DNA of 64,000 nt, from assembly GCA_041550235.1 (NCBI GenBank), contig JBFEPE010000001.1, positions 8,003 to 72,002 on the forward strand. Reading direction: 5' to 3'. The stretch is from Minisyncoccia bacterium (GTDB lineage: Bacteria > Patescibacteriota > Minisyncoccia > UBA6257 > JAAZHW01). Positions within the stretch are counted from its first letter, which is position 1. Every line of letters begins with the position of its first letter. Positions 1 to 64,000 of the stretch are shown here, in pieces. The notes under the pieces were generated by a model that saw only the letters and a list, made by a program, of their open reading frames with translations, ran no database searches and was not told the origin of the DNA. The translations under genes were made by a program, and so were the position numbers.

Positions 1-864
1 GTTCTTCATGTAATTCCGAGAGAATATTCTGTTGATGATTTACAAAAAATAAAAGACCCATTGGGGATGCATGGAATAAAGTTAGAGGTTGATAGTTTGA
101 TTATTGCAGGATTTATTCCAAATCTAAAAACAACAACAAAGGCATTTGATGAATTAGGAATGAGAGTGGAGGATAAGATATTTAAGCCATTAGCGGCCGC
201 GAGGTCATCAGTCTCAAGAAAGCAAGAAGAAGTTGGGACGGTTTTGGTTGATTTAGGGGGAGATTCAGTTAGTTTTGTTATATTTGAAGAGGGGAGAATT
301 TTGTCCTTGGGTAGTTTTCCTATTGGCTCTAATCACATTACTCATGATATCGCCATTTGCCTTAAAACGAGCTTGGATGTAGCGGAAAAGATAAAGCTTC
401 ATTACGGCTCTGCTATTTCAAGCGAGGTTCAAAGAAAAGATGTCTTTGATTTAAGCAAAATATCGCCTGAATTAGAAGGTGAGATTTCTAAGAAATATTT
501 AGCTGAAATTATTGAAGCGAGATTGGAAGAAATTTTTGGATTTATTATGGCTGAATTAAAGAAGATTGATAGATTTGGAAAATTGCCGGGAGGAGTTGTT
601 TTGGTTGGCTCAGGGGCAAAGATGCCACGATTAGTGAATTTTGTTAAGAATTATCTTCGGTTGCCTGCGAGAATTGGGAGGCCAATAAATTTGGAGGAGG
701 ATTCTGTTCCAGAAGAGATACTGGAGATAATTGATGATCCTTCTTATGCTTCTGCGGTTGGGACATTTCTTTTGGCGATAGATAATCTAAATGCGGATGT
801 TTCCCATAGCCCCTCGCCGTTCTTATCAAAGATAAGGAAAATAGGCAGGATGTTCTTGCCTTAA
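1..864 (+). CDS. ftsA: Cell division protein FtsA, C-terminal part (5' end lies upstream of window)
   Basis: Frame 1 is open from nt 1 (VLHVIPREYSVDDL...) into the listed ORF 61..864. Actin-like ATPase motifs VLVDLGGDSVSFVIFEEG and LVGSGAKMP are typical of FtsA. Confidence 0.7.
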   Translation, partial: VLHVIPREYSVDDLQKIKDPLGMHGIKLEVDSLIIAGFIPNLKTTTKAFDELGMRVEDKIFKPLAAARSSVSRKQEEVGTVLVDLGGDSVSFVIFEEGRILSLGSFPIGSNHITHDIAICLKTSLDVAEKIKLHYGSAISSEVQRKDVFDLSKISPELEGEISKKYLAEIIEARLEEIFGFIMAELKKIDRFGKLPGGVVLVGSGAKMPRLVNFVKNYLRLPARIGRPINLEEDSVPEEILEIIDDPSYASAVGTFLLAIDNLNADVSHSPSPFLSKIRKIGRMFLP

Positions 865-873
865 TCAAGGGGC

Positions 874-901
874 TTGACAAATTATTTATTTATGCTATAA
901 T
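874..901 (+). promoter_or_regulatory. Sigma70-like promoter TTGACA-N16-TATAAT upstream of small ORF pair
   Basis: cttgacaaattatttatttatgctataatgggg has perfect -35 and -10 hexamers. A GGGAGG SD precedes the ATG at 977. Confidence 0.55.
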
Positions 902-976
902 GGGGTCAGGAAAAGTGGATGTTTCATTTTTTCCGAATAAATCAAATTTAAAAATAAAAAACGGGAGGAAAAGAAA

Positions 977-1258
977 ATGAGTAAAAAAGTGGTAGATTAT
1001 TTAAAAGGTGGATGTTTCTTTTTAAGCGAAGTTGATGTGGAGAGATTGCAAAATCTCGGAATGGGAGTGAGTCCGTTAGAGTTTGTCTGCGGCGGAAATG
1101 CACTTCTTTATATGGTTAATCTCCCTGTTGGCTACTTAAAAGTAGTTGGACCAGTTAATGAGGGAAAACCTGTGAAGGCAACCATTATGTCGCCAAAAGG
1201 CAATCCGGTTGTGAGTTGTTGTTGTGATGAAGAAAACAACATCGCCAATAGTAAATGA
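977..1258 (+). CDS. Hypothetical small Cys-rich protein (93 aa)
   Basis: ORF with SD gggagg 8 nt upstream and a consensus promoter. No recognisable family. C-terminal CCCDEENN. Confidence 0.5.
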   Translation: MSKKVVDYLKGGCFFLSEVDVERLQNLGMGVSPLEFVCGGNALLYMVNLPVGYLKVVGPVNEGKPVKATIMSPKGNPVVSCCCDEENNIANSK

Positions 1259-1279
1259 ATTAAAGTGGGAGGAATTACC

Positions 1280-1621
1280 ATGAGAGAGTTAAATCTTGAT
1301 TTTAGTGGCGACCGGTTGTTAAAACCAGTTATGCAAAATTTTTTTTGGATAACCGGAATTAAGACGGCTTCTAGTTGTTCGTCTAATGATGCGATGGATG
1401 TTCTTTGCTTCATCATTACCCCCAATAAAAGACAACCAAATTGGGAGAGTAGAGATGCCGAAAGAGCGGCATCCTTGCTCCTAGATTTTTGCTCTTTGTC
1501 AAAAATTATCATGGACGACTCACGAAAGAGTTGCCTCAAGATTGGGGAAAAGATGTTTGACTTAGAATCTACGACCCCTAATGAGTTGTTAGATTATTCA
1601 AAAATTTATTTAAAGAAGTAA
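1280..1621 (+). CDS. Hypothetical protein (ORF listed from 1265 GTG; ATG at 1280 preferred)
   Basis: SD gtgggagga precedes the ATG. An antisense ORF 1132..1539 overlaps, so coding strand is uncertain. Confidence 0.4.
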   Translation: MRELNLDFSGDRLLKPVMQNFFWITGIKTASSCSSNDAMDVLCFIITPNKRQPNWESRDAERAASLLLDFCSLSKIIMDDSRKSCLKIGEKMFDLESTTPNELLDYSKIYLKK

Positions 1622-1766
1622 GATTGATAGAAGGTGATAAGAAGTAAGAAAGGTGTGTGCGGTATTTAAATATCATCTACAGAAGCACTTGTTTATCGGT
1701 GTGGAGTAGTTGAGGCAGGTGGTCGCCAAAGAGCCACCAAAAACGAACTAATTAAAACTAATTAAA

Positions 1767-1796
1767 AGGGAACCGAAGGGCTCCCTTTTTCATTTC
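1767..1796. terminator. Bidirectional hairpin terminator between the small ORFs (+) and dnaB (-)
   Basis: aagggaaccgaagggctccctttttc: GC stem with GAAG loop, flanked by A-run on one side and T-run on the other. Confidence 0.55.
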
Positions 1797-1835
1797 TTTA
1801 AAATATATAAATCTAATTCTATATAATAATCAATT

Positions 1836-3212
1836 CTACCCCTGATATTCTTCTACACCGCTGAAATTATCATCTATCTCTCTAAACATTGTTGTCTCTG
1901 GTTTAAATTTCAAATTAATGCTACCGAGAGGCCCATTTCTATGTTTGGCAACAATTAATTCCGCCGTATTTTTTTCTTCTTCGCTCACATCATCAGGATG
2001 TTTCTCTCTGTCTTTTCTATGAATAAACATAACAATATCAGCATCCTGCTCAATAGAGCCGGAGTCTCTCAAGTCCGCCAATCGTGGTCTCTTGTGGTCT
2101 CTTTGCTCAATCGCTCGAGATAGTTGTGAAATAGCAATGATAGGAATATTCAATTCTCTCGCCAATGTCTTTAACCCTCTTGATATTTCAGTTGTTTGCT
2201 GAACGAGACCACTGAACTTTGTGTCTCTTGGAATAATCAATTGGAGATAATCAACAATAAGCATATTCAACCCCTTCTCTGCTTGAAGTCGTCTTGCCAT
2301 TGTTCTTATCCTCATAATATTTGATGAGGGAGCATCGTCTATATATATCGGAGACTGGGATATTTGATCAATTCCTTGATGAAGTAAATCGTAATCATTT
2401 TGGCTCTTGCTTAATTTCCCCGTCCTTATTTTCCAAAGATCAACTCCTGATGCCATACTAATAAATCTATCTACTACTTGGTCTCGGGACATTTCCAAGC
2501 TAAAAACACCGATTGAATTTTTTTCCTTTACGGCGGCTTGAAGGGCGATGTTAAGAGCTAATGATGTTTTTCCTAATGATGGGCGAGCAGCTAATATAAT
2601 AAGGTCAGATTTTTGAAATCCGGATAATAAATTATCTAATTTTGTAAATCCAGTGCTTACCCCCCTTATCTTTTTCTCATCTTGCCTGTCTAATCTTTCC
2701 ATAAATTGAGGGATATCTTCTTTAATGCCCTTCAATTGTTGGCTAATAAGAGAGCTTTGGGTTACTTGAAATATTTTTTGTTCAACCTCATCAAGTAAGT
2801 CATCAACATTTCTGTCCTCTTGTCTTCCAAGCCCGTCTATTTCTTGAGCGGTAAAAATTAAATCTCTAAGAATTCTTTTTTGCTGGACTATCTTTGCATA
2901 AGAAGTTATGTGGCTTGATGTTGGAACTCCGCTTGCTAATGTTGATAAGTAAGTTGCTCCGCCGACGGATTCTAATATTTTTTTTGATTTTAATCTTTCG
3001 GTTAGATTTACTATATCAATTGGCTCTCTTTGGTTATATAATTCTAAAATTGTTTCGTATATTTTTTGATGAGCGGGTTTGTAGAAGTCGCTGGGGCTCA
3101 AGAAGTCTCCTATTTTTATAACTCCATTTTTGTCTATTAAAAGAGCCCCCAAAACTGATTGTTCGGCTTCAATATTTTGAGGAGGTATTATGTTTTTATC
3201 AATATTTGACAT
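1836..3212 (-). CDS. dnaB: Replicative DNA helicase DnaB
   Basis: N-terminal PPQNIEAEQSVLGALLID. Walker A AARPSLGKTSLALN. RecA-like C-terminal domain. 458 aa. Confidence 0.9.
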   Translation of the reverse strand: MSNIDKNIIPPQNIEAEQSVLGALLIDKNGVIKIGDFLSPSDFYKPAHQKIYETILELYNQREPIDIVNLTERLKSKKILESVGGATYLSTLASGVPTSSHITSYAKIVQQKRILRDLIFTAQEIDGLGRQEDRNVDDLLDEVEQKIFQVTQSSLISQQLKGIKEDIPQFMERLDRQDEKKIRGVSTGFTKLDNLLSGFQKSDLIILAARPSLGKTSLALNIALQAAVKEKNSIGVFSLEMSRDQVVDRFISMASGVDLWKIRTGKLSKSQNDYDLLHQGIDQISQSPIYIDDAPSSNIMRIRTMARRLQAEKGLNMLIVDYLQLIIPRDTKFSGLVQQTTEISRGLKTLARELNIPIIAISQLSRAIEQRDHKRPRLADLRDSGSIEQDADIVMFIHRKDREKHPDDVSEEEKNTAELIVAKHRNGPLGSINLKFKPETTMFREIDDNFSGVEEYQG

Positions 3213-3252
3213 TTTTTTGTTTTATGATATTATTTTTTATAGGAGGTACAAC

Positions 3253-3654
3253 ATGGGAAAAACAACTTATGAATTTGGCACTCTCTCTGATAATATTCCA
3301 AGGGATAAAATAAATGGTGTAGTGGATGAAATAGAAAATATTGTTTCTGAAAGAGGGGGGGGCTGGATTTTTAAAAAATCAGTAGAAAAAGATAATGACA
3401 GGGAAAAAATAAAGGTATTAATCTTAAAAGAAGGAAAGGGAGTTGTAGATATTGAAATTGATGAAAAAGCATTGGGTTTTGTTGGCTGGCTGGACAAATT
3501 CCCATCCAGACTAAAAGATACTTTTTATCCCCCCAAAATGGAAGTGCTTATTGGAGAGCAAGGTGATGGGTGCAATGATGAAATTGTTGAATTAGGAGAG
3601 AGTATAAGCGACATAATAAGTGGCCATCTACATCTCTTTACAACGACATCTTAA
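3253..3654 (+). CDS. Hypothetical protein (start MGKTTYEF; listed ORF begins 3190)
   Basis: Strong SD taggaggt 6 nt before the ATG at 3253. No family recognised. Confidence 0.5.
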   Translation: MGKTTYEFGTLSDNIPRDKINGVVDEIENIVSERGGGWIFKKSVEKDNDREKIKVLILKEGKGVVDIEIDEKALGFVGWLDKFPSRLKDTFYPPKMEVLIGEQGDGCNDEIVELGESISDIISGHLHLFTTTS

Positions 3655-3739
3655 GGAGTCGTTGATTCGCTGGTTGTTGCTCGCAGTAAGAGTGATAGCC
3701 GGCATTTTTTTAATCAAGGTGGCATAATTCCTTGCCAAG

Positions 3740-3880
3740 GGCAGATATAATTCCCCTCTAATAGAGGGGTGGCTCGCCACGAAAGAAATTGCTTTGCAAT
3801 TTCAACGTGGCTGAGACGGGGTGTTTTTCTTATTCTTTAGACCCCCGCCTTCGCGGGGGTGACAAGAGGGGGTATTTCGT
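3740..3880. repeat. Cluster of GC-rich hairpin repeats (dispersed family; reverse-complement copy near 21680-21735)
   Basis: ccctctaatagagggg, gtggctcgccacg..cgtggctgagacggggtg and acccccgccttcgcgggggt. The segment 3765-3825 is the near reverse complement of 21683-21737. Confidence 0.7.
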
Positions 3881-3962
3881 AATTCAAGATTATTATTATA
3901 TTATCAACATTTTTCAATTAGGCAATGAGAATTATTTTTGATATAATATTATTCGATTATAT

Positions 3963-4031
3963 GGGTCCGCCAGGTTTGGGTGATCTGTATTACCACACAG
4001 CATCTTGGGGGTTCGATTCCCCTCGGATCCA
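3963..4031 (+). tRNA. tRNA-like gene (7-bp acceptor stem, canonical T-arm; anticodon arm not cleanly resolved by eye)
   Basis: 5' gggtccg pairs with 3' cggatcc (one G-U). T-arm GGGGG-TTCGATT-CCCCT. D-arm aggt/atct is plausible. The anticodon stem has mismatches, so this may be an atypical tRNA or a pseudogene. Confidence 0.4.
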
Positions 4032-4057
4032 CATAATCTTTATCCACAACTAAACTA

Positions 4058-4090
4058 TTGACAAAAAAATTAAAAGATATACTATAGTAT
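4058..4090 (+). promoter_or_regulatory. Possible sigma70 promoter (TTGACA plus imperfect -10) driving a short transcript that ends at the 4131-4165 terminator
   Basis: Perfect TTGACA at 4058-4063. tatact/tactat lie 14-16 nt downstream. Confidence 0.35.
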
Positions 4091-4130
4091 TATTGGTAAT
4101 ACAGATCTTTCCAAACTTGGATAGATGCTT

Positions 4131-4165
4131 CGCCCTCTCGGGGGCGTTTTTTTATTTATTTTTTA
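4131..4165 (+). terminator. Rho-independent terminator
   Basis: ttcgccctctcgggggcg followed by tttttttattt. Confidence 0.6.
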
Positions 4166-4188
4166 AATTACATGGAAGCCACTAAAAA

Positions 4189-5598
4189 CTATAATTTCTC
4201 TATATCTTGCCCCTCACTCGTATCCCTCACATCATATCCTAATTTTTTTAACTCATTTCGCAAGTCATCAGAAGTTTTCCAGTCTTGACTATCTCGAGCA
4301 ATCTTTCTTTTTTCTAACAAATCAGAAACCTCATCAGGAATATCAAAATCTTTTCTCGCCTCAGAGTTTCTCAAAATATCCAAACCCAAAATATTATCCC
4401 AATCAGAAATCAATCTTATTTTTTCTGACGAAGAAATATTTTCTGACTTTAACATATTCCAAGCAGTCGCCAATGCTTGAGGAGTATTCAAATCATCTGA
4501 TAAAGCAGAAATAAATTTATCTTGCCATTTTTTAGAATTTTCTAAATTATTATTCTCATCATCATCACTCTTTTCTAAAATCTCACTCACTAAATCATAT
4601 AAATTATTAAGAGAATTATCTGCTCCTCGCATCGTCTCCCAACTAAAATTCAAACCCTTTCTGTAATGAGAATTCATTGTCAAATATCTAAAAGATAGGG
4701 GATGATATCCCTTTTCCTTTATATCATCAATCAAAATCATTGAAGCAGGGTCGCTCTTTGCTATTTTCTTTCCCTCATAACTCACCCATTCATTATGGAG
4801 CCAAAAATTAGATGTCTGCTCTCCAAATGCAGCAGTTGCTTGAGCAACTTCATTTGTATGATGGACTGGAATATGCTCTTTTCCGCCAGTATGAATATCA
4901 AATTTTTTACCCAAATATTTTACTGACATTGCAGTGCATTCAATGTGCCATCCCGGGAAGCCAACACCCCAAGGACTTTCCCATTTCAAAATATGTTGTG
5001 GCTGATTTGTTATCCAAAGAAGGAAGTCCCATGGTTGTTTTTTTTCTTCATCAACATCAACTCTTTTGCCGGCTTCTTGCTCTTTCAAATTTAAATTAGC
5101 AAACTTTTCATATTCTTTAAACTTTGAGGTATCAAAAACTAACCCTGTCTTTGTTTGATAAGTAAATCCTTTTTCTTCTATTTTTTTAATTAAATCTATC
5201 TGCTCTTTAATATGCTCGGTTGCTTTTGATAATATATCTGGCTTTTTAATATTTAATTCGTCCAATGATTTTAAGAATTGCTTTGTATATTTTTCTGCTA
5301 TTTCCATCACTGATAATCCTTCTCTTTTTGCTCCCTTTTCCATTTTGTCTTCACCTGTATCTTCATCAGAGGTGAGATGCCCCACATCTGTGATATTCAT
5401 TACCCACTTCACTTCATAATTTTGGCTCTTTAAGAATCTAACTAATATATCCCAAACGATATAAGCGAACATATGCCCGATATGTTGGTTCCAATATACT
5501 GTTGGGCCACAAGAATATATTCCCACCTTGTTTTTTTCAATGGGTATAAATTCTTGCTTTTTTCTTGTGAGGGTGTTGTATAATTTAATCTCTTTCAT
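4189..5598 (-). CDS. cysS: Cysteinyl-tRNA synthetase
   Basis: CGPTVYWNQHIGHM contains the HIGH motif. Class I fold. 469 aa. C-terminal DALR-like helical domain. Confidence 0.9.
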   Translation of the reverse strand: MKEIKLYNTLTRKKQEFIPIEKNKVGIYSCGPTVYWNQHIGHMFAYIVWDILVRFLKSQNYEVKWVMNITDVGHLTSDEDTGEDKMEKGAKREGLSVMEIAEKYTKQFLKSLDELNIKKPDILSKATEHIKEQIDLIKKIEEKGFTYQTKTGLVFDTSKFKEYEKFANLNLKEQEAGKRVDVDEEKKQPWDFLLWITNQPQHILKWESPWGVGFPGWHIECTAMSVKYLGKKFDIHTGGKEHIPVHHTNEVAQATAAFGEQTSNFWLHNEWVSYEGKKIAKSDPASMILIDDIKEKGYHPLSFRYLTMNSHYRKGLNFSWETMRGADNSLNNLYDLVSEILEKSDDDENNNLENSKKWQDKFISALSDDLNTPQALATAWNMLKSENISSSEKIRLISDWDNILGLDILRNSEARKDFDIPDEVSDLLEKRKIARDSQDWKTSDDLRNELKKLGYDVRDTSEGQDIEKL

Positions 5599-5676
5599 AT
5601 TGTCATTATTCTAATACAAAAAGAGCCGAAATAAAATCAACAGCCTATCCACTCCCAATCCACCACCTCACAAAAT

Positions 5677-5705
5677 TTGACAAATAAATTAAAATGTGAT
5701 ATACT
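5677..5705 (+). promoter_or_regulatory. Sigma70-like promoter TTGACA-N17-TATACT
   Basis: ttgacaaataaattaaaatgtgatatact lies in the cysS/5759 intergenic region. Confidence 0.5.
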
Positions 5706-5758
5706 GGCGGAAGTGTAAAAAACAAAAATGAAAAATATAAGATTAGTGGAGGTAAAAG

Positions 5759-6067
5759 ATGAAGATGTTATTAGTTTTGTTTTGGACTAAATTAAAAAAT
5801 GGAAAATGCATTTCAAAATTCAATGATGACTTTCCAGTTGAAATACTTCCTTTTTTAAAAGAAGGGATGCCAATCGAATTTCCCGATGGTAGAAGTATTA
5901 GAAATATGAAGATTCTTAATTTTGATAAAATTATTGGATCTAGAACGGGTTATTGGTGCCTTAAGGTTGAAGTGAAAATAGAGGGAATAGAAGATAATGA
6001 AGATTTATCAGGATGGAAAGGATGGGAGGAATTAAAAAAAAATTTAAAAGAATTTAGTAATTGGTAG
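5759..6067 (+). CDS. Hypothetical protein (102 aa)
   Basis: SD ggaggtaaaag precedes ATG ATG. No family recognised. Confidence 0.45.
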   Translation: MKMLLVLFWTKLKNGKCISKFNDDFPVEILPFLKEGMPIEFPDGRSIRNMKILNFDKIIGSRTGYWCLKVEVKIEGIEDNEDLSGWKGWEELKKNLKEFSNW

Positions 6068-6181
6068 ATAGTAGATAGTAAAATTTTTTCTTAAAAAAAG
6101 AATAACGAGGTGTAATCACAAAATTATGGAAGATATAATTTTGTGGTTATGCCTTGTTTTTTTATTAATTTATTAATTGGG

Positions 6182-6210
6182 CATACCCCCCGCCGTAGGC
6201 GGGGGGTATG
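6182..6210. repeat. GC-rich hairpin repeat (CCCCCCGCC-GTAG-GGCGGGGGG)
   Basis: cataccccccgccgtaggcggggggtatg is a perfect palindromic stem. Confidence 0.7.
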
Positions 6211-6274
6211 GGATAGATACAACGAGGTTGGACAAAAATGAATTTATTAAAATAAAAATAGCAAAAAAATAAAA

Positions 6275-6814
6275 TTAAGAGGAGAGCCAGATATATATTC
6301 CGGTGAAGATGTCTGAAAATATATTTTCTAATTTTTCTAAATCTCTTTTTGAAAATTTCTTGAGGACAATATCGCCGGCTCTTAACATTTGCTTGCCTTT
6401 TGACAAACTCTGAATAGGTCTTATCCCTATTCTTAATCTCCAAATTTTTTTCGTCCCCAATAATTTAATAATTGAATCAATTCCCTTATGTCCAGCCGAA
6501 CCCCTCTCATATTGCATCTTATATTTCCCCAAAACCAAATCATAATCATCGTGGATTATCAAAATATCATTTGTCTTTGCTTTAAAATATTTTGCGAGCT
6601 TGGAAACTGATTTTCCAGATTCATTCATATATGTTTGAGGAATACAGACAACAAAGCCATTATTTTTTGAAATAAGAGAATTTAATTTCTTATCAAAATC
6701 AAACTCAGATAATTTTTGAGACTCTTGGAATTTTTTGACTATAAGAGACCCGACATTATGCGGAGTATTTTCAAATTTTTCCTCAGGATTCCCCAACCCA
6801 ATTATCAGTTTCAT
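6275..6814 (-). CDS. pth: Peptidyl-tRNA hydrolase
   Basis: MKLIIGLGNPEEKFENTPHNVG is the canonical Pth N-terminus. 179 aa. Confidence 0.9.
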   Translation of the reverse strand: MKLIIGLGNPEEKFENTPHNVGSLIVKKFQESQKLSEFDFDKKLNSLISKNNGFVVCIPQTYMNESGKSVSKLAKYFKAKTNDILIIHDDYDLVLGKYKMQYERGSAGHKGIDSIIKLLGTKKIWRLRIGIRPIQSLSKGKQMLRAGDIVLKKFSKRDLEKLENIFSDIFTGIYIWLSS

Positions 6815-6904
6815 ATATTTTATTTCTAATAATATTTATTTAAAGTTGTCTGATTATAATGTATGGCGATTACCTTCTTTGTTATTCGTGTTTTTTTCTC
6901 TGTC

Positions 6905-7200
6905 ATGCCTGTCCGCCAAAGGCGGATAATACTTCGGCAGCCTGCCCGCCTTTGGCGGGGCATCTCATGTTTTTCTCATTTTTTAGATTCCTGCTTTCGC
7001 AGGAATGACAAAAAATTTGAAAAACATTCTTGCATCATTTAAAAATAATTCTAATATAATCATTCTAATCTAATAATATAGCAAGAGCAAGCCATAGTCT
7101 TGTCATTCTCCTTCAAAGGCGGATATAATTCCCCGCCATAGGCGGACATTCTGCCCTCTAATAGAGGGGTGGTCCGCCTCAGGCGGAGCGGGGTGTTCCT
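6905..7200. repeat. Intergenic array of GC-rich hairpin repeats (CCGCC-N4-GGCGG cores, ccctctaatagagggg)
   Basis: gtccgccaaaggcggat, cccgcctttggcgggg, ccccgccataggcggac, ccctctaatagagggg and ggtccgcctcaggcggagc. Confidence 0.7.
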
Positions 7201-7244
7201 GCACGATTTTTTGAGATTTTGGCGAAGAGATATATAATAAAAAT

Positions 7245-8207
7245 ATGAAAAATGTTTGGGAAAAATTAAGAAATAAAAAAGGGGGATTTTTTTGTTTGGC
7301 CCCAATGTCGGGAATTACAGATATAACATTCCGTCAAATAATATCAAAAATTGGAAGACCCGATATATTTTGGACAGAATTTTTATCATGCGATGGCATC
7401 TGCTCAGCAGGAAAAAAAGAATTATTATCAAACCTTATCTTTGATGAAAAAAAAGAGAGACCAATTATCGCCCAATTTTTTGGCAAAAATCCCGAAAATT
7501 TTTATCAATGCGGAAAATTAGCAAAAGAAATGAAATTTGATGGAGTAGATATAAATTTAGGATGCCCCGACAGGGCAGTTATAAAGCAGGGAGCAGGGGC
7601 AAGTCTTATCAAGGACAAGTTATTAGTCAAAGAGATAATTTCTGCCACTAAAAAAGGAGCAAAAGATTTGCCTGTTTCAGTAAAGACAAGAATTGGCTGG
7701 GATAAGAATGAGGTGGATGATTGGATTTCTTTTTTATTAGAAAATGATTTGACTGCCATCACAATTCACGGGCGAACAAAGAAGCAGGTTTATTCCGGAG
7801 TGGCTAATTGGGAAGCAATAGGAAAAGCGGTGGAGATAAGAAATAGAATGGATAAGAAAACAATAATTATCGGCAATGGAGATATTAAGAGTGCTCAAGA
7901 GGGGATTGATAAGATGAGAATTTTTGGTGTGGATGGAGTTATGATTGGAAGGGGAGTGTTGGCAAATCCATGGGTTTTTTCAGGAAGAGATGGTGATGAT
8001 ATTTCAAGAGAGGAGAGAATTAATACCTTATCAAATCATTTAAAATTATTTAGTAAGATATATAAAGGCAAGAAGCCGTTCAATGAGATGAAGAAATATT
8101 TTAAGCCATATATCTCCGGCTTTTTAGGAGCAAAGGAATTAAGAATTAAGTTGATGAATAGCAATTCAGTCAATGATGCAATTCACATCCTTTTGTTAAA
8201 AAAATAG
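7245..8207 (+). CDS. dus: tRNA-dihydrouridine synthase
   Basis: FCLAPMSGITDITFRQI. TIM-barrel FMN motifs and conserved Cys (NLGCP). 320 aa. Confidence 0.85.
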   Translation: MKNVWEKLRNKKGGFFCLAPMSGITDITFRQIISKIGRPDIFWTEFLSCDGICSAGKKELLSNLIFDEKKERPIIAQFFGKNPENFYQCGKLAKEMKFDGVDINLGCPDRAVIKQGAGASLIKDKLLVKEIISATKKGAKDLPVSVKTRIGWDKNEVDDWISFLLENDLTAITIHGRTKKQVYSGVANWEAIGKAVEIRNRMDKKTIIIGNGDIKSAQEGIDKMRIFGVDGVMIGRGVLANPWVFSGRDGDDISREERINTLSNHLKLFSKIYKGKKPFNEMKKYFKPYISGFLGAKELRIKLMNSNSVNDAIHILLLKK

Positions 8208-8269
8208 AGGGCGATGATTTTGATATTAGATTAATATCAGCATCGCCACTCCTCTTGATAAGGGCATTA

Positions 8270-8770
8270 TCAAAACCCCAGTGCCTTTTTCAGTTTCATT
8301 TCTCTCGGGTCATCAAAATTCCCGTTTTTATCCGCTCCTGATATTATTTTTTCAATAAACATTTTCAACTGATAATCCGTCTGCATTGCCTTTTTGAAAA
8401 TTAATATCATCAAATCTTTATATGGCGAGTCCCAATCCTTGCCAGTGGCAGGAATACTTCTTATAAACAATCCGAAATTGGCGAGAACATTGTTGAGGAC
8501 ATTGAAACATAAGCCACCCGGCATTGAGCCAAATGCGGCGGAAAAGTTTGAGGGGATGTATCCAAGTGTCAGTTGCTCTGTTTTTCTTTCTTGTGAAGCA
8601 ATCTCACTCATCGCTTTTTTATAATCATGACCCATTGCCTTTTTGATTTTCTCATATTTTGCCAGTATTTTTTTGACATACGGCTCAATATGCCCTGTCA
8701 TATCAGCCCCCTTCTCAAACAATTCATTCAATCCTTCTAATTCAGAATCTGAAATTATTGATTCGCTCAT
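8270..8770 (-). CDS. Hypothetical protein (166 aa)
   Basis: Long ORF with ordinary codon usage. No family recognised. Confidence 0.45.
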   Translation of the reverse strand: MSESIISDSELEGLNELFEKGADMTGHIEPYVKKILAKYEKIKKAMGHDYKKAMSEIASQERKTEQLTLGYIPSNFSAAFGSMPGGLCFNVLNNVLANFGLFIRSIPATGKDWDSPYKDLMILIFKKAMQTDYQLKMFIEKIISGADKNGNFDDPREMKLKKALGF

Positions 8771-8913
8771 TTTTTTACCTCGCTTTATTTTTATATTTTC
8801 AAATCCGGACTACCCGAATCTGAATACATCTTGCCATATATAAACTCCCTTGTCAAATTCATCATCCCGCTTTTAAAATTTCATAATACAAGTATAATAA
8901 AAAGCAATATAAT

Positions 8914-9540
8914 ATGGATATTGCGATAATAATTTTTCAATTTATTGTCTTAATGTTCTCCGCTATGATTCATGAAATATCACATGGGTCAGTCGCATAT
9001 ATATTAGGCGACAGAACAGCAAGGGAATTAGGACGAATGACGATGGACCCCAGAAAGCATTTTGACTTATGGGGGTCTCTTGTTTTGCCACTACTACTTC
9101 TATTAGCAAGTGGTGGAAGAATAATGTTTGGTTGGGCAAAGCCAGTCCCTTATAATCCATTTAATTTGAAAAATCCAAAAAGAGATCCCGGACTTATCGC
9201 ATTAGCCGGTCCAATGAGCAATATTTTGATGGCAGTTATTTTTGGATTAGCAATAAGATTAATTGTCGGATTTAATATAGTATCATTATTTAATTTGATA
9301 ATTTGGTTTGATGTGATAGTCCAAATCAATCTAATTTTGGCAATATTTAATTTAATTCCAATTCCACCACTTGATGGAGCAGGAATATTATTCTCATTTT
9401 TACCAAGGGCAGCTGAAAGATTATTTAATGTCATCGCAAGATATGGATTATTTATATTATTAATATTTTTGCTTTATGGATTTAGATTGATATATCCCAT
9501 AATAAGTTGGCTTAGATGGCTCATCATCGGCTCTTTTTAA
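8914..9540 (+). CDS. Site-2 protease family (M50) intramembrane zinc metalloprotease
   Basis: HEISH zinc motif near the N-terminus. NLIPIPPLDGAGI LDG motif. Multiple TM segments. Confidence 0.7.
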   Translation: MDIAIIIFQFIVLMFSAMIHEISHGSVAYILGDRTARELGRMTMDPRKHFDLWGSLVLPLLLLLASGGRIMFGWAKPVPYNPFNLKNPKRDPGLIALAGPMSNILMAVIFGLAIRLIVGFNIVSLFNLIIWFDVIVQINLILAIFNLIPIPPLDGAGILFSFLPRAAERLFNVIARYGLFILLIFLLYGFRLIYPIISWLRWLIIGSF

Positions 9541-9600
9541 TTATCATCTCACATTAAGACTAAAATTGATTTATGTATTTAAAAATAATATAATCAAAAT

Positions 9601-10863
9601 ATGCTTCAATCAAAATTATTTGGAAAAACAAGGAGGGAATCTCCAAAAGATGAAGTCTCAAAAAATGCTCAATTATTAATTAGAGCCGGTTTTGTTGACA
9701 AAGCATCCGCCGGAGTATATTCATATTTGCCATTAGGATTAAGAGTGCTAAGAAAAATAGAGAAAATAATAAGAGAGGAAATAGAGGCAATAGGCGGACA
9801 AGAAGCATTATTTCCAATTCTTATGACAAAAGAACTTTGGGAAAAAACAGGCAGATATAATATTGATATATTATTTAAATTAAAAGATAGAAGCGACAAA
9901 GATTTTGTATTAGGGCCTAGTCACGAGGAAATAATCACAGAAGTAGCAGCAAAAAATATTCTAACCTATAAAGATTTACCACTTGCCGTATATCAAATTC
10001 AAGAAAAATTTCGTGATGAACCAAGACCAAAGGCAGGTCTTATGAGGACGAAGGAATTTATTATGAAAGATTTATATAGTTTTCATGAAAATGAGCAAGA
10101 TTTAGATTTATTTTATGAAAAAGCAAAAAAGGCATATCTAAAAATATTCAAAAGAGCAGGGCTAACCGCTTTTGCAGTTGAGGGCTCTGGAGGTGATTTT
10201 ACTGATGAAATTTCTCATGAATTTATGGTCAAAACAAAAGCAGGTGAGGACATTACCTTTCTTTGTGAATTATGTGGTTGGGCGAGAAATAAAGAGATAA
10301 TTGAAAATTCAAAAACATGCCCTAATTGTGGTGGAAAGTTAAAGCAAGAGAAAACTGTTGAAGGGGGAAATATTTTCAAATTAGGAGATAAATATAGTAA
10401 AGATTTGGGGGTGTATTTCGTTGGTAGAGATGGTCTGAAAAAATTGGCTATTATGGGATGTTATGGCATTGGAACTGGGCGACTTATGGGAACAATCGTT
10501 GAGGCGGTTGGAGATGAGAAGGGGATTATTTGGCCCGATTCAGTCGCTCCATTTTTTGCCCATCTTATCTATTTGCCAAGCGCTGATTCAAAGATGGATA
10601 AGAAGGTAAAATCAGCGGCTGATAAAATTTATCAATCAATATCAAAAATGGGGATAGAAGTTCTTTATGATGATAGAACGGAAATGAGCACAGGAGAGAA
10701 ATTTGCTGATAGTGATTTGATTGGTATTCCTTTTAGGATAATAATGAGCGAGAGAATGTTGGCGAAAAATCAGGTGGAAGTTAAGAGAAGGGGAGAAGAA
10801 AAATCAAGGTTTATTTCTATTAAAGAAATAGTTAAGTTTTTGCAGGATGAGTTGGGTAAATAA
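9601..10863 (+). CDS. proS: Prolyl-tRNA synthetase (short form with Cys4 zinc-ribbon insertion)
   Basis: Class II motifs (FRDEPRPKAGLMRTKEF, GCYGIGTGR). CELCG...CPNCGG insertion. C-terminal anticodon-binding domain. 420 aa. Confidence 0.85.
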   Translation: MLQSKLFGKTRRESPKDEVSKNAQLLIRAGFVDKASAGVYSYLPLGLRVLRKIEKIIREEIEAIGGQEALFPILMTKELWEKTGRYNIDILFKLKDRSDKDFVLGPSHEEIITEVAAKNILTYKDLPLAVYQIQEKFRDEPRPKAGLMRTKEFIMKDLYSFHENEQDLDLFYEKAKKAYLKIFKRAGLTAFAVEGSGGDFTDEISHEFMVKTKAGEDITFLCELCGWARNKEIIENSKTCPNCGGKLKQEKTVEGGNIFKLGDKYSKDLGVYFVGRDGLKKLAIMGCYGIGTGRLMGTIVEAVGDEKGIIWPDSVAPFFAHLIYLPSADSKMDKKVKSAADKIYQSISKMGIEVLYDDRTEMSTGEKFADSDLIGIPFRIIMSERMLAKNQVEVKRRGEEKSRFISIKEIVKFLQDELGK

Positions 10864-10885
10864 AGATCAATTTTTTGTAAAAAAA

Positions 10886-10945
10886 TATATCCCCCGATGA
10901 AATCTTGGGAGATATTTTTTGAGAAGCATGATGCTTCTTCTATTT
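10886..10945 (+). terminator. Tandem hairpin terminators after proS
   Basis: tatcccccgatgaaatcttgggagata + tttttt, then gaagcatgatgcttc + ttctattttt. Confidence 0.5.
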
Positions 10946-11773
10946 TTATTCTTTTTCGTCGTTTTCATCAGGAAGCAGAAAGGCAAACTTGTAGTCGGAA
11001 GGCCACTCATTGTCCGGGCTAGCCGAATTAGTAAACAAACTAAGGCCGTAACTACCGCGACCCAGGGAGAAGATGTGCGGATTGCCCTTGGAATCGGCAA
11101 TCGGATTAGTTTTAAACCGTAAGAACTTACCCATTATCCATTCATAATGCTTCTTTGATGAACCAAGAAGCAAGGCCAAATCATGAGGGCAATCTTTTAA
11201 CCCCATTTCCTCACTCACTCTCCATATATTTTGAGTCGTATCTTTTTCCATGTTTAACCGTCCTACTTCAATAATCACAAACCTTAGAATTTTACCTTTG
11301 AGAGTAGTTTGAAAATTTTTATGAGTAGCCATTTTCTTTGCCGGCTCTGAATAATTACCCCCATTTTTATTTATGCCCCTCAAGAGTTGCTTGGCATCTT
11401 TTCCATTAGCCTCTACTTCAGCGATTTCTACTTCATTTGGTGAAATTGATGAAATGAATATTCTAATTCCCATAGAAACCAATAATGGCAAAAGTCCGAC
11501 ATATTCCCGCAAAAGACGGCCATCTTTGCTGTTTTTAAAACTATATTTAAATATCTCACCACACCAAATTTCCGTTTCGGGTGTAATTTGATCCGGGGTG
11601 ATGGCTATTTTTTCAGGGAGGACATTGAAGTGGAGAGATAGATCAATCCTTGGATCCCTCTTTCTCATCGCATTATCAAATGCTTCCCTAATTTCCTCGC
11701 TACTTAATCCTTTGTGCTGATTAATTAATTTAGAAAAATATTTTTCTAAATCATTATGTCGTTGCGCCGTCAT
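10946..11773 (-). CDS. Hypothetical protein (275 aa)
   Basis: Long ORF. No family recognised. Confidence 0.5.
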   Translation of the reverse strand: MTAQRHNDLEKYFSKLINQHKGLSSEEIREAFDNAMRKRDPRIDLSLHFNVLPEKIAITPDQITPETEIWCGEIFKYSFKNSKDGRLLREYVGLLPLLVSMGIRIFISSISPNEVEIAEVEANGKDAKQLLRGINKNGGNYSEPAKKMATHKNFQTTLKGKILRFVIIEVGRLNMEKDTTQNIWRVSEEMGLKDCPHDLALLLGSSKKHYEWIMGKFLRFKTNPIADSKGNPHIFSLGRGSYGLSLFTNSASPDNEWPSDYKFAFLLPDENDEKE

Positions 11774-11849
11774 TTTAAAACCTCCTTTTAGTCATATATT
11801 TTTTTAAAATCTCTGCTTTCAGAATAATATATATTTATTGATTTGTCAA

Positions 11850-12140
11850 ATTGAGTAGCGGGGGAATTATTGTCAAATTTTTGATTGTGAATATAATTGA
11901 TGATATAGGAATGATGAGAGGGAGAGGCGACCCGCCTTCGTCCGCCTATGGCAGACTTCGGCGGGCGAGGGAAAACACCCCGCCTTCGCCAAGGCTTCGG
12001 CGGGCAATGCCCGTCTCGCCAAGAGGCGAGCCACCCCTCTATTAGTAGAGGGCAGAATGTTCGCCTAAAGAGGGCAGAATGTCCGCCTATGGCGGGGAAT
12101 AATATAATAATTATTTTAATCCTCTCCCCGCCGTAGGCGG
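11850..12140. repeat. Intergenic array of GC-rich hairpin repeats
   Basis: cgcctatggcagacttcggcggg, ccctctattagtagaggg, ccgcctatggcgggg and ctccccgccgtaggcggggagagg. The internal ORFs 11851..12045 and 11948..12136 are artefacts of the GC-rich repeats. Confidence 0.7.
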
Positions 12141-12184
12141 GGAGAGGATGGCGAGAAGTAGTATATTATTCTTAAATTACAAAG

Positions 12185-14068
12185 ATGAAATATTTGGAAT
12201 TAAGAAAAAAGTTTTTTGATTTTTTTGAAAGTAAGAAGCATAAGATAATTGCTTCGGCGAGTTTAATTCCCGAAAATGATATCTCCACCCTCTTTATTTC
12301 TGCTGGAATGCAACCACTTATTCCTTATATATCCGGCAAAGAACATCCACAAGGAGACAGATTGGTAAATATTCAAAAATGTATTAGAACAATAGATATT
12401 GATGAGGTGGGAGATGAAAGTCATCTAACATTTTTTGAGATGATGGGGAACTGGTCCCTTCAAAATTCATATTGGAAAAAAGAATCAATAGAAATGAGTT
12501 GGGAATTTTTGACGGGGGAGAAATGGCTGAATTTAGACAAGAAAAATTTCTCGGTTTCTGTTTTCAAGGGAAATTCAAATTCACTTTTTGATGAGGAAGC
12601 ATTTGATATTTGGAAAAAATTAGGAATTCCTGAGGAAAAAATTGAGAAATTAGGTGAAGATGATAATTGGTGGAAGGTAGGCGAGACAGGTCTTTGTGGT
12701 CCCGACACAGAAATTTTTTATAATGAAACAGAAGTTTGGAATAATGTATTTATGATGTTTAATAGGCGAGTAAGTGGAGAATTGGAAAAATTAGAAAATA
12801 GAGCAATTGATACTGGAATGGGATTGGAGAGGATATTTGCAGTTTTGAATGGCGAGGATGATATTTATAGAACAGAATTATTTTTGCCCATCATTAAAAA
12901 AATAGAGGAAATCTCAGGGGAAAAATATGAGGATAATAAGAGGGAGTTTAGAATTATTGCCGACCACATAAAGGCAAGTGTTTTTATATTGTCAGAAAAA
13001 ATAGAGCCATCAAATACTGAAAGAGGATATGTTTTGAGGCGATTGATTAGAAGGGCGATAAGATATGGAAATTTATTGGGAATAAGAGATGAGTTTTTGA
13101 AAAAAATATCTGACCCAGTTTTTGATATATATTCAGAAATATATCCTGAGTTGGAAGAAAATAAGGAATTTATTTTTGAACAATTAGAGGCAGAGGAAAA
13201 AAAGTTCGGCAAGACATTGATTAGAGGCTTGGAAAAACTTAGAGAAGATTTAAATAATTTCATATCAGGGAAGGACTTTTTTGACTTATATCAAACATAT
13301 GGTTTTCCAATAGAATTAGCCATAGAGGAATTAAAATTGAAAGAAAGGATAATGGATTCTTTGCCTAAAGTTCCAAAATTTGTTAAAGATTCAATAGAAA
13401 AACCAATTGAATTAAAAAGTAAATTAGATGAGGCAAGTAAAAATATTCAAAACGATTTAAAAATAATAGGCCAACAGGTTAATGATGTTGTTAAATATAT
13501 TCCATTTGAAAAAATTGAAAAAATAAAGAAGCAGTTTGAAGAAGAATTAAAAAAACATCAAGAATTATCAAGGACGGCAATCAAGGGAAAATTTAAAGGT
13601 GGTTTGGCTGATAATTCCGAGCAGGCAAAAAAATATCACACAACTGCCCATCTTCTTTTGGCTGCTCTTAAAAATATATTAGGCGATGATGTGGAGCAGA
13701 GGGGAGGCAATATAAATTCAGAGAGATTGAGATTTGATTTTTCTTATCCTCAAAAATTAACTGATGAGCAGAAAAAAGAAATTGAGGACTGGATAAATGA
13801 TAAGATATCAAAAAAATTAGAAGTAGAAAAAGAGGAAATGAGTTTGGAAGAGGCAAGAAATTCTGGAGCAACAGGAATCTTTGATGAGAAATATGGTGAC
13901 CCTGTTTCTGTTTATAGTATTTTAGAAAAAGAAACAGGTGAGACTTTCAGTCGGGAAATTTGTGGTGGTCCTCATATAGAAAATACAAGTGAATTAGGTA
14001 GATTTAAAATAATAAAGGAGGAGTCCGCCTCCTCCGGAATAAGACGAATCAAGGCAGTGTTGGGATAA
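12185..14068 (+). CDS. alaS: Alanyl-tRNA synthetase, short form (catalytic, tRNA-recognition and editing domains only)
   Basis: N-terminal MKYLELRKKFFDFFESKKHKII...FEMMGNWS. Editing HxxxH (HTTAHLLLAAL) and CGGPH. 627 aa, versus about 870 for typical AlaRS. Confidence 0.85.
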   Translation: MKYLELRKKFFDFFESKKHKIIASASLIPENDISTLFISAGMQPLIPYISGKEHPQGDRLVNIQKCIRTIDIDEVGDESHLTFFEMMGNWSLQNSYWKKESIEMSWEFLTGEKWLNLDKKNFSVSVFKGNSNSLFDEEAFDIWKKLGIPEEKIEKLGEDDNWWKVGETGLCGPDTEIFYNETEVWNNVFMMFNRRVSGELEKLENRAIDTGMGLERIFAVLNGEDDIYRTELFLPIIKKIEEISGEKYEDNKREFRIIADHIKASVFILSEKIEPSNTERGYVLRRLIRRAIRYGNLLGIRDEFLKKISDPVFDIYSEIYPELEENKEFIFEQLEAEEKKFGKTLIRGLEKLREDLNNFISGKDFFDLYQTYGFPIELAIEELKLKERIMDSLPKVPKFVKDSIEKPIELKSKLDEASKNIQNDLKIIGQQVNDVVKYIPFEKIEKIKKQFEEELKKHQELSRTAIKGKFKGGLADNSEQAKKYHTTAHLLLAALKNILGDDVEQRGGNINSERLRFDFSYPQKLTDEQKKEIEDWINDKISKKLEVEKEEMSLEEARNSGATGIFDEKYGDPVSVYSILEKETGETFSREICGGPHIENTSELGRFKIIKEESASSGIRRIKAVLG

Positions 14069-14096
14069 TTTTTATATGGTATAATAATGATGTAAT

Positions 14097-14576
14097 ATGA
14101 GTAAGAAACAAATCTATATATTTATCTTTGCAATAGCAATAGTCGTATTAGCGATGATATTTTTAGTTCCTTCTGGAAATGATGATTGGGTTTGTCAAGA
14201 TGGCGAAGTGCCATCAGGGGGAGCATGTATTATAGATGAAAATAATAATATGAAAGAATTGAAAATAGAGATAATAAGTGAAGGCGATGGCGATGCCATC
14301 TCTTCAGGTCAAACTGCGGTCGTTCATTATGAGGGGCGATTGGAAAATGGACAAAAATTTGATTCCAGTTTAGATAGGGGAGTTCCTTTTGAGTTCCTCC
14401 TCGGTTCAGGATTTGTTATTGCTGGTTGGGATCAAGGAGTTGTTGGAATGAAGATTGGAGAAAAGAGAAAGTTGACTATCCCATCTCATTTAGGATATGG
14501 AGAAAATGAGATTCCCGGAATGATTCCCGCAAACTCAACCCTTATTTTTGAAGTAGAATTGTTGGATATAAAATAG
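14097..14576 (+). CDS. FKBP-type peptidyl-prolyl cis-trans isomerase with N-terminal membrane anchor
   Basis: [17 protein letters not shown]...[30 protein letters not shown] is a canonical FKBP domain. Confidence 0.8.
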
Positions 14577-14692
14577 GGTTTTGCTATTGACATTGTTTTT
14601 TAATTGTTTAGTATAATAAAGAAATGAATAAATATATAAAATATTATTATTTGAAATTGGAAAGCAGTTAAAAAACATTAGTTGTGTTTTTA

Positions 14693-14764
14693 CAACCGCT
14701 TTCTTATAGGCGGTTTTTTCTTTTCTGTCGGGGGGCAAAAATGATTTTTCATTTTTGCCCCCCG
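14693..14764 (+). terminator. Hairpin terminator followed by a perfect 38-bp GC-clamped palindrome
   Basis: caaccgctttcttataggcggtttttt, then ggggggcaaaaatgatttttcatttttgcccccc. Confidence 0.5.
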
Positions 14765-15345
14765 GAAGACAAGATGGATATTGGCAGGCGAGCGAGGAGC
14801 TTAAAAATTTGATATAAGGGTATAAAATTGTATTTTTAATTTTCTAAATTGTTATGCGGAATAATTTAGAAAAAAGATGAGATATCGATTCCAAGCATCA
14901 CTTTTGTTATTTTTTAGAGGGGCGATTTATTAATTCCCTCCCCCGCCGTAGGCGGGGGAGGGAATGGAGTTAGAAAATAATAAGAGTGATGTTTGGATAA
15001 TAATATTTCTCATCGGGGCAGATAATTAAGGGTGTGTGGTGGATGCCTTGACTTGTAAAGGCGAAGAAGGACGTGGCGTGGCTGCGATAAGCTTCGGGGA
15101 GTTGCTTAGCAAACTTTGATCCGGAGATTTCCGAATGGGGAAACCCATCTCGAATTTAAACTCGAGATATCCCATCTTATCTTAAAGATGGGGAGCTAAC
15201 CCGCTGAAGTGAAACATCTCAGTAAGCGGAGGAAAAGAAAAAAAGATGAATTATTTGTTCCACTTGTTTTAAATATTAGAACAAGTAGAACATCTAATTC
15301 ATTCATTCCCTAAGTAGCGGCGAGCGAAAGGGGAAGAGCCCAAAC

Positions 15346-15448
15346 CCAGCCCCAGTTTTTATCTAGTGACGAAATTTGTATTTGATTAATTTATTAAGAA
15401 AAAGATTATTTATTCAAATAAAAGTGGCTGGTTAAAAACTGGGGCTGG
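15346..15448 (+). mobile_element. 23S intervening sequence copy a (hairpin element with CCAGCCCCAGTTTT / AAAACTGGGGCTGG termini)
   Basis: About 103-nt AT-rich insert bounded by a perfect 14-nt terminal inverted repeat. About 95% identical to copy e at 17801-17901. Confidence 0.7.
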
Positions 15449-15765
15449 GGGTTGTAAGATTATAAAATCTCGTTTAATCGTGGTAGAGAAAAAATTAAGT
15501 TTATTAATAGAATTTGCTGGGAAGCAAAACCAAAGAAGGTGATAGTCCTGTATATGAAAATTTACTTATCTCTATGTTTATTTTCTTGAGTACTTCGGAA
15601 AAGGAAAAATCCGAAGGAATCTAGCTGAACTATCAGCTAAGGCTAAATACTTTACAAGATCGATAGCGAACCAGTACCGTGAGGGAAAGGTGAAAAGCAG
15701 GCCGGTGAGGCCAGTGAAATAGTACCTGAAACCACACATTTACAAGCAATCAGAGTCTGTCATAT

Positions 15766-15945
15766 CTGTTTGTTCTTTTTAAATTTAAAATCTTTTTGAT
15801 CTACTTGCAGAAGGTCTTGAGATGCATTTTAGTTAGCAGGGGGGAGGCATTTTTTGCCTGGTTAAGACCATATTTTCCCTAGACCCAAACGGGATACCCC
15901 CATTGCTTTATTTAATAGTGTCCTTTTTAAAAAAAGGACAAACAG
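15766..15945 (+). other. 23S expansion segment / IVS bounded by ctgtttgttc...ggacaaacag
   Basis: About 180-nt insert relative to consensus 23S domain I/II. Closed by a 10-bp inverted repeat. Confidence 0.5.
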
Positions 15946-16011
15946 ATGTGGCGGATAATGGTGTGCCTATTGAAGAATGAGCCAACGAGTGTATGGATAT
16001 TGCTGATTAAC

Positions 16012-16119
16012 CCAGCCCCAGTTTTATGATAGTTTTCTAAAGTGAATAAAATTTTGATTCGCTTTGGAACGAGCGACATGTGTGTTGCTGATAAAACTTA
16101 TTGGTAAAACTGGGGCTGG
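16012..16119 (+). mobile_element. 23S intervening sequence copy b (same terminal inverted repeats, different interior)
   Basis: cccagccccagtttt...aaaactggggctgggg. Confidence 0.7.
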
Positions 16120-16660
16120 GGAAGTCAAAGGGAAACCAAGTCTTAACAGGCGACAACAATTTTTTCTTTTGGTCTTATTGGCTAAAGGAAAAATTTGTAA
16201 GTAGTATTCATACGACCCGAAGCCAGAGCGAGCTTGCCATGGCCAGGGTGAACCTCATCGAAAGATGAGGGGAGGCCCGAACCGTTAGGTCGTGCAAATC
16301 CTTCGGATGAGCTGTGGTAAGAAGTGAAAAGCTAATCGAGCCTGGTAATAGCTGGTTCTCCTCGAAATAGTTTTAGGACTAGCGTCTATTTTATCCTATT
16401 GCAGGTAGAGCTACTGGTTGAGAAGAATAGGGGGCAACCTCGGCTTCTTAGTCAAACTCCGAATGGTGATAGGTTATGAATAGGCAGTTAGACTGTGGGG
16501 GCTAAGCTCCATGGTCAAAAGGGCATGAACCCAGATCGCCATCTAAGGTCCCTAAATCTAGACTAAGTGTTGCAAAAGGTAGTGATCGACCGAAGACAGG
16601 TAGGATGTTAGCTTAGAGGTAGCTATCATTTAAAGAGTGTGTAACAACCCACTGCCATAT

Positions 16661-16762
16661 CCAGCCCCACTTTTTAACTTGAAATCTAAATTTTTCATTG
16701 GTTTATAATTGCAAAAAGTTTTAAATCGTGATTTATAGATTCTAGCTAAAAAGTGGGGCTGG
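16661..16762 (+). mobile_element. 23S intervening sequence copy c (variant termini CCAGCCCCACTTTTT / AAAAAGTGGGGCTGG)
   Basis: Inserted between gagtgtgtaacaacccactg and ggtcg of the conserved helix. Confidence 0.65.
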
Positions 16763-17377
16763 ATTGGTCGGTTGCATCGAAAATGTATCGGGGCTAAGTC
16801 TAGTACCGAAGTTGCGAATTTCCTCGCTTTTTAGTGGGGGAGTGGTAGAGGAGCATTCCATATGTGATGAAGCTGGACCCGAGAGGGCTGGTGGAGTATA
16901 TGGAAGAGAGAATGTTGGCATGAGTAACCGCAAGCAAGGTGAGAAACCTTGTCGCCGAAAACCCAAGGTTTCCGTGGCAATGTCAATCAGCCACGGGTTA
17001 GGCGGCCCTAAGGCGATGGCGAAAGCCGTAGTCGATGGACAGCTGGTTAATATTCCAGCTCTTCTAAGTAAATTCGATGGAGTGACGGGGGAAATAAGGT
17101 TGAGTGTCTTATTGGTTTGGCATTACTACCCCTAAGAAATGTTTTTTTGGTAAATCCGGAAAACTGCTTTTAATAGCGAATTTCGGGGGATGCAAAATTC
17201 CGCTTCGGCGGGAAATTTGACTGAATAGCCCTCCAAGAAAAGCTTCTAAGATATATTTATTTAGAATCCGTACTCTAAACCGACACAGGTGGGTAGGTAG
17301 AGAATACCAAGGCGAACGGGTGAGTCTTCCTTAAGGAACTCGGCAAAAAAGCGACCGTAAGTTCGCGATAAGGTCTT

Positions 17378-17683
17378 CCAGCCTCAGTTTTGTGTTATAA
17401 TTTATGATATGTGGGTTGTATATATCATACAAAATGATTTTTCAGAAGAAATCTATATCGGCATAACCAAGGATTTAAAAAGAAGAATCTCAACTCATAA
17501 TTCTAATGGCAAAAAATTTACCACTAGGAAAAATGGTAAATGGATTTTGATTTATGCTGAGGCATACAAGTCAAAAAAAGATGCTATTGTAAGAGAGATG
17601 AAATTGAAAAATCATGGAAGTGCAAAGCATAATTTAATTAAACGAATTAAAAATAGTTTAATTGAACACAAAACTGAGGCTGG
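17378..17683 (+). mobile_element. 23S intervening sequence copy d, carrying a GIY-YIG endonuclease ORF (termini CCAGCCTCAGTTTT / AAAACTGAGGCTGG)
   Basis: Same terminal inverted-repeat architecture as copies a-c and e, but 306 nt long with an internal ORF. Confidence 0.7.
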
Positions 17684-17756
17684 ACGCAGCGAAAGTATCC
17701 CTGGCGACTGTTTATCAAAAACACAGGTCCCTGCTAACTCGCAAGAGGATGTATAG
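17409..17756 (+). CDS. GIY-YIG family homing endonuclease-like ORF inside 23S IVS (C-terminal ~25 aa read through into rRNA exon)
   Basis: VYIIQN...YIGITKDLKRRISTHN matches GIY-(10)-YIG with conserved R and H/N. The ORF starts 18 nt inside the IVS. Confidence 0.6.
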   Translation: MWVVYIIQNDFSEEIYIGITKDLKRRISTHNSNGKKFTTRKNGKWILIYAEAYKSKKDAIVREMKLKNHGSAKHNLIKRIKNSLIEHKTEAGRSESIPGDCLSKTQVPANSQEDV

Positions 17757-17800
17757 GGGCTGATGCCTGACCGATGCGGGAAGGTTAAATCTGGCGGTCC

Positions 17801-17901
17801 CCAGCCCCAGTTTTTATCTAGTGACGAAAATTTGAATTTAATTAATTTATTAAAAAAGATTATTTATTCAAATAAAAGTGGCTGGTTAAAAACTGGGGCT
17901 G
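17801..17901 (+). mobile_element. 23S intervening sequence copy e (near-identical to copy a)
   Basis: ccagccccagtttttatctagtgacgaaaatttgaattta...aaaactggggctgg. Confidence 0.7.
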
Positions 17902-18379
17902 GGGGCTAACTGGATGAAGCCCCCGTCAATGTCGGCCGTAACTATAACGGTCCAAAGGTAGCGAAATTCCTTGTCGGGTAAATTCCGACGTGCATGAACG
18001 GCTTAACGACTGGGGAACTGTCTCAAGGAAGAGCCCGGTGAAAATGCAATTTCAGCGAAGATGCTGAGTACCCGCAGCAAGACGAAAAGACCCCGGGAGC
18101 TTTACTGTAGCTTGGTATTGGGCTTGAGAATGTAATGCGTAGCATAGGTGGGAGACTTTGAAGTTTCAATTTCGGTTGAGATGGAGTCGCCAGTGAAATA
18201 CCACTCTTTATATTTTTAAGTTCTAACCTTGATGGAAAAAACATTAGGGGACAGTGCCTGGTGGGCAGTTTTTCTGGGGCGGAATCCTCCCAAAGAGTAA
18301 CGGAGGAGTTTATTAAGGTCAGCTAGGTGCGGATGGAAATCGCACTGATAGTGTAAAGGCAAAAGCTGGCTTAACTGCG

Positions 18380-18480
18380 AGGCCTACAAGCCGAGCTCTA
18401 TTTCGTGTTTCGCATAAGAACTTTCAAGAAAATAATAATTCTACCCCCGCCCATACGGGCGGGGGTAGAATAGGCAAATT
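18380..18480 (+). repeat. 23S expansion containing a GC-hairpin repeat (ctacccccgcccatacgggcgggggtag)
   Basis: About 100-nt insert relative to consensus. It carries the same hairpin family seen in intergenic regions. Confidence 0.5.
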
Positions 18481-18596
18481 TAACTCTGGAATTTCTTGTG
18501 CGGAGCATGAGATAGACTTTCTAGATAATTATATTTAGATCGAGATACGAAAGTAGAACTTAGTGACCCGATGGTTCTCTGTAGAAAGGCCATCGA

Positions 18597-18628
<32 letters not shown>

Positions 18629-18766
18629 TTAGTTGCGCCCAAGAGTCCATATCGACGGCGCAGTTCGACACCTCGATGTCGGCTCATCTTATCCTGGAGG
18701 CGGAGAAGCTTCCAAGGGTTTGGCTGTTCGCCAATTAAAAAGATACGCGAGCTGGGTTCAGACCGT

Positions 18767-19122
18767 TGAGTAGTCAAGATAATTTTTGGTTTTTAGGGTG
18801 GATAGTGTGTTTCTTTCTCTTAAATTAATTAAAATTATTATTAAATTGACTTTTCAGCAGTCTGAATCCGAGGAATAAGACATCAATTTACGGCGGCATT
18901 TCGTAGTAATACGGAATGAAAAACCGACTCATATCGGTGGAATCCCAATGGGACAATACCGAGGGAAGTTGTGTATGTTAATATCATGGTGGTCATTTCG
19001 TCAAATAAAAGATAATGTTAAATGACATGCATTAACCCCGTAGAGACTATATGTCGGTCTCCTCTTTTGACAAAGAGGACGAAGATATAGTCCAATGCAC
19101 TTAGTAATAAGTGGGAAACATG
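18767..19122 (+). mobile_element. Group I intron in 23S rRNA (ORF-less, ~356 nt)
   Basis: Exon junction gaccgt|cgtaagacaggttgg reconstitutes conserved GAACGUCGUGAGACAGUUCGG. Intron follows a U and ends in G. R-like gtagagacta (19040-19049) and S-like aagatatagtcc (19082-19093). Confidence 0.6.
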
Positions 19123-19263
19123 CGTAAGACAGGTTGGTCTCTATCTGCTGTGGGCGTTGATACTTGAGGGAATTTGACCCTAGTACGAGAGGACCGGGTT
19201 GAACGAACCTCTGGTCTATCAGCTTTCCTACCAGGGGAATTGCTGAGTAGCTAAGTTCGGTTG

Positions 19264-19296
<33 letters not shown>

Positions 19297-19480
19297 CATC
19301 CCAAGATTAGGTATCCATTTCAATTTATTGGAAGTCATCCCCTCAGAGACGATGAGGTTGATAGGCTTTAGGTGTAAGGTCAGTAATGATTTTAGCCAAG
19401 AAGTACTAATCGGATGAGTTCTGCCTCGATGAGAGATATTATTTATTATTAATATCAATTTTTACCCTTATATTTTTAAG

Positions 19481-19739
19481 CATCCAGATCCGGTTTTGGT
19501 TCTTTTAAAAACCATTCAATAATGGGCAAAGGAGAGCGAGCGGGCAAATAAAACAATTTGGGCCTTTGAGGACGAAAGTGGCCAGAACCTTAAATTTATT
19601 TGAAACTCCCTGAGTAGCGGCGAGCGGAAAGGGAGAATAGCCATGGCAAGAATAAAATAAATAAAAAAGGGGAAAATAAATAGCCTCATGTCGCTCGCTC
19701 TCTGCCCACCCTTTTAAGAATCAAAACCGGATCTGGATT
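19481..19739. repeat. Nested inverted-repeat element in the 23S-5S spacer carrying a 23S-like fragment
   Basis: Outer inverted repeat catccagatccggttttg / caaaaccggatctggatt. Inner inverted repeat ggagagcgagcgggca / tgtcgctcgctctctgcc. Internal ctccctgagtagcggcgagcggaaaggga resembles the 23S segment at about 15304-15330. Confidence 0.6.
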
Positions 19740-19753
19740 ATAATGTTAAAATT

Positions 19754-20080
19754 ATGAAAACAATAAAGTTTGAGAAATCTCTTGTTCCTTTGGTATTATC
19801 AGGGGAGAAATATTCTACATGGAGAATGTTTGATGATAAGGATTTATCAGTTGGTGATGAGTTGTCGCTTGTGAATAAAGAAACAGGAGAAGAATTTGGA
19901 AAAGCGAAAATAAAGAATATAATAATAAAGAAATTTAAAGATATAGATGAGAATGATTTTAAGGGACATGAGAAATTTTCAAGTTTAGAAAATATGGAGA
20001 ATAAGTATAGAGAATATTATGGCGATAAGTTTTCTATCAACGAAGATGTAAAGATGATTGAGTTTGATTTATTAAGATGA
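19754..20080 (+). CDS. ASCH-domain protein (108 aa) located between 23S and 5S rRNA
   Basis: MKTIKFEKSLVPLVLSGEKYSTWRMFDD...GDEL matches the ASCH/PUA-like beta-barrel signature. Followed by GC hairpin caccaccgcccattcgggcggtggt. Confidence 0.55.
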   Translation: MKTIKFEKSLVPLVLSGEKYSTWRMFDDKDLSVGDELSLVNKETGEEFGKAKIKNIIIKKFKDIDENDFKGHEKFSSLENMENKYREYYGDKFSINEDVKMIEFDLLR

Positions 20081-20258
20081 TATATCACCACCGCCCATTC
20101 GGGCGGTGGTCTAAAGAACGAAGCAAAAGAACACCTCGTCCAGCCCCTAACTTGCAGAGGCTGGACGCCCCTCTATAAGAGGGGAATAATACAAAGAAAT
20201 AAATGATTTTTCTACTTATTGATTAAAAAATATATTAAAAAATTTAAAATTTTTTGTA

Positions 20259-20373
20259 TATTGGTATTTTATCTAAGTGTGACCCACCTGTTCCCATTCC
20301 GAACACAGAAGTGAAAGCATTTAGACCCGATGGTACTTGCCCGAACACGGTTGGTAGAGTAGGGTATGCCAAT
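20259..20373 (+). rRNA. rrf: 5S ribosomal RNA
   Basis: ccacctgttcccattccgaacacagaagtgaaag...ccgatggta...agagtagggtatgcc. Helix I pairs ttggtat with atgccaa. Confidence 0.8.
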
Positions 20374-20386
20374 ATTCAAAAGATTT

Positions 20387-21097
20387 TTAATTTTTTTTAT
20401 TTATTTCAATAATCTTGATATTCTTCTTTCTCCACTCATCTATTTTCTTATGATGTCCGGAGAGGAGGACTTTTGGGACTTTCCAAGCGGCCTTCTTATT
20501 TTTTGAATTTGGATAGAAAATCTCAGGTCTTGTATAAGAGGGGACACTAATCAATTTTTCGCCCATTCTCTTTGCCCTCTTGTTCTCTAATGATTCAATA
20601 TTCCCCATAAAATTTGGCAGAAGCCGAGATATGCTTTCTACTATTGCTAATGCTGGAATTTCTCCTCCGCTCAAAACAAAGTTTCCAAGTGAGATTTCTT
20701 CGTCGGCAATATATTTTGATACCCGCTCATCAATCCCTTCATAATGCCCGCAAATAAGTATTATATGGTCGTATTTTGATAATGCCCCTGCTCTTTTCTG
20801 ATTGAAAACCTTGCCTCCCAATGAAAGAAGGATGGTTCTAATCTTTGAATCCTTTTTTCTTATTTTTGATTTTATTTTTTTAACCGCTTTAAATATCGGC
20901 TCTATTTTCAAAACCATTCCCGGTCCTCCGGCAAAAGGTCTATCATCTACTTGCTTATGTTTGCCAATGGAAAAATCCCTTAGATTATAAAGGTTTATTT
21001 TTATTATTTTTTTGTCCCTTGCTTTTTTCAAGAGGGAAGCATCAAAGTATTTTTCAATTGCTTCAGGAAATATTGTGATGATATGAAATGTCGTCAT
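20387..21097 (-). CDS. trmD: tRNA (guanine37-N1)-methyltransferase
   Basis: MTTFHIITIFPE...DDRPFAGGPGMV. SPOUT knot motifs. 236 aa. Confidence 0.9.
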   Translation of the reverse strand: MTTFHIITIFPEAIEKYFDASLLKKARDKKIIKINLYNLRDFSIGKHKQVDDRPFAGGPGMVLKIEPIFKAVKKIKSKIRKKDSKIRTILLSLGGKVFNQKRAGALSKYDHIILICGHYEGIDERVSKYIADEEISLGNFVLSGGEIPALAIVESISRLLPNFMGNIESLENKRAKRMGEKLISVPSYTRPEIFYPNSKNKKAAWKVPKVLLSGHHKKIDEWRKKNIKIIEINKKN

Positions 21098-21139
21098 ATT
21101 TTTTTAAAAATTATGAAATAATAAAAAAATATTGATGGC

Positions 21140-21224
21140 ATCACTACCCCCGCCGTAGGCGGGGGTAGTGATATAAAAGTTGGCGGACATCTCTACCCCC
21201 GCCGTAGGCGGGGGTAGAGATGTA
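21140..21224. repeat. Two tandem GC-hairpin repeats (ctacccccgccgtaggcgggggtag)
   Basis: cactacccccgccgtaggcgggggtagtg and ctctacccccgccgtaggcgggggtagag. Confidence 0.75.
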
Positions 21225-21268
21225 AAATAGTTATCTATAATGTTAATAATTAAAAAATAATAAGCGAT

Positions 21269-21517
21269 TTAAATTCCCATGCCCATCATTTTCTTTGCCA
21301 TTCTCATCTGAAGTTCCTTTACGGCGGAATTGAATAATTCCTTTATTATTTTTTCTTGTTCTGATGTGGCTAATTCTGGGTTTAGGATTATCTCATCCAT
21401 TGTGAAGTCTCCTCTCACGACGATTTTAACTCCTTGTTTCTCAATCTCAACTTTCTTATTTTTTATTTCATTGCTAATACCCTTCATCTGAGAAATTTGT
21501 TTTAATTTATCAAACAT
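21269..21517 (-). CDS. ybaB: YbaB/EbfC-like nucleoid-associated protein (short)
   Basis: MFDKLKQISQMKG...VKIVVRGDFTMDEIILNPEL. 82 aa. Confidence 0.65.
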   Translation of the reverse strand: MFDKLKQISQMKGISNEIKNKKVEIEKQGVKIVVRGDFTMDEIILNPELATSEQEKIIKELFNSAVKELQMRMAKKMMGMGI

Positions 21518-21682
21518 ATTTTTGTTTTTAGATTATTTTTTTCTTGCGACTGAATTGCTTCTATTCTAACAGATTTTTTTGGATTTTGCTAAAATCTCAC
21601 AATCGCTTTGTGTTTTTTATTTATATAGATATAATGATTTTATGTATCTCACTTCTTTAAAGTCTAATAGGATAAATAAGAA

Positions 21683-21840
21683 CACCCCCGTCTCAGCCAC
21701 GTTGAAATTGCGAAGCAATTTTTTACGTGGCGAGGCGAAACCCGCCTTCGTTAAAACTTCGGCGAGGCGAAACCCGCCTTCGTTAAAACTTCGGCGAGGC
21801 GAAACCCGCCTTCGTTAAAACTTCGGCGAGGCGAAGAAAA
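21683..21840 (+). repeat. GC-hairpin repeat followed by 3 tandem copies of a 32-bp unit (gaaacccgccttcgttaaaacttcggcgaggc) ending at the aspS start codon
   Basis: Direct reading. The last unit ends ...cttcggcgaggcgaagaaaaatATG. Confidence 0.8.
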
Positions 21841-21842
21841 AT

Positions 21843-23147
21843 ATGAGGATATATATTAAAGATATAAAAAATAAAATAGGGGAGGAAATTAAAATAAAAG
21901 GCTTTGTTCAAACAATAAGAGACCAAAGTAAAATAAAATTTTTGATAATAAGAGATATTTCTGGAATCATTCAGGCAGTATTATTATCAGAAAACTCGGA
22001 GGCATTTAAGGCGACAGATGGATTAACCAATGAATCAGTGGTAGAGATTATTGGCAAGGCAAAAGAGGAAAAACAGGCACCCGAAGGAGTAGAAATAGAG
22101 ATAAGGGAAATTAAGATATTATCATTAGCCGACCCAAACTTGCCAATTCCGGTTGTAGAAAAAACAGGTGGAGAAGTAGATGTAAATAAAAGATTTGATT
22201 GGCGATGGATTGATTTAAGAAAGAATGATAAATTGATGATGATGAAGATATGGACTGAGATGGAAAGATTTTTTAGAAAATTTTGGGAAGAAAATAAATA
22301 TTTGGAAATACACTCACCAAAATTAATGGGCTCACCAAGTGAAAGCGGGGCAAATGTTTTTGAAGTAAAATATTTTGATAGAAAAGCATATTTGGCTCAG
22401 TCACCACAATTTTATAAGCAAATGGCGATGGCTTCTGGATTGGAAAAAGTTTTTGAGGTTGGTCCAGTATTTAGGGCAGAGCCATCATTTACCACAAGGC
22501 ACTCAACCGAATTTGTCGGTTATGATGCTGAAATTTCATATATTGAATCTCATCAAGATGTTATCGGCGAGATAGAGAGAATGATTAATTTTGTGTTAAG
22601 TGGAATTAAGGATAAATTTGAGGGAGAGATAAGGGATGTATTTGGGCAGGAAGTTGTTGTTCCTCAAATTCCATTTCCTCAATTAACAATGGCCGAGGCG
22701 AAAAAAATATTATCTAATTTAGGTGTTCCAAGCCAAGACAATGATTTGAGTCCCGAAGAAGAAAGGGCAATATGCGATTATATTAAAGAAAAAGAGGGGC
22801 ATGAATTTGTTTTCATCACAGAATATCCCATTGATATTCGTCCATTTTATCATATGAGAAAAGAAGATAACCCCAATATTACAAAAAGTTCAGATTTGCT
22901 TTGGAAAGGTGTTGAGATTATCACCCTTGCCCAAAGAGAGCATAGATATGATGTTTTAGTAAATCAAGCGAAAGAAAAGGGATTAGGCAATTCAGTTGAT
23001 TTTTATACTAATTTTTTTAAGTATGGCTGTCCTCCTCATGGTGGCTTTGGATTGGGTGCTTCAAGATTTTTAATGAAGATGTTGGACTTGCCAAGTATTA
23101 GAGAGGCGACATATCTTTTCCGCGGAGTAAATCGGCTGGAACCATAA
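21843..23147 (+). CDS. aspS: Aspartyl-tRNA synthetase, archaeal/eukaryal-type (class IIb, 434 aa)
   Basis: N-terminal OB fold. Motif 2 FRAEPSFTTRHSTEF. Motif 3 GGFGLGASRFLM. Confidence 0.85.
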   Translation: MRIYIKDIKNKIGEEIKIKGFVQTIRDQSKIKFLIIRDISGIIQAVLLSENSEAFKATDGLTNESVVEIIGKAKEEKQAPEGVEIEIREIKILSLADPNLPIPVVEKTGGEVDVNKRFDWRWIDLRKNDKLMMMKIWTEMERFFRKFWEENKYLEIHSPKLMGSPSESGANVFEVKYFDRKAYLAQSPQFYKQMAMASGLEKVFEVGPVFRAEPSFTTRHSTEFVGYDAEISYIESHQDVIGEIERMINFVLSGIKDKFEGEIRDVFGQEVVVPQIPFPQLTMAEAKKILSNLGVPSQDNDLSPEEERAICDYIKEKEGHEFVFITEYPIDIRPFYHMRKEDNPNITKSSDLLWKGVEIITLAQREHRYDVLVNQAKEKGLGNSVDFYTNFFKYGCPPHGGFGLGASRFLMKMLDLPSIREATYLFRGVNRLEP

Positions 23148-23151
23148 AAAA

Positions 23152-24528
23152 ATGATAAATTTGGAGAAAATTAAAAAAATATATTTTGTCGGCATAAAAG
23201 GAGTTGGAATGTCGGCATTGGCAAGCATATTTAAAAATGCTGGATTTTCAGTTCTTGGCTCAGATGTGAATCAAAAATTTTTCACTGATGAAGTTTTAAA
23301 AAAAGAAGGAATAAAGTTTCACAATGGATTTGATGTCAATAATCTAAAAAAATTTAACCCTGATTTAGTGATTTATTCCTCTGCTCATAAAGAAAATAAA
23401 GAATTAGAAAAAGCAAAAGAATTAGAAATTCCCGCCATTGATTATGGGCAGGGAATGTCTTTGATTTTTAATAAGAAATTTGGAATAGCCGTCTGTGGTT
23501 CTCATGGAAAAACAACTGTCTCTGCTTTGTTGGGGCAAGTATTGGAGGAGGCAAAATTAGACCCGACCGTTTTAGTTGGTTCCCGAGTGGAGAAATGGAA
23601 GGCAAGCAGTAGAATAGGCGAGTCAAATATAATGGTGGCAGAAGTTGATGAATATCAAAATAAATTAAAAAATTATTTTCCAAATGGAGTTGTTTTATTG
23701 AATGTTGATTTTGACCATCCAGATTTTTTTAAAAGCAAAAAAGAATATGACGATGTTTTTATAAAATTTATTAGCAAAATACCAAGAGACGGATTTTTGG
23801 TTGCTAATTTTGACGATAAGAAAGTAAGAAAGATGGCGGGTAGGGTGAAGTGCGAGGTGATATCTTTTGGATTGGAGAGCGGAGAATTTCAAGCAAAAAA
23901 AATAAAATATATTTCATCAAGAAAAATATTTCAATTTGAAGTTTGGCAGGGAGAAAAAAATATGGGAAAAATAGAAACGGGGCTTATTGGAGAGCATAAT
24001 GTTTTAAATATATTATCGGTGATTTCTACCTCTTTGAAGTTGGGAGTTGATTTCAAATCTATCAAAAGGGGAATCTCATTATTTAAAGGCACGAAGAGGA
24101 GGATGGAATTTAAGGGCGAGGTAGATGGGGTAAAAGTGATTGATGATTATGCTCATCATCCAGCAGAGATTAAGGCGACATTATCGGCAATAAGAAATGT
24201 ATTTCCAAAGAAAAGAATTATTTGTATATTTCAGCCACATACATTTTCTCGGACAAAATCATTATTAAATGATTTTGCTAAATCTTTTGTTGAGGTGGAT
24301 TCAACGATAATTTTAGATATTGATGGTTCGGCAAGGGAGAAGTCGGGCGATATTCATTCTCTTGATTTAGTCAAAAAGGCAAAAAAATTTAGCAATATTA
24401 AATATATTTCTAATTTTGATGAGACAATAGATTTTTTGAAGAGTGATTTGGAAAGGGGAGATATTCTCATAACAATGGGGGCGGGTAATGTCTGGCAAAT
24501 AGGCGAAGATTTTTTGAATTTAAAATAA
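23152..24528 (+). CDS. murC: UDP-N-acetylmuramate--L-alanine ligase
   Basis: IYFVGIKGVGMSALASIF, GSHGKTT and Mur ligase C-terminal motifs. 458 aa. Confidence 0.9.
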   Translation: MINLEKIKKIYFVGIKGVGMSALASIFKNAGFSVLGSDVNQKFFTDEVLKKEGIKFHNGFDVNNLKKFNPDLVIYSSAHKENKELEKAKELEIPAIDYGQGMSLIFNKKFGIAVCGSHGKTTVSALLGQVLEEAKLDPTVLVGSRVEKWKASSRIGESNIMVAEVDEYQNKLKNYFPNGVVLLNVDFDHPDFFKSKKEYDDVFIKFISKIPRDGFLVANFDDKKVRKMAGRVKCEVISFGLESGEFQAKKIKYISSRKIFQFEVWQGEKNMGKIETGLIGEHNVLNILSVISTSLKLGVDFKSIKRGISLFKGTKRRMEFKGEVDGVKVIDDYAHHPAEIKATLSAIRNVFPKKRIICIFQPHTFSRTKSLLNDFAKSFVEVDSTIILDIDGSAREKSGDIHSLDLVKKAKKFSNIKYISNFDETIDFLKSDLERGDILITMGAGNVWQIGEDFLNLK

Positions 24529-24614
24529 TGAGAGGATGTTTTTTTTGGAGATAGAAATTATCCCCCCGCCCGCCTACGGCGGGCGGGGGGATTTAATGCT
24601 CTATCTAAATAAAT

Positions 24615-24648
24615 TTGACAAGGGCTTAAAATTGTGATTATATGTAAG
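24615..24648 (+). promoter_or_regulatory. Sigma70-like promoter (TTGACA-N17-TTATAT) preceded by GC hairpin
   Basis: ttgacaagggcttaaaattgtgattatatg. SD ggagg lies before the ATG at 24692. Confidence 0.45.
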
Positions 24649-24691
24649 GCAGAGACAATTTGTCTTAAAAAATATAAAATGGAGGTTTAAA

Positions 24692-25303
24692 ATGGAATTA
24701 AAAAAAGATTTACAGGATTTAAAAATTGAAGATCGTCTAAATCTCAATAGACAAAGTTGGGTTGAGTATTGGGAGAATCAATATCCTACCCTAAAAGGTT
24801 TTGTTAATTTTGAAAAGTTAGAGATTGGCAGAGAAAGATATCTGAAAGTGTTAGCAGAAATATTTAAATTAGAGGATATAATTCCAGAAGATTATCTATT
24901 TGAGGTAATTAAAATTAGGAGAGAGGACCTAATAAGCACATTAGAAGAATTAAAAAGTTTTTTGGATGGAGAAATTAATTATATGAGGGGTGAGGTGGAG
25001 ACTTATGGACTCAAATCGCAGGAACAATCTCATTTATTACTCTACTTAGAAGAAATTAAACATTTTGAAAAAAATCTGATAGAACTTCTATCTTTTGATG
25101 GTTTTGTTTATGGCAATCTATCCCCTTATGGAATTATGTTCAGAATTACGTTTTTTTATTTGAAAGCAATTGTTGAACTTAGATACAAAGATCCTTATAA
25201 AGATCTTGATGATAAATCTTTTATAGGATTTTACAAAAATTTTATTGATTTTAAAATGTGCTTTATAGAGAGTATTGTCAGTCAATATCATTTTTGGTAT
25301 TGA
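24692..25303 (+). CDS. Hypothetical protein (203 aa) between murC and murD
   Basis: SD aatggaggtttaaaATG. No family recognised. Confidence 0.5.
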   Translation: MELKKDLQDLKIEDRLNLNRQSWVEYWENQYPTLKGFVNFEKLEIGRERYLKVLAEIFKLEDIIPEDYLFEVIKIRREDLISTLEELKSFLDGEINYMRGEVETYGLKSQEQSHLLLYLEEIKHFEKNLIELLSFDGFVYGNLSPYGIMFRITFFYLKAIVELRYKDPYKDLDDKSFIGFYKNFIDFKMCFIESIVSQYHFWY

Positions 25304-25645
25304 AATAATGCTATTCGATAAATAATAATGGAGGATTCCGAAAGGGATTCTCTTTTTTTAGGAGTTAAAAGATGAGAGAAGGGCAAAGACGAGCCAAGCA
25401 TATTTTCACATTTTTTGTCATTTCTGCGAAGGCAGAAATCTAAAAAATGAGAAAATATGAGATTCTTCGCCGAAGGCGAACGGGCCGACGGAGTATTATC
25501 CGCCCGCCATAGGCGGATGTACCACCTATGGCGGACGGGAATGACAAGAGAGAGGTGGGAATGACAGGGGAGAGAATGGCAAATAAAGAATGCCTTTACT
25601 TTTTGTAATTATGATAACGATGTGTAAAATAATAATATATAAAAA

Positions 25646-27070
25646 ATGAATAAAAATAAATTTAAAAACAAAAAGGTTCTATTGATGGGATTGGGGATAT
25701 TGGGTGGTGGAGTAAATATCGCAAATTGGCTCATTTCACAAGGAGCTATTTTGACTATCACGGATTTAAAAAAGAGAAGCCAATTAAAAGAATCAATTCT
25801 CAAATTAAAAAATAAAGACAAGCAAAAATTTGTATTAGGAAAGCATAGAAAAGAAGATTTCATCAACAATGAAATTATTGTCTTAAATCAAGACATCCAA
25901 TTAAACAACCCCTTTTTAAAAATCGCCGAAGAAAATAATAAGCAAATAGAAGACGAACTCACTCTATTCTATAAAAATAGCCCATCAAAAAATATAATTG
26001 CCATTACCGGCACAAGAGGAAAAACAACCACATCAAATTGGATAGCCCATCTATTAAGAAAAAAATTTAAGGGAATAAAGGCAATAGGAAATTCTCCTGA
26101 AAATTCTTTGATAGGGAATATAAATAAAATAAAGAAGGGGGAGCCAATAATCATTGAATGCCCATCCTGTATTTTGGAGCAAGCAAACAGAGTCAAATTT
26201 TCTCCAAAAATAGCAGTCATCACAAATATTTATAGGGACCATTTAAATAGACATAATGGGAAAATTAGGGAATATGCCATTACAAAAGCAAATATATTTT
26301 TAAATCAGAGCAAGAGTGATCTTTTGATTTTGAACTATAAAAATAAATGGACGAACTTTTTTATCAAGATGAAACCAAGGGCGAAAATTTTATTTTTCTC
26401 TACTTCTAATTTGTCAACCCAATTGAATGGAATATTTATTAAAAAAGGGGAGATATTTTTCAGGGAAAATGGCAGGGAAAAATTTATTTTTCATACAAAG
26501 AAATTTGTTGAAAAATGGGGAAGTCATAATTTGGAAAATATTCTGCCAGCCATTTTAGTTTCTTTGAAAAATGAAATCTCTGTGAGTGATGTCGTGAGTG
26601 GGATTGATGAAATTCCTCAAATCAAGTTTAGGCAAGAATTAGTTTTTAATAATGGCAGATTAAAAATATATAACGATACGGCATCTACCTCTCCAGAAGC
26701 AGGCATTTCTGCTATAAAAAGATTTTATAATAATGGGAGTGGCGATAAGGTTGTTTTAATAACTGGTGGAACAGATAAGGATTTGGATTATTCAGAGTGG
26801 GCAAAGTATTTGAAAAAATATTTCAAAAAAGAAAATGTTGTTTTTCTTTCTGGGAGTGCGACTGATAAGATGAAGAAGGAGGTTGAATGGGAAAAAGTGA
26901 TTGAGTTTAATTCTCTGAAAGAATGTTTTGATAAGGCGATAAGAATGACTGGAGAAAATAATTCAGCAACTATTGTCTTTTCGCCCGCCTCAAAGTCATT
27001 TGAGAAATTTAATAATGAGTTTGATAGGGGAGAGCAATTTAATAATCTCATCAATAAATTAAGTATTTAA
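25646..27070 (+). CDS. murD: UDP-N-acetylmuramoylalanine--D-glutamate ligase
   Basis: KKVLLMGLGILGGGV Rossmann N-terminus. IAITGTRGKTTT P-loop. 474 aa. Confidence 0.85.
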   Translation: MNKNKFKNKKVLLMGLGILGGGVNIANWLISQGAILTITDLKKRSQLKESILKLKNKDKQKFVLGKHRKEDFINNEIIVLNQDIQLNNPFLKIAEENNKQIEDELTLFYKNSPSKNIIAITGTRGKTTTSNWIAHLLRKKFKGIKAIGNSPENSLIGNINKIKKGEPIIIECPSCILEQANRVKFSPKIAVITNIYRDHLNRHNGKIREYAITKANIFLNQSKSDLLILNYKNKWTNFFIKMKPRAKILFFSTSNLSTQLNGIFIKKGEIFFRENGREKFIFHTKKFVEKWGSHNLENILPAILVSLKNEISVSDVVSGIDEIPQIKFRQELVFNNGRLKIYNDTASTSPEAGISAIKRFYNNGSGDKVVLITGGTDKDLDYSEWAKYLKKYFKKENVVFLSGSATDKMKKEVEWEKVIEFNSLKECFDKAIRMTGENNSATIVFSPASKSFEKFNNEFDRGEQFNNLINKLSI

Positions 27071-27112
27071 ATAATTGCTAAATTATAAATATTTTATAGA
27101 ATTAAAATAATC

Positions 27113-27425
27113 GCCAATGTAGCTCCCGCCGAAGGCGGGCGAAGCAGTTGGTGGAGGTTGGAACATTACGAAGTTGTGTTTCAACCCGTGGTAAGGAGTA
27201 CATTTATTTATATTTTGCCAATGTAGCTCCCGCCGAAGGTGGGCGAAGCAGTTGGTGGAGGTTGGAACATTACGAAGTTGTGTTTCAGCCCATGGTAAGG
27301 AGTATATTTATTTTTATTTTGCCAATGTAGCTCCCTCCGTCGCCAAGGCTATGGAGGGGCATGCAGTTGGTGGAGGTTGGAACATTACGAAGTTGTGTTT
27401 CAACCCATGGTAAGGATTAGATATA
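27113..27425 (+). repeat. Three tandem ~104-bp repeats, each a scrambled tRNA-Thr-like fragment with an embedded GC hairpin
   Basis: Each unit starts gccaatgtagctc (the tRNA-Thr 5' end), carries cccgccgaaggcgggcga and ends c(c/a)tggtaagga(g/t)ta (anticodon loop + 3' stem). Units start at about 27113, 27217 and 27321. Confidence 0.75.
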
Positions 27426-27456
27426 TCTTCTCAAATATTAAAATCTGAAAAAATAT

Positions 27457-27494
27457 GCCAATGTAGCTCAGCTGGTAGAGCAACTCCATGGTAA
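27457..27494 (+). pseudogene. 5' half of a split tRNA-Thr(GGT) gene (acceptor through anticodon loop)
   Basis: gccaatg-ta-gctcagctggtagagc-a-actcc-atggtaa. The 3' partner lies at 45551-45592. Confidence 0.75.
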
Positions 27495-27650
27495 TTTCTC
27501 TCCCGTGATAAGTAGAGTGAAATTAGTTAGAATACAAGAGAAAGTTAATGGATAAGGGGGTTTTAGCGGGGAGGCATCTGGCAAAAATGGGTCGTGGTCG
27601 GTAGATGTAAAAATTATCATTAAACAGCAAAAGGTTATTATATCTCTTTT

Positions 27651-27723
27651 GCCGTTGTAGCTCAGTTGGTAGAGCAACGCCGTGGTAAGGCGTAGGTCAG
27701 CGGTTCAAGTCCGCTCAACGGCT
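27651..27723 (+). tRNA. tRNA-Thr (anticodon GGT), island-borne copy
   Basis: gccgttg/caacggc acceptor. D-arm gctc-agttggta-gagc. Anticodon arm acgcc-gtGGTaa-ggcgt. T-arm agcgg-ttcaagt-ccgct. Discriminator T. Confidence 0.85.
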
Positions 27724-27748
27724 CCTTAAAAAGCATTACAGATTAGTA

Positions 27749-28660
27749 ATGTTTTTTATTATTATGGATATACAAATTTTAGTTCGTAAGTTTTGTGATT
27801 ATTCAACTTTTATTAAAGGATATACTCCGCAAACAATTAAGAGATATAGGCAGACAATTCGTTCCTATATCAAATTCGCTAATATCACTGAAATAGAGGA
27901 AGTGAATTTAGAGAATGTTCGTAATCTTTTTTATTCTGGCCGAACCCAAAGGAATTGGTCAACCAATACCTATATCTGCTACCATAAATCTTTAATTGTT
28001 TTCTTTCGTTGGTGTGTAAGTGAAGGCCACCTTCAATCCAATCCAGCCGAAGAGATTGAAGTGCCGAAACTGGAAAAGAAAATTCCGCCTAAATTAACCA
28101 AGCAAGAAACGATGAGGATATTGGAAGTAGTAGAAAATTATCCTTATATCAATGATTTTTTAAGGCAAAGAAATTATGCTATCTTTGCCACAATCATAAT
28201 GGCAGGATTGAGAAAAAATGAGATTATCAATTTAAGGTGTGTTGATATAGATATTGAAAATCTCTCTATTTTTATTCGGCAGGGGAAAGGAAGTAAGGAT
28301 CGGATTGTGCCAATCAATTACAAATTAGCTGAAATTTTAAGCAAATACGAAAAAGAAAGAAAAAGATTGAAAAAAACTTGCCCCGAATACTTTGTTTCTC
28401 TCTATAAAAATATGGGGATTAGGCATAATGGCTTAAAGTTATTGGTAGAACAAATATCAAAAGCATCGGCGATTAAATTCACTCTTCACAAATTAAGGCA
28501 TACCTTTGCCACAATGATGTTGGAGGGAGGATGTGATATTTATTCTCTCTCTAAAATGATGGGCCATAATGATATAAAAACAACCACAATTTATTTGGCC
28601 GCCAGCATAGAGCATTTAAGAGAACAGATGATTAAACACCCAATGGGAGATGTTTTGTAG
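27749..28660 (+). CDS. Tyrosine site-specific recombinase/integrase (XerC/D-like)
   Basis: C-terminal catalytic box HKLRHTFATMMLEGGCDIYSLSKMMGHNDIKTTTIYL (R..H-R..Y). 303 aa. Adjacent to the tRNA. Confidence 0.9.
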   Translation: MFFIIMDIQILVRKFCDYSTFIKGYTPQTIKRYRQTIRSYIKFANITEIEEVNLENVRNLFYSGRTQRNWSTNTYICYHKSLIVFFRWCVSEGHLQSNPAEEIEVPKLEKKIPPKLTKQETMRILEVVENYPYINDFLRQRNYAIFATIIMAGLRKNEIINLRCVDIDIENLSIFIRQGKGSKDRIVPINYKLAEILSKYEKERKRLKKTCPEYFVSLYKNMGIRHNGLKLLVEQISKASAIKFTLHKLRHTFATMMLEGGCDIYSLSKMMGHNDIKTTTIYLAASIEHLREQMIKHPMGDVL

Positions 28661-28730
28661 GCACTCTTGGATTTACACTTGACTTTTTGTGTGTTTATGG
28701 TTAATATAGTAAGGGAGGTAAAAATAAAAA

Positions 28731-29326
28731 TGTTTACAGAAAAAATAAAAAAGAAAAAAAGAAACATTTCTCAATGCGAATTAACAAGTAGAAGTTCTGA
28801 GAAGCAAAAATCAGAATTAAAAAAGAAAAGAAAGGGATTGGCCAATAAAGACATAAGAAATCTTTTGAAGTTAAGCTCATTTGTTAAGGAGATAATGGAT
28901 TATAATGGTTATAGGGTATTTTTAACTCCAAATGGAGCTGGTGAGATCAGTGGAAGGTTTAAGCAGGTAAAAAGACATATATTAGAGCATAAAATCAAAG
29001 TGAAAACTTCAATACAAAGGTTATTGGAGTATAAAAAAACACTCATAGAAAATGGATCTGGAATAATAGAAAAAGATATTGCCACTATAAACAGAGAAAT
29101 ATATTTTAACTATCATTTATACAAACAAACGAAAAACAGAGAAAAGAGAATTAGAAAAAAGAACAACCCAATAATTGAAGGAATTTCTGAAAGTGGAAAA
29201 GAAAATAGACGACAAAGAAAATTATCAGGAGATGAAGATCAGCAGGTAAGAATAGCTTGGAAAAAATCCCACGATATTATAACCAAAAGTAAAACAAGGA
29301 ATGCTAATCTCAAAAAAGCTAAATAA
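28731..29326 (+). CDS. Hypothetical basic protein (listed ORF from 28667; ATG at 28731 preferred)
   Basis: SD gggaggt precedes 28731. Lys/Arg-rich. No family recognised. Confidence 0.4.
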
Positions 29327-29334
29327 TTAGCACA

Positions 29335-29365
29335 AATCCGTTCTAACTCAGAGCGGATTTTAATT
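29335..29365 (+). terminator. Hairpin terminator
   Basis: aatccgttctaactcagagcggatttt. Confidence 0.5.
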
Positions 29366-29400
29366 TATCTCTTGCCAATAAGAAATTTCGCCGTATAATA

Positions 29401-29592
29401 AAATCAATAATTTAATATGCCTAACCCCTATGATTATTCATAGGGTATGGCGATAAATCCATCCCTGTATTGAGCTCCTCGTTCAGCTTATCAGGGATGG
29501 TCATATTCGGAAACGGATATGGATGATCGCAAGATCGTCAGGTTGGCGGGGAGCTTTGTGTTCCAAGTCAACCACTAAAACCATCCCTAAAT
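29401..29592 (+). ncRNA. Candidate structured cis-regulatory RNA in the 5' leader of the 29593 membrane-protein gene
   Basis: Locally GC-richer. Hairpins ccctatga-ttat-tcataggg; ccatccctg...cagggatgg; tattcg-GAAA-cggata; gatc-GCAA-gatc; ggttg...caacc. A second ccatccc copy abuts the start codon. Confidence 0.4.
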
Positions 29593-30564
29593 ATGAAAAA
29601 CAAAAGCGAAAAATCAGATATATTTGCTCGCATATTCTATATATTTGGTTTTATCCTCAATAGATTATTTTATGTTTTCATTTCTCTATTGGTTATATAT
29701 CTAATTGAAGAATTTGTTTTCAAATCATTAGATATAGCCATTCCTTTTAATAATTTCTTTTGGTGGCTGATTATTTTAGTTAATTTCACAGGATATTTTC
29801 TAAAAATGTTTGGCTGGAAACAAGAAATTAAAATTACCGGCCAAGCATTCATTATCATCTCTTTTGTTTGGATGTGGCTTCAATTTTCCTTTGGTCAATT
29901 CTTAATCTTATTTCCCATTTATTTCTTAACCAAAACAATTGCCGATGTGATTATGATTTTAATAATAAGTTCAGATAAGTTTAATTCCAGTATTAAAGAA
30001 AAAGCCCAGAGAAGAGAAAAAAGCAGATGGATTATCAAAAAAGCTGAAAAGAGAATTTGGTCTGCGAGAGAAGGAGAATGGATTTTCAAGAGAATAAAAG
30101 AATTAACCCAAGAAGAATACCCTAATTTAGAAAAATGGCTTAAAGACGAACCCGAAGATTTTATAGAAAGTATAAAACAAAATGTTTTTATCAATATAGA
30201 GAAAGATATTAAAACAGAGACCGAAGATTTTTTTGAAGAAATTAAAAATCTTTATCTGACAGAAGAGATGAAAATAGCTCTTGATAGGTTAGAAAACGAC
30301 AAAAAAGAAGGCATAACTCGTTTTGAAGGCCTATCCGAAGAAATATCTTTTGACGGCCAAAATACAATTCTTTTTGGAGTAAAACTGACCAAATATCCAA
30401 TCATTGAAGAAAAACTATTATCCAATCCCGAAGTAGTTTATATGAAAGTCCAAGAAGTATCTGAAAAATATCATAACAACAATTACGAAACAGCCATCTC
30501 AATGATTGAAATGGATTTAACCCCTCTTTCAGAAGAAAAAAGAGAGCAATGGTGGAACAGATAG
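29593..30564 (+). CDS. Hypothetical membrane protein (4-5 N-terminal TM helices, acidic cytoplasmic C-terminal domain)
   Basis: Hydrophobic segments LFYVFISLLVIYLI, FWWLIILVNFTGYF and FIIISFVWMWLQF. No family recognised. Confidence 0.5.
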   Translation: MKNKSEKSDIFARIFYIFGFILNRLFYVFISLLVIYLIEEFVFKSLDIAIPFNNFFWWLIILVNFTGYFLKMFGWKQEIKITGQAFIIISFVWMWLQFSFGQFLILFPIYFLTKTIADVIMILIISSDKFNSSIKEKAQRREKSRWIIKKAEKRIWSAREGEWIFKRIKELTQEEYPNLEKWLKDEPEDFIESIKQNVFINIEKDIKTETEDFFEEIKNLYLTEEMKIALDRLENDKKEGITRFEGLSEEISFDGQNTILFGVKLTKYPIIEEKLLSNPEVVYMKVQEVSEKYHNNNYETAISMIEMDLTPLSEEKREQWWNR

Positions 30565-30705
30565 ACCCCATTTGGCACCAAATTGGCACACGGAAAGGGA
30601 TGAGCCAAAAAACATAGGAATATACTCAAATCAAAGAAACAAGCCCAAAAATTGAAAATTTGCCCTCAAATTCGGCACTCCACAGATATATTTCATTGAT
30701 TTCTA

Positions 30706-30774
30706 CCTCAAGAAGAGTAGTATTAGGAATATATAATATCAGAGGATAATAAATCCCAATACTCTTCTTGAGAT
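30706..30774. promoter_or_regulatory. 18-bp inverted repeat upstream of the R-M operon (possible operator)
   Basis: ctcaagaagagtagtattagg ...30 nt... cccaatactcttcttgag. Confidence 0.35.
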
Positions 30775-30837
30775 AGGGATTAAATTTTTAACAAAATCAT
30801 TGATAAATAGTTAAAAATAAGCGATAATATAGATATT

Positions 30838-33216
30838 ATGGATATAAAAATAGTAAATAAATATCTAAGTTCTCAAAAATTGAAAGCAGTGGAAATGCTT
30901 GATTTTGAAAATGGGAAAATAAAGTATTCTGATTTAATTAAACAATACAGGGAAATAAAGAATTTTAAAGGAAATGAAGAAATTGTTAGAGCTTATTTAT
31001 TATCCAAACTTTCTAATGAATTAGGATATAAGTTGGAAAATATTGAAATAGAAAAAGAATATGATATTGGTCGGCCAAAGGTTAATAAGCCAAGAATTGA
31101 TTTAATCGTCAGGGACGATGAAGGAAATGCTTTTCTATATGTTGAATTAAAAAGCCCTGAGGAATATGAAAAAAACAAGGATGAAGTAATTGAAAAACAA
31201 TTATTTGGCTTAACTTCTCAGGAAAAGGGACAAGGAAAAAATGTGAAATATCTTGTTCTCTATTCTTTTGAAATTATAAACGAAGAAATAAAAGATAGAG
31301 CAATTATTATTGATTATGAAAAATATTCATCTTTTGATAAGTGGGAAGAAGAAAGAAATTTTACTGATGAATTGCCAAAAAGATACGGTAAAGCCCAAAA
31401 AGAGCCATACAAAAAAGGTGGCAAAAAAGACTTGAGAGCCGATTTTGCTCCCGAAGAATTAGAAGCAAAAAGAAAAAATCTTCATAATGTTTTATGGGGT
31501 GGGGGCGGAACAGACGATAACGAAATCTTTGCCTCTTTGGTAAGAATTATTTTAGCTAAAATTCAAGATGAAACTGAAAGAAAAAATGGTGAAAAATATG
31601 AATTTCAGATTTTTTCTTTTCAAGACGGGGATAGCTTTGAAAGTAATGAAGAAATTTTTGAAAGAATAAATAAACTTTACAGAAGGGCTTTGAAGGAAAA
31701 AATGTATATTACCGATGAAAACAAGATAGAAAAATCTTTTGTTATTGATGAAAACAAGTTTTCTATTAGTAAATTAAAATATACTATTTCCGAGTTAGAA
31801 GAATATTCTTTTGTTGATGGAAAAGATAGCTTTAATGGAAAGGATATTTTAGGCCAATTTTTTGAGGGTATTGTCCGAGACGGCTTTAAGCAAAATAAAG
31901 GGCAATTCTTTACTCATTCTAATATTGTCCAATTTATCCTTTATGCCCTTCAATTAGATAAATTGGCGATAGAAAGAATAAATAAAGATAAAGAAATTCC
32001 TTATTTGATTGATCCTTCGGCTGGAAGCGGAACATTTTTGATTGAGTATATGAATTTTATTACTCAAAACATTAAATACAAACAAAAAGATAAATTAGAT
32101 AATAACCGAGATATTGAAGATAAATTCAATGACTGGTTTATGCCTTATAATAGAGAGAATAAATGGGCTAAAGATTTTATCTATGGCGTAGAACATAACT
32201 TTGATTTAGGAACTGCCTCAAAAGTTAATATGATTTTACACGGAGACGGCTCAACAAATATTTTTGTTAAAGACGGACTTCTTCCTTTTAATTACTATAC
32301 CAAAGACAAAGGAGTTAATATTCTTGATGATGAGAAAGAAGATAAAGAATATTTTGATAAGAATATCAACGGAAAATTTGATGCTATTATTACTAATCCG
32401 CCTTTCTCGGTGGATTTAGATAAAGATACTAAAAAAACACTAAAAGATAGTTTTGTTTTTGGGGATAAGAAAAATTCTGAAAATCTTTTTGTTGAAAGGT
32501 GGTATCAATTATTAAAAGAGAATGGAAGATTGGGAGCAGTCTTGCCTGAAAGTGTTTTTGATACTACGGAAAATAAATATATTAGATTATTTTTATATAA
32601 ATATTTTAAAATAAAGGCGGTTGTTTCTTTGCCTCAATTAGCTTTTCAGCCCTATACTTCCACTAAAACCAGCTTGCTTTTTGCCCAAAAGAAAACCCAA
32701 GAAGAAATTAAAAAATGGGATGAATTATGGGCGACTTATTCTAAGGATTATAGTCAATTAAAAACAAGGGTAGAAAAAGAGGTAGAACATTTTATCAAAG
32801 GAAAAGAAATTCAAAAGAGTTGGGCTATTGCTAAAGAAACAGAGAAAAGAAGAAAGGATAATGTTCTTTATCTTCTTAATCAAGTTATAGATAGAAAGAT
32901 TGATTTAGATTTATCTCTTCAAGAATTGGTTGAAAAATATCAAGACGAAATAATAGATCTGTTGAAAATAGAGAAAGAAACAGATGTTTTTGGCTTTGTT
33001 AATGCTTGGTGGGTATTTGGTGCTGTTTCTAAAGAATTGGATTATCCAATCTTTATGGCCGAAGTTGAAAATGTTGGTTATAAAAGGACAATAAGAGGAT
33101 TAAAACCAATGCCAAATGATTTATTCAGAAGGAATGAAAATGGCGAAATTATGATTGATGATAATAAAAAAGAAACCGCTTTAGATTTTATGAGGTCGGA
33201 TGTGGAGTGGGATTAA
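30838..33216 (+). CDS. Fused restriction-modification enzyme: N-terminal PD-(D/E)XK nuclease + gamma-class N6-adenine DNA methyltransferase (Type IIG/IIB A-subunit-like)
   Basis: PRIDLIV...FLYVELK (D...ExK). MTase motif I LIDPSAGSGTFL. Motif IV AIITNPPFS. HsdM-like VVSLPQLAFQPYTSTKTSLLF. 792 aa. Confidence 0.8.
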   Translation: MDIKIVNKYLSSQKLKAVEMLDFENGKIKYSDLIKQYREIKNFKGNEEIVRAYLLSKLSNELGYKLENIEIEKEYDIGRPKVNKPRIDLIVRDDEGNAFLYVELKSPEEYEKNKDEVIEKQLFGLTSQEKGQGKNVKYLVLYSFEIINEEIKDRAIIIDYEKYSSFDKWEEERNFTDELPKRYGKAQKEPYKKGGKKDLRADFAPEELEAKRKNLHNVLWGGGGTDDNEIFASLVRIILAKIQDETERKNGEKYEFQIFSFQDGDSFESNEEIFERINKLYRRALKEKMYITDENKIEKSFVIDENKFSISKLKYTISELEEYSFVDGKDSFNGKDILGQFFEGIVRDGFKQNKGQFFTHSNIVQFILYALQLDKLAIERINKDKEIPYLIDPSAGSGTFLIEYMNFITQNIKYKQKDKLDNNRDIEDKFNDWFMPYNRENKWAKDFIYGVEHNFDLGTASKVNMILHGDGSTNIFVKDGLLPFNYYTKDKGVNILDDEKEDKEYFDKNINGKFDAIITNPPFSVDLDKDTKKTLKDSFVFGDKKNSENLFVERWYQLLKENGRLGAVLPESVFDTTENKYIRLFLYKYFKIKAVVSLPQLAFQPYTSTKTSLLFAQKKTQEEIKKWDELWATYSKDYSQLKTRVEKEVEHFIKGKEIQKSWAIAKETEKRRKDNVLYLLNQVIDRKIDLDLSLQELVEKYQDEIIDLLKIEKETDVFGFVNAWWVFGAVSKELDYPIFMAEVENVGYKRTIRGLKPMPNDLFRRNENGEIMIDDNKKETALDFMRSDVEWD

Positions 33217-34672
33217 AAAAACTATGGGAAACAACCAAACTTCAGAAAAAATAAAAATAGAGATAAAAGATGTTATGCCTGACTTTAAAGAGCATTTATC
33301 ATTAAAAGGAAATGATAGAGTGTTTTTTTCTGGTAAATTTGGAATTGGAAAGAGTTATTTCTTAAAAGAATTTTTTAGATTAGGAGAGGAAAACTATGAG
33401 GTTTTTTATCTATTACCAACGAGGTATCAAATAAGTCCCAATGAAGATATTTTAGATTTTATAAAATACGATGTTTTAGTTGATTTAATAAATAAAAATA
33501 AAGAAATTTTTAAAGGCAACAATTTTAATAGCTTTATAGATCTAAAAAGATTGTTTTATATTTGGGGCAAGGATAATTTTTACGAGATTTTTAAAAAGGG
33601 GTTAGATTTTATTCCAAAATTAGGCAAACCTTTAAAAGAAGTCGTTAATTTAATTGATAATTTTAGAAATTTCAAATACGAAGTTGAATTAGGCGACAAG
33701 GGTTTTGTAGATAATTACATCAAGGAAATAAAGTCCAAAGATATAGTTGAAAGCGATCATTTAAGTTATTTATTAACTGAAAAAATAAACAATTTAAAAG
33801 GAGAAAAAGAAAGTGTTTTGATAATAGACGATTTAGATAGAATTGACCCAGACAATATTTTTAGAATTTTAAATATTTTTTCTGTTTATTTCAACGAAGA
33901 TAATTCTGAAATGCCTAATAAATTTGGTTTTGATAGGATTATTTTTGTTGGCGACCATAAAAATATAAGAAGTATTTTTAACCATAAATATGGAGAAAAT
34001 ACCGATTTCAGAGGTTATTTCAATAAATTTTTTAGATATAAAATTTATGAATTTGATAACGACAAGGCTATAGAAAATGCTGTAAGTATATTGATAGATA
34101 GTATGAAAGAAGTTGGAATAAATGTATCAAAAATTTTTGAAAAATTAGGATACGGCAGGCTTTTATTGGAAGATGTTTTAAAGAGATCAATAAATTTAAA
34201 ATCAAATAAAGAAAAGGTTAATTTAAGGCAACTTTTAAATGTTTATCTTTTTCCAAGTCTTCATTTAAAAGATAACAAATACTATAACGATCAATTTCTC
34301 TCTATTGCTAAGAAAATGATCCAATTTATAGATTTATCAATTAAGTTTTTAATTGATATTTTTGGTGGAGATGAAAAATTTTTGATAGAAGTTTTGAATA
34401 AGATAATTCTTGAATCTGGATTTTATAAAAATCAAAATTATAGAGATGACCTCTATAATCATTATTCAAGAGCTATATTAAGTGAGATTTTAAATAAAAA
34501 TTTTGTAAAAGATAGTAATAATCCTGCGGAAGAAAAGTGGGAAGAAAATTTAGGTAATGTTATAGGGAATGTGGCCGGAGGCCCTGAATTAAAAGTATTT
34601 TATACCTTGTTAATTAAATACTTAGAAAGTGGTAAATATAAAAAGGATAGTATTAGAAATTATGATTTATAG
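33200..34672 (+). CDS. KAP-family P-loop NTPase
   Basis: Walker A FSGKFGIGKSYFLKEF. KAP-type Walker B VLIIDDLDRIDPDNIF. 490 aa. Overlaps the preceding gene by 17 nt. Confidence 0.65.
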   Translation: MWSGIKKTMGNNQTSEKIKIEIKDVMPDFKEHLSLKGNDRVFFSGKFGIGKSYFLKEFFRLGEENYEVFYLLPTRYQISPNEDILDFIKYDVLVDLINKNKEIFKGNNFNSFIDLKRLFYIWGKDNFYEIFKKGLDFIPKLGKPLKEVVNLIDNFRNFKYEVELGDKGFVDNYIKEIKSKDIVESDHLSYLLTEKINNLKGEKESVLIIDDLDRIDPDNIFRILNIFSVYFNEDNSEMPNKFGFDRIIFVGDHKNIRSIFNHKYGENTDFRGYFNKFFRYKIYEFDNDKAIENAVSILIDSMKEVGINVSKIFEKLGYGRLLLEDVLKRSINLKSNKEKVNLRQLLNVYLFPSLHLKDNKYYNDQFLSIAKKMIQFIDLSIKFLIDIFGGDEKFLIEVLNKIILESGFYKNQNYRDDLYNHYSRAILSEILNKNFVKDSNNPAEEKWEENLGNVIGNVAGGPELKVFYTLLIKYLESGKYKKDSIRNYDL

Positions 34673-34681
34673 AGAATTAAA

Positions 34682-36124
34682 ATGCTAAAAAATTTTACAA
34701 CACAATTTAGAGATTTAGGCAAAGAAACATCAATTAGATTTGATTTCAGTTTTATTGATTTTCAAAATACTTTTTTAGTTAAAGATTATTATTCTTTTAG
34801 TGATTTATTTGAAATTAAGGAGAACAACAGAAAGGATATTTCTGAAATAAAGGATGATTTTTACTATTCAGAAATAGGAAATGTTAATAAATTGGGAGAG
34901 GTTGATCCAGTAAAATTAAATTTTGATGAAAAGTCTGAAGAATATTTAGATTATTTTAAGAAAATAGAGAGGGGAGATATTATTGAGGTCGGGGAAGGGG
35001 AAATTCTAATATCAAAAGTTCGTCCTAATCTAAAGAAATATGTTTTTATTGATGATAAAAATAAAGAATATTTTTATACTTCTGCTTTTATTCACTTAAA
35101 ACCAAAAAAATTAAATAAAGTTTTATATTATTCATTAAGAAGTTTATTTTTTGATAATTTAATAGCTATTTCAAGACAGGGCAAAGGTTATCCTACTTTG
35201 AAAAATGAAGATTTATATTACTTAAAATTCAATAAAGAAATGATTGATAAATTAGAAAGTAAAGAAAAAGATATAAATAGCAAAATAATCCCCAATGAAA
35301 ATAAAATTAAGGAATTGAAAGACAAAATAGAAAAACCGCAGGATATAATCAATGAAGTTTTTGCTAATGAATTTAGTTTTGATTTAAAAAAATTTGAGGA
35401 ATTAAAGAAAGAAAATATTTTTTCTGTTAATTTTAGTGATTTTTCTAATTACCACAGCCTAAGATTTGATTTTAAAAACAAGAAATTTTTTCCAATTTTT
35501 GAAGATATTATTTCAAAACTTGATACAATTAGACTAAAAAATATTGTTTTAGAAGATCCGCTTTATGGAGCAAATGAGCCTGCTATTGATGGTGTTGTTG
35601 GTAATGATATAAGATATGTAAGAATAACTGATATAGATGATTTGGGGGAATTAACAAATAACGAATGGAAAACCGCCGAAAATATAGACGAAGTTTATTT
35701 ATTAAAAGATTTAGATTTTCTTTTTGCGAGAAGTGGTAATACGGTCGGTAAAAGTTTTTTATATAATTCAAATAAACACGAAAAATCTATTTTTGCTGGA
35801 TATTTTATAAAATTTAAAATTGATTTTAAAAATTTAAATCAATTATTTTTCCTTTATTATTCAAAATCTTTTATTTTTGAATTATGGAAAAATGGAATTG
35901 TAAGAGTAAAGGGGCAACCAAATATAAATGCTAACGAATATTTAGAACTTCAAATTCCTAATATCCCATTATCTAAACAAAAAGAAATAGTTAAAAAAAT
36001 AAAATCTCGATTAGATAGACAAGAAGAAATCAAAAAAGAAATAGAAAAAGAGAGGGATAAGATAGATAAAATAATTGAAAATGCTATAATACAAACACTT
36101 GAGGGCTATAAGCCCCTGCTCTAA
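34682..36124 (+). CDS. Type I/IIB restriction-modification specificity (HsdS-like) subunit with two target-recognition domains
   Basis: Two TRD signatures (ISRQGKGYPTLKNEDLYYLKF; ARSGNTVGKSFLYN). C-terminal coiled-coil spacer KQKEIVKKIKSRLDRQEEIKKEIEKERDKIDKII. 480 aa. Confidence 0.7.
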   Translation: MLKNFTTQFRDLGKETSIRFDFSFIDFQNTFLVKDYYSFSDLFEIKENNRKDISEIKDDFYYSEIGNVNKLGEVDPVKLNFDEKSEEYLDYFKKIERGDIIEVGEGEILISKVRPNLKKYVFIDDKNKEYFYTSAFIHLKPKKLNKVLYYSLRSLFFDNLIAISRQGKGYPTLKNEDLYYLKFNKEMIDKLESKEKDINSKIIPNENKIKELKDKIEKPQDIINEVFANEFSFDLKKFEELKKENIFSVNFSDFSNYHSLRFDFKNKKFFPIFEDIISKLDTIRLKNIVLEDPLYGANEPAIDGVVGNDIRYVRITDIDDLGELTNNEWKTAENIDEVYLLKDLDFLFARSGNTVGKSFLYNSNKHEKSIFAGYFIKFKIDFKNLNQLFFLYYSKSFIFELWKNGIVRVKGQPNINANEYLELQIPNIPLSKQKEIVKKIKSRLDRQEEIKKEIEKERDKIDKIIENAIIQTLEGYKPLL

Positions 36125-36152
36125 AATTCGGGGTGAGGGTTTTTGTAAAAAT

Positions 36153-37706
36153 ATGAAATTATTATTAGCTGGGCCAGGGACAGGAAAAACAACAAAAATA
36201 AAAGAGATAATTAACTCCAAATCTGAGAAAGATAGGGTTCTTGTTATATCTTTTACTAATGCTACGGTTCAAGATCTTTTAGCCGATTTTCGCAAAGATG
36301 AAATTAACATAGAAGAAAAAGATTGTAGCACTTTACATAAATATGCTCTACGAATTAACCACCAAAAAAAATTACATATTTTGAATGAGTTTGAAAAAAA
36401 GATATTAGAATTTTATGCTAAAAAATTTAATTCTAATTTTGATGATTTATGTAGAACGCTTGGCTGTATAACCTTTGATCAAATGATCATACAAACATCC
36501 GAATATATAAAGTCAAATCCTTTATATCTAAACGAAATTATTGATGATATTGATTTGTTTATTGTTGATGAATACCAAGATTTCAACCTTATTGAAAGAA
36601 ATCTTATTGATCTAATAGCACAAAAAGCAAAAGATGTTTTTGTACTCGGCGATGATGACCAATGTATCTATGATTTCAAGGACGCAAATTCCGATGGCAT
36701 TATTGAGTTGTATAATTCAAAAAATGTTGAAAATGTTTCGCACGATCATATTTGTTATAGATGCCCCGATAAAATAGTCAGTGCTTGTTTTAATCTAATA
36801 AATAAAAACCAAAAGAGAATTAAAAAAGAGTGGAGGCCAAGTGAAAAAGAGGGAGATCTGATATTTAATCAGATATTAACACAACAGGAAACATCAGAAT
36901 ATATTTTGAATGAGATAAATAAAATTAAACAAGATGACCCCACTTCTTCTATTATGATATTATCTTCAGTAAGGTTTGCCGTTGAGGATTTATTAAATTT
37001 TTTTGATGATAACAAAATGGATTATGTTGATTTTTGGAAACCCAAAATGGATTTAGAAAAATTAAAAAGAATTTGGGAAATAAAAATCGTTTTTGGCGAA
37101 AAAAAATTATTAAATCTTTTATTCCTAATACAATTAAGCATTAAAGGAAAAAATAGCCACATAAAAAAGTGTCAAAAAATAATAAATGAAAATTTGGATT
37201 TTGATGATTTATTAGATTTTTCAAAAGAAAACAATTTATTGGGAGATGAAGTTATTAAATTATTTGATACTAAAATATCCTTAGAAGACATTCTAAAGAT
37301 TAAAAAATATGAATTCTTAAGCGATCACATAAGAGAAGAGTTTCTAAAAGAAGATTTAGAAAAATTGACAAAAATTGTATCGGAGCCAGTAGAATTTAAT
37401 CCAAGTGGAATAAATGTATCTTCTATACACAAATCAAAGGGACTACAGGCAGACTATGTTTTTATATTGGGGGTTGTTGAGGGAATAATACCTAATTCTC
37501 TAAAGGGATTAGATACGATTGAGGCTCAAAGAAGATTATTATTTGTTGGAATGAGTAGGGCAAAAAAGAGGCTTTATCTCGTCTCTACCGCTGAATGGGA
37601 TGGCAAATATGTTCATAGGGTTGATAAAAACAAATTTAAGTTTGATCCAAAATCAAGAAAACACTTAGCAAGCTCATCAATTTTTATTTCAGATCTTGAT
37701 TTATAA
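36153..37706 (+). CDS. UvrD/Rep-like superfamily 1 helicase (short, ~517 aa; listed ORF begins 36099)
   Basis: Walker A LLAGPGTGKTT. Motif II FIVDEYQDFN. Motif III VFVLGDDDQCIY. Motif V SSIHKSKGLQADYVFI. Motif VI LLFVGMSRAKKRLYL. Confidence 0.8.
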   Translation: MKLLLAGPGTGKTTKIKEIINSKSEKDRVLVISFTNATVQDLLADFRKDEINIEEKDCSTLHKYALRINHQKKLHILNEFEKKILEFYAKKFNSNFDDLCRTLGCITFDQMIIQTSEYIKSNPLYLNEIIDDIDLFIVDEYQDFNLIERNLIDLIAQKAKDVFVLGDDDQCIYDFKDANSDGIIELYNSKNVENVSHDHICYRCPDKIVSACFNLINKNQKRIKKEWRPSEKEGDLIFNQILTQQETSEYILNEINKIKQDDPTSSIMILSSVRFAVEDLLNFFDDNKMDYVDFWKPKMDLEKLKRIWEIKIVFGEKKLLNLLFLIQLSIKGKNSHIKKCQKIINENLDFDDLLDFSKENNLLGDEVIKLFDTKISLEDILKIKKYEFLSDHIREEFLKEDLEKLTKIVSEPVEFNPSGINVSSIHKSKGLQADYVFILGVVEGIIPNSLKGLDTIEAQRRLLFVGMSRAKKRLYLVSTAEWDGKYVHRVDKNKFKFDPKSRKHLASSSIFISDLDL

Positions 37707-37715
37707 ATAAAAACT

Positions 37716-38603
37716 ATGACAAAAAAAGAGAATGATTTGTTTATAAACGATTTTCCAATGGTAAATTCAGATGAAGAATTAGAAGAATTATCATTACAAT
37801 ACCCAAAATATGATCCATATTATATAGCCAGTGGCTCAATAAAGGACAGAAAAGAGTATTTTGAAAAACTTTGGAAGATTTATAGAAACTATGCTGATAA
37901 GCATTTTTTGAAAGAAGTTAAAACCAATTTTCATCAGAGGAGTTGGGAGATGTATTTATCTAATTTATTTATTGAAAATGGATTTGAAATTTCCTCTAAA
38001 GATAAGGGGCCTGATATAAAAATTGATTTGGGAGATAGGAATTTATGGATAGAATGCGTGGCTTCAAAAAAAGGCGAGAAATCTGATAAGGTTCCAGATA
38101 TGATGTATGAGGTTGTTCAAGATGTGCCAGCAGATAAAATGTTATTAAGAATAACCAACTCAATAGATAAAAAATTTAAGAAATATCAAAAATATGTGAA
38201 AGACAGCATAATAAAAAAAGGGGATTATTATATTATTGCTGTGAATGCCGGAGGGTTTGGATATATTGTTGATACAGATATGCCTTTAATTCTTAAATGT
38301 TTAATTTCTATTGGTTTTTGGAGTTATAAAAAATTAGAAGATGGATCATTTAGTAAGCCATTTCTTAGCAGGAGAGAATATATAGAAAAACAAAACAAGA
38401 AAAAAGTAAAAATGAATTATTTTGAAGATAAGAAATATAATGGAATTAGCGGAGTTATCTATACTCCAAACAATGTTCTAAATTTAAGAGATAAAGATGA
38501 TTGTATATTTATTAGCAATCCCTTGGCTAAAAATGAGTTGCCAAAAAGTTATTTACCATTTATTCGTGAAGTCAAAATAACAAAAGATAAAATAATTTTT
38601 TAA
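37716..38603 (+). CDS. Hypothetical protein with possible PD-(D/E)XK nuclease core
   Basis: GPDIKIDLGDRNLWIECVASKKG resembles a D...E.K active-site arrangement. Otherwise unrecognised. Confidence 0.4.
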   Translation: MTKKENDLFINDFPMVNSDEELEELSLQYPKYDPYYIASGSIKDRKEYFEKLWKIYRNYADKHFLKEVKTNFHQRSWEMYLSNLFIENGFEISSKDKGPDIKIDLGDRNLWIECVASKKGEKSDKVPDMMYEVVQDVPADKMLLRITNSIDKKFKKYQKYVKDSIIKKGDYYIIAVNAGGFGYIVDTDMPLILKCLISIGFWSYKKLEDGSFSKPFLSRREYIEKQNKKKVKMNYFEDKKYNGISGVIYTPNNVLNLRDKDDCIFISNPLAKNELPKSYLPFIREVKITKDKIIF

Positions 38604-38612
38604 TACGAAAAT

Positions 38613-39065
38613 ATGATAAAAATAAGAAACAAAAAAATTGAAGTTTTGGTTGCCTATACTACTCCCGAAATGTGGGATGCTGTTGAAGATACAAAAATAG
38701 CAGTTCAGGGCCAAAGTGCCAAAGACGCTGATTATTTTGCTTTTGCGAGAATGGGATTAAAAGAAAATAAAGGAAGAGCGATAATTACTCATATTGCCGA
38801 AATTGGCAAAACAAAATCAAATGTTCCAGTTGAAGAATATATTAAAAAATTTCCTAAATTATCAGAATACTTTAGAAAAAGAAATTGGAATGGTTTTAGT
38901 AAGGAATACTATTTAGAGAATATCCGAGAATTAAAAAATCCCATTTATCATAAAATAGGCGACAAAGCCAAGGGAAGAGTAAGATTTTATACAAATTTGA
39001 ATGAGTTAAAAAATGCTAATTTTATGAGGGATATTAAAACATTAAGTCAGTTAAATAAAAGATAA
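38613..39065 (+). CDS. Hypothetical protein (150 aa)
   Basis: Tightly linked within the operon (10-nt gap). No family recognised. Confidence 0.4.
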   Translation: MIKIRNKKIEVLVAYTTPEMWDAVEDTKIAVQGQSAKDADYFAFARMGLKENKGRAIITHIAEIGKTKSNVPVEEYIKKFPKLSEYFRKRNWNGFSKEYYLENIRELKNPIYHKIGDKAKGRVRFYTNLNELKNANFMRDIKTLSQLNKR

Positions 39066-39321
39066 AAATATGGTAGTTTATTATGGTCCGCCAGATATGA
39101 GCGGGATTGAAAAAGAAATAGAGAAATCAAATTCTTCATCTACTCGTTATAACAAGAAAATGCTTTGGGTGGCTGTGGCAACTTTGATTTTTACCATTAT
39201 CGCAGTGGCTATAAGTGCTTATTTAATACTTTGATTTTTTCAATAATTGGTTTAGAAATTTTATTGTTAGAATTTTTATTAAAGTTGAAAATCATAAAGA
39301 AATTAAAAAACATTAAAAACT

Positions 39322-41454
39322 ATGGAAATATCACAATTATTATCAGCAATAAACAAAAAAGAAATAGTCGTTCCTGAGTTCCAAAGAGAATATGTTTGGA
39401 GATTAGAACAAGCAAAAGAATTGATGACTTCTCTGTTTAAGGATTATCCAACAGGAAGTATTTTAGTTTGGCCAACAAATAAACCGCCAAAGATAAAAAA
39501 CAATGCTGTTGATATTAAAGATATTGGGACGGTTAGGGTTTTATTAGATGGCCAACAGAGATTAACCACTTTATATCTCTTAATTAAAGGACAAATTCCG
39601 CCATATTACAGAGAAGACGACATAACGAATGATCCAAGACATTTATATTTCAATTTAGAAACAGGAGATTTCAACTACTATCAAAAACAAAAAATGGAAG
39701 GGAACTCTTTTTGGAAAAGAGTTGTTGATTGTTTCAATGATGATTTTGATATTTTTTCTTTGGAAAATGATATAAAAGAAAAAGGTGGAGATTTTTCTGA
39801 ATTAGGGAGAAAAATAAACAATAACATTGGAAAATTAAAAAGTATTTTAAGAGAAGATTATCATATTCAACAAGTTCCCGATGGGGTAGAAATTGATGAA
39901 GCTATTGATATTTTTGATAGAGTTAATTCAAAAGGAACAAAACTTACTGATGCCGAGCTTGTTTTAACTCATATCGCTGGAAAATGGCCGGAAGTTAGAG
40001 AGAAGATGAAAGAAAGCATAAGAGAATATAGAAAAACTGGTTTTGATTTTAGTTTAGATTTTCTAACAAGATGTATGACAATAATTATTACCAAATCAGC
40101 CCTCTTTGAAAAAATGAATGATGAGATTTATAAGAATACAAGAGAAGAAGATTATAAAGAAAAATGGAAAAATCTAACCAAGATATTTAATTATTTGCTT
40201 CCAATCTTAAAAGAAAATGGTTATATAAACGGAAGTGGAGATTTAAGCACTAATAATGTTTTAGTTCCAATAGTTGCCTATATTTCTCAAAATTCTTTTT
40301 CTTTTCCAAATACTCCAATTAGAAACTATTTCTTATACTGGATGTTTTTGGCTTCTGTTTGGGGCCGATATAGTAGCCGAACCGACCAAAGTTTAGACAG
40401 AGATGTTTATCTTGCTATAAACAGCCAAAATCCGATAGATGACTTACTTAAAGAAATAGAAGACCAAAGGGGAAGATTAGAGGTAAAACAAGCAGATTTA
40501 GAAGGGAGAGGATCGGCACACCCGCTCTATAAAATGCTTGGAATTTTGGCTCGGTATAATAAGGCGATTGACTGGAAGAATGGCGGATCTCTCAATGAAA
40601 CATTAGGAGAAGAATATGCTATTCATAGTCATCATATTTTTCCACAAGGTCTTTTATATAAAAATGGATATACTTCCGATAATCATTTAGATAAAAAAAT
40701 TGTTAATGAGATAGCAAATAGGGCTTTTATAACAAGAGATGCCAACCTTGATATTTCAGACAAGAAACCGCTTGATTATCTAAGAGAAATAAAGAAAAAA
40801 TATCCCGAAGCTCTAAAACAGCAATTTATACCTGAATTTGAAAATTTATGGGATATAGGCAAATTTAGAGATTTTTTGGCCGAAAGAAGAATTTTAATAG
40901 CTCAATCTATAAATGATTTTCTTGATAATCTAAAAGCTGAAGGTGAAAAGATAGAGATTGATAGAGTTGATTATGAAAAGATTATAGAAAGAGGAGAAGA
41001 CAATTACATAGAGTTCAAATCTTCTTTAAGGTGGGATATGAATAGAAATACAACTAACTCAGATTTAAAAAAAGAAATAGCCAAAGCAATGTCAGCCTTT
41101 ATGAATACGGAAGGAGGCAGATTATTTATTGGAGTTAATGATGAGGGTGAAATTTTAGGATTAGATAATGATTATAAGACATTAGGAACACGACAAAATA
41201 AAGACGGATTTCTTCAAAAAATGGATCAGGTAGTTGAAAATTACTTAGGAAGGGAATTTTTTGAGTATATTAGCATTAAGATAATAAAAATAGATGATAA
41301 GGATGTCTGTTTAGTTGAATTAACTAATAGCGGAAAACCTGTCTATCTGAAATTAAAAGACAAAGAGGAGTTTTATATTAGGGGATCAGCCTCTTCTCGT
41401 CCATTAAGTTTGAGTGAAGCCAATGAATATATTAAAAATCATTCTTGGGAATAA
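39322..41454 (+). CDS. GmrSD-like Type IV restriction-type protein: DUF262 (ParB-like NTPase/nuclease) + DUF1524 (His-Me/HNH) + C-terminal Schlafen/AlbA_2 domain
   Basis: N-terminal VVPEFQREYVW (DUF262). Central EYAIHSHHIFPQGLL...NRAFITRDANLDISDK (DUF1524). C-terminal IEFKSSLRWD...AFMNTEGGRLFIGVNDEGEILGL (AlbA_2). Confidence 0.75.
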   Translation: MEISQLLSAINKKEIVVPEFQREYVWRLEQAKELMTSLFKDYPTGSILVWPTNKPPKIKNNAVDIKDIGTVRVLLDGQQRLTTLYLLIKGQIPPYYREDDITNDPRHLYFNLETGDFNYYQKQKMEGNSFWKRVVDCFNDDFDIFSLENDIKEKGGDFSELGRKINNNIGKLKSILREDYHIQQVPDGVEIDEAIDIFDRVNSKGTKLTDAELVLTHIAGKWPEVREKMKESIREYRKTGFDFSLDFLTRCMTIIITKSALFEKMNDEIYKNTREEDYKEKWKNLTKIFNYLLPILKENGYINGSGDLSTNNVLVPIVAYISQNSFSFPNTPIRNYFLYWMFLASVWGRYSSRTDQSLDRDVYLAINSQNPIDDLLKEIEDQRGRLEVKQADLEGRGSAHPLYKMLGILARYNKAIDWKNGGSLNETLGEEYAIHSHHIFPQGLLYKNGYTSDNHLDKKIVNEIANRAFITRDANLDISDKKPLDYLREIKKKYPEALKQQFIPEFENLWDIGKFRDFLAERRILIAQSINDFLDNLKAEGEKIEIDRVDYEKIIERGEDNYIEFKSSLRWDMNRNTTNSDLKKEIAKAMSAFMNTEGGRLFIGVNDEGEILGLDNDYKTLGTRQNKDGFLQKMDQVVENYLGREFFEYISIKIIKIDDKDVCLVELTNSGKPVYLKLKDKEEFYIRGSASSRPLSLSEANEYIKNHSWE

Positions 41455-41690
41455 TTATGCTATCAAAATAAGAAACAAAAAATTTTATCAAAAAGCATAT
41501 AGGGATAATTTTGATGAAGAAATTATTAGAAAAGAAATAGGCAAAACAGGTGTTAGAATAACCAATTTATTTGAGAGAGTTTTTGGCCTATTTAAATTAA
41601 AATAAATAGAATAGAATGGATTATTATTGAGAGAAAAGAATTAAAAAACTGATAATTGAAACCAGTTTTTAATACTCCGAAATTAAACCA

Positions 41691-42575
41691 TCAGTCATCA
41701 TCCACCAAATCAGTCTCAAAAATCGCATAAATCGGATAATGGTCTGAAATGTCTTCAATCAAATCTTGGTCCGTAATCCCGTATTCTTGGTCAAAGTAAA
41801 AGACACTGGCTGTATTGGTTGAGTATTCAGAGAAATAAGTGTCTGCCTTCATAACAATCCGGTCATAAGTCCAGTCGGTTTTAGTCATTGTATCCATATC
41901 ATTACTGATTACCCAGTAATGATTTATTGTTTTGAAGGGATTTGTTGTTGTATTTTCATCAAAATAACTTCCATCGGCATTAAAGTCTCCCATTACAATA
42001 ATATCTTTTTCATTGGGATTTTGAGAAAGAATATAATTATATACATCTTCTAAATGGGCTATTTCTCTGTTTGTATCATCGGGTTTAGTGTGAATCCCTG
42101 CTAATGTAAAATCAAAATCTCCACTTCTGAAAGAAGCAATATATGGTTCTCTCTCAAAAACATTTCTTATGTCATTATAGATATAATCAGAGCCAGTAAT
42201 AAAATTTACCTTGTCTGTATTATAGAAGTAAGCATAAGATTCTTTACTATTTGTTCTTCCTACCCCCTCGCTTTTTACAAAGGCATATTTATCAGAGCCA
42301 ATATCTTCATTTATCTTTTCTAAATAATAATCTGCTGTTTCTTCTTGGGCATCTCTTATTTCCTGAACCAACATAATATCAAATTCTTGAGCTATTTTAA
42401 CTAATTGCTCCATTACTTCGGGCTTATTTCTTTTTGTTTCCCCAAATATCTGAATGTTAAAAGCCCCCACCTTGATTGGACCGGGAAGAGTAGATTGACT
42501 TGTTCCAAAGAATACAAGAACTCCAGCCAAAATTGCTGGAATTATGATTTTTAATAATTTTTTGATATTAAACAT
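41691..42575 (-). CDS. Secreted/membrane-anchored endonuclease-exonuclease-phosphatase (DNase I-like) family nuclease
   Basis: N-terminal signal/TM. EEP motifs GAFNIQIFG, MLVQE, GIHTKP, GDFNA and SDHYP. Confidence 0.75.
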   Translation of the reverse strand: MFNIKKLLKIIIPAILAGVLVFFGTSQSTLPGPIKVGAFNIQIFGETKRNKPEVMEQLVKIAQEFDIMLVQEIRDAQEETADYYLEKINEDIGSDKYAFVKSEGVGRTNSKESYAYFYNTDKVNFITGSDYIYNDIRNVFEREPYIASFRSGDFDFTLAGIHTKPDDTNREIAHLEDVYNYILSQNPNEKDIIVMGDFNADGSYFDENTTTNPFKTINHYWVISNDMDTMTKTDWTYDRIVMKADTYFSEYSTNTASVFYFDQEYGITDQDLIEDISDHYPIYAIFETDLVDDD

Positions 42576-42581
42576 AACTTT

Positions 42582-42815
42582 TTAATGAATTCTATCTCTT
42601 GGTGGCATTGGATCTTTCCCATAACTATCTTTATCCTGTATTTTTCCATCTTTCCCGTGAATTATATGTTCTACTTCATCTTTTTTGGCTTGTTTAATGG
42701 ATGCTTTTATTGCCCGATCTTTTGTTGAATGAGAAGAAAGAGGGGTTTTTCTTCCTTCTTGGATTGTTCGCCACCCTCCATCCTTATATGTTGTGTGAAT
42801 GTTTTTCTTAGGCAT
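42582..42815 (-). CDS. Small hypothetical protein (DUF2188-like?)
   Basis: YKDGGWRTIQEG...AIKASIKQAKKD resembles small KGGW proteins. Weak. Confidence 0.35.
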   Translation of the reverse strand: MPKKNIHTTYKDGGWRTIQEGRKTPLSSHSTKDRAIKASIKQAKKDEVEHIIHGKDGKIQDKDSYGKDPMPPRDRIH

Positions 42816-42936
42816 AATTTTTATTTAATTAACGACCTTTGTAAAAATCCGAAAACTGAATTACTTCCGATTTTTATAAATCCTTGAATTAGATTTGCTT
42901 TTATTATATCAGAATTAGTGTTAAAGTTAAACCAAT

Positions 42937-43131
42937 ATGCTAACAGATAAAGAAATAGATGATTTTATTGAGTTATACAAGAAAAAATTTGGAAAAGAAA
43001 TTGGCAGAGAAGAGGCGATTAGAAAAGGGGCAAAATTAGTTCGGCTTGTAGAAGCTATTTTGAAACCTAAAGATAGTAATCCTAAAAAAGCGGAACATAT
43101 TATTGATGAAAGCCACAAAAAACCTATTTAA
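42937..43131 (+). CDS. Small hypothetical protein (64 aa), possible DNA-binding
   Basis: Helical, basic. Located upstream of the iteron-like repeats. Confidence 0.3.
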   Translation: MLTDKEIDDFIELYKKKFGKEIGREEAIRKGAKLVRLVEAILKPKDSNPKKAEHIIDESHKKPI

Positions 43132-43169
43132 TAAATGGGTTTTTGTTTATTTTTTATGATAAAAGTAAT

Positions 43170-43465
43170 AAAAAAATGCTGGCTACTACTGGCTACGCGA
43201 GGGGGTAATGACAAAAAATACTTAAATTTTTAAGTGATTGGGAAAACTTAATATCAAAACCTAAAAAAGCAAGTAAATAAAAGGTTTTTTCTATTTTTTA
43301 GGTCAAAATAATTATCAAAAAAATGATGGCTACTAATGGCTACAAGAAGGGATTATAAAATAAAAAATCTTGGAAAATCTTGGAAATTTGAGGGGGTATG
43401 ACAACATAGGTAGTGCTGTTTTTTTGTTTGCCCTATTGATTTTTTAGGGTAAAATAAGGTTATAA
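43170..43465. repeat. Two ~140-bp tandem units each with paired TGGCTAC iteron-like direct repeats spaced 10 bp
   Basis: tggctactactggctac (43180-43196) and tggctactaatggctac (43326-43342). Further shared blocks gggggta(a)tgacaa and tttt(t)agg(g)t(c/a)aaataa. Confidence 0.65.
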
Positions 43466-43480
43466 TTTTGTTAACAAAAA

Positions 43481-44308
43481 ATGAAAGATAATAAAGAAAA
43501 CAAAAAATCCTATTTAACTCAAGGAGATAAGAAATTATTGATATCTTTTAGAAGATTTTTGAAAAGAGAGCCAGTTTTATTAAAAATTCAAGATTTAAGA
43601 AAGAAATATGATATACCAAAAAATGGATTAAAAAAGAATGAAGTTTTTAAGCCAAATGAAGATGGATATCAAATCTATGTGGGAGATTTTGATTTTCCAA
43701 TCAGGATTGATTTTAATTCCGCCCTTAGAAAAGATATTAAAGAATATCTTCTTGAAGAATTTCCTGTAAAATCTAATTTTATTATACATCTAACGAAGAT
43801 GTTTATTTTGTATAACAACATTGATGATTATATAGATTTTGATAAATCCAAAGAAGAAGTTGATTTAGAATTATTTAACATATTTGATTTAGTTGATGAT
43901 ATGGAGATAGGTTATGATGTTATGAATGATCGTGATGCTGGGACTGGTCAAATTCACGGCTTTATTGAAGAAATAATGAATAGAGGAATGGAATATCCAA
44001 TTTCAATAGGAATACCAAACGGAGCCACTAAAAGGGATTTATTAGAATATATAAAGAAAAATTGGAATAAAATTGAAAAATTAAGAAATTCCAAAAAAGA
44101 AAATAAAAAATGGTTAGCCGTAAGAAAAAGTAATCCCGAGATTGAGAGAAGAGATGATTTTATTTATAAGCATAGAAAAAAATCATTAAAAGAAATAAAG
44201 GATTTAGTTATAGAAAAATTTGAAGGAAGTTTAGATGGCGATAGAAGGATTTTATATACTTGGCAAATTAAAAATATAATTGATAGAGAAAAGAAAAAAA
44301 GGAGCTAA
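43481..44308 (+). CDS. Hypothetical protein (275 aa) upstream of second integrase
   Basis: No family recognised. Lys-rich termini. Confidence 0.45.
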   Translation: MKDNKENKKSYLTQGDKKLLISFRRFLKREPVLLKIQDLRKKYDIPKNGLKKNEVFKPNEDGYQIYVGDFDFPIRIDFNSALRKDIKEYLLEEFPVKSNFIIHLTKMFILYNNIDDYIDFDKSKEEVDLELFNIFDLVDDMEIGYDVMNDRDAGTGQIHGFIEEIMNRGMEYPISIGIPNGATKRDLLEYIKKNWNKIEKLRNSKKENKKWLAVRKSNPEIERRDDFIYKHRKKSLKEIKDLVIEKFEGSLDGDRRILYTWQIKNIIDREKKKRS

Positions 44309-44417
44309 GTGTATCACACTTAGTTTTTAGTGCCATTTCGTTTTATTTCTTAAAATCTGGTTAATAATCAGATTTTTTTATTTTTCAAGAAATATCTGAT
44401 TTAAGATTTTAGGAAAT

Positions 44418-45344
44418 ATGAAAGATCTATTTGAACAATTTATAAAACAGCAAGAATATGTTGAAAGGAAAAGAAAAAAGACGATAGAAAATTATCGGCA
44501 GAATTTTAATTTATTGTTTGGCTTTAAGCCTGATTTGAAATTGGAAGATTTAACCGAAGAAACAATGATTGATTTCTTTGAGTATCTTGATACAAGGGAA
44601 AGAAGGGTCGGAAAGAAAATGATTGTTAGAAAAATTAAAAATTCCAGTATCGCCACAATAAGAGGAAAATTAGAGGTATTTTTTAGGTGGTTAGTTGATA
44701 GGGAGCATATCAAATCTAATCCATTTGAAAAAATACCATACCCGGAAGTTTCCTACACAAGCAAAGAGGCTTTCACGAAAGAGGAATTTGATAAAATTTT
44801 TATAAACATCGTTAGAGATATTAAATGGGTCAATGATTTTTTGCGAAAAAGAAACACAGCAATGATAATGACTTTAGTATTAACTGGGATAAGAAGAGAA
44901 GAGTTATTAGAATTAAAGCTGTCTGATATTGATTGGAAGAATAAAAAAATAACAATTAGAGATGAAACTTCTAAATCTAAAAGAACAAGAACTATTCCTA
45001 TGTCGCCAGATTTGAGGCCATTTTTAGAGGATTATTTAATAACCAGAACTAATAAGAAAAATAGTTTTCTTTGGGTCAATGGCAGAGATGAAAAATTTAC
45101 TGAACACGGCTGGAAGCATCTTGTTAAAAAACTAAAAGAAGAAACAGAAACTAATTTCCGCACCCATAGATTTAGACATACATTTGCTTGTAATTATTAT
45201 CGGCAGAGAAAAGATCCGGTTGGATTACAAAAAATGATGGGACATCAAGATATTAAAACTACTTTTAAGGTATATTTGCGATCCATAGATGATGATGATT
45301 TAACAAAAGAAATGAATAAATTTAAGATTTCTAAGTTTTATTAA
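44418..45344 (+). CDS. Tyrosine site-specific recombinase/integrase (second copy, divergent from 27749)
   Basis: HRFRHTFACNYYRQRKDPVGLQKMMGHQDIKTTFKVYL. N-terminal SAM-like core-binding domain. 308 aa. Confidence 0.9.
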   Translation: MKDLFEQFIKQQEYVERKRKKTIENYRQNFNLLFGFKPDLKLEDLTEETMIDFFEYLDTRERRVGKKMIVRKIKNSSIATIRGKLEVFFRWLVDREHIKSNPFEKIPYPEVSYTSKEAFTKEEFDKIFINIVRDIKWVNDFLRKRNTAMIMTLVLTGIRREELLELKLSDIDWKNKKITIRDETSKSKRTRTIPMSPDLRPFLEDYLITRTNKKNSFLWVNGRDEKFTEHGWKHLVKKLKEETETNFRTHRFRHTFACNYYRQRKDPVGLQKMMGHQDIKTTFKVYLRSIDDDDLTKEMNKFKISKFY

Positions 45345-45550
45345 AAATGGTCTTGCTAAAGTAAAATGTATCCGCTATTATTGAAGCATCTTAACAATTA
45401 AACAGCTTTTCTTTTTTGCTTTTTAGGGTCTTTTTTCCAAATGAGCGAAATTGGTAAATGGGTCGTGCTAAAAACCAAGTGTTTTGAGTGAAAATCCCCA
45501 TTTTATCAGGTTTTATCGGCATTTTTAGAGAAAAAGGGTGGAGCTGTTTA

Positions 45551-45592
45551 ATGGTAAGGAGTAGGTCAGCGGTTCAAGTCCGCTCATTGGCT
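45551..45592 (+). pseudogene. 3' half of the split tRNA-Thr(GGT) gene
   Basis: atggtaa-ggagt-aggtc-agcgg-ttcaagt-ccgct-cattggc-t. Complements the 5' half at 27457-27494 (gccaatg/cattggc, actcc/ggagt). Confidence 0.75.
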
Positions 45593-45599
45593 CTTTTAG

Positions 45600-45625
45600 A
45601 GAGATTGATTAAATCTCTTTTTTTG
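45600..45625 (+). terminator. Hairpin terminator after the tRNA 3' half
   Basis: agagattgattaaatctct + ttttttg. Confidence 0.45.
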
Positions 45626-45636
45626 TTTTTCTTTTA

Positions 45637-45716
45637 AAAATATGTTAAAATATATACATATTTAGAGGGCAAAAGCCCCTGCTCTGAATCTTTGGGGTAG
45701 GGGTTTTAATATAAAT
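45637..45716 (+). repeat. Copy 1 of a ~50-bp direct repeat plus hairpin cassette (second copy at 48282-48371; partial third at 36101-36152)
   Basis: aaaaatatgttaaaatatatacatatttagagggcaaaagcccctgctct...ggggtaggggtttt...atATG. Confidence 0.75.
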
Positions 45717-46928
45717 ATGAACAAAGATATATCTAAAATTTTTATACCAAAACTTACATATAATGAGTTATCTTTTGTTAAAGGGAAGGGGGTTCCAGCA
45801 ATAATAATGGATGCTTATTTAGTTGCTTATAGAAAAAAAGTTGCTGATAAAATCAGACAGGAAACAAGTTTGTTTATCATTGATCCTAATACCAATTATT
45901 TTGTTGATGATTATTGTAAGAAAAAACCTAGTTTTAAAAGTTTATCAACTACCCCAAAGAAACCATATAAAATAGATGAATTATTGACCGATGAAGGAGT
46001 TAGAAAATACGAAATGGTTTTAAATAATATTAGAAATCAGATAAATAACAATGCTGGATTAATAATATTGCCTTATTTATATATGGACAGCATAGATGAT
46101 GTTAAATTTAATTTAAATTTAACGATGATTAGTGATGGTTTGAGAGTTATAAAAGATAATAAAATAAAATACCCGACATATGCAATGATTAATATAGGTA
46201 ATAATATTTTTAATGATTATTCTAAAATAGATTTCTTAATAGGAAGATATTTTGTTGATTTCAAAAATGAATTAGACGGATATTTTGTAATGATAAACAA
46301 TTTTGATTGTCGCAGAGCTAGTAAAGAGGAGTTATTGGGATTAGCATATTTAACTTTTCGTTTATCAGGAAAAAAGGATCTTTATTTTTTGAAGATGGGA
46401 GATTATGGAGAAATTCTTTGTAGTATAGGTGCTACTGGTTATAGTAGTAGTTTGGCTGGAGGCGAAACTTTTAATGCAGACAATTTATCTAAGAAAAAAA
46501 TAGGAAAGATTTTTGGTAGGAATCATAAGGAAATAACTTATGTAGCTGAATTATTTATTTATCTAAATGATGAGATTTTAAAGAAGATAAAGTATTCTTG
46601 CGATTGTGAAGTTTGTAAAGGCAATATCCCAAGCAGCTGGAATGATACGAGGATGCATTTTCTCAATAGAAAATTAATGGCGATAGAGGAATTAAATAAG
46701 ATAGAAGATGGTGAAAAAATTAAATTTATGATTTCTAAAATAAATAATTCTATTGAACAAGTCGCTGAATATAATTCAAAATTTGCCCCCTTGTCAATTA
46801 AAGCAGATTTTCTTTTGAAATGGAAGCAAGTTTTAAAAGAAGTAATAAATTGGAAAGACGATGACTCAAAGAAAGTTGATACGATTGATTTAGATAAAAT
46901 TATAGAGGAGGCACGAAAATCTCAATGA
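45717..46928 (+). CDS. Hypothetical protein (403 aa) with tRNA-guanine-transglycosylase-like motifs
   Basis: VMINNFDCRR (cf. TGT catalytic xMFDCV) and SCDCEVCKG (CxCxxC zinc subdomain) followed by H 15 aa later. Otherwise unrecognised. Confidence 0.45.
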   Translation: MNKDISKIFIPKLTYNELSFVKGKGVPAIIMDAYLVAYRKKVADKIRQETSLFIIDPNTNYFVDDYCKKKPSFKSLSTTPKKPYKIDELLTDEGVRKYEMVLNNIRNQINNNAGLIILPYLYMDSIDDVKFNLNLTMISDGLRVIKDNKIKYPTYAMINIGNNIFNDYSKIDFLIGRYFVDFKNELDGYFVMINNFDCRRASKEELLGLAYLTFRLSGKKDLYFLKMGDYGEILCSIGATGYSSSLAGGETFNADNLSKKKIGKIFGRNHKEITYVAELFIYLNDEILKKIKYSCDCEVCKGNIPSSWNDTRMHFLNRKLMAIEELNKIEDGEKIKFMISKINNSIEQVAEYNSKFAPLSIKADFLLKWKQVLKEVINWKDDDSKKVDTIDLDKIIEEARKSQ

Positions 46929-47371
46929 ATATAGTCCCCGATACTAATTTGTTATTAAAGGGATTATTGTTTAGGGGTGATGCTAGACAAATAATCAATT
47001 TAGCTTATTCAAAAAAAATAAACCTTTATGGGAGTAAGGGCTCTTTTGAGGAGATAAAGAGAGTCGTTTATTATAAAAATTTTAAAAAATATCTTGAAAA
47101 AGAAATTTATACGCCAGAGAAATTAATTGTTTCTTATAGATCATTAATTAATATAGCTACAATAAACAAAAATTATAAAGATTTGAAAGTTGTAAAAGAT
47201 GATCCAGACGATGATGAATTCTTAAAAATAGCAAAGACAATAGAATCGCAGATCATAATATCTAGCGATAAGCATTTAAGAAGAATCGAAAAATATGATG
47301 ATATCAGAATAATAGAGCCAGAGATTTTTATTAAAATTTACCCTAAAATATTAGGCAGAAAATTCATTTAA
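46925..47371 (+). CDS. PIN-domain nuclease
   Basis: MNIVPDTNLLL (first acidic residue), DDPDDDEFL, ISSDKHL. Start overlaps the upstream gene (ATGA). Confidence 0.7.
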   Translation: MNIVPDTNLLLKGLLFRGDARQIINLAYSKKINLYGSKGSFEEIKRVVYYKNFKKYLEKEIYTPEKLIVSYRSLINIATINKNYKDLKVVKDDPDDDEFLKIAKTIESQIIISSDKHLRRIEKYDDIRIIEPEIFIKIYPKILGRKFI

Positions 47372-48022
47372 TATTTTTTTGTTTAATATTGATTCAGCCG
47401 CTAAATTAAATTTATATTTGTTTAGTGCTTTTTTTGGTTTAAGATTTGTGATCTCAAGTCCTTTATTTTCAAGATTTAATATTATTAATCCAATTTCATG
47501 TTTTTCTAACAATTTCTTATCTATAAGGTGTTCCTGAGATGATGGCATAGCTAAATATACTTTATTAGCAAATGATTTATATCTATTGGCTTGAAGTATG
47601 CCTCTTTTCCAGTTTTTTAGTTTAGCTTCTATAGCAATTATCTCCTTAGCAATGGGCATCCACCCATTTATTTTATAATAATATTGATCGTCAATTATTT
47701 TAATGAAATTATCATCTTGTAGTTTTTTTAAATATTTATACTTCAGTGTATTTCTTGATATTTTTAATCTATTGATAATAAATTCTATATCCACCTTTTT
47801 TCTTTTTCCCATTTCTGGCAAAAGATCAAATATTCTAAAATAATCTTCATTTTCGATTGATTTATATTGTTTATGATTCTTTCTTATTAAACAATTATTA
47901 GAGTCGAGCTTAAATAACACTAAATCAGCTATACCATAACCAACCCCAACTTCCCTTTTGGTTAGATAGCCATTTTTAGACAACTCTTTTTCTAGCAAGG
48001 AGACAAAATATTTTTCTGTCAT
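47351..48022 (-). CDS. PD-(D/E)XK nuclease-family protein (Mrr/Hjc-like core)
   Basis: GYGIADLVLF...IAIEAKLKNWKRGILQANRY shows a D / E-x-K / Q-x-x-R-Y arrangement. 223 aa. Confidence 0.5.
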   Translation of the reverse strand: MTEKYFVSLLEKELSKNGYLTKREVGVGYGIADLVLFKLDSNNCLIRKNHKQYKSIENEDYFRIFDLLPEMGKRKKVDIEFIINRLKISRNTLKYKYLKKLQDDNFIKIIDDQYYYKINGWMPIAKEIIAIEAKLKNWKRGILQANRYKSFANKVYLAMPSSQEHLIDKKLLEKHEIGLIILNLENKGLEITNLKPKKALNKYKFNLAAESILNKKILNEFSA

Positions 48023-48281
48023 ATTAATATTATACTATAATAATAGATTTAATGACATACTTACTCTTAAATAGTGAAAGACGGCGAGCAATCTTGTCGC
48101 TTTGTTGATTTAATAATACCATAATTAAAGATAATATAAAGTCTAAAATTCCAGAAGTAATTATTTAGAGAATTAAGCATTCAAAAATTTAGTATTTTTA
48201 ATATTATATAGATTGCTTTTTATTGTCAGATTTTTTATTTATCAAATTTGCCATAATAATACAGGCAAATTTATTTTATTT

Positions 48282-48371
48282 AAAAATATGTTAAAATATA
48301 TAAATATTTAGAGGGCAAAAGCCCCTGCTCTATTTGTGTCGAGATGGGGCTTTTATTATTAAATTAAAAAT
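48282..48371 (+). repeat. Copy 2 of the direct repeat plus hairpin cassette
   Basis: aaaaatatgttaaaatatataaatatttagagggcaaaagcccctgctct; perfect stem aaaagcccc/ggggctttt, then attattaaattaaaaatATG. Confidence 0.75.
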
Positions 48372-48677
48372 ATGAATTATTATAATTTAGAAAACAGAAA
48401 AATATTGGGTGGCATTCTTGTTGTTATCTCATTAGTAATCTTTTTCTCAATTATTGGTGGAAATAATAATATAGCATCCAATCAAATTAAAAATGACAAT
48501 CAATTTAGAAGTGAATTAAAAAATTGTTTAGAAAAGGTAGATGAAATATACAATACAGCAAAATTAATGAGATCGTCAATTTATGAGCAATACAATTTTT
48601 CTAAGAAAGAGAAGGATGAATATGTAAGGATAATGGAAGAATCAAGGCAAAAAGATGTGGGGCAATGTTATGAATAA
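48372..48677 (+). CDS. Small membrane-anchored hypothetical protein (101 aa)
   Basis: N-terminal TM ILGGILVVISLVIFFSIIGG. Confidence 0.4.
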   Translation: MNYYNLENRKILGGILVVISLVIFFSIIGGNNNIASNQIKNDNQFRSELKNCLEKVDEIYNTAKLMRSSIYEQYNFSKKEKDEYVRIMEESRQKDVGQCYE

Positions 48678-48701
48678 TATGAATTATTATATCAAAACAA
48701 T

Positions 48702-48932
48702 TTGGGGGCAGTAATAATCTTGACTTTAATCATACCCTTATATATACTTTGGTATATGAATACAAATACTAAAAATAAAACCATTCTAAATATAAAAACG
48801 GATAAGGGGTTAAAAGGGCCATCAAAAATGCTAAAAGAGATTATTAAAAAAGCCAATGAAGATTATAAAAAGGGGGATGTTTTTGGTCCTTTTGATAATG
48901 TCAAAGATCTTGTTAAAAGTTTAGAATCGTAA
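48702..48932 (+). CDS. Small membrane hypothetical protein (76 aa)
   Basis: N-terminal TM. No family recognised. Confidence 0.3.
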   Translation: MGAVIILTLIIPLYILWYMNTNTKNKTILNIKTDKGLKGPSKMLKEIIKKANEDYKKGDVFGPFDNVKDLVKSLES

Positions 48933-49040
48933 TTTTATGAGTTTTTTGAATAAAATTTTGTTTTAAGTGGCTTGATTTATGGGATATATAATATAATATA
49001 AGAACACTCATAGTGTTATGAGGTTTGTTATAATTAGAAA

Positions 49041-50615
49041 ATGGATGCAGATATAAATTACCTAAAAATTGGTAAGGCAAGCGAAATAAAAAACAGGAAA
49101 GATAGGCGAATCTTTCGTTTTTTTGAGATATTGCCGGGGGCACTATCATGGCTCACTCTAATCCTTATATTCATTATTTCTTGGCTCTACCCAATATGGG
49201 CAGTTGTTTTTGTTGTCTTATTTGATACATATTGGTTTTTTAAAACATTATTTTTTACAATCCATGCCGTTCATACATTCAAAATTTTAAGAAAAAGTTT
49301 AAAAACAGATTGGTTGATAGAGTTAAAAAATCTGCCAAAAGAAAAGTATAATTCACAAGGGATATCTTCTTGGGAGGATATATATCACCTTATTATATTC
49401 CCAATGGTTATTGAGGAATATGAAGTTGTGCGAGAAACATTTTTGGCGATAGAAAAATCAAATTATCCATTGGAAAAATTAATAGTTGTTCTCGCTTATG
49501 AGGAGAGAAAAGAAAATCATGGAAAAGAAGTGGTAGAAAAGATAAAAGATGAGTTTGGTAATAAATTCTTCAAATTATTAATAACAAAACATCCTGATGG
49601 AATAGAGGGGGAATTAGCAGGCAAGGGGGCCAATGAGACATGGGCGGCAAGAAGAGCCAAGGAAGAGATAATTGATGAGTTGAAAATACCATATGAAAGG
49701 GTTGTTGTATCCTCATTTGATGTTGATACTGCAATTTCTCCAAACTATTTCGCCTGTCTTTCATATAGATATCTCACTGCAAAAAATCCTCTTCGCTCAA
49801 GCTTTCAGCCAATCCCATTTTTTACAAATAATATTTGGCAAGCCCCAGCATTAGCAAGGGTTATTTCTTTTTCTGCAACATTTTTTCAATTCATTCAGCA
49901 ATCTAGACCAGAAAAAATGACTACTTTTTCTTCACATTCTATGCCCTTTGCATCTTTGGTAGAAATAGATTTTTGGCAGACAAATGTAGTGAGCGAAGAT
50001 TCCCGAATTTTTTGGCAATTTTATCTTTTTTATAATGGAGATTGGGAGGTAGTCCCTCTTTTCTACCCGGTTAATATGGATGCGAATGTTGATAGAACAT
50101 TTTGGGGAACAATGGTGAATCAATATAAGCAACAAAGGAGGTGGGGATATGGTGCTCATGATTTGGCATATATATTTTTTGGATTTACAAAGAACAAGAA
50201 AATTTCTTTAAAAGATAAGTTGTCTTGGGGTTTTGTGGCATTAGAAGGATTCTACTCATGGGCGACGAGTGCCTTGATTATTTTTCTTTTAGGTTGGTTG
50301 CCTAATATTTTAGGTGGAGCAAGATTCAGCACCACGATTATTTCATTCAATCTACCAAAAATAACTAGTTATATAATGACTGCTGCTACGGTTGGTTTAA
50401 TTATTATGGCAATATTAAGTTTTTGGTTTTTGCCACCTCGTCCTCCAAGATTTGGAAAATTTAGATATGTTTGGATGGTTCTTCAGTGGATATTTGTTCC
50501 TGTGGCGATGATTGTTTTTGGTTGTATTCCGGCACTGGAAGCTCAAACAAGATTAATATTTGGAAAATATATGGGATTTTGGCCCACCCCAAAGCATAGG
50601 CAAGCGGACGAATAG
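49041..50615 (+). CDS. Processive family-2 glycosyltransferase (cellulose/chitin-synthase-like) integral membrane protein
   Basis: DxD (SSFDVDT), SEDSRIF and QQRRWGYG (QxxRW). Multiple TM helices at both ends. Confidence 0.75.
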   Translation: MDADINYLKIGKASEIKNRKDRRIFRFFEILPGALSWLTLILIFIISWLYPIWAVVFVVLFDTYWFFKTLFFTIHAVHTFKILRKSLKTDWLIELKNLPKEKYNSQGISSWEDIYHLIIFPMVIEEYEVVRETFLAIEKSNYPLEKLIVVLAYEERKENHGKEVVEKIKDEFGNKFFKLLITKHPDGIEGELAGKGANETWAARRAKEEIIDELKIPYERVVVSSFDVDTAISPNYFACLSYRYLTAKNPLRSSFQPIPFFTNNIWQAPALARVISFSATFFQFIQQSRPEKMTTFSSHSMPFASLVEIDFWQTNVVSEDSRIFWQFYLFYNGDWEVVPLFYPVNMDANVDRTFWGTMVNQYKQQRRWGYGAHDLAYIFFGFTKNKKISLKDKLSWGFVALEGFYSWATSALIIFLLGWLPNILGGARFSTTIISFNLPKITSYIMTAATVGLIIMAILSFWFLPPRPPRFGKFRYVWMVLQWIFVPVAMIVFGCIPALEAQTRLIFGKYMGFWPTPKHRQADE

Positions 50616-50779
50616 TCTTGGAATAGATACTCAAAATCTTTTGTTGAAGAGAATCGCCCAAAATTTAATATTTGGTATCGGAAGTCTAATAAAAAAATCA
50701 AAAATCCCCTAAATTATCAGAGGATCTTTGATTGGTTTAAGTGGGGCATTTGCTGTCAATAGCAAGTCTTGTTTAACGA

Positions 50780-51226
50780 TTATGGGTAGGGCTTGATAAT
50801 GAGGCAACGATTTTCTTTTTCGCCCTCGCTTTCGGTAATGATATTAGGATTTATTGATAAGCCATTATGAATAATCATTCTCTCATAGGAATTAAGACCG
50901 GGAAGTCGGACTGGCTTCTTTGTTACTAAAACTCTGTGAGCCGCTTCTTTGGCTGCTTGAATGAGTTTCTCTTCTTGTATTTTTTTATAATTATTAACAT
51001 CTAATGAAGCCCTCTTTGAGGGGTCGTCCATTATTTTTCTCACTAAAAGATTGAAAATATATTCAAGGTCTTTCAAATTTGCTCCTTCTTTTCCAATGAG
51101 CCAGCCAGCATAATCAACTTTTATATTTGCCTTTATTGAGTCATCAGATTCCCATATTTTTATCTCTGCATTTTCAACTGAAAGATATTTAAGAATTTTT
51201 TCAATTATATTTTTTATTTCTTCCAT
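50780..51226 (-). CDS. jag: Jag/KhpB-like RNA-binding protein (KH + R3H)
   Basis: KH: VDYAGWLIGKEGANLKDLEYIF. R3H: VRLPGLNSYERMIIHNGL. Synteny with yidC. Confidence 0.75.
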   Translation of the reverse strand: MEEIKNIIEKILKYLSVENAEIKIWESDDSIKANIKVDYAGWLIGKEGANLKDLEYIFNLLVRKIMDDPSKRASLDVNNYKKIQEEKLIQAAKEAAHRVLVTKKPVRLPGLNSYERMIIHNGLSINPNIITESEGEKENRCLIIKPYP

Positions 51227-51378
51227 TATAAATAGGTTAATCTATTTATAGTTTTTTGTAAAGAGCGAAGGGGCATTATTCTTGAATTAATTTCAGGAGT
51301 GAAAAAATGTTTTATTGCTTAATAACTAAAAAAATTAGCACTAACACAAATGCTTCTTGCATTCTTGTTAATGCCATA

Positions 51379-52023
51379 TTATTGGTATTTCTTAATTTCC
51401 TCAATACATCTAAATACTCCATTTGGAATATCTTGTTTAGATATATCACCTTTTTCAGCATAGTTAATTAATCTTTCTATTTTAGCAATAGATCGATAGG
51501 CAAACTCTCTTTTAGGACGATCGATTAAATCCAATAGGGATCCTTCGGGCGGACAACAAATTAGTTCAATTTTAGGATATTGTTTTTGAAAAGTAGCCAC
51601 ACATCTTCTCATATGACTTGGCTTTGCCACTAAAATCAGACACTTATGATTGATTTCATACTCATCTAATTTTTTAATACCAAATTTAACATTTTCTAAA
51701 GTATTAGTTGCCTCCGCTTCTTTAATAATAGCACTTTCAGGAACTTTGTTTTTAATTAAAAAATTAGATATAATTTCAGCCTCGGAAATCAAATTACCTT
51801 CTGAAAAATTATTAGACCCAATACCGCCGCTAATTAAAATATGTGGGGCATATCCTCTTTGATATAATTCCAATACCCTGCTATGAACCAGTGGCAATTT
51901 TACACTCCCAAATACAAAAATAACATCCGCTTTTTTTGGTTTATTTCTTATAACCAAAAAATTCTGGATCGGCTCTAATAATTTTTCAAATTCTTTTTCA
52001 GATAAATCTTTTATCGCCTTCAC
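51379..52023 (-). CDS. DUF218/YdcF(SanA)-like protein
   Basis: ADVIFVFGSVKL...ISGGIGS...ESAIIKEAEATNTLENV. Confidence 0.6.
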   Translation of the reverse strand: MKAIKDLSEKEFEKLLEPIQNFLVIRNKPKKADVIFVFGSVKLPLVHSRVLELYQRGYAPHILISGGIGSNNFSEGNLISEAEIISNFLIKNKVPESAIIKEAEATNTLENVKFGIKKLDEYEINHKCLILVAKPSHMRRCVATFQKQYPKIELICCPPEGSLLDLIDRPKREFAYRSIAKIERLINYAEKGDISKQDIPNGVFRCIEEIKKYQ

Positions 52024-52299
52024 TTCATCCTCCTATCAATTAAAAATTTTAAATAAATTCTTTATTCTATATGACTTTACCATTTTATCTATATTTTATA
52101 TTGAATAAAAATTTATAATTGTCAAATCATAATTATTATCTAATACAAAATCATCTTGGAATAACCCTCTTCCCTTATATTTTAAGTTAATTAACCCGCA
52201 AATTAATTCTTTGGTTTTTAAATAAAAAATTGATTATCACCCCTTAAAAAATTCTTATTTTAAGGGGCGATAATCTTAAGAGATAAGCCTAATTCCATT

Positions 52300-52497
52300 T
52301 CAGATATATTTCTTAATCAGACGACCTTTTTTCTCCCTACTTTTTACAAAGTAAAGATGTATTCCCATGATTGTCAGTAAGATGACAAGATAGCCCAGTG
52401 AATAAATTGGGACATTAGCTTGAGCTGTTATCGGTGCTGTTATTACAAAAACAATCAAAAGTATAAGATAAGTCATTATTTGTTCCTCCAATATCAT
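52300..52497 (-). CDS. Small membrane hypothetical protein (65 aa)
   Basis: Single long hydrophobic segment. Weak. Confidence 0.25.
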   Translation of the reverse strand: MILEEQIMTYLILLIVFVITAPITAQANVPIYSLGYLVILLTIMGIHLYFVKSREKKGRLIKKYI

Positions 52498-52610
52498 TTT
52501 TTTAACTCCGTTACTTCTAAATACAGACTATCACAAATATATTCATTTGTCAAATATAAGATTTGTTGAAAATAGAAAAAATTATTTTTTGTTCTTAATT
52601 AAATATTAAG

Positions 52611-53345
52611 TTAAACTTCTTTCTTATCCTCATCTATATTTATATTCTTTTGGACGAGCCATTGTTGGAATATGGAGAATAGAGTTGATACTGACCAATA
52701 GACTGCCAATATAGAAGGGAGTCGGACAAGAATAACAAATGTTATGAGCGGGGCAATCAGGCCTATATTTTTTTGTAGCGAGGCAGTTATTCTTTGCATC
52801 GGAACTTGTGGTTCGTCTTTTGATGATTTATTTGGAGATGGTGGGATTAGCATCTTTGATGAGATAAATTGAATAATGGCAGTTATTATTGCCAACCAAA
52901 TATTTGGTTGAGACAAATCTATAATCCCCAAAAAATAGATATTAACAACATCTGGCTGAGTGATGAAATTATATAGTGTAGCCATTCTTTCATCAGAAAA
53001 TCCATTTAAGAAAACACGATAGACGGCTAATAATATTGGCAATTGAAGTAGTGTTATGAGGCAACTTCCAAATGGACTGGCTCCATATTTTTTATATAAT
53101 TCCATTTGTGCCTTAACTAATTTTTCTTTATTGTCTTTATATTCTTTTTGTAATTTTGCTAATTCTGGCTGGATTTTGCTCATCAGAATTTGTTGCTTTG
53201 TGCTTTTCTGAAATAGGGGATACAAAATAGCCCGAATAATAACGGTAAGAATAATTGTCGCCACTCCAATATCAGGGATAATATTATAGATAAATATTAG
53301 GGCATTAAACAATGGTTGAACTAAAAATGCATCAAATGGATTCAT
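52611..53345 (-). CDS. yidC: Membrane protein insertase YidC (short, 244 aa)
   Basis: Five TM core. ILYPLFQKSTKQQILMSKIQPELAKLQKEYK. Synteny with yidD and rnpA. Confidence 0.85.
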   Translation of the reverse strand: MNPFDAFLVQPLFNALIFIYNIIPDIGVATIILTVIIRAILYPLFQKSTKQQILMSKIQPELAKLQKEYKDNKEKLVKAQMELYKKYGASPFGSCLITLLQLPILLAVYRVFLNGFSDERMATLYNFITQPDVVNIYFLGIIDLSQPNIWLAIITAIIQFISSKMLIPPSPNKSSKDEPQVPMQRITASLQKNIGLIAPLITFVILVRLPSILAVYWSVSTLFSIFQQWLVQKNINIDEDKKEV

Positions 53346-53349
53346 ATTT

Positions 53350-53580
53350 TTAATTATTTATATTATTAGAAAATGGGTGGCATTTTGCAATTCTCTTCAT
53401 TGCTAATTTTCCTCCCCTTAAAAAACCTTTTTCTTGGATATTTCTTGCCGCAAATTCTGAACAGGTTTCATTAAATCTACAAGGAATATTAACTAACCAA
53501 ATATTACGAAATACTCCTTTTTGAGGAGATAAGAATAATTGATATATTTTTATTAGAAATAAAAAAAAGTTTTTAATCAT
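53350..53580 (-). CDS. yidD: Membrane protein insertion efficiency factor YidD
   Basis: KIYQLFLSP...CRFNETCSEFAARNIQEKGFLRGGKLAMKRIAKCHPF. Confidence 0.8.
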   Translation of the reverse strand: MIKNFFLFLIKIYQLFLSPQKGVFRNIWLVNIPCRFNETCSEFAARNIQEKGFLRGGKLAMKRIAKCHPFSNNINN

Positions 53581-53915
53581 ATAAGGTTAGATTTCTTTAA
53601 TAGCAATTCAACTGCTTTCTTAACTTCTGAAAAATCTTTTTCCAAGATTTCTTTTTTAGGGAAGAAAATTATATCGTAGCCAGATAGATTTTTTAATAAT
53701 GGTCGGATTATCTCAAGAATTCTTCTTCTTGCTTTATTTCTCGTTACTGCCTTTTTAGATGTTTTCTTACTTATTATAACTGATATTCTTGTATGATCTA
53801 ATTGATTTGGAATATATTTAATATCTAATCCAGCGACTCTGTTAAATTCGCCTTTTTCTGATATTTTTTCAAAATCTCTTTGTAGTTTCAAGCGAAATTT
53901 TTTTGCCAAAGCCAT
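53577..53915 (-). CDS. rnpA: RNase P protein component
   Basis: LKLQRDFEKISEKG...ISVIISKKTSKKAVTRNKARRRILEI contains the RNR motif. Overlaps yidD by 4 nt. Confidence 0.85.
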   Translation of the reverse strand: MALAKKFRLKLQRDFEKISEKGEFNRVAGLDIKYIPNQLDHTRISVIISKKTSKKAVTRNKARRRILEIIRPLLKNLSGYDIIFFPKKEILEKDFSEVKKAVELLLKKSNLI

Positions 53916-54019
53916 ATTTTTATTTTTTTGTTTTTCTATACTTGGGGCGGAGTGATTTATAGCAGGGATACAATCTCAAAAAAATCAAAATTTTGAATAT
54001 CTAAAAAGTATTTGTGCTA

Positions 54020-54052
54020 CCCCCCCCGCCTCTGGCGGGGGGGGTAGCATGA
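54020..54052. repeat. GC-hairpin repeat (tgctaccccccccgcctctggcggggggggtagca)
   Basis: Near-perfect palindrome. Confidence 0.75.
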
Positions 54053-54402
54053 CGGTATTCATACTATTTATACAGTGAGTTGTTTTCTGCCCTTCCTTCG
54101 CCTTCTCTTTAAGACATTTTGCCCATAATTATTTTGGCTTCTTTTCCTAAATCCATGGGTTCTTTTCCTTTTTTTATTTTTTGGCTGGTATGGTCTTTTC
54201 ATATTATTTGATAATTTATTATTTTTATTATTGCCATTCTATCATTTTATTTTATTTTTAGCAATGCGAGTCTTGTCCAAGGCAATTATTAAATTTGACA
54301 AGTTTTGATATACATTATATTATCAAAGTGGTTTTACAATGTCGGCAAATGATTTAAAAATTTAAAAAAATATGAGTGATGAAAAAATAAAGGAGGTGTA
54401 AT

Positions 54403-54693
54403 ATGGCTGATGTAACAGGTGGTATAGTTTTTAGGAAAGAAGGAATATCTGCTTGGCAACCCGATGGTAATATTCTTTCTGGAGGATCTTATCCTCGCCT
54501 TTCGCTGTCAGAAATTCTTATAGAGATTATAGATGGAACGGGTGAATATGCTCTTAGAAAGATTATTGAATCTGACGAGGGCAGGGTATTTTTAAGGAAA
54601 TTAGGATATGATCTTGTTTTTGAGGATGATGATAGTCCCCAAGATGATTATGATATTGATAGAGAAGCAGAAATTGATGCTTGTTATAGATAA
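54403..54693 (+). CDS. Hypothetical small acidic protein (96 aa)
   Basis: Strong SD aaggaggtgtaatATG. Terminator-like hairpin at about 54700-54750. Confidence 0.5.
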   Translation: MADVTGGIVFRKEGISAWQPDGNILSGGSYPRLSLSEILIEIIDGTGEYALRKIIESDEGRVFLRKLGYDLVFEDDDSPQDDYDIDREAEIDACYR

Positions 54694-54769
54694 AAGTGTT
54701 GATTAAGCAAAAGGGGCGGTTGGATCAATCCAGCCGTCTTTTTTTAGGAAACTATGGGTGACGGGAGGC

Positions 54770-54845
54770 AGAGATTCCCCGCCATAGGCGGGCAGGCCGC
54801 CGGAGTATTATCCGCCTCAGGCGGACGGGAATGACAGGGGAGATA
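54770..54845. repeat. GC-hairpin repeats
   Basis: ccccgccataggcgggcaggccgccggagtattatccgcctcaggcggacggg. Confidence 0.7.
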
Positions 54846-55079
54846 ATTTTTCTATTTCGTAATTCAAGGTTTATCGTGAAATAAATCCCCAATAATATTA
54901 TTTGACAATTATTTTTTTAGTAGTAATATAGAAAAGTGTTTAGTAGAAAGGCGAAACAATCTATGAGTTGATATAGAGTGGTATTAATATCATCTCTCTT
55001 GCTGATTTTGTCGGCGAAAAGGGATGTAAATCAGTCGTTTTATTAATCTTTTATTTTTAAATAAAATAATAAAAATCTT

Positions 55080-55955
55080 ATGATTTTACCAAAAAAACCA
55101 AAAGTTGTTGAAGAAAAAGACAACTTCGCAATATTTGAAATAGAGGGATTATATCCCGGATATGGTCTCACATTAGGCAATGCATTAAGAAGAGTGCTCT
55201 TATCCTCATTGGAAGGTGCAGCCATCACAAGTGTTCAAATCAAGGGAGTGAGCCATGAATTTTCCACTATTGATGGAGTGATGGAGGATGTTGTTCAAAT
55301 CATTCTCAATCTAAAAAAGATTAGAGTCTCTCTTTTTTCTAACGAACCACAAAAAATAACATTATCCGCTAAGGGCGAAAAAGTTATTACAGCAAAAGAT
55401 ATAAAAGAAAACTCCAATGTAGAAATTTTAAATAAGGATGCTCATATTGCCACATTATCAAGTAAAAAATCATCATTGGAAATGACAATGGTTGTAGAAA
55501 GAGGATTAGGATATTCTCCTTCTGGGACAAGAAGCGAGGAGAAATTATCAGTTGGGAACATTAGTTTGGATGCCCTTTTCTCTCCGGTTATGAAGGTAAA
55601 TTATGAAGTGAAAGATATGAGGGTAGGCGATAGAACTGATTATAATAAATTAAGATTATATATTGAAACTGATGGATCTCTCACTCCAAAATTAGCTCTA
55701 AAAAAGTCAGTTAATATTTTATTGGGTCATTTGAAGGTGGTAGGCGATTTAGGAATTGATGATGATGGAGAATTATCTTCTCCTGATGATGAAGACAAAA
55801 ACAAGGATGAGGAAAATGAGACAAAGAGGCATGACTTTTTGATTTATGATGGCGAGGAACCAGCAGGTGAAGGCAGGGGTTCTGACGATGATTATTTTCC
55901 AGCCAAGGAAAAAGAATCATCAAAAAAGAGTAAGGGCAAGAGTAAGAAAAAATAA
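55080..55955 (+). CDS. rpoA: DNA-directed RNA polymerase alpha subunit, lacking a recognisable C-terminal domain
   Basis: N-terminal domain motifs (FEIEGLYPGYGLTLGNALRRVLLSS...). 291 aa. The last ~65 aa are an acidic/Lys-rich low-complexity tail with no helix-hairpin-helix alpha-CTD. Confidence 0.8.
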   Translation: MILPKKPKVVEEKDNFAIFEIEGLYPGYGLTLGNALRRVLLSSLEGAAITSVQIKGVSHEFSTIDGVMEDVVQIILNLKKIRVSLFSNEPQKITLSAKGEKVITAKDIKENSNVEILNKDAHIATLSSKKSSLEMTMVVERGLGYSPSGTRSEEKLSVGNISLDALFSPVMKVNYEVKDMRVGDRTDYNKLRLYIETDGSLTPKLALKKSVNILLGHLKVVGDLGIDDDGELSSPDDEDKNKDEENETKRHDFLIYDGEEPAGEGRGSDDDYFPAKEKESSKKSKGKSKKK

Positions 55956-55964
55956 TCAAATATT

Positions 55965-56318
55965 ATGAAAAATTTAAAGACTGGACGAAAATTTAATAGA
56001 AAAAAAGGACAAAGAAGATCATTCTTAAGGCAGATGATGGCTAACTTGATATTGAATAAGAGAATAGAGACAACGGAGGCAAGGGCAAAAGAAATAAGAC
56101 AGAAATTAGAGAAAGAAATCACTCTTGCAAAAAAACAAAATTTAGCAAGTTTGAGATTATTAATAAGTCGATTAGGGGAGAAGCCGGCATTTGAACTTCA
56201 AAAGAATGTTGCTCCTAAGTTTGAGAATAGAAATGGCGGTTATTTGAGAATTATAAAAAGTCCTGTTTTGACAAAAAGAGATGGAAGCAAAAAGGCCGTT
56301 ATTGAGTTCGTTGAGTAG
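55965..56318 (+). CDS. rplQ: 50S ribosomal protein L17
   Basis: KTGRKFNRKKGQRRSFLRQMMANLI...GGYLRIIK. Confidence 0.9.
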   Translation: MKNLKTGRKFNRKKGQRRSFLRQMMANLILNKRIETTEARAKEIRQKLEKEITLAKKQNLASLRLLISRLGEKPAFELQKNVAPKFENRNGGYLRIIKSPVLTKRDGSKKAVIEFVE

Positions 56319-56358
56319 TACCCGCCTTCGTCAAGACTTCGGCGGGCGAAGAAAAAAT

Positions 56359-56709
56359 ATGAGGGAGATAAAGATTGATGCAGAAAATAAAATAATTGGG
56401 AGATTGGCAACAAGGATTGCTGTTCTTTTGTGTGGCAAGGATTTGCCATCATACAACCCAAGATTAGAAGGAGATACGAAGGTTATTATTGAAAATATAA
56501 AGAAGGCAAAATTTTCTGGAAATAAATTTGAAAAAAAATTATATAGAAGACATACTGGATACATTGGTCATTTAAAAGAATTCACGGCTAAACAAGTTTT
56601 TGAAAAAGATCCAAGAGTATTATTGCAAAAAGCAGTAATGGGGATGTTGCCTAAAAATAAGTTGAGGGCGAGGAGAATAAAAAATTTAGTTTTTTTGAAG
56701 TCAAATTAA
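56359..56709 (+). CDS. rplM: 50S ribosomal protein L13 (listed ORF begins 56281; ATG at 56359)
   Basis: MREIKIDAENKIIGRLATRIAVLL. Preceded by hairpin ...cttcggcgggcgaagaaaaaatATG. Confidence 0.9.
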   Translation: MREIKIDAENKIIGRLATRIAVLLCGKDLPSYNPRLEGDTKVIIENIKKAKFSGNKFEKKLYRRHTGYIGHLKEFTAKQVFEKDPRVLLQKAVMGMLPKNKLRARRIKNLVFLKSN

Positions 56710-56783
56710 GAAACCCGCCTTCGTCAACCCACCTTCGCTAAAGCTACGGCAGGGCAGGGGACTTCGGCGGGCGAAGAAAAAAT

Positions 56784-57251
56784 ATGGAAAAAAAATCTAC
56801 ATCTACAAAAAAAACTGATACTACAAAAAAAGTTGTTAAAAAAAGTGGGTCAGTGGCAAAAAAAGAAAAATACTATGAGGCGGTAGGAAGAAGGAAAACT
56901 TCTACGGCGAGGGTTCGTTTATTTACAAAAAAGAAGGGATTTACAATAAATGATAAGGAGTATAAGGAATATTTTCCAATTCTTAGGCTTCAGAAAAAAG
57001 TCAATATTCCTTTTGATAAGATGAATATTGAGGATAAGTTTGGTGTCTCTGTTAAGGTTGTCGGGGGAGGAATTAATTCCCAATCCGATGCTATTAAGTT
57101 GGGAATTAGTAGGGCATTAGTAAAATTTAACCAGGATTTTAAGAAAAGACTTCGACGGGTTGGGCTTCTCACTCGTGATGCAAGGGAGGTGGAGAGAAAG
57201 AAGCCAGGGCTTCGCAAGGCCCGAACTGCCCATCAATGGAGTAAGAGGTAG
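56784..57251 (+). CDS. rpsI: 30S ribosomal protein S9 with Lys-rich N-terminal extension
   Basis: C-terminal GLLTRDAREVERKKPGLRKARTAHQWSKR. Confidence 0.9.
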   Translation: MEKKSTSTKKTDTTKKVVKKSGSVAKKEKYYEAVGRRKTSTARVRLFTKKKGFTINDKEYKEYFPILRLQKKVNIPFDKMNIEDKFGVSVKVVGGGINSQSDAIKLGISRALVKFNQDFKKRLRRVGLLTRDAREVERKKPGLRKARTAHQWSKR

Positions 57252-57305
57252 TTTAATAAAAAAGGTCTTATTTATATAATTTTTCTATAATAATATAATA
57301 AAAAT

Positions 57306-58598
57306 ATGAAAAAAATATTATTGTTCCTCGTTGTCGTTTCTTTAATTATTCCCTTTGTCCCCGCCAATGCGGAGGATAATGTCATTAATGATGAGAATAT
57401 TATTAATCTGATTGTTGGTGAGGAGAAAAAGATATCTGATGATATTTCTTTAAAATTGATCAAACTAATGGAAGTAGAAGGCAATGCTTTGTGTACAAAA
57501 ACTAATCTGGAACCTTGTCTCAGCTATATAGAGATAAAAATGGGTAATATGTCAAAATCTACCGTAATAACTATGGAAAATTTTTATCCGATATCAAGTT
57601 TTTATCCGACAATCTCTTCTGATTTTAAAATAGGTCTGATTGGAAAAAAAGATTATCAAACCGGAATTTTTGAAATACAAAAAGAAGGATTAATATCTAG
57701 TGTATCCGAGTTAGAACAAGAAATAACACCTTCTTCGCCCAAACCTATTTTAGAAAGTGATATTTCTGAGCCAATTTCTTATCAAACTATTAAGCCTCAA
57801 ATTGGAATAAAGGAATCAATAACAATATCATCTGATCAAATATCAATTTATAACGAAGAAAAAGAAACAGAAACAATATATAATGCTCCAACTTCGGTTG
57901 AAGAGACAAAAACAGCAATAAAAATAGAGGTTGGTGATATAGAATCGGGAAAAAGAGAAATTAATATCAAGCCAGTTAGAGATAAATTAATTTTAGAAAT
58001 GGTAAAAGGAGCGACTAATGAGGATTGCGAGATGTATTCATCTGAGTGCAAAAAGGGGGATGAGATTCTTTGCCAAAAATATGATTTTAATTGCTCTAAT
58101 TTAGAAAAACAAACTTGTGAAAATTATCTCTTGTCTTGTAAAAAAGGCAATGAAGATGCTTGTGTTAAATGGGATTTAAATTGCAAGCAGAAAGAAGTAA
58201 CCCCAGAATTTTGTGGTAAAATTTTATCTCTTTGCCAAGATGGGCTCATAGAGAGATGCAAGGAATATAATGTTTCTTGCCAACAGAAAGAAATTGTTTC
58301 TGTTTCCACCAAAGAAGTTCTTAATATTAAGGAAAATAAAATATTTATGAATGAAAAAGAGATTAAGGTGATGCCGGACACAGCTAGTGAAAGTGCTATT
58401 GATAAATTATCTCTCAATAAAGATGTTGAAATAGAATTGAAAGATACTGGCAAGCCAGTTTATGAGGTGATTGGCTCCCAAGAAAAAAGAATTTTAGGTC
58501 TTTTCAAGACAGCAGTAAAAGTAACAACAACTCTTAGTGCAGAAACAGGAGAAATTGAGAAAACAAAGAAGCCATGGTGGAGTTTCTTGGCATGGTAA
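57306..58598 (+). CDS. Secreted Cys-rich hypothetical protein (430 aa)
   Basis: Signal peptide MKKILLFLVVVSLIIPFVPANA. About 14 Cys in a repetitive CxxC/CxxxC block. Confidence 0.5.
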   Translation: MKKILLFLVVVSLIIPFVPANAEDNVINDENIINLIVGEEKKISDDISLKLIKLMEVEGNALCTKTNLEPCLSYIEIKMGNMSKSTVITMENFYPISSFYPTISSDFKIGLIGKKDYQTGIFEIQKEGLISSVSELEQEITPSSPKPILESDISEPISYQTIKPQIGIKESITISSDQISIYNEEKETETIYNAPTSVEETKTAIKIEVGDIESGKREINIKPVRDKLILEMVKGATNEDCEMYSSECKKGDEILCQKYDFNCSNLEKQTCENYLLSCKKGNEDACVKWDLNCKQKEVTPEFCGKILSLCQDGLIERCKEYNVSCQQKEIVSVSTKEVLNIKENKIFMNEKEIKVMPDTASESAIDKLSLNKDVEIELKDTGKPVYEVIGSQEKRILGLFKTAVKVTTTLSAETGEIEKTKKPWWSFLAW

Positions 58599-58859
58599 GA
58601 TATCTATTGACAAAAAATAAAATATGATTATAATGAGGGGACTTTTTGATTTTTTGACAAAATAATTAATTTGTCCCCTTATTAGGGCTGATAATCGCCC
58701 CAATTATCTTGTGATTTTAAATAAAAATAAGATAAATTAATAAAAGATTAATTTTAGAACCCATTGCTTTTTGCGGGTTGTTTTTGTTCTCATTTTTTAT
58801 TTTATTGCTTGAGGCTGTGGATAAGTGAAATAGAAGGTAAGAACAAGTATAACTGCGAT

Positions 58860-59060
58860 TAGGAATAGGCGAGCATGATGCTTCCTGTCACCCCTGCGAA
58901 GGCAAGGGTCTAAATAAATGGCAAGTGAGTGGTAATAGTGAGGTTGAGATTCCCGCCTTCGCGGGAATGACAAAGAAGAAATAGGAATGACAAAGGAGAG
59001 AGGATGACGCCCCCTCCTGTCGCCTCCGCGAAGGCGGAGGTCTAAAGAAAAGAAAGTAAG
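58860..59060. repeat. GC-hairpin repeat array
   Basis: cacccctgcgaaggcaagggtc, cccgccttcgcgggaatgacaa and cgcctccgcgaaggcggaggtc. Confidence 0.7.
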
Positions 59061-59193
59061 GACTGAATTAAAAATTGAATATAATCTATTTTAGGATTTG
59101 ATTGAGGTAAGGTGGAATAATAAAAAACGGAGGTGGCAATTATCAATTTATTAATTGCCATTTATCCTCCAAGGTTGCCTGTTGTTGATATCA

Positions 59194-59490
59194 CTAATTT
59201 TTAATTTTAAATTCGATTAATAATCCTTTTAGACTATCCTCATCAATTTTAGCAAATCTTAACTCGTCAGATTCAAGGTATTTCAAATGCAAACGAAGAT
59301 TCAAAACATTAGTTGAGCAAGAATCAGTTTTAAAGCTCACAAGAGATAATCCCTCACAAGATTTTCCATAAACAAGAAATGGCACCCATCCATTTATGAA
59401 TTTGCGACTATGATTAATTGCAATAACTATATCACCATCTTCTAAATTCTCTAGTTTCTTAAAATATTTGTCTTCTACTTCTATTGTCAT
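59194..59490 (-). CDS. Hypothetical protein (98 aa) inserted between rpsI and rpoB
   Basis: Preceded on the minus strand by TTGACA-N15-TATAAT and SD aggagg. No family recognised. Confidence 0.45.
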   Translation of the reverse strand: MTIEVEDKYFKKLENLEDGDIVIAINHSRKFINGWVPFLVYGKSCEGLSLVSFKTDSCSTNVLNLRLHLKYLESDELRFAKIDEDSLKGLLIEFKIKN

Positions 59491-59536
59491 GCCTACCTCC
59501 TGAAATCAGATTATAATAGAGAAATTGTTTTGTCAA
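59491..59536 (-). promoter_or_regulatory. Promoter/RBS cassette (TTGACA-N15-TATAAT-ctgatttcaggaggt-ATG), copy 1
   Basis: Reverse complement of 59491-59536. Near-identical copy at 63677-63722. Confidence 0.55.
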
Positions 59537-59539
59537 TGG

Positions 59540-59823
59540 GGAGATTCCCGCCTTCGCGGGAATGACAAAGAAGAATGGAATAAAAATAAATCAAATAATC
59601 CCTCCCCCCGCCTTCGGCGGGGGGAGGGGATAAGGAAGAAACAGGAACGACACCTCTCCCGTGTCACCCCCGCGAAGGCGGGGGTCTAAAAACCAAGGGA
59701 AACACGATGAGAATTGTTGAGATGCCTGCCTCCGCAGGCATGACAATAAAATATTTAAATAATACCCGCCTTCGTTAAAATAGAATATCCGCCTCTGGCG
59801 GACTATGGCGGGCGAAGAAAAAT
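59540..59823. repeat. GC-hairpin repeat array ending at the rpoB start
   Basis: cccgccttcgcgggaatgacaa, ccccccgccttcggcggggggagggg, cacccccgcgaaggcgggggtc, gcctgcctccgcaggcatgac and ...ctatggcgggcgaagaaaaatATG. Confidence 0.75.
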
Positions 59824-62800
59824 ATGGCTAAAAAAATAAAAGTTTTCTCAAGTGAGCCGGATGTGTTGGAGGGATTAAAGAATTTGCCTAATCTTTGCGA
59901 AATCCAATTAAACTCATATAACTGGCTCATAAAAAAAGGGTTTAAGGATTTATTTAAGGAAGTTTTTCCAATAAGTGATTATACCGGCAATGAATTAGAA
60001 ATAGATTTTGATGGTTATTTCTTAGACCAGCCAAAATTTGACGAGATCTCATCAAAAGAAAAACGACTCACTTATGAAGCACCCTTGAGAGTCAATTTCA
60101 AATTAACAGACAAGAAAAGCAAAAGAGAAACAAAGCAAGAAGTATATTTTGGAGACTTTCCTGTCATGACAGACAGGGGAACTTTTATTATAAACGGAGT
60201 AGAACGAGTTGTAATTTCTCAAATTGTTCGCTCCAGTGGATTATATTTCACAGCCGAGATGTTAAAAGGAAGGAAGCATTTTGGTGCAAAAATAATTCCT
60301 GATAGAGGAGCATGGTTGGAATTTTCAACTGGCTTGGATAGAGCAATTTATGTTAAGATTGACAAAAAAAGAAAAATCGCCGTTTCGGCATTATTGAGAA
60401 TATTTGGATTAGATTCAGATGAGAAAATATTAGAGGCATTTAAGGGGACGGATATTGGGGAAGTAAGTTTTATAGAAAAGACGATTAAAAAAGATGCATC
60501 AAAAAATGAAGAAGAGGCATTTATGGAAATTTATAGAAGAATTAGGCCAGGTGATTTAGCCACACCAGAGAGTGCAAAAAGTTTAGTTGAGGCAATGTTT
60601 AAGAGAGATGACAGATATGATTTGAGTGATGTTGGAAGATATAAATTAAATCAAAGATTGGGGATGGGCGATAAAAATAATAGTAGGCAATTGACAATAG
60701 AAGACTTAATTGAAGTTGTTAAAATAATAATAGAATCAAATAATGATAGAACAAAAGAGCCAGACGATATTGATCATTTAGGAAATCGTCGTGTGAGGGC
60801 AGTTGGAGAAGTTTTGCTTTCGCGGATAAGGGTTGGGCTTATGAGATTAAGAAGGGTAGTTCAGGATAGAATGTCTACTTATGATAGGGAAACATTGATG
60901 CCAACTCAATTAATAAATATCAGAACTGTTATGGCGGTCGTTGATGAGTTTTTCAATACCTCTCAATTATCGCAATTTATGAATCAAGAAAATCCATTGT
61001 CCGAGTTAGAGCATAAAAGGAGAATGTCTGCAACAGGTCCGGGTGGATTAAATAGAAAGAGGGCTGGGTTTGAAGTGAGAGATGTTCATCGCACTCACTA
61101 TGGAAGGATTTGTCCAATTCAAACACCAGAAGGAGCAAATGTGGGATTAGTGAGTCATTTGTCTTGTTTTAGCCGTCTCAATGATTTTGGATTTATAGAA
61201 ACACCTTATTTTAAAGTTGAAAATGGAGTAATAACAAAAAAATTAGAATATTTAAATGCTTGGGAGGAGGAAAATTATTATATCGCATCAGCGGGATTTA
61301 AAAAAGATAAAAATAATAAAATAACGGGAAAAGAAGTTGGGGGAAGATATAAGGGAATTCCAGGCTTCTACCCAACTTCAAAAATTCAATTCTCAGATGT
61401 TTCACCATTTCAAATATTTAGTATTGCTACTGGACTTGTTCCATTTGTTGATCACAATGATGCCAACCGTGCTTTGATGGGATCAAATATGCAAAGGCAA
61501 GCTGTCTCTTATGTTTTGTCTCAAGCCCCATTAGTTGGAACGGGTATGGAGGAAAAGGCAGCTGTTGATTCAGGGCAGACATTGGTAAGTAAAGATGCGG
61601 GCGAAGTAACAGAAGTAGATGCTAACCATGTAAAAATAAAAAATAAAAATGGCAAATTAAAATTATATAATCTCCATAATTTTAAGAGAACAAACCAAGA
61701 TACTTGTTTATCTCAAAGGCCAATTGTTAAGGTTGGGCAGAAAGTTAAAGAGGGGCAGGTTTTGGCTGATAGTTTGATGACTGATAATGGAGCATTGGCA
61801 TTAGGACAAAATCTTTTGGTGGCCTTCTTGTCATGGGGTGGTTCTAACTATGAGGATGCTATTGTTTTGTCTGAGAGAGTAGTTCAAGAGGATAGATTTA
61901 CATCAATGCATATTGAGGATTTTTATTGTGATGTGAGGGATACAAAACTTGGTCCGGAATTAACAACATTAGATATTCCAAATGTATCCCTTGAAAGATT
62001 AAAGAATTTGGATGAGGAGGGGATTGTGAGAGTAGGAGCAGAAGTTGGCTCTGGTGACATTTTAGTTGGAAAAATTTCTCCAAAAGGAGAGACTGATTTA
62101 ACGGCTGAGGAGAGATTATTGAGGGCAATATTCGGAGAAAAGGCAAGAGATGTTAAGGATACATCTCTCACTATGAAGCACGGAAAGAGGGGAAGAATAG
62201 TTGGGATAAGAATATTTTCTCGAGAAAATGGAGATAAATTAGAGCCGGGCATAATCAAAAGAATTCAAATTCAAGTTGCTCAAATGAGAAGAGTTTTGGC
62301 TGGGGATAAGTTGGCTGGAAGGCATGGAAACAAAGGAATTATTTCAAAAATTGTCCCAGTAGAGGATATGCCATATATGGAAGACGGGACTCCGGTGGAT
62401 ATTATTCTTAATCCACTGGGTGTTATTTCAAGAATGAATTTAGGGCAGATATTAGAAACTCATTTGGGATTAGCTGCTTCAAAGTTGGGTTATCGTGCAG
62501 TTACCCCTGTTTTTGCTGGTGCGACTGAGGATGAGATACGAAAAGAATTGAAAACGGCTGGTTTTCCAGAAGATGGAAAGGTGGTCCTTTATGATGGGCA
62601 AACAGGAAGGGCATTTGATCAAAGAGTTGTTGTTGGTTATCAATATATGTTGAAGTTGAATCATATGGTTGAGACAAAAATTCATATGAGGTCTATTGGT
62701 CCATATTCTCTAATTACACAGCAACCATTAGGCGGAAAGGCTCAATTAGGAGGACAGAGATTTGGAGAGATGGAAGTATGGGCATTGCAAGGATATGGAG

Positions 62801-63081
62801 CGGCTTATGCTTTGCAAGAAATGCTCACTGTAAAATCAGATGATGTGATGGGAAGGGTTTCTGCTTATGAGGCGATTGTCCGAGGGCAAAAGTTTAGCCC
62901 ACCAAATATTCCAACTTCATTTGATGTATTGATAAATGAGTTGAAGAGTATGGGGTTGAATGTTGAACTTATTGGTGGAACGAAAAAGTTTTTTGATGAT
63001 GATAAGGGAGCGAGAGGTGAGGTAAATGAGATAAGGGGAGAGGCATCAGAAGCATTTTCAGAAGACTCCGAAAGAGAGTAG
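59824..63081 (+). CDS. rpoB: DNA-directed RNA polymerase beta subunit
   Basis: Conserved blocks throughout (GTFIINGVERVVISQ, HRTHYGRICPIQTPEG, NMQRQAV, GGQRFGEMEVWAL). 1085 aa. Confidence 0.95.
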   Translation: MAKKIKVFSSEPDVLEGLKNLPNLCEIQLNSYNWLIKKGFKDLFKEVFPISDYTGNELEIDFDGYFLDQPKFDEISSKEKRLTYEAPLRVNFKLTDKKSKRETKQEVYFGDFPVMTDRGTFIINGVERVVISQIVRSSGLYFTAEMLKGRKHFGAKIIPDRGAWLEFSTGLDRAIYVKIDKKRKIAVSALLRIFGLDSDEKILEAFKGTDIGEVSFIEKTIKKDASKNEEEAFMEIYRRIRPGDLATPESAKSLVEAMFKRDDRYDLSDVGRYKLNQRLGMGDKNNSRQLTIEDLIEVVKIIIESNNDRTKEPDDIDHLGNRRVRAVGEVLLSRIRVGLMRLRRVVQDRMSTYDRETLMPTQLINIRTVMAVVDEFFNTSQLSQFMNQENPLSELEHKRRMSATGPGGLNRKRAGFEVRDVHRTHYGRICPIQTPEGANVGLVSHLSCFSRLNDFGFIETPYFKVENGVITKKLEYLNAWEEENYYIASAGFKKDKNNKITGKEVGGRYKGIPGFYPTSKIQFSDVSPFQIFSIATGLVPFVDHNDANRALMGSNMQRQAVSYVLSQAPLVGTGMEEKAAVDSGQTLVSKDAGEVTEVDANHVKIKNKNGKLKLYNLHNFKRTNQDTCLSQRPIVKVGQKVKEGQVLADSLMTDNGALALGQNLLVAFLSWGGSNYEDAIVLSERVVQEDRFTSMHIEDFYCDVRDTKLGPELTTLDIPNVSLERLKNLDEEGIVRVGAEVGSGDILVGKISPKGETDLTAEERLLRAIFGEKARDVKDTSLTMKHGKRGRIVGIRIFSRENGDKLEPGIIKRIQIQVAQMRRVLAGDKLAGRHGNKGIISKIVPVEDMPYMEDGTPVDIILNPLGVISRMNLGQILETHLGLAASKLGYRAVTPVFAGATEDEIRKELKTAGFPEDGKVVLYDGQTGRAFDQRVVVGYQYMLKLNHMVETKIHMRSIGPYSLITQQPLGGKAQLGGQRFGEMEVWALQGYGAAYALQEMLTVKSDDVMGRVSAYEAIVRGQKFSPPNIPTSFDVLINELKSMGLNVELIGGTKKFFDDDKGARGEVNEIRGEASEAFSEDSERE

Positions 63082-63202
63082 TTATTCTTTAAAAATTAAA
63101 AATCAGATTTCAGGATTTTTTCAGGAGTGGGTTGGTGGGGAAATAAAAAAGGGCAGAGGTTGCTTTTTCTCAAAGCAACATGCCCGGTGAATACGAGATT
63201 AT

Positions 63203-63676
63203 TTAATTTAAAAAATTAAAAGATATTTCGATCTCGGATACCTCTGATAATTCCAATTTGGTGAGACCACTAAAGAAATTGATTAAGGCCAAAGATGGTC
63301 TTTCACATTCATGTCCCAATTTGATTTGTCTTTTCCAAAACCTTCTCTTCTCTAATACCTCTTCAATATGATAGATGTTGTGATAGACCTTATGCTCAGT
63401 TCTTTCAATGACCTTGAGAACTCTTTTCAGATGACCGCCTTCGGGAAATGTGATAATTAACCCCTTATGCATTTTTTCTTTATTAACCATTTGCCTGTAC
63501 TTAATCATTTTTTCGTAGTCGCATAAATATTGAACGATGCAATAAATTGGAATTTCATTATAAGATGAAACAAGGTCGGCTGTTTTTGCCTCAACTAGTT
63601 CATAAAACACGGCACCATTTTCATCAGGCTCCATCTTCCTTAGTTCAAGATTAAGAAATTCTTCTTTTTTACCCAT
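63203..63676 (-). CDS. Hypothetical protein (157 aa) inserted between rpoB and rpoC
   Basis: Same promoter/RBS cassette as 59194..59490. No family recognised. Confidence 0.45.
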   Translation of the reverse strand: MGKKEEFLNLELRKMEPDENGAVFYELVEAKTADLVSSYNEIPIYCIVQYLCDYEKMIKYRQMVNKEKMHKGLIITFPEGGHLKRVLKVIERTEHKVYHNIYHIEEVLEKRRFWKRQIKLGHECERPSLALINFFSGLTKLELSEVSEIEISFNFLN

Positions 63677-63722
63677 TGAAACCTCCTGAAATTAGATTAT
63701 AATAAATAAATTATTTTGTCAA
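63677..63722 (-). promoter_or_regulatory. Promoter/RBS cassette, copy 2 (TTGACA-N15-TATAAT-ctaatttcaggaggt-ATG)
   Basis: Reverse complement of 63677-63722. Confidence 0.55.
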
Positions 63723-63729
63723 TAATATA

Positions 63730-64000
<271 letters not shown>

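Follow-up and report, generated by a model that had tools for sequence, protein, structure and literature searches.

The locus described here raises the question of why three tandem repeats, each of which opens in the same way as a tRNA-Thr gene, stand directly beside a tRNA-Thr gene that has been cut in two by an integrated island, and whether such repeats are scars of past integration, decoys for an integrase, genes for a structured RNA or relics of the tRNA gene itself. The repeats are found in a 64-kb window, i.e. the whole stretch of 64,000 nucleotides that was analysed, where they are arranged head-to-tail between murD (25646-27070) and the 5' half of the tRNA-Thr gene.

Anatomy of the array and its derivation from tRNA-Thr

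Three tandem repeats of approximately 104 bp had been predicted and were recovered in two ways: Tandem Repeats Finder reports a repeat at 27113-27416 with a period of 104, 2.8 copies, 90% matches and a score of 453, and a repeat finder places three copies in register with starts at 27113, 27217 and 27332. When the sequence is read together with the output of Tandem Repeats Finder and the alignment to the tRNA, unit 1 occupies 27113-27216, unit 2 occupies 27217-27320 and unit 3 occupies 27321-27456, all on the plus strand; in unit 3 the structured part ends at 27419 and the remaining 37 nt (27420-27456) are spacer. Units 1 and 2 are 95% identical, with matches at 99 of 104 positions. The third copy is indeed the most diverged, with 8 mismatches, a first hairpin that is 11 nt longer and a spacer of 37 nt instead of 16 nt. 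Each unit was said to start with the first 13 nt of the host tRNA-Thr, and this 13-mer, GCCAATGTAGCTC, is present at all three unit starts; it has exactly four copies in the 64 kb, at 27113, 27217 and 27321 and at the beginning of the true 5' half (27457), and when up to 2 mismatches are allowed there are 5 matches compared to 0.76 expected.

In unit 1, tRNA-Thr positions 1-13 run into a GC hairpin (27125-27139), which is followed by a D-loop-like segment, GCAGTTGGTGGAG, a second hairpin of 11-13 bp (27156-27186), a core-like GTGGTAA with GGAGTA (27188-27200) and an AT-rich spacer of 16 nt. The original prediction of an embedded hairpin and of an ending made from the anticodon loop and the 3' strand of the anticodon stem is an accurate description of the sequence, the units ending in cGTGGTAAGGAGTA (unit 1), cATGGTAAGGAGTA (unit 2) and cATGGTAAGGATTA (unit 3), and the tail of unit 3 is ATGGTAAGGATTA. 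The first hairpin of unit 1 is CCCGCCGAAGGCGGG, that of unit 2 is the same except for GGTGGG, and at the same place in unit 3 there is a longer and different hairpin, CCCTCCGTCGCCAAGGCTATGGAGGG (27333-27358). Only the units contain the second hairpin, GGTTGGAACAT...TGTTTCAACC, the 3' strand of which takes in the tRNA's own CAAC; the copy in unit 3 (27375-27405) is identical to those of units 1 and 2.

The first hairpin of units 1 and 2 is a member of a genome-wide family of GC-rich hairpins (CCCGCC-NNN-GGCGGG). Its 15-nt core (CCCGCC-GAA-GGCGGG) is found at 14 intergenic sites in the 64-kb window with no more than 2 mismatches, against 0.01 expected, and these comprise unit 1 (0 mismatches), unit 2 (1 mismatch) and 12 further sites; the first hairpin of unit 3 does not match the family. 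The units resemble REP-like GC-rich extragenic palindromes to the extent that units 1 and 2 have, in the first hairpin, the core of an intergenic family with dispersed members, but only 15 nt of the 88-nt structured part of a unit are accounted for in this way. Neither hairpin has a U-run after it, and an intrinsic terminator was rejected.

The relationship to tRNA-Thr was put to a formal local alignment, in which unit 1 scores 35 against the reconstructed host tRNA-Thr, compared to a mean of 14.3 +/- 3.0 and a maximum of 26.5 in 500 shuffles. The units had been described as built from scrambled tRNA pieces, and here the earlier account was wrong: the segments stand in their native order, i.e. 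positions 1-13, then ~20 nt of inserted sequence, the D-loop and the 3' strand of the D-stem, a further 25 inserted nt and finally positions 25-44. The D-loop and 3' D-stem segment aligns as AGTTGGTGGAG against AGCTGGTAGAG, and the segment of positions 25-44 reads CAAC-CC[A/G]TGGTAAGGAGTA in the units, with 1 base deleted from the 5' strand of the anticodon stem. A unit is made up of the first 44 nt of the tRNA plus two insertions and is cut before the variable loop and the T arm. It is a 5' fragment that lies upstream of the host tRNA, on the same strand and colinear with it, as a displaced tDNA fragment would be.

The 25-nt second insertion is identical in all three units, each has the same 1-nt deletion in CAAC-CC, and the first hairpin was inserted at the same point in each. 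These shared derived features mark the units as copies of each other. Furthermore, all three keep the host-type acceptor sequence GCCAATG, which indicates that they come from the host gene and not from incoming elements.

Several simple identities were considered for such units and rejected. ARAGORN finds no tRNA in the isolated units or in the array, its sole match in the window being at 27651-27725, and there is no Rfam match in 27113-27456 at E <= 10, the Rfam tRNA model matching 27651-27723 only. As the units stop at position 44 and have neither a T arm nor a 3' acceptor strand, a function as tRNAs is impossible. The idea that they are halves of a split or permuted tRNA, able to reassemble, was also rejected, given that the anticodon loop would be the place of the nick and that there is no 3' partner for the units. 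The array had been described as unlike a CRISPR, and this holds: the whole 104-bp period is repeated, and the spacers, which are AT-rich and 16-37 nt long, are near-identical between units 1/2 and 2/3 (CATTTATTTATATTTT, TATTTATTTTTATTTT), none of them being unique. Nor does the array encode a repeated peptide, because the period of 104 bp is not divisible by 3.

An assembly artefact, i.e. a repeat expanded or collapsed in silico, was considered as well. The independent Logan contigs of SRR29257546 carry the identical array sequence, with one contig (L001) ending in unit 1 and another (L009) starting in unit 3, and these short-read contigs break inside the array, within a stretch that is common to the units, which would speak for such an artefact. 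However, the three copies differ from each other, the contig ends carry unit-1-specific and unit-3-specific sequence identical to that of the window, and an assembly graph breaks at a shared 40-mer only if it has several different continuations, all of which makes an artefact extremely improbable. The breaks are the behaviour of a de Bruijn graph at a real repeat with variant copies, and the count of three copies is that of the assembly.

The split tRNA-Thr gene and its integrative element

The array was reported to adjoin a real integration site, and it does so, being directly upstream of the authentic 5' half of the tRNA gene on the chromosomal side of attL. The 5' half of the host tRNA-Thr(GGU) (positions 1-38; 27457-27494, plus strand) ends in ACTCC-ATGGTAA, in which the anticodon loop (27488-27494) is the attL core, and the displaced 3' half (45551-45593, plus strand) consists of the ATGGTAA core and then GGAGTAGGTCAGCGGTTCAAGTCCGCTCATTGGCTC. 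The acceptor strands of the two halves pair, CATTGGC of the 3' half with GCCAATG of the 5' half, and when the 5' half is joined to 45558-45595 the product is called as tRNA-Thr(ggt) by ARAGORN. The two halves are separated by an 18-kb defence island with two integrase genes (27495-45550), which has split the host tRNA-Thr at the anticodon loop; attL and attR have only the 7 bp of the loop, ATGGTAA, in common.

The G+C content of the island is 24-31%, compared to ~33-37% in its flanks; the window as a whole is low in G+C. Its left arm (27495-27650, the P' arm of attP) leads to a complete spare tRNA-Thr(GGU) on the plus strand (27651-27725), which was called by ARAGORN, scores 69.5 bits with the Rfam tRNA model and has a sequence unlike that of the host, with GCCGTTG/CAACGGC in the acceptor, ACGCC/GGCGT in the anticodon stem and GTGGTAA in the loop. 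This is followed by a tyrosine integrase gene on the same strand (27749-28660; Pfam Phage_integrase, 1.1e-29) and by the island cargo (28661-44417), which includes an N6 DNA methylase with an HsdR-N domain, a KAP NTPase, a UvrD-like helicase, a GmrSD + Schlafen protein, an EEP-family nuclease and others, as well as a LOOT RNA (29418-29539). A second tyrosine recombinase gene (44418-45344, plus strand), whose product has 29% identity to the first integrase, lies at the right island end, before the right arm (45345-45550, the P arm).

The 12-mer AAATGGGTCGTG is found in two places only, one in the left arm (27585-27596) and one in the right (45456-45467), each ~91-95 nt from the core. Arm-type sites of a single attP would be expected to show such a pattern, and the pair is considered a putative set of them; motifs resembling AAATGGGTCGTG are present in the same arm of loci L018, L022, L039 and L070. 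Next to the core, the right arm reads GGTGGAGC-TGTTTA-ATGGTAA, with a spacing equal to that of the tRNA sequence, GGTAGAGC-AACTCC-ATGGTAA.

If an att site is taken to be ATGGTAA as a 7-bp core between two inverted half-sites, ACTCC and GGAGT, each unit can be read as a candidate site. Units 2 and 3 have an intact core and unit 1 has GTGGTAA, the right half-site GGAGT is intact in units 1 and 2 and is GGATT in unit 3, and the left half-site is changed in all three, with CAAC-CC (AACCC) in place of CAACTCC and a spacing shifted by the 1-nt deletion. It has been proposed that the units are decoys, and a DNA-level version of this idea would have them serve as secondary att sites for the island integrase, which might titrate intasomes or offer alternative landing sites beside attB. 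In every unit ATGGTAA or GTGGTAA is followed by GG; the array directly adjoins attB, the only other plus-strand ATGGTAA in 26000-46500 is at 37758 in the island cargo, and the crossover identity of the element family is only 7 bp, so that short sites could matter. However, the altered left half-site with its changed spacing, the core mismatch of unit 1 and the damaged right half-site of unit 3 all count against such a role, no integration is seen at any unit, the island having chosen the intact tRNA, and most loci of the family are without an array of this kind. A decoy function of the DNA is consequently quite unlikely.

The integrase itself has 1932 homologues at E <= 1e-20, the best 120 of which have 63-76% identity and come nearly all from Patescibacteria, and a metagenome scan found relatives encoded on 498 metagenome stretches; as a single-protein query against IMG/VR it had no match. 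In every locus inspected the integrase is preceded, at a distance of 30-40 bp, by a tRNA-Thr(GGU). The usual order starts with a host 5' half ending in TGGTAA, continues through an arm of ~120-190 bp to a spare tRNA-Thr and closes with the integrase (L010/L018, L022, L039, L070 and others). At least two tRNA-Thr 5' starts precede the integrase at 14 loci. In L039, L070/L074 and L073, 3' halves with a matching acceptor strand have been displaced to a place 3.3-3.8 kb downstream, and their presence identifies these loci as real integrative elements, which range from 3.7 to 18 kb and which split the tRNA and supply a spare instead of rebuilding it. One Patescibacteria family of integrative elements thus has the tRNA-Thr(GGU) gene as a recurrent target.

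Repeated use of the same target can also leave a stack of fragments. In L070 the left side has two 5' halves in succession and the right side two 3' fragments that match them, a nested arrangement that demonstrates serial integration followed by decay, and the original prediction proposed that the units might likewise be scars of repeated integration and excision. If each unit were an independent scar of a separate cycle, however, the shared insertions and deletion that mark the units as copies of one another would not be expected, nor would a host-type acceptor in all of them. In addition, none of the units ends at the core: all continue for 6 nt (GGAGTA) past the crossover core ATGGTAA, for which reason they are not fragments displaced by the island integrase, and what follows is the AT-rich spacer of 16-37 nt, with neither an arm motif nor an integrase, in place of island DNA. 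No matching stack of 3' fragments is present after 45593. An origin of the three units as separate scars is therefore very improbable, and that part of the earlier proposal is not upheld.

Folding of the units and comparison with structured RNAs

The plus-strand RNA of the units is predicted to fold into three helices, i.e. an outer acceptor-like helix, in which GCCAAUGU would pair with GCAGUUGGU, a variable first hairpin enclosed by it and the second hairpin, followed by a predicted single-stranded tail, C(A/G)UGGUAAGGAGUA. The predicted plus-strand folds have free energies of -34.7 kcal/mol for unit 1 (z = -3.26), -32.7 kcal/mol for unit 2 (z = -3.13) and -43.0 kcal/mol for unit 3 (z = -4.81), compared to -25.2 and -28.5 kcal/mol for the minus strands of units 1 and 3 (z of -2.3 and -2.3). 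The helices pair better on the plus strand, which is the tRNA-sense strand, with four invariant G-U pairs, two in the outer helix and two in the second hairpin, and zero A-C mismatches. Both of the single-sided stem changes in unit 2 retain plus-strand pairing as G-U (GC -> GU and UA -> UG), and unit 3 has one double compensatory change and a first hairpin that is wholly different yet still paired. The preservation of pairing across these changes hints at selection on an RNA, although the covariation is not significant with three near-identical paralogous copies, the observed value being reached by 161/500 shuffles with a structure derived from the same three sequences.

An alternative explanation that builds on these folds is that the units encode a tRNA-Thr-derived structured non-coding RNA in three copies or are modules processed from one. 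In such an RNA an acceptor-like helix would surround a variable hairpin, and there would be a second, conserved hairpin and an unpaired 3' tail, CAUGGUAAGGAGUA; the RNA might act as a mimic or sponge for a reader of the anticodon loop (ThrRS, a modification enzyme or an anticodon nuclease) or as a functional leader of the tRNA transcript. Apart from the stability of the plus-strand folds, their advantage over the minus strand and the changes that preserve pairing, this explanation can draw on the proportion of paired cells, which is 98.8% compared to 33-51% with the partners slid, and on a T in the D-loop that replaces the C of the host tRNA and, as read from the sequence, strengthens the first helix. 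No terminator is present inside the array, and a promoter-like site, TTGCTA-16-TAGAAT (27075-27102, plus strand; 9/12 matches in a consensus scan), lies 10 nt upstream of unit 1. This sequence is kept in a sister species (L014, L098); promoter-like matches are not enriched over shuffles in the region as a whole, and the site is a weak candidate for a putative promoter of the array. Against a dedicated RNA, it should be considered that palindromic DNA insertions fold as RNA with or without a function, that the covariation falls short of significance, that the units have no match in Rfam and that no homologue came to light in IMG/VR, the JGI metagenomes or 605 kb of related loci. On balance, an RNA system of this kind is unlikely.

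The searches behind the last statement were as follows. A covariance model of the three units (R1), run against the window and 85 loci (605 kb), scored only the units themselves, its weak matches being ordinary tRNA-Thr 5' halves and GC hairpins. An 18-mer from a unit had 7 matches in IMG/VR, and the four that were inspected are coding sequence for a VGGGWN peptide motif and unrelated; a three-anchor flexible-gap pattern had 0 matches in IMG/VR and the 21-mer GCAGTTGGTGGAGGTTGGAAC had 0 matches in the JGI metagenomes. The flanking genes were also used as queries. MurD has one close relative among GTDB genomes, at 93% identity in a Ca. Paceibacteria MAG (L014), which places the organism of the window in the Patescibacteria (CPR), and a second Logan contig (L098) has the same arrangement as L014. 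In both, agreement with the window stops 10 bp ahead of unit 1 and the contig ends 65 bp further on, and the flank of this sister species is absent from the window. Relatives of MurD at 64-66% identity have no tRNA-Thr downstream, and relatives (50-60% identity) of the gene downstream of the island have no tRNA upstream.

The E. coli tyrT locus also carries tandem units that each begin with a fragment of the adjacent tRNA, and these probably arose by unequal recombination and are transcribed with the tRNA. The unit there is reported (Egan and Landy 1978) to be 178 bp long, to be repeated 3.14 times beside tRNA-Tyr and to be the source of the RtT RNA, an analogy that speaks for an RNA product of the present units as well. 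Both loci have approximately three tandem units directly beside a tRNA gene, each starting with a fragment of that gene, but the tyrT units are downstream and start with the 3' end of the tRNA whereas the units described here are upstream and start with the 5' end. There is no sequence relation between the two, and RtT is not matched by the units in Rfam at E <= 10; the tyrT array may be regarded as the closest formal analogue, though one unrelated in sequence. A further comparison can be made with the ToxI-like arrays of type III toxin-antitoxin systems, which are likewise short tandem arrays of structured non-coding units. The ToxI repeat is ~36 nt long, whereas the unit of the window is three times longer and is derived from a tRNA. 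A type III antitoxin array was rejected, the next features being the tRNA 5' half, the island arm, a tRNA and the integrase, with no toxin ORF.

Relics at tRNA-Thr loci and the origin of the array

Decayed copies of the tRNA-Thr 5' region lie directly upstream of the host 5' half in several loci of the element family. In L090 the relic has a period of 102 and consists of GCCGTTGTA, a 36-nt GC hairpin inserted after position 9, GCTCAGTTGG, GCGGAA and GAGCAACTCCAGGGTAA; in L036 it has a period of 52 and a D-loop hairpin, TCCGTCGGTAGGCGGA; and in L069 and L093, with periods of 62 and 43, the relics begin with GTAGCTGTYTTGGTAGG... and have derived changes in common with each other. Most other family loci have no such relic or array. 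The 5' relics at these tRNA-Thr loci are analogous to the units, and the searches brought up no homologous unit. In three genomes, i.e. that of the window and those of L090 and L036, relics independently acquired hairpins in the D arm or next to it.

The recurrence of these relics favours an interpretation in which the 5' two-thirds of tRNA-Thr(GGU) (positions 1-44) left a pseudogene relic that was amplified in tandem to give the array, and this is the reading that is probably correct. Under this reading, a partial copy of the tRNA 5' region would first have arisen beside the gene, as such copies do elsewhere at this hot spot. The dead copy would then have gained two stem-loops, one with the core of the dispersed GC-hairpin family and one built on the CAAC of the tRNA, and the relic, together with 16 bp of AT-rich flank, would have been amplified to three copies. 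The amplification is likely to have proceeded through the repeated tRNA-like segments, either by recombining unequally or by slippage during replication, which the strong hairpins may have promoted. Finally, the 18-kb defence island would have entered the anticodon loop of the intact downstream tRNA, bringing a complete tRNA-Thr with it. The anatomy of the units, their colinearity with the tRNA, the borders of the island, its element family, the relics of other loci and the hairpin family are seen in the sequences, whereas we infer the order of these events, the mechanism of amplification and the absence of a function. The units are probably transcribed together with the tRNA, as a structured leader, from the promoter that serves its locus, and no dedicated function is required to explain them. 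The earlier description of the array as an expanding satellite fits as an account of its origin by tandem amplification.

Four observations nevertheless count against the amplified-relic interpretation. The units overrun the core by 6 nt and are not simple displaced 5' fragments; they have a plus-strand pairing bias, with z of -3.1 to -4.8 compared to -2.3 on the minus strand; the stem changes of units 2 and 3 preserve pairing, with their hint of selection on an RNA; and the D-arm hairpins in the relics of three genomes would not be predicted by pure decay. A more far-reaching reading is that the units are a selected, host-encoded mimic of the tRNA-Thr anticodon region, in the form of a structured RNA or of DNA half-sites, which would interfere with or steer integration of the Patescibacteria-wide elements at the anticodon loop, the relics of L090 and L036 then being independent inventions of the same device. 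This reading is quite unlikely. The array is most likely an amplified gene relic, which remains the preferred reading, rather than a new RNA system.

It is well established that tRNA gene fragments are by-products of island integration and that tandem arrays form at tDNAs, and in the Islander data 5' fragments are the rarer kind, with 159 compared to 3760 3' fragments (PMC4383910, PMC9897764; Williams 2002). The present locus resembles the tDNA fragments of Islander in having partial tRNA copies beside a tyrosine-integrase island with an anticodon-loop sublocation, and repeated use of a tDNA stacks fragments in the same way. In the usual Islander case, however, attP brings the 3' part of the tRNA and regenerates the gene, leaving one displaced fragment per island, whereas the units described here are 5' fragments that run past the core, bear two inserted hairpins, are not accompanied by islands of their own and were copied from each other. 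The island differs too, as it has only 7 bp in common with its target and supplies a whole spare tRNA. The array is distinct from the known cases in its combination of 5' fragments with two stem-loop insertions, which extend past the core, and a neighbouring element that shares 7 bp with its target and carries a spare tRNA.

Taken alone, the array is a curiosity, which illustrates that a dead piece of a tRNA can gain hairpins and be amplified beside an integration hot spot, and the ghost 5' exons in such arrays can confuse automated finders of tRNAs and islands. Its context is more useful: a very widespread family of Patescibacteria elements splits tRNA-Thr(GGU) at the anticodon loop with 7 bp of identity and has the unusual trait that it does not rebuild its target gene and carries a complete spare tRNA-Thr instead. 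If the units or the intron described below modulate integration, this would amount to a simple conflict between host and mobile element over a tRNA gene in minimal genomes.

The element family and the position of an intron inside its crossover core are more promising leads than the array. In many members an intron of ~220 nt follows GGT, between tRNA positions 36 and 37, and because of it ARAGORN misses the integrase-adjacent tRNA-Thr in many members. 'Divergent group I introns' are known in the tRNA-Thr(GGU) of Patescibacteria, and RF00028 does not detect them (PMC13011429); the introns of the element family match this description (PMC13011429), and the Rfam Intron_gpI model likewise did not detect the tRNA-Thr intron of L022. 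In many members the intron of the spare tRNA is situated exactly inside the crossover core, a position that would make the spare copy immune to re-integration. As a separate observation, the window also contains a 23S rRNA gene with an insert of ~1.5 kb.

A Patescibacteria element family at tRNA-Thr(GGU)

The island belongs to a very widespread family of patescibacterial integrative elements that target the anticodon loop of tRNA-Thr(GGU), seen here at 27457-45593 of the window and at the comparison loci L010/L018, L022, L039, L070 and L073. Element and target are identical over only 7 bp (ATGGTAA), and insertion leaves both halves of the host tRNA-Thr stranded. A complete spare tRNA-Thr, located 120-190 bp inward from attL, immediately precedes the integrase gene, whereas in the usual tDNA islands the interrupted gene is rebuilt from a partial copy carried in attP.

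In many members of the family the spare tRNA-Thr carries an intron of ~220 nt after GGT (36/37), i.e. exactly within the 7-bp crossover core (L010 5781-6075, L022 4697-4955, L036 249-520, L069 4686-4960, L070 4692-4960, L090 534-800 and L093 4689-4960). The literature already describes this intron under the name 'divergent group I intron', in a report that does not mention integrases (PMC13011429), and the Rfam Intron_gpI model did not detect it in L022. The intron-less spares, at window 27651-27725 and in L039, instead have an altered anticodon stem, ACGCC/GGCGT compared with ACTCC/GGAGT in the host target. Either feature, an intron in the core or a changed anticodon stem, could make the spare tRNA-Thr immune to re-integration.

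The 12-mer AAATGGGTCGTG occurs only at 27585-27596 and 45456-45467, in direct orientation, with ~91-95 nt separating each copy from the core between them, and the pair are candidate arm-type integrase sites. Related motifs, AAACAGGTC and AAATGGGTCG, are present in the arms of L018, L022, L039 and L070. Inside the island, a LOOT RNA was identified at 29418-29539 (Rfam RF03000, 86.6 bits, E = 5e-15), flanked by two ORFs (28667-29326 and 29593-30564), both of which lack a Pfam match.

Nested tRNA halves and a break upstream of the units

At L070 the tRNA halves are stacked on both sides. On the left (4424-4570), 5' half #1 (GCCGTTG) is followed after 70 nt by 5' half #2 (GCCCGGG), while on the right (8289-8400) 3' half #2 (ending CCTCGGGC) is followed after 17 nt by a 3' fragment of #1 (ending CCAACGGC). 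These nested stacks clearly document that elements integrated one after another, each into the spare tRNA of its predecessor, and that the older element then decayed.

In a sister species (MurD 93% identical), divergence from the window begins at 27103, which leaves exactly 10 bp to the start of unit 1, the first of the tandem units derived from tRNA-Thr (L014 6490-6565 and L098 4170-4242 compared). These two contigs come from different samples and stop at the identical base, 65 bp past the divergence point; this shared end suggests that a repeat or variable region lies there.

Dispersed hairpins and other RNA-gene features

A GC-rich hairpin, CCCGCC-NNN-GGCGGG, is dispersed in the window with 14 occurrences against 0.01 expected, two of them within the units and the others, 15 nt each, at 3844, 6189, 6945, 12127, 14942, 21149, 21198, 24569, 54025, 54778, 59607 and 59668. 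Every site is intergenic, the outer stems are variable yet always paired, and no window site is followed by a U-run. Their role could be that of terminators, REP-like elements or sites bound by a protein. There are also two copies of a ~65-nt two-hairpin element, at 6900-6965 (-) and 54770-54850 (+), neither with an Rfam match at the gathering threshold. Their core is well conserved, mean identity is 76% over the whole padded 134-column alignment, and the differences lie in loops or preserve pairing (e.g. GCTGCCGAAG versus GCCGCCGGAG).

The 23S rRNA match (15016-19428) spans 4413 nt compared with a 2925-nt model, and the ~1.5 kb of extra sequence contains a GIY-YIG endonuclease ORF (17409-17756, Pfam 3.7e-18). 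Separately, at L069 4170-4335, adjoining a true tRNA-Asp, tRNA-Asp-like ends (GCGGTCG at the start and CGAGTCCCATCGACCGCGCA at the finish) surround a GC-rich insert of ~130 nt; this is a further example, from a CPR genome, of a tRNA-derived structure that carries a large insertion.

Follow-up and report, generated by a model that had tools for sequence, protein, structure and literature searches.

The window, that is, the whole stretch of 64,000 nucleotides of Minisyncoccia DNA that was analysed, carries a tRNA-Thr gene at positions 27651-27725, the 3' half of which (27683-27727, forward strand) is repeated at 45552-45596 (91%). These two copies bound an integrated island of about 17.9 kb, whose cargo comprises integrases, a structured RNA of the LOOT family and defence genes. 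The tyrosine integrase at 27749-28660 is followed by an unassigned ORF (28667-29326), which is located between this integrase and LOOT, and a second integrase is found at 44418-45344. The unassigned ORF is closed by a terminator-like hairpin with a T-rich tail (29334-29360, forward strand), and thus LOOT appears to open a new transcription unit. A promoter-like site on the same strand (29372-29399), composed of TTGCCA, a 16-nt spacer and TATAAT with 11 of 12 matches, places the predicted transcription start near 29406. Downstream of LOOT, the forward strand encodes a putative membrane protein of 323 aa (29593-30564) with three predicted membrane-like segments, 3' of which there are defence-type genes for an Eco57I-type N6 DNA methylase, a KAP NTPase, a UvrD-like helicase and a GmrSD/Schlafen protein. 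Neither the membrane protein nor the product of the upstream ORF has a match in Pfam. Between LOOT and the ATG at 29593 we found no promoter-like or terminator-like sites, and the terminator scan of 29401-29700 called none; we infer that LOOT and the 323-aa ORF form one transcription unit starting near 29406.

The region 29418-29539 on the forward strand was identified in an Rfam scan as LOOT RNA (RF03000), with a score of 86.6 bits against a gathering score of 46.4 (E = 5e-15) and a match that covers the whole model, positions 1-121. The hallmarks of this family are present in the window, including the P1 internal loop CCUAA / YAUGG with an A-rich linker, the GAAA-capped P3 (tetraloop at 29510-29513) and a P4 capped by a stable tetraloop (GCAA at 29529-29532), and the core of the LOOT copy in the window does not differ from the model in any respect. 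The segment is near certain to be a member of the LOOT family; as such, it is explained by an already known family, and the individual locus is not new. The sequence-only reading of this DNA had described a structured RNA leader and had named an Rfam scan as a check; the leader is indeed structured and heads the transcription unit of a membrane protein, but its membership in a known family, which the scan revealed at full length, had gone unrecognised. LOOT was first described as one of 224 candidate structured RNAs (Weinberg et al. 2017, PMC5737381), appears in a figure of the Rfam 14 paper (PMC7779021) as a family based on metagenomes, and is described in a structure-prediction paper as having an unusual number of cross-covariations (PMC7657543). 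Its type in Rfam is 'Gene; sRNA', and the literature that could be searched gives no function or host for it.

The same leader was looked for at homologues of the 29593 protein, another check named in the sequence-only reading. The only detectable homologue of the 323-aa ORF (52% identity) has a LOOT-like leader, a divergent LOOT that scores 35.1 bits and falls below the threshold; it is preceded by a nearly identical promoter and has a type I restriction system downstream. The window and locus L124 have near-identical promoters and homologous genes, yet their LOOT cores are different.

The minimum free energy (MFE) fold of 29418-29539 has an energy of -56.4 kcal/mol (z = -7.1), and that of the longer region 29401-29610 an energy of -79.4 kcal/mol (z = -8.1); in both cases none of 200 dinucleotide shuffles was as stable. 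The five hairpins that had been picked out by eye from the letters are all located where they had been placed and are reproduced by the MFE fold, and the segment is richer in G+C than its AT-rich surroundings (45% vs about 30%), as had been noted. The elements described below all lie on the forward strand. Outside the Rfam model, the RNA starts with a 5' leader motif UCAAUAAUUUAAUA (29404-29417), which is the window version of the family motif ACAAYUnAAUA. The P1 hairpin (29418-29452) contains the helix ccctatga/tcataggg (29426-29433 / 29438-29445) and an internal loop formed by CCUAAC (29420-29425) and UAUGG (29446-29450), which resembles the 11-nt GAAA-tetraloop receptor. It is joined by the A-rich linker J1/2, AUAAAU (29453-29458), where AAA is invariant across the family, to the P2 5' strand CCAUCCCUG (29459-29467, the ccatccctg of the earlier reading), which pairs 9/9 with the P2 3' strand CAGGGAUGG (29492-29500, the former cagggatgg). 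The latter is a candidate swapping strand, since its partner may be either 29459-29467 or, when read as 29493-29501, a second site at 29580-29588. The P2 apical loop holds the 5' strand of a pseudoknot (29468-29483), consisting of an A-rich part (29468-29473) and a core GCUCCUCGUU (29474-29483). The P3 hairpin (29502-29521), whose GAAA tetraloop is the presumed partner of the P1 receptor, and the P4 hairpin (29522-29539) with its GCAA tetraloop complete the Rfam model. Further downstream, the local hairpin P5 (29541-29573, formerly described as ggttg...caacc) uses the 3' strand of the pseudoknot (29545-29562) and thus excludes the pseudoknot; this 3' strand is made up of GGCGGGGAGC (29545-29554) and a U-rich tract UUUGUGUU (29555-29562), and it pairs with 29468-29483. 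Finally, a start-region mimic UAAAACCAUCCCU (29576-29588), which is a copy of J1/2 and the P2 5' strand (29454-29466), ends 4 nt before the ATG. The 5' motif, the pairing of the P2 loop with the 3' tail, P5 and the copy at the start codon all lie outside the 121-nt model, and LOOT as published has neither the 5' motif nor the 3' pseudoknot nor the mimic at the start codon. The full LOOT element extends from about 29404 to 29562.

Relatives of the window element were collected with a degenerate pattern built from the conserved positions. The pattern matched three viral contigs, all of them LOOT by Rfam, and at least 120 genome contigs. Among the genome matches listed, 118 of 120 are real LOOT copies; the remaining two, L030 and L088 from Bacteroidales (Proteiniphilum), were dropped as false positives, their flanks lacking P4 and the 3' extension. 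CPR / Patescibacteria names are borne by 104 of the 120 genome records among the matches listed, and the lineages include Saccharibacteria, Paceibacteria/Parcubacteria, Microgenomates lineages, Gracilibacteria, Peregrinibacteria, Berkelbacteria, Dojkabacteria and others. The window itself is low in G+C and has a 23S rRNA match that spans 4.4 kb for a 2.9-kb model, both of which are consistent with this host range. Large serine recombinases flank 40 of the 124 listed loci (123 pattern loci and the window). The other recurrent neighbours of LOOT are N6/N4 DNA methylases, pSAM2-type rolling-circle replication initiators, Prim-Pol/AAA_25 proteins, tyrosine integrases resembling that of the window and, with a weak match, terminase-like proteins. 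On the basis of these recurrent flanking proteins, LOOT is a feature of integrative elements and prophages of CPR bacteria. A blastn search of GenBank phages with 29404-29600 returned no match.

In an alignment of the 118 sequences from the listed loci, 88.3% of the helix cells are paired and 38 of the 45 pairs vary on both sides. The covariation score of the helices is 0.59, compared with 0.22 in shuffles and about 0.1 when the partners are slid, and none of 500 shuffles reached the observed value. Covariation among homologous sequences, on which the earlier reading had staked the structure, thus supports all LOOT helices. The CCUAA and AUGG of P1 are invariant in the 118 sequences, and the GAAA of P3 is nearly so. 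The CCUAA...AUGG loop of P1 carries what we take to be the signature of the 11-nt receptor for GAAA loops, and the receptor-like loop of P1 probably docks the GAAA loop of P3. The binding specificity of the 11-nt GAAA receptor is described in PMC10243134.

On the 3' side of P4 there is an extension with the consensus yCUGGCGGCGrGC-UUUKUGU, which is conserved in every listed locus and shows complementarity to the apical loop of P2 on its 5' side. The two strands co-vary between subfamilies, as in the pairs GCUCGUCGUCAG/CUGGCGGCGAGC, ACCCGUCAUCAGGG/UCCUGGUGGCGGGU, CCCAUCAUAUGGG/CCCAUGUGGUGGG and UCUGCUAGUCAG/CUGGCUAGCAGA. Cognate duplexes score 25.0 (median 11 bp), compared with 15.4 for non-cognate combinations and 13.4 for shuffled tails (p = 6e-52). 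Ten core pairs are paired in 87% of cases among the 118 sequences vs 42-56% when slid, nine of the ten vary on both sides, and no shuffle reached their covariation. For the pairing of the U-tract with the A-rich part of the P2 loop, the respective values are 83% vs 39-63%, with a covariation of 0.43 vs 0.28. These data point to a pseudoknot of roughly 17 bp between the P2 apical loop and the 3' tail, which in the window would join 29468-29483 with 29545-29562 in a duplex of -20.1 kcal/mol. This long-range pairing, which involves the 5' half of the ggttg...caacc hairpin, had been missed in the sequence-only reading. A local hairpin within the P2 loop (the inner helix of Rfam) was considered as a strong rival of the pseudoknot and rejected (9.9 vs 9.1, median 4 bp). 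In 87% of the listed loci the strong helix is directly followed by UUUKUGU; a free terminator tail was rejected for this tract, which is instead paired, with covariation, to the A-rich side of the P2 loop.

Two U-G wobbles are conserved within the pseudoknot, which indicates that the constraint acts on the LOOT RNA strand. An att or recombination site acting at the DNA level was rejected on the same grounds, the wobbles being mismatches on the other strand; moreover, the invariant modules are RNA tertiary motifs and the element is co-oriented with the next gene. The conserved 5' motif ACAAYUnAAUA is located 8-20 nt 5' of P1, and in 36 of 85 related loci a -10-like hexamer starts 12-14 nt 5' of the motif. 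Mutual information revealed no pairing partner of this motif. A closing helix between its ACAA and the UUGU of the U-tract was rejected; both are conserved, but there are exceptions without compensation.

The gene following LOOT is encoded on the same strand in 98 listed loci and on the opposite strand in 15, whereas the preceding gene shows no such preference (49 and 60, respectively), so that LOOT usually heads a transcription unit. Start codons were assigned naively, by taking the first ATG that opened an ORF of 40 aa or more; such an ORF starts a median of 43 nt (IQR 35-51) past the pseudoknot in 105 of 119 listed loci, which leaves too little room for a separate promoter of the downstream gene. 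LOOT is thus probably a cis-acting 5' leader, a conclusion that we hold with reasonable confidence.

The genes around LOOT are diverse. The 893 flanking proteins form 704 clusters, and the 100 complete downstream proteins fall into 32 Pfam families, none with more than five members, for example DUF2726, DUF4352, DUF5067, DNA methylases and superinfection immunity proteins. A membrane-like segment is predicted in 73% of the downstream products (in the first 60 residues in 71%) vs 29% of the other flanking proteins (odds ratio 6.7, p = 5e-17). The common trait of these products, as predicted from their sequences, appears to be their location and not their function. The family median of their length is 160 aa, and the 323-aa membrane ORF of the window agrees with the membrane trend.

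In the window, a 13-nt direct repeat is formed by TAAATCCATCCCT (29454-29466) and TAAAACCATCCCT (29576-29588), which are identical in 12 of 13 positions. The second ccatccc copy, which the sequence-only reading had placed directly against the ATG, is real (29581-29587), but a gap of 5 nt separates it from the ATG at 29593, which it does not strictly abut. The absence of an obvious Shine-Dalgarno (SD) sequence was borne out, as there is no SD-like motif in the 15 nt 5' of this ATG. The segment AGGGATGGT (29493-29501) is complementary in 9 of 9 positions to ACCATCCCT (29580-29588), and thus cagggatgg can pair with either ccatccc copy in the window, as had been proposed from the letters. The arrangement recurs: a copy of the P2 5' strand that ends 0-6 nt before the ATG is found in 17 of 105 listed loci, the window included. 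These copies comprise at least 7 nt and up to 10 of a 10-nt probe, usually together with the A-rich linker. The P2 sequences of the 17 loci are very different and each copy follows its own P2; no SD-like motif was found in any of the 17. In the listed loci the P2 3' strand scores 13.0 against its own start region and 9.9 against those of other loci (p = 2e-5), a signal that stems from the 17 loci with a copy.

Eight differences between the copies and the P2 5' strand fall within the helix, and all of them retain pairing with the P2 3' strand. Six turn a wobble into a Watson-Crick pair (in L004, L047, L114, L083 and twice in L079), and those in L015 and L025 turn a Watson-Crick pair into a wobble; in some loci the alternative helix outdoes P2 itself. 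The fixed position of the copies and these pairing-preserving substitutions argue against plain relics of duplication. In L112 the copy consists of an entire orphan LOOT 5' domain (P1, linker and P2 5' strand; 26.8 bits) and ends exactly at the ATG. A gene 1.26 kb away from LOOT in L008 has 12 nt of the P2 5' strand repeated before its ATG. In the other 88 listed loci, the 84% without a copy, the P2 3' strand shows no more than marginal complementarity to the start region (10.7 vs 9.8, p = 0.04). Given this proportion, the swap is not a family-wide mechanism unless it is replaced by something else.

When the swap was forced in the window, the computed energy was -77.0 kcal/mol compared with an MFE of -78.8, a cost of 1.8 kcal/mol. 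The alternative hairpin P5, in which the 3' strand of the pseudoknot pairs with the letters that follow it, scores 16.1 in cognate vs 13.2 in non-cognate combinations (p = 6e-10) and has at least 7 bp in 51% of the loci; in the window its energy of -19.9 kcal/mol is about equal to the -20.1 of the pseudoknot duplex. The computed pseudoknot state lies about 7 kcal/mol above the MFE, a figure to be read with the limit that nearest-neighbour energies cannot rank pseudoknotted, tertiary-locked states. Two conserved sets of predicted, mutually exclusive helices are thereby shown in the window. A 7-nt A+U-rich match between P3 (29501-29507) and AAUAUGA (29590-29596), which is unable to stack on the 9-bp swap helix, was taken as chance.

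Our best reading of the whole, to which we give an even chance, is that LOOT is a leader that would gate translation by strand swapping. From its own promoter, LOOT would be transcribed as the 5' leader of the membrane-protein mRNA in the tRNA-Thr-integrated island of a CPR-type bacterium. In the native fold, P2 and the pseudoknot would form and be locked by the tetraloop-receptor contact, so that the A-rich, SD-less region before the ATG would be single-stranded and open to translation (this is the assumed 'on' state). In the unlocked fold, the 3' tail would form the hairpin P5 and the P2 3' strand would swap to the copy of the P2 5' strand at 29580-29588, burying the ribosome landing site and turning translation off. 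The candidate inputs are an effect of Mg2+ or of temperature on the tertiary lock, a factor of the element or the host, or slow refolding after transcription; the last would cap translation per transcript, which would be suited to membrane proteins that are harmful in excess. For the window locus taken separately, strand-swap control of translation seems to us nearly, though not quite, an even proposition. More tentatively, and somewhat below that, LOOT may represent an unrecognised class of cis-acting translational switches or self-timers specific to CPR mobile elements, in which a pseudoknotted core, locked by the tetraloop-receptor contact, would select either its own 5' domain or the mimic of it at the start of an accessory gene; the target genes would be devoid of SD motifs and code mainly for membrane or secreted proteins.

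Several other explanations bear on the same data. The suggestion in the sequence-only reading that the segment could be an independent small RNA of the mobile element coincides with the Rfam type 'Gene; sRNA': LOOT would then be a trans-acting sRNA with its own promoter, ending at the pseudoknot helix and the U-rich tract, and the gene behind it would be a bystander or reached by read-through. The promoter-like site in the window, the strong helix with UUUKUGU immediately after it in 87% of the listed loci, and the closed, compact architecture all agree with such an RNA, and the L008 copy before an ATG 1.26 kb away would fit targeting via the P2 3' strand. However, the placement of LOOT is not independent of its neighbours, as the next gene is co-oriented by 98 to 15 and begins a median of 43 nt away without room for its own promoter. 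Moreover, the U-tract is taken up in pairing with the A-rich part of the P2 loop, no terminator was called at 29401-29700, and in 17 listed loci the strand copy sits at the ATG of the gene in cis. This gene arrangement makes the trans-acting sRNA less likely, and we regard it as unlikely, at about one chance in five. The label of a riboswitch, also raised in the sequence-only reading, is apt as far as the 5'-UTR position before a co-oriented gene is concerned, but no ligand is indicated and the downstream genes are functionally heterogeneous. If LOOT sensed a metabolite or an ion, the pseudoknotted, tetraloop-locked fold would be the aptamer and P5 with the copy the expression platform. The complex tertiary architecture, the invariant unpaired AAA of J1/2 and mutually exclusive helices that are close in energy would accord with this. 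Yet the 32 Pfam families among 100 downstream proteins show no transport or metabolic theme, the invariant nucleotides belong mostly to the receptor and GAAA modules and not to a junction pocket, and the host elements are mobile, which together render a ligand-sensing riboswitch improbable.

A conditional transcription attenuator, in which the long-range helix and the U-rich tract would halt RNA polymerase before the gene until relieved by a small local hairpin of the P2 loop or by a factor of the mobile element, is slightly more doubtful still. LOOT does lie directly after the promoter and heads operons of phage-like elements, and its G+C-rich helix (10-14 bp) runs directly into a U-rich tract and has an A-rich one on the opposite side, which is reminiscent of many intrinsic terminators. 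Such a 'hairpin', however, would not be canonical, as it would enclose about 60 nt with two stable hairpins, and none was called by the scan. In addition, UUUKUGU has a conserved G and covaries with the loop, both signs of a structural helix; the role of anti-terminator would fall to the local hairpin of the P2 loop, for which there is hardly any support (9.9 vs 9.1, median 4 bp), and P5 arises too late to block termination. The least probable of these explanations, to which we assign a very small chance, treats LOOT as a passive 5' module, either an mRNA cap against 5' decay or an insulator of the start region, with the copies left over from recombination. It would account for the unrelated cargo genes that LOOT heads on mobile elements; the shared promoter and genes but different LOOT cores of the window and L124 suggest modular exchange, and partial copies do occur, as the orphan 5' domain of L112 demonstrates. 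Against it, the copies always end 0-6 nt before the ATG, their substitutions keep the pairing with the P2 3' strand (with six changes from wobble to Watson-Crick), and the predicted fold leaves the 5' motif before P1 unpaired, which means that the 5' end would be uncapped.

CPR bacteria are uncultured and have tiny genomes, and little is known of their gene regulation. LOOT has been an orphan RNA since 2017, known from metagenomes. The present analysis adds a host range (CPR / Patescibacteria), a genomic setting on integrative elements and prophages, an enlarged structure that includes a covarying pseudoknot, an association with genes for membrane proteins and the mimic at the start codon; in the literature that could be searched we did not find the CPR mobile-element host range, the 3' pseudoknot, the membrane-gene link or the mimic. 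Translational gating by strand swapping is a concrete mechanism that can be put to the test, at least for some members of the family. If LOOT is regulatory, it would be one of few such devices described for CPR bacteria, heading membrane-protein and defence-related genes of mobile elements.

Certain known systems resemble parts of this proposal. Strand-swap translational riboswitches and RNA thermometers include the add adenine riboswitch and the SAM-II and preQ1-II pseudoknots. As in LOOT, a strand of the 5' UTR can pair either internally or with the ribosome landing site, and there is a pseudoknot with the 3' tail; LOOT differs in that no ligand is indicated, there is no coherent regulon and the swap is documented in 16% of the listed loci. 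The GAAA tetraloop and its 11-nt receptor occur in group I and II introns, RNase P and tectoRNAs. LOOT likewise joins an invariant CCUAA...YAUGG loop with a nearly invariant GAAA, but here the predicted docking would lock a small regulatory RNA and not a large ribozyme. Phage leader RNAs whose target is RNA polymerase that has just left the promoter, such as HK022 put and lambda nut/6S, are also structured RNAs located right after a promoter at the head of an operon of an integrative or phage-like element and followed by a terminator-like feature, although they have no similarity to LOOT in sequence or structure and nothing in LOOT indicates antitermination. Finally, type I toxin mRNAs of the hok/sok type are subject to fold-back control by long-range alternative pairings on mobile elements. 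They share with LOOT a membrane-protein gene on a mobile element and a start region that can be buried by a long-range helix of similar energy. The LOOT products are far larger (323 aa in the window and a median of 160 aa, compared with a small hydrophobic toxin of under about 60 aa that is paired with a cis-encoded antisense RNA) and the RNA folds are unrelated; a likeness to hok would allow time-dependent inactivation of the mRNA.

Comparison of the window with the locus of a homologue of its membrane protein (L124) suggests that LOOT cores have been exchanged as modules between elements. In the homologous segments (L124 2240–2470 and window 29370–29600), the promoter regions are almost the same, cttgctaataagaaatttcgccgtataata, and the coding starts are similar, whereas the LOOT core of L124 falls in another subfamily and has the pseudoknot strands GGUCUUCUGAC/GUCGGGAGACC.

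Copies of the P2 5' strand lie just before an ATG at two further LOOT loci. At L112, a complete LOOT (4435–4555, 89 bits) is followed about 85 nt later by an orphan LOOT 5' domain on the minus strand (4301–4349; Rfam 26.8 bits, E = 0.003), which comprises P1 with its receptor loop, the linker and the P2 5' strand. The end of the orphan domain coincides exactly with the ATG of the next ORF, and this domain is a start-codon mimic in whole-domain form. At L008, a 12-nt exact copy of the linker and P2 5' strand of its own LOOT, AACCAAGAGATA, was found 1.26 kb downstream of the LOOT and 7 nt before the ATG of the third downstream gene (~504 aa). The P2 3' strand might have a second target in this copy, or the match may be fortuitous. 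Members of the LOOT family differ in the distance between the 5' motif and P1 (8–20 nt); an additional GNRA- or UUCG-capped hairpin lies between the two in L003, L028, L071 and L095.

The island that carries the window LOOT (~17.9 kb) is delimited by two 45-nt direct-repeat copies of the 3' half of tRNA-Thr (27683–27727 and 45552–45596, 91% identity). Tyrosine integrases are encoded at both of its ends (27749–28660 and 44418–45344), with defence genes between them (a methylase, a KAP NTPase, a UvrD-like helicase and GmrSD/Schlafen); given the two integrases, the island may represent two elements in tandem. Immediately outside its right end there is an 83-nt repeat (45628–45710), a second copy of which, 83% identical, occurs a further 2.6 kb on (48274–48356). 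Both copies share the hairpin GAGGGC-AAAA-GCCCCT with a 35-nt relative inside the island (36089–36123).

Upstream of the tRNA-Thr gene, the 27113–27494 region contains a ~104-nt unit in three tandem copies (95% and 70% identity), each of which starts with the 5' acceptor/D-arm sequence found in the adjoining tRNA-Thr, GCCAATGTAGCTC. A fourth copy resembling the tRNA 5' half (27456–27494) is 87% identical to 27650–27688. Integration normally duplicates the 3' end of a tRNA, so that 5'-half repeats ahead of the gene would not be expected from it. The ORFs of 53–60 aa called in the repeat region look spurious.

Elsewhere in the window, the match to the bacterial 23S rRNA model (15016–19428) stretches 2925 model positions over 4413 nt, so the gene contains ~1.5 kb of insertions, possibly introns; it is followed by an ORF at 19754–20080.

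Follow-up and report, generated by a model that had tools for sequence, protein, structure and literature searches.

Gene content of the locus

The window, meaning the entire 64,000-nucleotide stretch of DNA that was analyzed, contains an island of approximately 17.9 kb at a tRNA-Thr gene with 45-nt repeats at both of its bounds. Within this island, seven open reading frames (ORFs) lie tightly packed on the plus strand between positions 30838 and 41454. The features are as follows.

27651-27725, + strand: tRNA-Thr (GGU), identified by ARAGORN and as an Rfam tRNA; with the repeat, the feature extends to 27727
27683-27727, + strand: left attachment repeat, the 3' 45 nt of tRNA-Thr (direct-repeat search)
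27749-28660, + strand: tyrosine integrase at the left island end (Pfam Phage_integrase, 1e-29)
30838-33216, + strand: gene 1, 792 aa, BsaXI-family RM subunit
33200-34672, + strand: gene 2, 490 aa, soluble KAP-family P-loop NTPase, between the RM and S genes
34682-36124, + strand: gene 3, 480 aa, specificity (S) subunit, homolog of S.BsaXI
36099/36153-37706, + strand: gene 4, 535/517 aa, compact SF1 UvrD-like helicase (517 aa if started at the ATG at 36153; ORF open from the TTG at 36099)
37716-38603, + strand: gene 5, 295 aa, PD-(D/E)XK-fold protein of an uncharacterized family
38613-39065, + strand: gene 6, 150 aa, orphan
39070-39234, + strand: small ORF, 54 aa, in the gap between genes 6 and 7
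39322-41454, + strand: gene 7, 710 aa, GmrSD-like protein with a C-terminal AlbA_2/Schlafen domain
44418-45344, + strand: second tyrosine integrase, near the right island end (Pfam Phage_integrase, 2e-31)
45552-45596, + strand: right attachment repeat, matching the 3' part of tRNA-Thr at 91% identity (direct-repeat search)

An earlier note on this DNA had placed the cluster in a tRNA-integrated island, which is borne out by the tRNA-Thr gene, the repeat copy, the two integrases, and a shift in G+C content from 32 to 38% in the flanks to 24 to 30% in the island. Its seven co-directional ORFs, the spacing of the first six, and its domain calls also stood when coordinates and profiles were checked (Pfam HSDR_N_2 and N6_Mtase, KAP_NTPase, UvrD-helicase/UvrD_C, and GmrSD_N and SLFN_AlbA_2). 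Genes 1 and 2 overlap by 17 nt, and the gaps that follow are 9, 28 (counted from the ATG at 36153), 9, and 9 nt, with 256 nt separating gene 6 from gene 7. No terminator-like sites were found on the plus strand within the cluster. Because genes 1 to 6 overlap or are separated by at most 28 nt and no terminator intervenes, coexpression and physical cooperation of their products are possible.

A BsaXI-type restriction-modification core

Genes 1 and 3, likened in the earlier note to a Type IIB/IIG pair of A and S subunits, are a Type IIB A/S-type pair and close homologs of the structurally solved RM and S subunits of BsaXI (PDB 8w0p/8w2p/8w2q). Gene 1 shares the nuclease-connector-methyltransferase-knob order over 760 residues of RM.BsaXI (8w0p_A; E value of 3e-282, query residues 5 to 764 against residues 7 to 772 of a 916-residue chain), with an identity of about 60% as judged by eye. 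Its Pfam matches, HSDR_N_2 and N6_Mtase, correspond to a PD-(D/E)xK nuclease domain at the N terminus and, with the motifs DPSAGSGTF and NPPF, an N6-adenine methyltransferase of the gamma class, and equivalents of all four essential nuclease residues of BsaXI (E73, D90, E105, and K107) are conserved in the N terminus. At 792 aa compared with 916 aa, however, gene 1 is a short form that natively lacks the C-terminal "paddle," residues D816 and E823 of which are required for cleavage by BsaXI (PMC11997821). Native short homologs of 778 to 801 aa align through the last residue of gene 1.

Gene 3 aligns over its full length with S.BsaXI (8w0p_C; 1e-65) in a TRD1-CR1-TRD2-CR2 layout and matches the PADLOC Specificity_I/II models, in agreement with its earlier assignment as a specificity subunit. 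Of its two target recognition domains, TRD1 is 44% identical to that of S.BsaXI and TRD2 only 23%, so that one or both half-sites should be unlike those of BsaXI and the specificity should be new. BsaXI, by description only, comprises two reading frames (PMC11997821), whereas here the KAP NTPase gene splits RM from S. The BsaXI structure is an (RM)2S complex (PMC11997821), and RM and S alone suffice in vitro for restriction and modification (PMC9159934). By analogy, the products of genes 1 and 3 would form an (RM)2S complex that reads a bipartite site via the two TRDs of S, methylates adenine using S-adenosylmethionine (SAM), and cuts unmethylated DNA on either side of the site without ATP.

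Accessory genes and their contexts elsewhere

Gene 2 matches Pfam KAP_NTPase (3e-10) and PADLOC PDC-S20 (7e-11), carries Walker A (GKFGIGKS) and Walker B (LIIDDLD) motifs, and belongs to a family with more than 1296 relatives in which G48, G50, K51, D210, and D211 are invariant. Like Tmn, reportedly the transmembrane KAP NTPase defense gene of Gao et al. 2020, it is a KAP-family P-loop NTPase gene in a defense island, but a hydropathy scan found no transmembrane segment and its PADLOC match is to PDC-S20 only, with none to Tmn. No effector domain is recognizable in the protein. Of 80 genome loci, 11 have R-M components within 4 kb of the KAP gene, as do 10 of the 28 closest. Eight loci (L012, L016, L017, L020, L026, L027, L032, and L033) hold M-KAP-S-R operons, the order of which was confirmed by Pfam. 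These represent two Type I families (L026 versus the rest); with the Type IIB system here, the slot after M and ahead of S holds the KAP gene in three R-M lineages that are unrelated to one another. Elsewhere, it adjoins a Type II R-M system or stands alone among housekeeping genes (L002/L008).

The helicase retains intact AGPGTGKT, DEYQD, and VGMSRAK motifs and matches Pfam UvrD-helicase, UvrD_C, and AAA_19. Its PADLOC matches are generic UvrD-type models, with GajB scoring best (2e-41) beside RTasHel and NERD+UvrD. The nearest homologs (55 to 58% identity) are encoded inside or next to R-M operons. Arrangements seen for the family are S-Hel-R in two Type I operons (L176 and L177), R-Hel in L172, and S-Hel in L170. 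The gene also adjoins systems of Type II (L175) and Type IIG (L181) and is found alone in L171. The gene that follows it differs between loci and encodes the PD-(D/E)XK protein, HsdR, a Hypoth_Ymh protein, or an Abi_C protein. We know of no description of this helicase family as an embedded gene.

The predicted structure of gene 5 (pLDDT 91.8) gives weak but consistent matches to nuclease folds, and D100 and E113 are conserved in the family, which supports its earlier designation as a putative PD-(D/E)XK protein. It is distantly related to PD-T7-5, PD-T7-1, and phrog_8571. M, S, or R genes lie within 4 kb of a family member in 19 of 73 loci, and family members directly follow methyltransferase genes from three or more lineages, including nuclease-methyltransferase fusions (L089, L121, L139, L140, L142, and L148) and unrelated M-S fusions (L126, L147, and L163). 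Further neighbors encode HNH, GmrSD, and DUF4145 proteins, and distant relatives are solo genes on plasmids. Conservation is higher for the PD-(D/E)XK gene (61 to 87%) than for the methyltransferase gene that precedes it (40 to 74%), a hint that the former may depend on the R-M core for its function. Across the three families, stand-alone positions comprise L002/L008, L171, L181 (with the Type IIG system adjoining), and L086 to L088.

The earlier note had allowed that the neighborhood might be conserved in no relative; parts of it do recur in other loci. In L170, an unrelated metagenomic Type I operon, the S-helicase-nuclease order is repeated and accompanied by a KAP NTPase. This was the only one of 73 distinct nuclease loci in the metagenome scan that also has the helicase. 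The helicase of the window is 55 to 58% identical to helicases without a nuclease neighbor and only 41% identical to that of L170, and the nuclease is 47 to 49% identical to copies without a helicase neighbor and only 36% identical to that of L170; the KAP protein of L170 is from another subfamily (no match by tblastn at 1e-4). These discordant identities suggest that the helicase-nuclease adjacency, and with it the S-helicase-nuclease(+KAP) cluster, was assembled independently in the window and in L170.

A probable loaded Type IIB operon and competing explanations

As the earlier note had supposed, the cluster fits no named multigene system in PADLOC or NCBIfam. It shares with MADS (mad1-8) a multigene operon containing an N6 methyltransferase and an S subunit, but the MAD2 and MAD5 matches are weak (191 bits against a cutoff of 720 and 36 against 400), and MAD3, MAD4, MAD6, MAD7, and MAD8 had no matches in the cluster, MAD6 to MAD8 being mandatory for a MADS call. 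The cluster is neither Hma nor Type I. Gabija likewise pairs a UvrD-like SF1 helicase with a nuclease, but no GajA-like ATPase-Toprim gene is present here, and the neighboring nuclease, which is of the PD-(D/E)XK fold, in most cases lacks the helicase as a neighbor.

We favor, with a probability of roughly 0.6, a Type IIB R-M operon that carries a load of embedded accessory defense genes, among which the KAP, helicase, and nuclease genes would be independent modules. The cluster would be a horizontally acquired defense operon in which genes 1 and 3 form the scaffold and four genes, the KAP gene between RM and S and those for the helicase, the PD-(D/E)XK protein, and the 150-aa orphan, were inserted or appended; the R-M operon would provide a shared vehicle for expression and transfer, and the island would thus layer several lines of defense. 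The locus is then an uncharacterized instance of a known pattern rather than clearly a novel machine. The embedding of genes in operons of R-M, BREX, DISARM, or Hma systems has been described as "guilt-by-embedding" (Payne et al. 2024, bioRxiv 10.1101/2024.01.29.577857), a screen that defined its PDC candidates by their location within BREX, DISARM, and Type I R-M systems, and TgvAB sits in a Type I operon of V. cholerae (PMC11411939). The window resembles these cases in having unrelated defense-type genes between the genes of a methylation-based system, with a KAP gene matching a candidate of that screen and gene 7 matching HEC-05/BrxU. It differs in that the host system is Type IIB, whereas those of the screen are Type I, BREX, DISARM, and Hma, in that a single operon holds a stack of three or four accessory genes, and in that the gene 5 family is only distantly related to PD-T7-5.

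The earlier note had instead proposed one composite system. Such a system, in which the KAP protein, helicase, and PD-(D/E)XK nuclease cooperate with the (RM)2S core, appears unlikely. As restriction enhancers, the SF1 motor and nuclease would degrade DNA after site-specific recognition; because the paddle needed for BsaXI cleavage is missing from gene 1, a second nuclease could be needed. As guards, the proteins would detect when a phage inhibits the R-M complex and launch a second response, in the manner of PrrC with EcoprrI; PrrC is itself cited as occurring almost solely as an embedded gene of Type I R-M systems. The tight packing of the operon, the recurrent M-KAP-S slot, the position and conservation of the nuclease gene, the S-helicase adjacency in the window, L170, L176, and L177, and the presence of all three families in L170 are in keeping with either version. 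However, each family also occurs without an R-M neighbor and in other R-M types, the short RM homologs lacking a paddle are a natural class (PMC11997821), and nuclease-methyltransferase plus S loci were found here without the helicase. In L176 and L177 the helicase stands alongside a complete HsdR and so does not replace a motor there. The independent assembly in L170, its different KAP subfamily, the sufficiency of the BsaXI pair in vitro, and the prior descriptions of R-M-embedded genes also argue against a single composite.

It is quite improbable that the helicase and the PD-(D/E)XK protein, perhaps with the orphan, constitute their own Gabija-like system of UvrD-type sensor or motor and nuclease effector merely downstream of the R-M genes, with KAP as a separate single-gene insert. 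The best-scoring GajB models, the 9-nt gaps between genes 4, 5, and 6, and the putative effectors encoded after the helicase (a PD-(D/E)XK protein in the window and L170, Hypoth_Ymh in L172, and Abi_C in L175) would fit such a system, as would a promoter-like site with an extended -10 element shortly before the helicase gene (36063-36090). However, such promoter-like hits are no more frequent than in shuffled sequence, no recognizable effector adjoins the helicase in L171 and L181, two of the eight further helicase loci, and the absence of GajA, the single co-occurrence among the nuclease loci, and the lack of orphan homologs in any related locus point the same way. A passenger role, selfish or regulatory, for the accessory genes (such as addiction modules or DNA repair/recombination factors that aid movement of the island or the S gene), with chance insertion at the M/S junction, is highly implausible: many unrelated small ORFs fill the M-x-S slot (L176, L177, L170, and L085), compatible with a recombination hotspot, but neighbors elsewhere are overwhelmingly defense genes (R-M, HNH, GmrSD, AbiE, and toxin-antitoxin), the nuclease is related to PADLOC defense models, and Pfam found a transposase or recombinase domain in none of the three proteins.

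Under the favored reading of a loaded Type IIB operon, the KAP, helicase, and PD-(D/E)XK proteins would each have an anti-phage role, with enzymatic activities predicted from their motifs and folds, and the accessory genes may still be functionally coupled to the R-M core.

Genes 6 and 7 and the intervening ORF

The earlier report of a GmrSD-AlbA_2 enzyme in the same direction was accurate. Gene 7 matches Pfam GmrSD_N (2e-32) and SLFN_AlbA_2 (7e-20), PADLOC HEC-05 (8e-51, residues 2 to 536), and, in the PDB, both 7p9k (2e-12; its deposited name is DUF262 domain-containing protein) and SLFN5/12. Judged by these matches, it is a BrxU/HEC-05-like GmrSD (DUF262 plus His-Me finger region), a predicted Type IV restriction enzyme fused to AlbA_2. 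HEC-05/BrxU, of the GmrSD-like family, was reported to act independently (Payne et al. 2024, bioRxiv 10.1101/2024.01.29.577857). The gene 7 enzyme, separate from the R-M scaffold, should attack modified phage DNA.

Gene 6 had no match in Pfam, PADLOC, NCBIfam, or PHROGs and none but its own copy among 178 loci and the window, forming a cluster of one; its AF2 model was unusable (pLDDT 35). The 54-aa ORF that follows it encodes a C-terminal hydrophobic, transmembrane-like segment (hydropathy 2.57) and is called as a gene in L001.

Organization of the cluster and its island

An open reading frame (ORF) check of the window recovered, on the plus strand, all seven co-directional ORFs and the junctions that the earlier note had given. 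The features on which the analysis depends are as follows.

27651-27725: tRNA-Thr gene
27749-28660: integrase
30838-33216, plus strand: gene 1, fused nuclease-methyltransferase (RM) subunit
33200-34672, plus strand: gene 2, KAP NTPase
34682-36124, plus strand: gene 3, specificity (S) subunit
36153-37706, plus strand: gene 4, UvrD-like helicase
37716-38603, plus strand: gene 5, PD-(D/E)XK protein
38613-39065, plus strand: gene 6, 150-aa orphan
39070-39234, plus strand: ORF of 54 aa between genes 6 and 7 whose C-terminal segment is strongly hydrophobic; the public assembly of the same contig also lists it as a gene
39322-41454, plus strand: gene 7, GmrSD-AlbA_2 protein
44418-45344: integrase

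Genes 1 and 2 overlap by 17 nt (33200/33216), and a gap of 9 nt separates genes 2 and 3 (34672/34682) as well as genes 4 and 5 and genes 5 and 6. Between the end of gene 3 at 36124 and the ATG of gene 4 at 36153 there are 28 nt, with the gene 4 reading frame open from a TTG at 36099. The spacer of 256 nt before gene 7 is the largest gap in the cluster, and gene 7 is therefore treated as a separate Type IV module. No terminator-like hairpin was found on the plus strand within 30400-41800, and a promoter scan was uninformative, with 60 matches compared to 65 expected from shuffles.

The proposal that the cluster lies in a tRNA-integrated island was borne out. The 3' part of the tRNA-Thr gene (45 nt, 27683-27727) is repeated at 45552-45596 with 91% identity, two integrase genes are present, and the G+C content is 24-30% within the island, compared to 32-38% outside it.

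Genes 1 and 3 encode a BsaXI-like Type IIB core

The 792-aa product of gene 1 contains the Pfam domains HSDR_N_2 and N6_Mtase and, judged from Pfam and PDB matches, combines an N-terminal PD-(D/E)xK nuclease and a gamma-class N6-adenine methyltransferase in one RM subunit. It matches RM.BsaXI (PDB 8w0p_A) with an E value of 3e-282 over residues 5-764 and carries both DPSAGSGTF, the SAM motif, and the catalytic motif NPPF. In the alignment, all four BsaXI nuclease residues (E73, D90, E105, and K107) have identical counterparts in gene 1, and mutation of any of them inactivates BsaXI (PMC11997821). Gene 3 (480 aa) has no Pfam match and aligns end to end with S.BsaXI (8w0p_C; 1e-65, residues 9-467 to 9-472), with identities of 44% in TRD1, 40% in CR1, 23% in TRD2, and 43% in CR2. 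The architecture of two TRDs and two conserved regions is thus kept in gene 3. Because TRD2 is only 23% identical, a sequence other than the CTCC of BsaXI is expected for the second half-site at least, and this relative may offer a new Type IIB specificity.

RM and S suffice to reconstitute BsaXI activity (PMC9159934), and the two subunits assemble as an (RM)2S heterotrimer (PMC11997821), so the gene 1/gene 3 pair should be self-sufficient in principle. The "BcgI-like logic" attributed to these two genes in the earlier note was correct on the same grounds.

The pair shares with BsaXI the RM fusion, the four nuclease residues, and the two-TRD S subunit but differs in lacking the C-terminal paddle, a trait of the long subclass in which D816 and E823 are needed for cleavage (PMC11997821). 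The gene 1 protein ends at residue 792 and aligns with no chain residue beyond 772 of 916. An exhaustive search with representatives recovered both long homologs (908-1020 aa) and natural short homologs (778-801 aa; P0352, P0375, P0380, P0390, and P0394) whose alignments extend to the final residue of gene 1. Since a short, knob-only class of such RM enzymes was described in the BsaXI paper (PMC11997821), gene 1 is placed in this paddle-less subclass. The natural short homologs rule out a shortening of the RM gene by insertion of the KAP gene. A natural paddle-less form bears on how such enzymes cut both strands.

The arrangement differs from named defense systems

The earlier note recognized no named system in this arrangement, and model searches lead to the same result. 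A Type I R-M system is ruled out, as no ORF in the 64-kb window matches any of five HsdR seeds at an E value of ≤1e-4. Among the MADS models, only mad2 and mad5 matched, both far below the NCBIfam cut-offs (191 bits versus a cut-off of 720 for MAD2) and representing generic methyltransferase (M) and S similarity; MAD3, MAD4, MAD6, MAD7, and MAD8 had no match in the cluster, and the last three are mandatory in the authors' MADS model (bioRxiv 10.1101/2023.03.30.534895). There was likewise no relevant PADLOC match to BREX, DISARM, or Type ISP, the DrmMI match at 1e-3 covering a methyltransferase motif only, and no Hma model was among the PADLOC matches listed for genes 1, 2, and 4 (the best 25 for genes 1 and 4, the rest being weaker than about 1e-3 and 3e-9, respectively). 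GajB-like models match gene 4, but Gabija is rejected because no gene of the cluster matches GajA (ABC-ATPase plus Toprim nuclease).

Type I R-M, BREX, DISARM, and Hma operons often bear embedded genes, many of which are defenses, and PrrC is nearly always embedded in Type I operons (bioRxiv 10.1101/2024.01.29.577857). TgvAB sits in a Vibrio cholerae Type I operon and functions without HsdR (PMC11411939). Embedding is known in general; what is new here is that the host operon is of Type IIB, that it holds three or four stacked inserts, and that three candidate families are involved. "Guilt-by-embedding" is thereby extended from Type I, BREX, DISARM, and Hma to Type IIB, and the families nominated are a KAP NTPase that is soluble, an SF1 helicase linked to R-M, and a PD-(D/E)XK protein that follows methyltransferases.

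The KAP NTPase occupies the M/S junction of several R-M lineages

Gene 2 matches Pfam KAP_NTPase at 3e-10, its Walker A and B residues are invariant across 34 homologs, and a hydropathy scan found no transmembrane segment. Its only PADLOC match, to PDC-S20 (7e-11), is partial (residues 157-455 to 135-425 of 450) and leaves the N-terminal P-loop part uncovered; PDC candidates are defined by embedding in BREX, DISARM, or Type I R-M operons (bioRxiv 10.1101/2024.01.29.577857). A HEPN-type nuclease in the C-terminal half was considered and rejected, there being no conserved Rx4-6H among the invariant columns.

A scan of 185,579 species genomes for the KAP family yielded 80 loci, 11 of which have an M, S, or restriction (R) subunit gene within 4 kb of the KAP gene: 10 of 28 among the closest relatives, compared to 1 of 52 among the more distant, mostly Bacteroidota, loci. 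The order hsdM-KAP-hsdS-(x)-hsdR, with near-abutting or overlapping junctions, was found in L012, L016, L017, L020, L026, L027, L032, and L033, and M, S, and R were verified by Pfam in three of these. Five (L012, L016, L017, L020, and L027) form a co-inherited lineage in which identity is 66-73% for M, 56-67% for KAP, and 68-75% for R. This hsdM-KAP-hsdS-hsdR lineage (e.g., L016 8520-14927) occurs in one gammaproteobacterial MAG and in several Patescibacteria or unclassified MAGs, so the entire operon appears to move between phyla. L026 belongs to a separate Type I family, with identities of 24-27% for M and 37-45% for the KAP protein. Taken with the five-operon lineage and the Type IIB window, it indicates that the KAP gene entered the M/S slot in three or more R-M lineages. 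In other loci a member of the family stands by itself among housekeeping genes (L002/L008) or neighbors a Type II system (L003-L006).

More generally, the M/S junction seems to accept inserts. In helicase-bearing Type I operons, inserts of 154, 252, and 160 aa without family matches were observed at this junction (L176 3070-4295; L177 1672-2154).

The helicase family is linked to R-M with variable partners

Gene 4 encodes a compact UvrD-type SF1 helicase with intact motifs, and its top PADLOC models are GajB. Nine contexts of the family, the window included, are listed below.

Contexts of the gene 4 helicase family (Hel). M, S, and R are methyltransferase, specificity, and restriction subunits; nuclease is the gene 5 family.
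Window: S-Hel-nuclease
L170: M-DUF4145-S-Hel-nuclease-KAP-R
L176: M-x-x-S-Hel-R
L177/L178: M-x-S-Hel-R
L172/L173: M-M-S-R-Hel-Ymh-MauJ
L174: Hel and a Type I system about 3 kb apart
L175: Hel divergent from a Type II system, then an Abi_C protein
L181: HTH-Hel convergent with a Type IIG fusion
L171: Hel alone in a toxin-antitoxin-rich region

These contexts indicate a family that is strongly linked to R-M, with a variable partner, and that can stand alone. Abi_C, Hypoth_Ymh, and DUF4145 are presumably HEPN-type families. A Type I system with a split R subunit is rejected as a general rule, since in L172, L176, and L177 a helicase of this family is encoded together with a complete HsdR. The window has no HsdR. 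No plasmid match was found for the helicase, and viral-contig scans with genes 1, 4, and 6 returned one distant helicase locus and nothing else.

The PD-(D/E)XK family recurs directly after methyltransferases

Gene 5 has no Pfam or NCBIfam match. It matches phrog_8571 and, partially, the PADLOC models PD-T7-5 (residues 61-251 to 43-234 of 346, 1e-19) and PD-T7-1 (residues 51-253 to 142-343 of 452, 3e-12), which suggests a distant relative sharing the PD-T7-5/PD-T7-1 core rather than a member. In the family, which comprises about 96 proteins of some 300 aa, Q74, R75, E78, D100, E113, and then a K are invariant. The earlier "putative PD-(D/E)XK" call is supported by D100 and E113 and by a confident AlphaFold model from 26 sequences (pLDDT 91.8, pTM 0.90).

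Contexts were collected from 80 metagenomic loci plus looked-up contigs, of which 73 were distinct, and an M, S, or R gene lies within 4 kb of the gene 5 homolog in 19 of the 73. By Pfam, six distinct loci (L089, L121, L139, L140, L142, and L148) have the order nuclease-methyltransferase fusion, gene 5 homolog, S, and no HsdR was detected in their available sequence. In this lineage the gene 5 homolog is 61-87% conserved, compared to 40-74% for the upstream methyltransferase. The recurrent three-gene operon, for example L121 5966-10279, consists of an HSDR_N_2 plus N6_Mtase fusion of about 670 aa, the gene 5 homolog, and S, and it may constitute an undescribed three-component Type IIB-like R-M family. 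Other homologs directly follow an unrelated methyltransferase or M-S fusion of 650-830 aa (L126, L147, and L163) or lie within canonical Type I operons (L091, L107, L113, and L151). The remaining upstream neighbors (n = 51) include HNH_5 (7), Methylase_S (5), HNH (4), GmrSD_N (4), DUF4145 (4), and others, and the downstream neighbors are mostly miscellaneous. Plasmid relatives are distant (25-29% identity) solo genes annotated as hypothetical.

Genes 6 and 7

Gene 6 has no relative in Pfam, PADLOC, NCBIfam, PHROGs, or any locus searched, and its single-sequence AF2 model (pLDDT 35) was unusable. Gene 7 matches Pfam GmrSD_N (2e-32), the N-terminal DUF262, and PDB 7p9k (2e-12); its residues 2-536 cover positions 27-595 of 600 in the HEC-05 (BrxU) model, with an AlbA_2/Schlafen domain C-terminal to this region. 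The motifs DGQQR and HHIFPQ are visible, and Pfam DUF1524 did not reach the threshold E value of 0.01. Gene 7 is thus a putative single-polypeptide GmrSD-type Type IV enzyme, BrxU/HEC-05-like, with DUF262 and a C-terminal DUF1524-type His-Me finger. BrxU/HEC-05-type enzymes are reported to act as single proteins on modified DNA (bioRxiv 10.1101/2024.01.29.577857).

One system or several modules in a shared operon

The most likely reading, to which we assign a probability of about 0.6, is that a BsaXI-like core, the GmrSD-AlbA_2 enzyme, and separate accessory defenses share one operon. By analogy with BsaXI, the (RM)2S enzyme would methylate the host and, independently of ATP, cut unmethylated bipartite sites on both sides, the GmrSD-AlbA_2 enzyme would cover phages with modified DNA, and the KAP NTPase, helicase, and PD-(D/E)XK protein would each serve as a separate accessory defense. 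This reading draws directly on the homologies, motifs, and neighborhood statistics, from which we infer the activities and the independence of the modules.

The earlier note regarded the cluster as a candidate composite system, and one locus partly agrees with that. The only other S-Hel-nuclease cluster, L170, also has a KAP NTPase. This locus (1-7143) is an activated-sludge contig with a Type I operon bearing four embedded genes and a partial R, and it is the only other locus uniting the three accessory families. The claim is weakened by the occurrence of these families in other contexts and by identities that point to separate assembly. The window helicase is 55-58% identical to helicases without a nuclease neighbor versus 41% to that of L170, the window nuclease is 47-49% identical to copies without a helicase neighbor versus 36% to that of L170, and the L170 KAP protein belongs to another subfamily than gene 2 (no tblastn match at 1e-4). 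These differences suggest two or more separate origins of the helicase-nuclease adjacency. Such repetition fits either a shared niche preference or a selective advantage of the combination and not an anciently co-inherited module.

The main rival, in which the accessory proteins work on the R-M core or jointly with it, is considered unlikely but draws support from their position-specific embedding in R-M operons, the strong conservation of the nuclease beside methyltransferases, the missing paddle of the RM subunit, and the recurrence in L170. The three proteins would then be no free-standing defenses but an R-M-dependent guild docking onto the M-S core of Type I and Type IIB systems, a doubtful proposal that has two versions. 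In the first, the accessory modules would be guards, triggered when anti-restriction proteins of a phage disable the core. In the second, they would supply an ATP-driven arm for degradation and so give processive restriction to a paddle-less Type IIB enzyme that cuts weakly. Dependence on the core would amount to a new regulatory or back-up layer for R-M systems. If instead the modules are independent and merely share the R-M operon, the locus would be a compact natural case of layered immunity that unites Type IIB cutting blind to modification, GmrSD cutting that depends on modification, and three candidate defenses. The host is probably a candidate-phyla-radiation (CPR) bacterium, as judged from its interrupted 23S rRNA gene and from the many CPR homologs.

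Other features of the island and window

The rest of the island includes a minus-strand Exo_endo_phos family nuclease/phosphatase (41691-42575), a DUF2188 ORF, and a 275-aa ORF without matches (43481-44308). Upstream of the R-M operon, between ORFs without family matches (28667-29326 and 29593-30564), lies a full-length Rfam LOOT RNA motif (29418-29539; 86.6 bits versus a gathering score of 46.4). Just beyond the right att site there are two copies, 83% identical, of an intergenic element of 83 nt (45628-45710 and 48274-48356). Its hairpin core, GAGGGC-AAAA-GCCCCTGCTCT, also occurs at 36089-36123, at the 3' end of the S gene and right before the helicase start, and may be a regulatory or recombination motif.

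Outside the island, the 23S rRNA gene (15016-19428) spans 4413 nt compared to the 2925-nt model, with an intron-like insert of about 1.5 kb and no ORF of ≥150 aa within the gene span. A 5S gene lies at 20259-20375, and no 16S gene adjoins the 23S gene. An interrupted 23S gene without an adjacent 16S gene is a pattern typical of CPR bacteria, and many homologs of the window genes derive from Patescibacteria MAGs.

Follow-up and report, generated by a model that had tools for sequence, protein, structure and literature searches.

The locus studied here raises the question of why a gene for a KAP-type P-loop NTPase lies between the two genes of a restriction-modification (R-M) system, and whether its product serves the restriction enzyme or acts as a defence protein in its own right. 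The window, the whole stretch of 64,000 nucleotides analysed from a Minisyncoccia contig, carries this gene at 33200..34672 on the plus strand, downstream of a nuclease-methyltransferase (RM) gene and upstream of a specificity (S) gene. A sequence-only reading had taken the placement to suggest that restriction has a regulator or sensor of its own, driven by ATP.

KAP-family P-loop NTPases have a Walker A motif of the form GxxGxGKS/T and a Walker B motif hhhhDDLDR followed by a conserved Arg and Pro, with a long helical insert separating the Walker A strand from the Walker B strand. Transmembrane (TM) helices in this insert are confined to eukaryotic members and a subset of the bacterial ones, and are not obligatory. 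The KAP open reading frame of the window is not a chance one, as its product has 1296 homologues at E ≤ 1e-3 (best non-self E = 1.4e-130). The sequence-only reading had called it a KAP-family NTPase and proposed a Pfam search against PF07693 (KAP_NTPase); that search matched residues 44-345 to profile positions 26-279 of 293 (E = 3.2e-10, 40.2 bits, gathering cut-off 20), and the same profile was matched by 70 of the 71 homologues of the protein. Both motifs that it had picked out are present, namely Walker A GKFGIGKSYF (33332..33361, plus strand, residues 45-54, with GKFGIGKS at 45-52) and the Walker B/KAP motif IIDDLDRIDPDN (33821..33856, plus strand, residues 208-219), which includes IIDDLDRIDP at 208-217 with the expected Arg and Pro. 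The key residues are invariant across the 71 homologues: G48 and K51 in Walker A, and D210, D211, R214, and P217 in Walker B. In an AF2 model, strands 40-44 and 66-71 and strand 204-209 enclose a predicted insert of six helices (84-200), where the pLDDT is lower, about 50-65. The usual KAP transmembrane insertions, for which the earlier reading had suggested a check, are absent; a KAP domain with a TM insertion was rejected because the Kyte-Doolittle scan gave no TM segment, the 19-residue mean peaking at 1.2. The window protein is a soluble member of the family. Its C-terminal region (34046..34669, plus strand, residues 283-490) is all-alpha, and no effector fold (HEPN, nuclease, or other toxic domain) is recognisable in it.

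Two start codons have to be considered. From the ATG at 33200, the product has 490 aa and the gene overlaps the RM stop codon (33214-33216) by 17 nt, as had been claimed; from the ATG at 33224, it has 482 aa. The alignments with homologues begin at the second ATG (MGNNQ...), 7 nt after the RM stop, and the gene in the same position at a related locus, L166, begins 6 nt past the RM stop; the true start of the KAP gene may therefore be 33224, probably the correct one, and the overlap holds only for the upstream codon. The KAP gene is packed tightly against the RM gene whichever start is used. The close spacing to the S gene likewise stands, although the spacer is 9 nt (34673-34681) and not 10.

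The RM gene (30838..33216, plus strand) encodes a subunit of 792 aa that matches PDB 8w0p_A (RM.BsaXI) over residues 5-764 with E = 3e-282 and 942 bits. It contains the Pfam domains HSDR_N_2, N6_Mtase, and Eco57I, an N-terminal PD-(D/E)xK nuclease followed by a gamma-class N6-adenine methyltransferase, and keeps the motifs of both domains (D88, E103, K105, and NPPF at 520). The closest homologue, P0126, is 83% identical, and viral contigs gave no match to the RM gene. The S gene (34682..36124, plus strand), with a re-created start MLKNF..., encodes a protein matching PDB 8w0p_C (S.BsaXI) over residues 9-467 (E = 1.1e-65, 226 bits); the PADLOC Specificity_I models also match it. An RM fusion together with a separate two-TRD S subunit, and cutting to either side of a bipartite site, define a BsaXI-like Type IIB system, and to judge from their sequences the flanking genes encode such a system and not a Type I hsd system. 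The KAP gene is thus embedded between a nuclease-methyltransferase gene and its S gene, as had been stated, but the Type I assignment of its flanks is to be replaced. BsaXI homologues shorter than 800 aa are reported to have the knob and lack the paddle, a part that BsaXI itself needs in order to cleave (PMC11997821); the window RM is assigned to this 'short' class and predicted to be paddle-less. Membership of the R-M genes in MADS was rejected, since the MAD2/MAD5 matches reflect generic methyltransferase and S similarity far under the cut-offs (NCBIfam MADS2, 191 bits against 720; MADS5, 36 against 400); the KAP protein gave no MADS match.

We compared the RM/S junction in 10 related BsaXI-like loci, the window locus among them. 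The RM and S genes usually overlap by 10 nt (7 of the 10 loci), with the invariant sequence ATGGGATTAA; these seven cargo-free loci belong to the short class, their RM proteins are 67-70% identical, and no KAP gene lies nearby. At the other three loci, a gene sits at the junction, and it is a different one each time: the KAP gene in the window, a gene for a 250-aa membrane (TM) protein in L166, and a gene for a 511-aa protein with an RNase_HII domain in L178. Compared with L167, L168, L179, and L180, the 3' end of the window RM gene bears GTGGGATTAA (33207..33216, plus strand), a decayed vestige of the S start that overlaps RM at the usual junctions, and the 5' end of the S gene, ATGCTAAAAAA, is common to the window and L166. 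The RM/S junction is thus a cargo slot, and the KAP gene is its facultative occupant. A search for a simple target-site duplication at the insertion gave just AT-rich 7-8-mers on either side of the gene, which at 24% GC do not stand out from chance.

The neighbourhoods of 142 dereplicated KAP loci were surveyed, with neighbours labelled by our own ORF calls and by HMMs seeded from Pfam-checked examples. An R-M gene occupies position -1 at 27 of 130 loci (20.8%) and position +1 at 16 of 126, against a background of 2.2% (14/642) at six or more genes' distance, an enrichment of about ten-fold at -1; recurrent, position-specific R-M linkage of the homologues, the absence of which was to count against the sequence-only reading, is therefore present. 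KAP and an R-M gene share an operon at 26 of 133 loci (20-25%), and an R-M gene lies within three genes at 30-42% of loci. The partners comprise Type I (in the order M-KAP-S-R), Type IIB, MmeI- and Eco57I-type IIG, DpnII, and Type III mod genes, and two separate Type I clades share the order M-KAP-S with the Type IIB system of the window. At most loci, the KAP gene is solitary, and many copies adjoin housekeeping genes, such as those for PGK, methylmalonyl-CoA mutase, and acyl-CoA dehydrogenase. Non-R-M neighbours are often defence genes (DUF4268, T5orf172, AAA_13, HerA, DUF6119, and GmrSD), and a comparison of 62 close loci turned up no partner gene common to all. In the neighbour-joining tree, embedded and solitary members interleave, and the window protein occupies a lone long branch whose neighbouring clades are found in other contexts. 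The closest homologue, P0002, sits on a 2.5-kb contig without gene context. The family, of ~480 aa, is widespread, being common in Patescibacteria/CPR and also present in Bacteroidota; a plasmid collection gave two weak, partial matches (Prevotella and Segatella), and viral contigs gave three distant ones.

These observations do not support the proposal of a dedicated restriction regulator: the linkage is facultative, the R-M partners belong to five types that differ in mechanism (I, IIB, IIG, DpnII, and III), solitary and embedded members are intermixed in the tree, and the same junction holds unrelated cargo in two related loci and is empty in seven. Because of this facultative linkage, the range of R-M types, the interleaved tree, and the swapped cargo, an independent defence gene fits better than a subunit or regulator. 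We therefore favour, with a probability of about 0.58, the explanation that the window KAP is an autonomous, co-transcribed defence NTPase borne as operon cargo and interchangeable with other passenger genes. KAP, RM, and S would be transcribed together, and KAP would form an independent second defence layer outside the restriction enzyme. The protein may act as a nucleotide-driven switch that oligomerises once the helical domain at its C-terminus senses a cue from the phage; the output would then come from KAP itself, for example by NTP consumption or by remodelling or sequestering a phage complex. The recurrent placement after a methyltransferase gene and before S, in two Type I clades and in the window, could mean a functional tie to M/S beyond hitch-hiking.

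Comparison with known systems places the protein, by profile and fold likeness, among AAA+/STAND-like P-loop NTPases, as a predicted distant relative of PDC-S20 and PifA. A PDB sequence search with the family profile returned no meaningful match; the predicted fold resembles RdrA, TnsC, and the STAND ATPases. When the 71 homologues, including the window protein, were run against PADLOC models, all 71 weakly matched PDC-S20 (best E = 7e-13). The window protein did so at ~40 bits (E ~1e-11 to 6.7e-11), in a partial match of residues 157-455 to profile positions 135-425 of 450, and the family is related to PDC-S20, probably as a sister family. The PDC models were built from genes found inside BREX, DISARM, and Type I R-M operons (bioRxiv 10.1101/2024.01.29.577857, Payne et al.). 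PDC-S20 is a KAP-like NTPase and a single-gene 'guilt-by-embedding' candidate, and the window KAP is embedded too; however, the hosts in that survey were BREX, DISARM, and Type I R-M, whereas the Type IIB host of the window lies outside that study. No paper naming PDC-S20 was found in our literature search. The PifA model was matched by 17 of the 71 homologues. PifA of the F plasmid, and EF_KAP with its relatives, act as single genes and are built like the window protein, with an uncharacterised C-terminal region behind the KAP P-loop domain, although their C-terminal regions are unrelated to its own. KAP NTPases of this architecture give stand-alone phage protection that needs the Walker B motif, as in EF_KAP (bioRxiv 10.1101/2025.10.07.681051). 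EF_KAP, a validated KAP defence protein, carries TM helices, one of them within the NTPase domain, and the window protein has none, a counterpoint to regarding the latter as defence cargo. In the case of RdrA from RADAR (PDB 8fnt and 8fnu), the sequence identity is just 14-15%; RdrA partners the adenosine deaminase RdrB, whereas the KAP family has no deaminase or constant neighbour, and no RdrB-type deaminase was found beside KAP in the window or among the recurrent neighbours. Tmn, a YobI-like transmembrane NTPase, belongs to a related P-loop clade and is a single-gene defence with reported synergy with Gabija (bioRxiv 10.1101/2025.10.07.681051). The YobI-ATPase model weakly matched 5 of the 71 homologues and not the window protein, and Tmn is a membrane protein, in contrast to the window KAP without TM segments.

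Embedded NTPases of Type I R-M loci, the anticodon nucleases PrrC and RloC, suggest another role. PrrC is masked, in the current model, by the R-M complex until a phage anti-restriction factor appears (PMC12707154), so it senses R-M inhibition. Following PrrC and PARIS, contact with the R-M complex, or its activity, would hold KAP inactive, and phage anti-restriction would fire it, possibly abortively. The tight embedding in R-M operons, the enrichment at -1, and the M-KAP-S order at separate loci are consistent with such a guardian, yet we regard it as unlikely. PrrC is nearly always embedded (bioRxiv 10.1101/2024.01.29.577857), whereas KAP genes are mostly solitary; the five types of R-M partner have no subunit in common; L166 and L178 hold unrelated cargo in the same slot; and PrrC joins an ABC-type ATPase to a C-terminal nuclease, whereas the KAP protein, whose fold is KAP/AAA+-like, shows no detectable toxic effector. 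Also doubtful, to a similar degree, is a broader proposal, in which the methyltransferase (RM)/S junction of Type IIB and Type I systems would serve specifically for the exchange of defence cargo, and KAP, a type-agnostic partner of restriction, would sense something that all R-M systems have in common when they act or fail, for instance DNA that is unmodified or cleaved, or an anti-restriction factor. If true, this partnership would account for the roughly ten-fold excess of KAP genes directly behind methyltransferase genes from five R-M types.

It is quite improbable that KAP has no defence function and is a selfish passenger, or a mobility AAA+ ATPase of the TnsC/MuB type, kept because its deletion risks breaking an addictive R-M operon. 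The KAP gene has been gained and lost repeatedly, and split or truncated copies occur at L022, L034, L068, L116, and L127, as such a passenger might show; however, no transposase or recombinase lies consistently beside KAP, the likeness to TnsC is that of AAA+ cores in general (Cdc6, NLRs, and RdrA score equally), and the defence genes among the non-R-M neighbours point the other way. Least probable of all is that KAP is an integral accessory subunit or regulator of the BsaXI-like enzyme, using ATP to load or assemble it or controlling RM:S stoichiometry and so restriction versus methylation, for although no more than 9 nt, or an overlap, separates KAP from RM on one side and S on the other, and a factor in trans could be imagined to compensate for the missing paddle, BsaXI works as (RM)2S without further subunits (PMC11997821, PMC9159934), the seven short-class homologues have uninterrupted RM-S genes, and the window KAP stands on a lone branch among clades of other contexts.

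Regarded as autonomous defence cargo, the window KAP bears on how antiphage systems are found, as restriction operons have already yielded new ones from the genes nested in them and phage protection by KAP NTPases has only recently been shown. The locus adds a soluble, apparently effector-less KAP family abundant in CPR bacteria, and extends swappable cargo to BsaXI-like Type IIB RM/S junctions, a class outside the published embedding survey. One R-M system that occurs either cargo-free or with one of three cargos is a natural comparison set, and would permit a guardian and an independent layer to be compared directly.

The RM-KAP-S module and other defence genes share an island of ~17.9 kb that has integrated into tRNA-Thr (27651-27725). 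The left edge is an attL-like 45-nt repeat at the 3' end of the tRNA gene (27683..27727, plus strand), and the right edge is an attR-like repeat (45552..45596, plus strand) just beyond a tyrosine integrase gene (44418-45344) with integrase Pfam domains; the two repeats are 91% identical. Further island genes are GajB-like, PD-T7-5-like, and GmrSD/Schlafen, the GajB-like helicase being two genes downstream of KAP. No plus-strand terminator was found in a scan of 30.8-41.8 kb. The RM-KAP-S module ends, and the helicase module begins, at a repeated leader element (36063..36152, plus strand) made up of a -10-like box, GAGGGC..GCCCCTGCTCT, and a G-rich/T run. A promoter-like site lies inside this element at 36063-36090, in a promoter scan that found 64 such sites against a chance expectation of 69.6. 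Further copies of the leader are present at 45628-45716 and 48274-48371, each directly ahead of an ORF start.

The ORF at 33200..34672 on the plus strand encodes a protein of 490 amino acid residues, and, as the sequence-only reading had proposed, this protein belongs to the KAP family of NTPases, and its catalytic motifs are intact. The predicted Walker A (GKFGIGKSYF) and Walker B (IIDDLDRIDPDN) motifs are situated at residues 45-54 and 208-219, respectively, and residues 44-345 match the Pfam family KAP_NTPase (PF07693), scoring 40.2 bits where the gathering score is 20. A large protein collection yielded 1296 homologues at E ≤ 1e-3, with the best non-self match showing 49% identity (E = 1.4e-130), so the ORF is not a chance frame. 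In an alignment of 71 KAP sequences, G48 and K51 of Walker A and D210, D211, R214, and P217 of the Walker B/KAP region are invariant. The transmembrane insert known from some KAP proteins is absent, since all 19-residue Kyte-Doolittle windows are at or below 1.2. In structure, the KAP protein resembles Cdc6/ORC, plant and animal NLRs, Avs3, and McrB. The previously described overlap of 17 nt with the gene before it holds if translation starts at the ATG at 33200, but disappears with the ATG at 33224. The alignment of the homologues begins at this second ATG, and in a related locus the corresponding position is taken by another gene, which begins 6 nt past the upstream stop; 33224, 7 nt past the upstream stop, therefore appears at least as likely a start. 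The gap to the downstream gene measures 9 nt instead of 10 nt. Split or truncated homologues are seen in L022, L034, L068, L116, and L127 (L-numbers denote the fetched loci), which could reflect pseudogenisation or assembly error.

The KAP gene is packed into the operon of a BsaXI-like system, between RM (30838..33216, +) and S (34682..36124, +). The 792-aa upstream protein matches the RM subunit of BsaXI, a Type IIB enzyme (PDB 8w0p_A), over residues 5-764 (E = 3e-282); D88, E103, and K105 of the nuclease are present, as is the NPPF motif of the methyltransferase. The 480-aa downstream protein matches S.BsaXI (8w0p_C) over residues 9-467 (E = 1.1e-65). On these matches, the module is Type IIB rather than a Type I hsd system, which corrects the earlier hsdS label. 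BsaXI homologues comprise a long class (>850 aa) with a knob and a paddle and a short class (<800 aa) with the knob only (PMC11997821); the RM protein in the window belongs to the short class. Homologues with 67-83% identity are equal in length, so RM was not truncated by the KAP insertion. Membership of the module in MADS was rejected, as the model matches were weak and far under the cut-offs.

The neighbourhoods of ten distinct, close RM homologues were compared. In seven of the ten loci (L167 from Brachyspira hyodysenteriae, L168-177, L179, L180/181, L182, L183/184, and L185), RM and S overlap by 10 nt via an invariant ATGGGATTAA, where RM terminates with W-D-stop and S begins with M-G-L, and no cargo is present. 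In the other three, a single gene, different in each, separates RM from S. In the window this is the KAP NTPase gene. The inserted gene of L166 (11428-12180), a locus whose RM is 78% identical, encodes 250 aa with 2-3 membrane helices at the N-terminus, and that of L178 (6921-8456) encodes 511 aa, with an RNase_HII domain, a zinc ribbon (CxxC...CxxC), and a C-terminus resembling PIN. The formerly overlapping ATG is mutated in all three, and S has a new start; the former S start in the window is GTGGGATTAA (33207-33216), and the new 5' end of S, ATGCTAAAAAA, is common to the window and L166. Three different genes at one junction thus reveal a slot accepting unrelated cargo in the BsaXI-like family. 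The cargo proteins of L166 and L178 are both uncharacterised defence candidates, and Hachiman (HamA and a helicase) comes after S in L185.

We fetched 80 genome, 80 metagenome, and 3 viral loci with KAP homologues, called their ORFs, reduced the KAP proteins to 142 by dereplication at 90% identity, and labelled R-M genes using HMMs grown on Pfam-confirmed examples. R-M genes occupy position -1 of KAP in 27/130 cases (20.8%), +1 in 16/126 (12.7%), +2 in 12/105 (11.4%), and -2 in 10/108 (9.3%), compared with 14/642 (2.2%) at six or more genes away, in agreement with the recurrent linkage that had been anticipated. KAP shares a tightly spaced same-strand run with an R-M gene in 26 of 133 assessable loci; among the close homologues, such a shared run occurs in 14/57, and an R-M gene lies within three genes in 24/57. 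The partners are mechanistically diverse, including Type I hsdM-KAP-hsdS-hsdR (L008, L011, L015, L020, L122, and L135-139), hsdR-KAP-hsdS (L081), and hsdS-KAP-hsdR (L044) arrangements, MmeI-type IIG (L030, L032, and L033) and Eco57I/TaqI_C IIG (L010) enzymes, Type III mod (L094, L099, and L024, with a helicase-type restriction subunit next in L094), and DpnII (L109 and L158). Many other KAP loci adjoin housekeeping genes, such as those of phosphoglycerate kinase, methylmalonyl-CoA mutase, and acyl-CoA dehydrogenase, and no non-R-M partner recurring across the family was found, with ORFs down to 30 aa included. In the neighbour-joining tree, embedded and solitary members are intermixed, different R-M types fall into different clades, and the window KAP has a long branch to itself. 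Position counts, partners, and tree together show that the linkage is real, position-specific, and repeatedly re-created, yet optional.

A ~240-aa DUF5677 protein is encoded directly 5' of KAP in L007/L114, L010, L017, L083, and L091, usually 3' of hsdR or a Type IIG enzyme, and the pair may constitute a two-gene form of the system. AAA_13 ABC-type ATPases of about 750-800 aa adjoin KAP homologues in L142, L148, and L150, with a 97-aa ORF between; another lies straight after S in the BsaXI-like locus L183/L184 (7824-10166). In Flavobacterium (L030, L032, and L033), a more distant KAP subfamily starts 0-5 nt past the MmeI-family Type IIG gene. The genes that come next encode two conserved unknown proteins (~350 and ~150 aa), a DEAD-box helicase, and a T5orf172 protein, and the whole may form a larger composite system.

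The PADLOC defence candidate model PDC-S20 is weakly matched by 71/71 KAP homologues, and PifA, the KAP-family protein of the F plasmid, by 17/71. The PDC sets are defence candidates proposed via 'guilt-by-embedding' from genes lying within BREX, DISARM, and Type I R-M operons (bioRxiv 10.1101/2024.01.29.577857). In Enterococcus, single genes that fuse a KAP NTPase to an uncharacterised C-terminal region confer phage protection that needs the Walker B motif and behaves unlike abortive infection; those proteins possess transmembrane helices (10.1101/2025.10.07.681051). The window KAP has none by Kyte-Doolittle analysis. KAP NTPases in defence and defence genes inside R-M operons are thus known ideas, but our literature search found no description of this particular soluble KAP family, its prevalence in Patescibacteria, or the Type IIB cargo slot.

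We favor KAP as an independent defence layer embedded in the operon, at a probability of about 0.58. KAP would be transcribed together with RM and S (on the plus strand, the interval from 30.8 to 41.8 kb is free of terminator-like sites) and would act as an independent nucleotide-driven sensor or switch, in which the C-terminal helical domain may recognise a phage cue, with an output presumably intrinsic to the protein. Swappable defence cargo is favored over a regulator of restriction; the NTPase, its embedding, and its R-M linkage survive from the sequence-only reading, but the regulatory role is disfavored. A PrrC-like guardian of restriction would also sit inside an R-M operon and is unlikely: PrrC is almost exclusively embedded, many bona fide systems only occasionally (bioRxiv 10.1101/2024.01.29.577857), and KAP, enriched beside R-M genes, is frequently solitary. 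An explanation outside those considered takes the remaining probability. A selfish passenger with no defence role is improbable. An accessory subunit of the BsaXI-like enzyme, packed between RM and S, is very improbable, and this enzyme family clearly exists without KAP.

The operon is carried on a ~17.9-kb island (27683-45596), in which GC dips to 0.24-0.30. The 3'-terminal 45 nt of tRNA-Thr (27683-27727) recur with 91% identity at 45552-45596, just beyond a tyrosine integrase gene (44418-45344); these two repeats delimit an integrative island holding the whole defence cluster. After S, with 9-nt gaps, lie the genes of a UvrD/GajB-like helicase (36099/36153-37706; PADLOC GajB, E = 2e-41), a PD-T7-5-like protein (37716-38603; E = 1e-19), and a 150-aa protein of unknown function (38613-39065), probably a separate three-gene module. 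UvrD-like helicases also adjoin KAP homologues in L100 and L130/L132. With a 710-aa GmrSD_N (DUF262)-Schlafen AlbA_2 fusion, AlbA_2 being C-terminal (39322-41454; PADLOC HEC-05, E = 7.6e-51), this is a typical defence island.

Three copies of a ~75-90-nt element (36063-36152, 45628-45716, and 48274-48371), comprising a -10-like box, TTAGAGGGCAAAAGCCCCTGCTCT, and GGGGTGRGGGTTTT, stop about 10-30 nt ahead of the ORF starts at 36153, 45717, and 48372. The first copy encodes the final 12 codons of S and appears to start the next module. The element, which has no Rfam match at gathering thresholds, may act as a promoter/leader or form a structured 5' UTR. A LOOT RNA (29418-29539; Rfam RF03000, 86.6 bits) lies within the island; just ahead of it are a hairpin resembling a terminator (29334-29360) and a strong promoter-like site (29372-29399). 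Elsewhere in the window, a 23S rRNA match (15016-19428) spans 4413 nt against a 2925-position model, and hence contains insertions of about 1.5 kb. A 5S rRNA follows at 20259-20375 and no 16S rRNA occurs within the window, a combination that fits a Patescibacteria/CPR-like genome.
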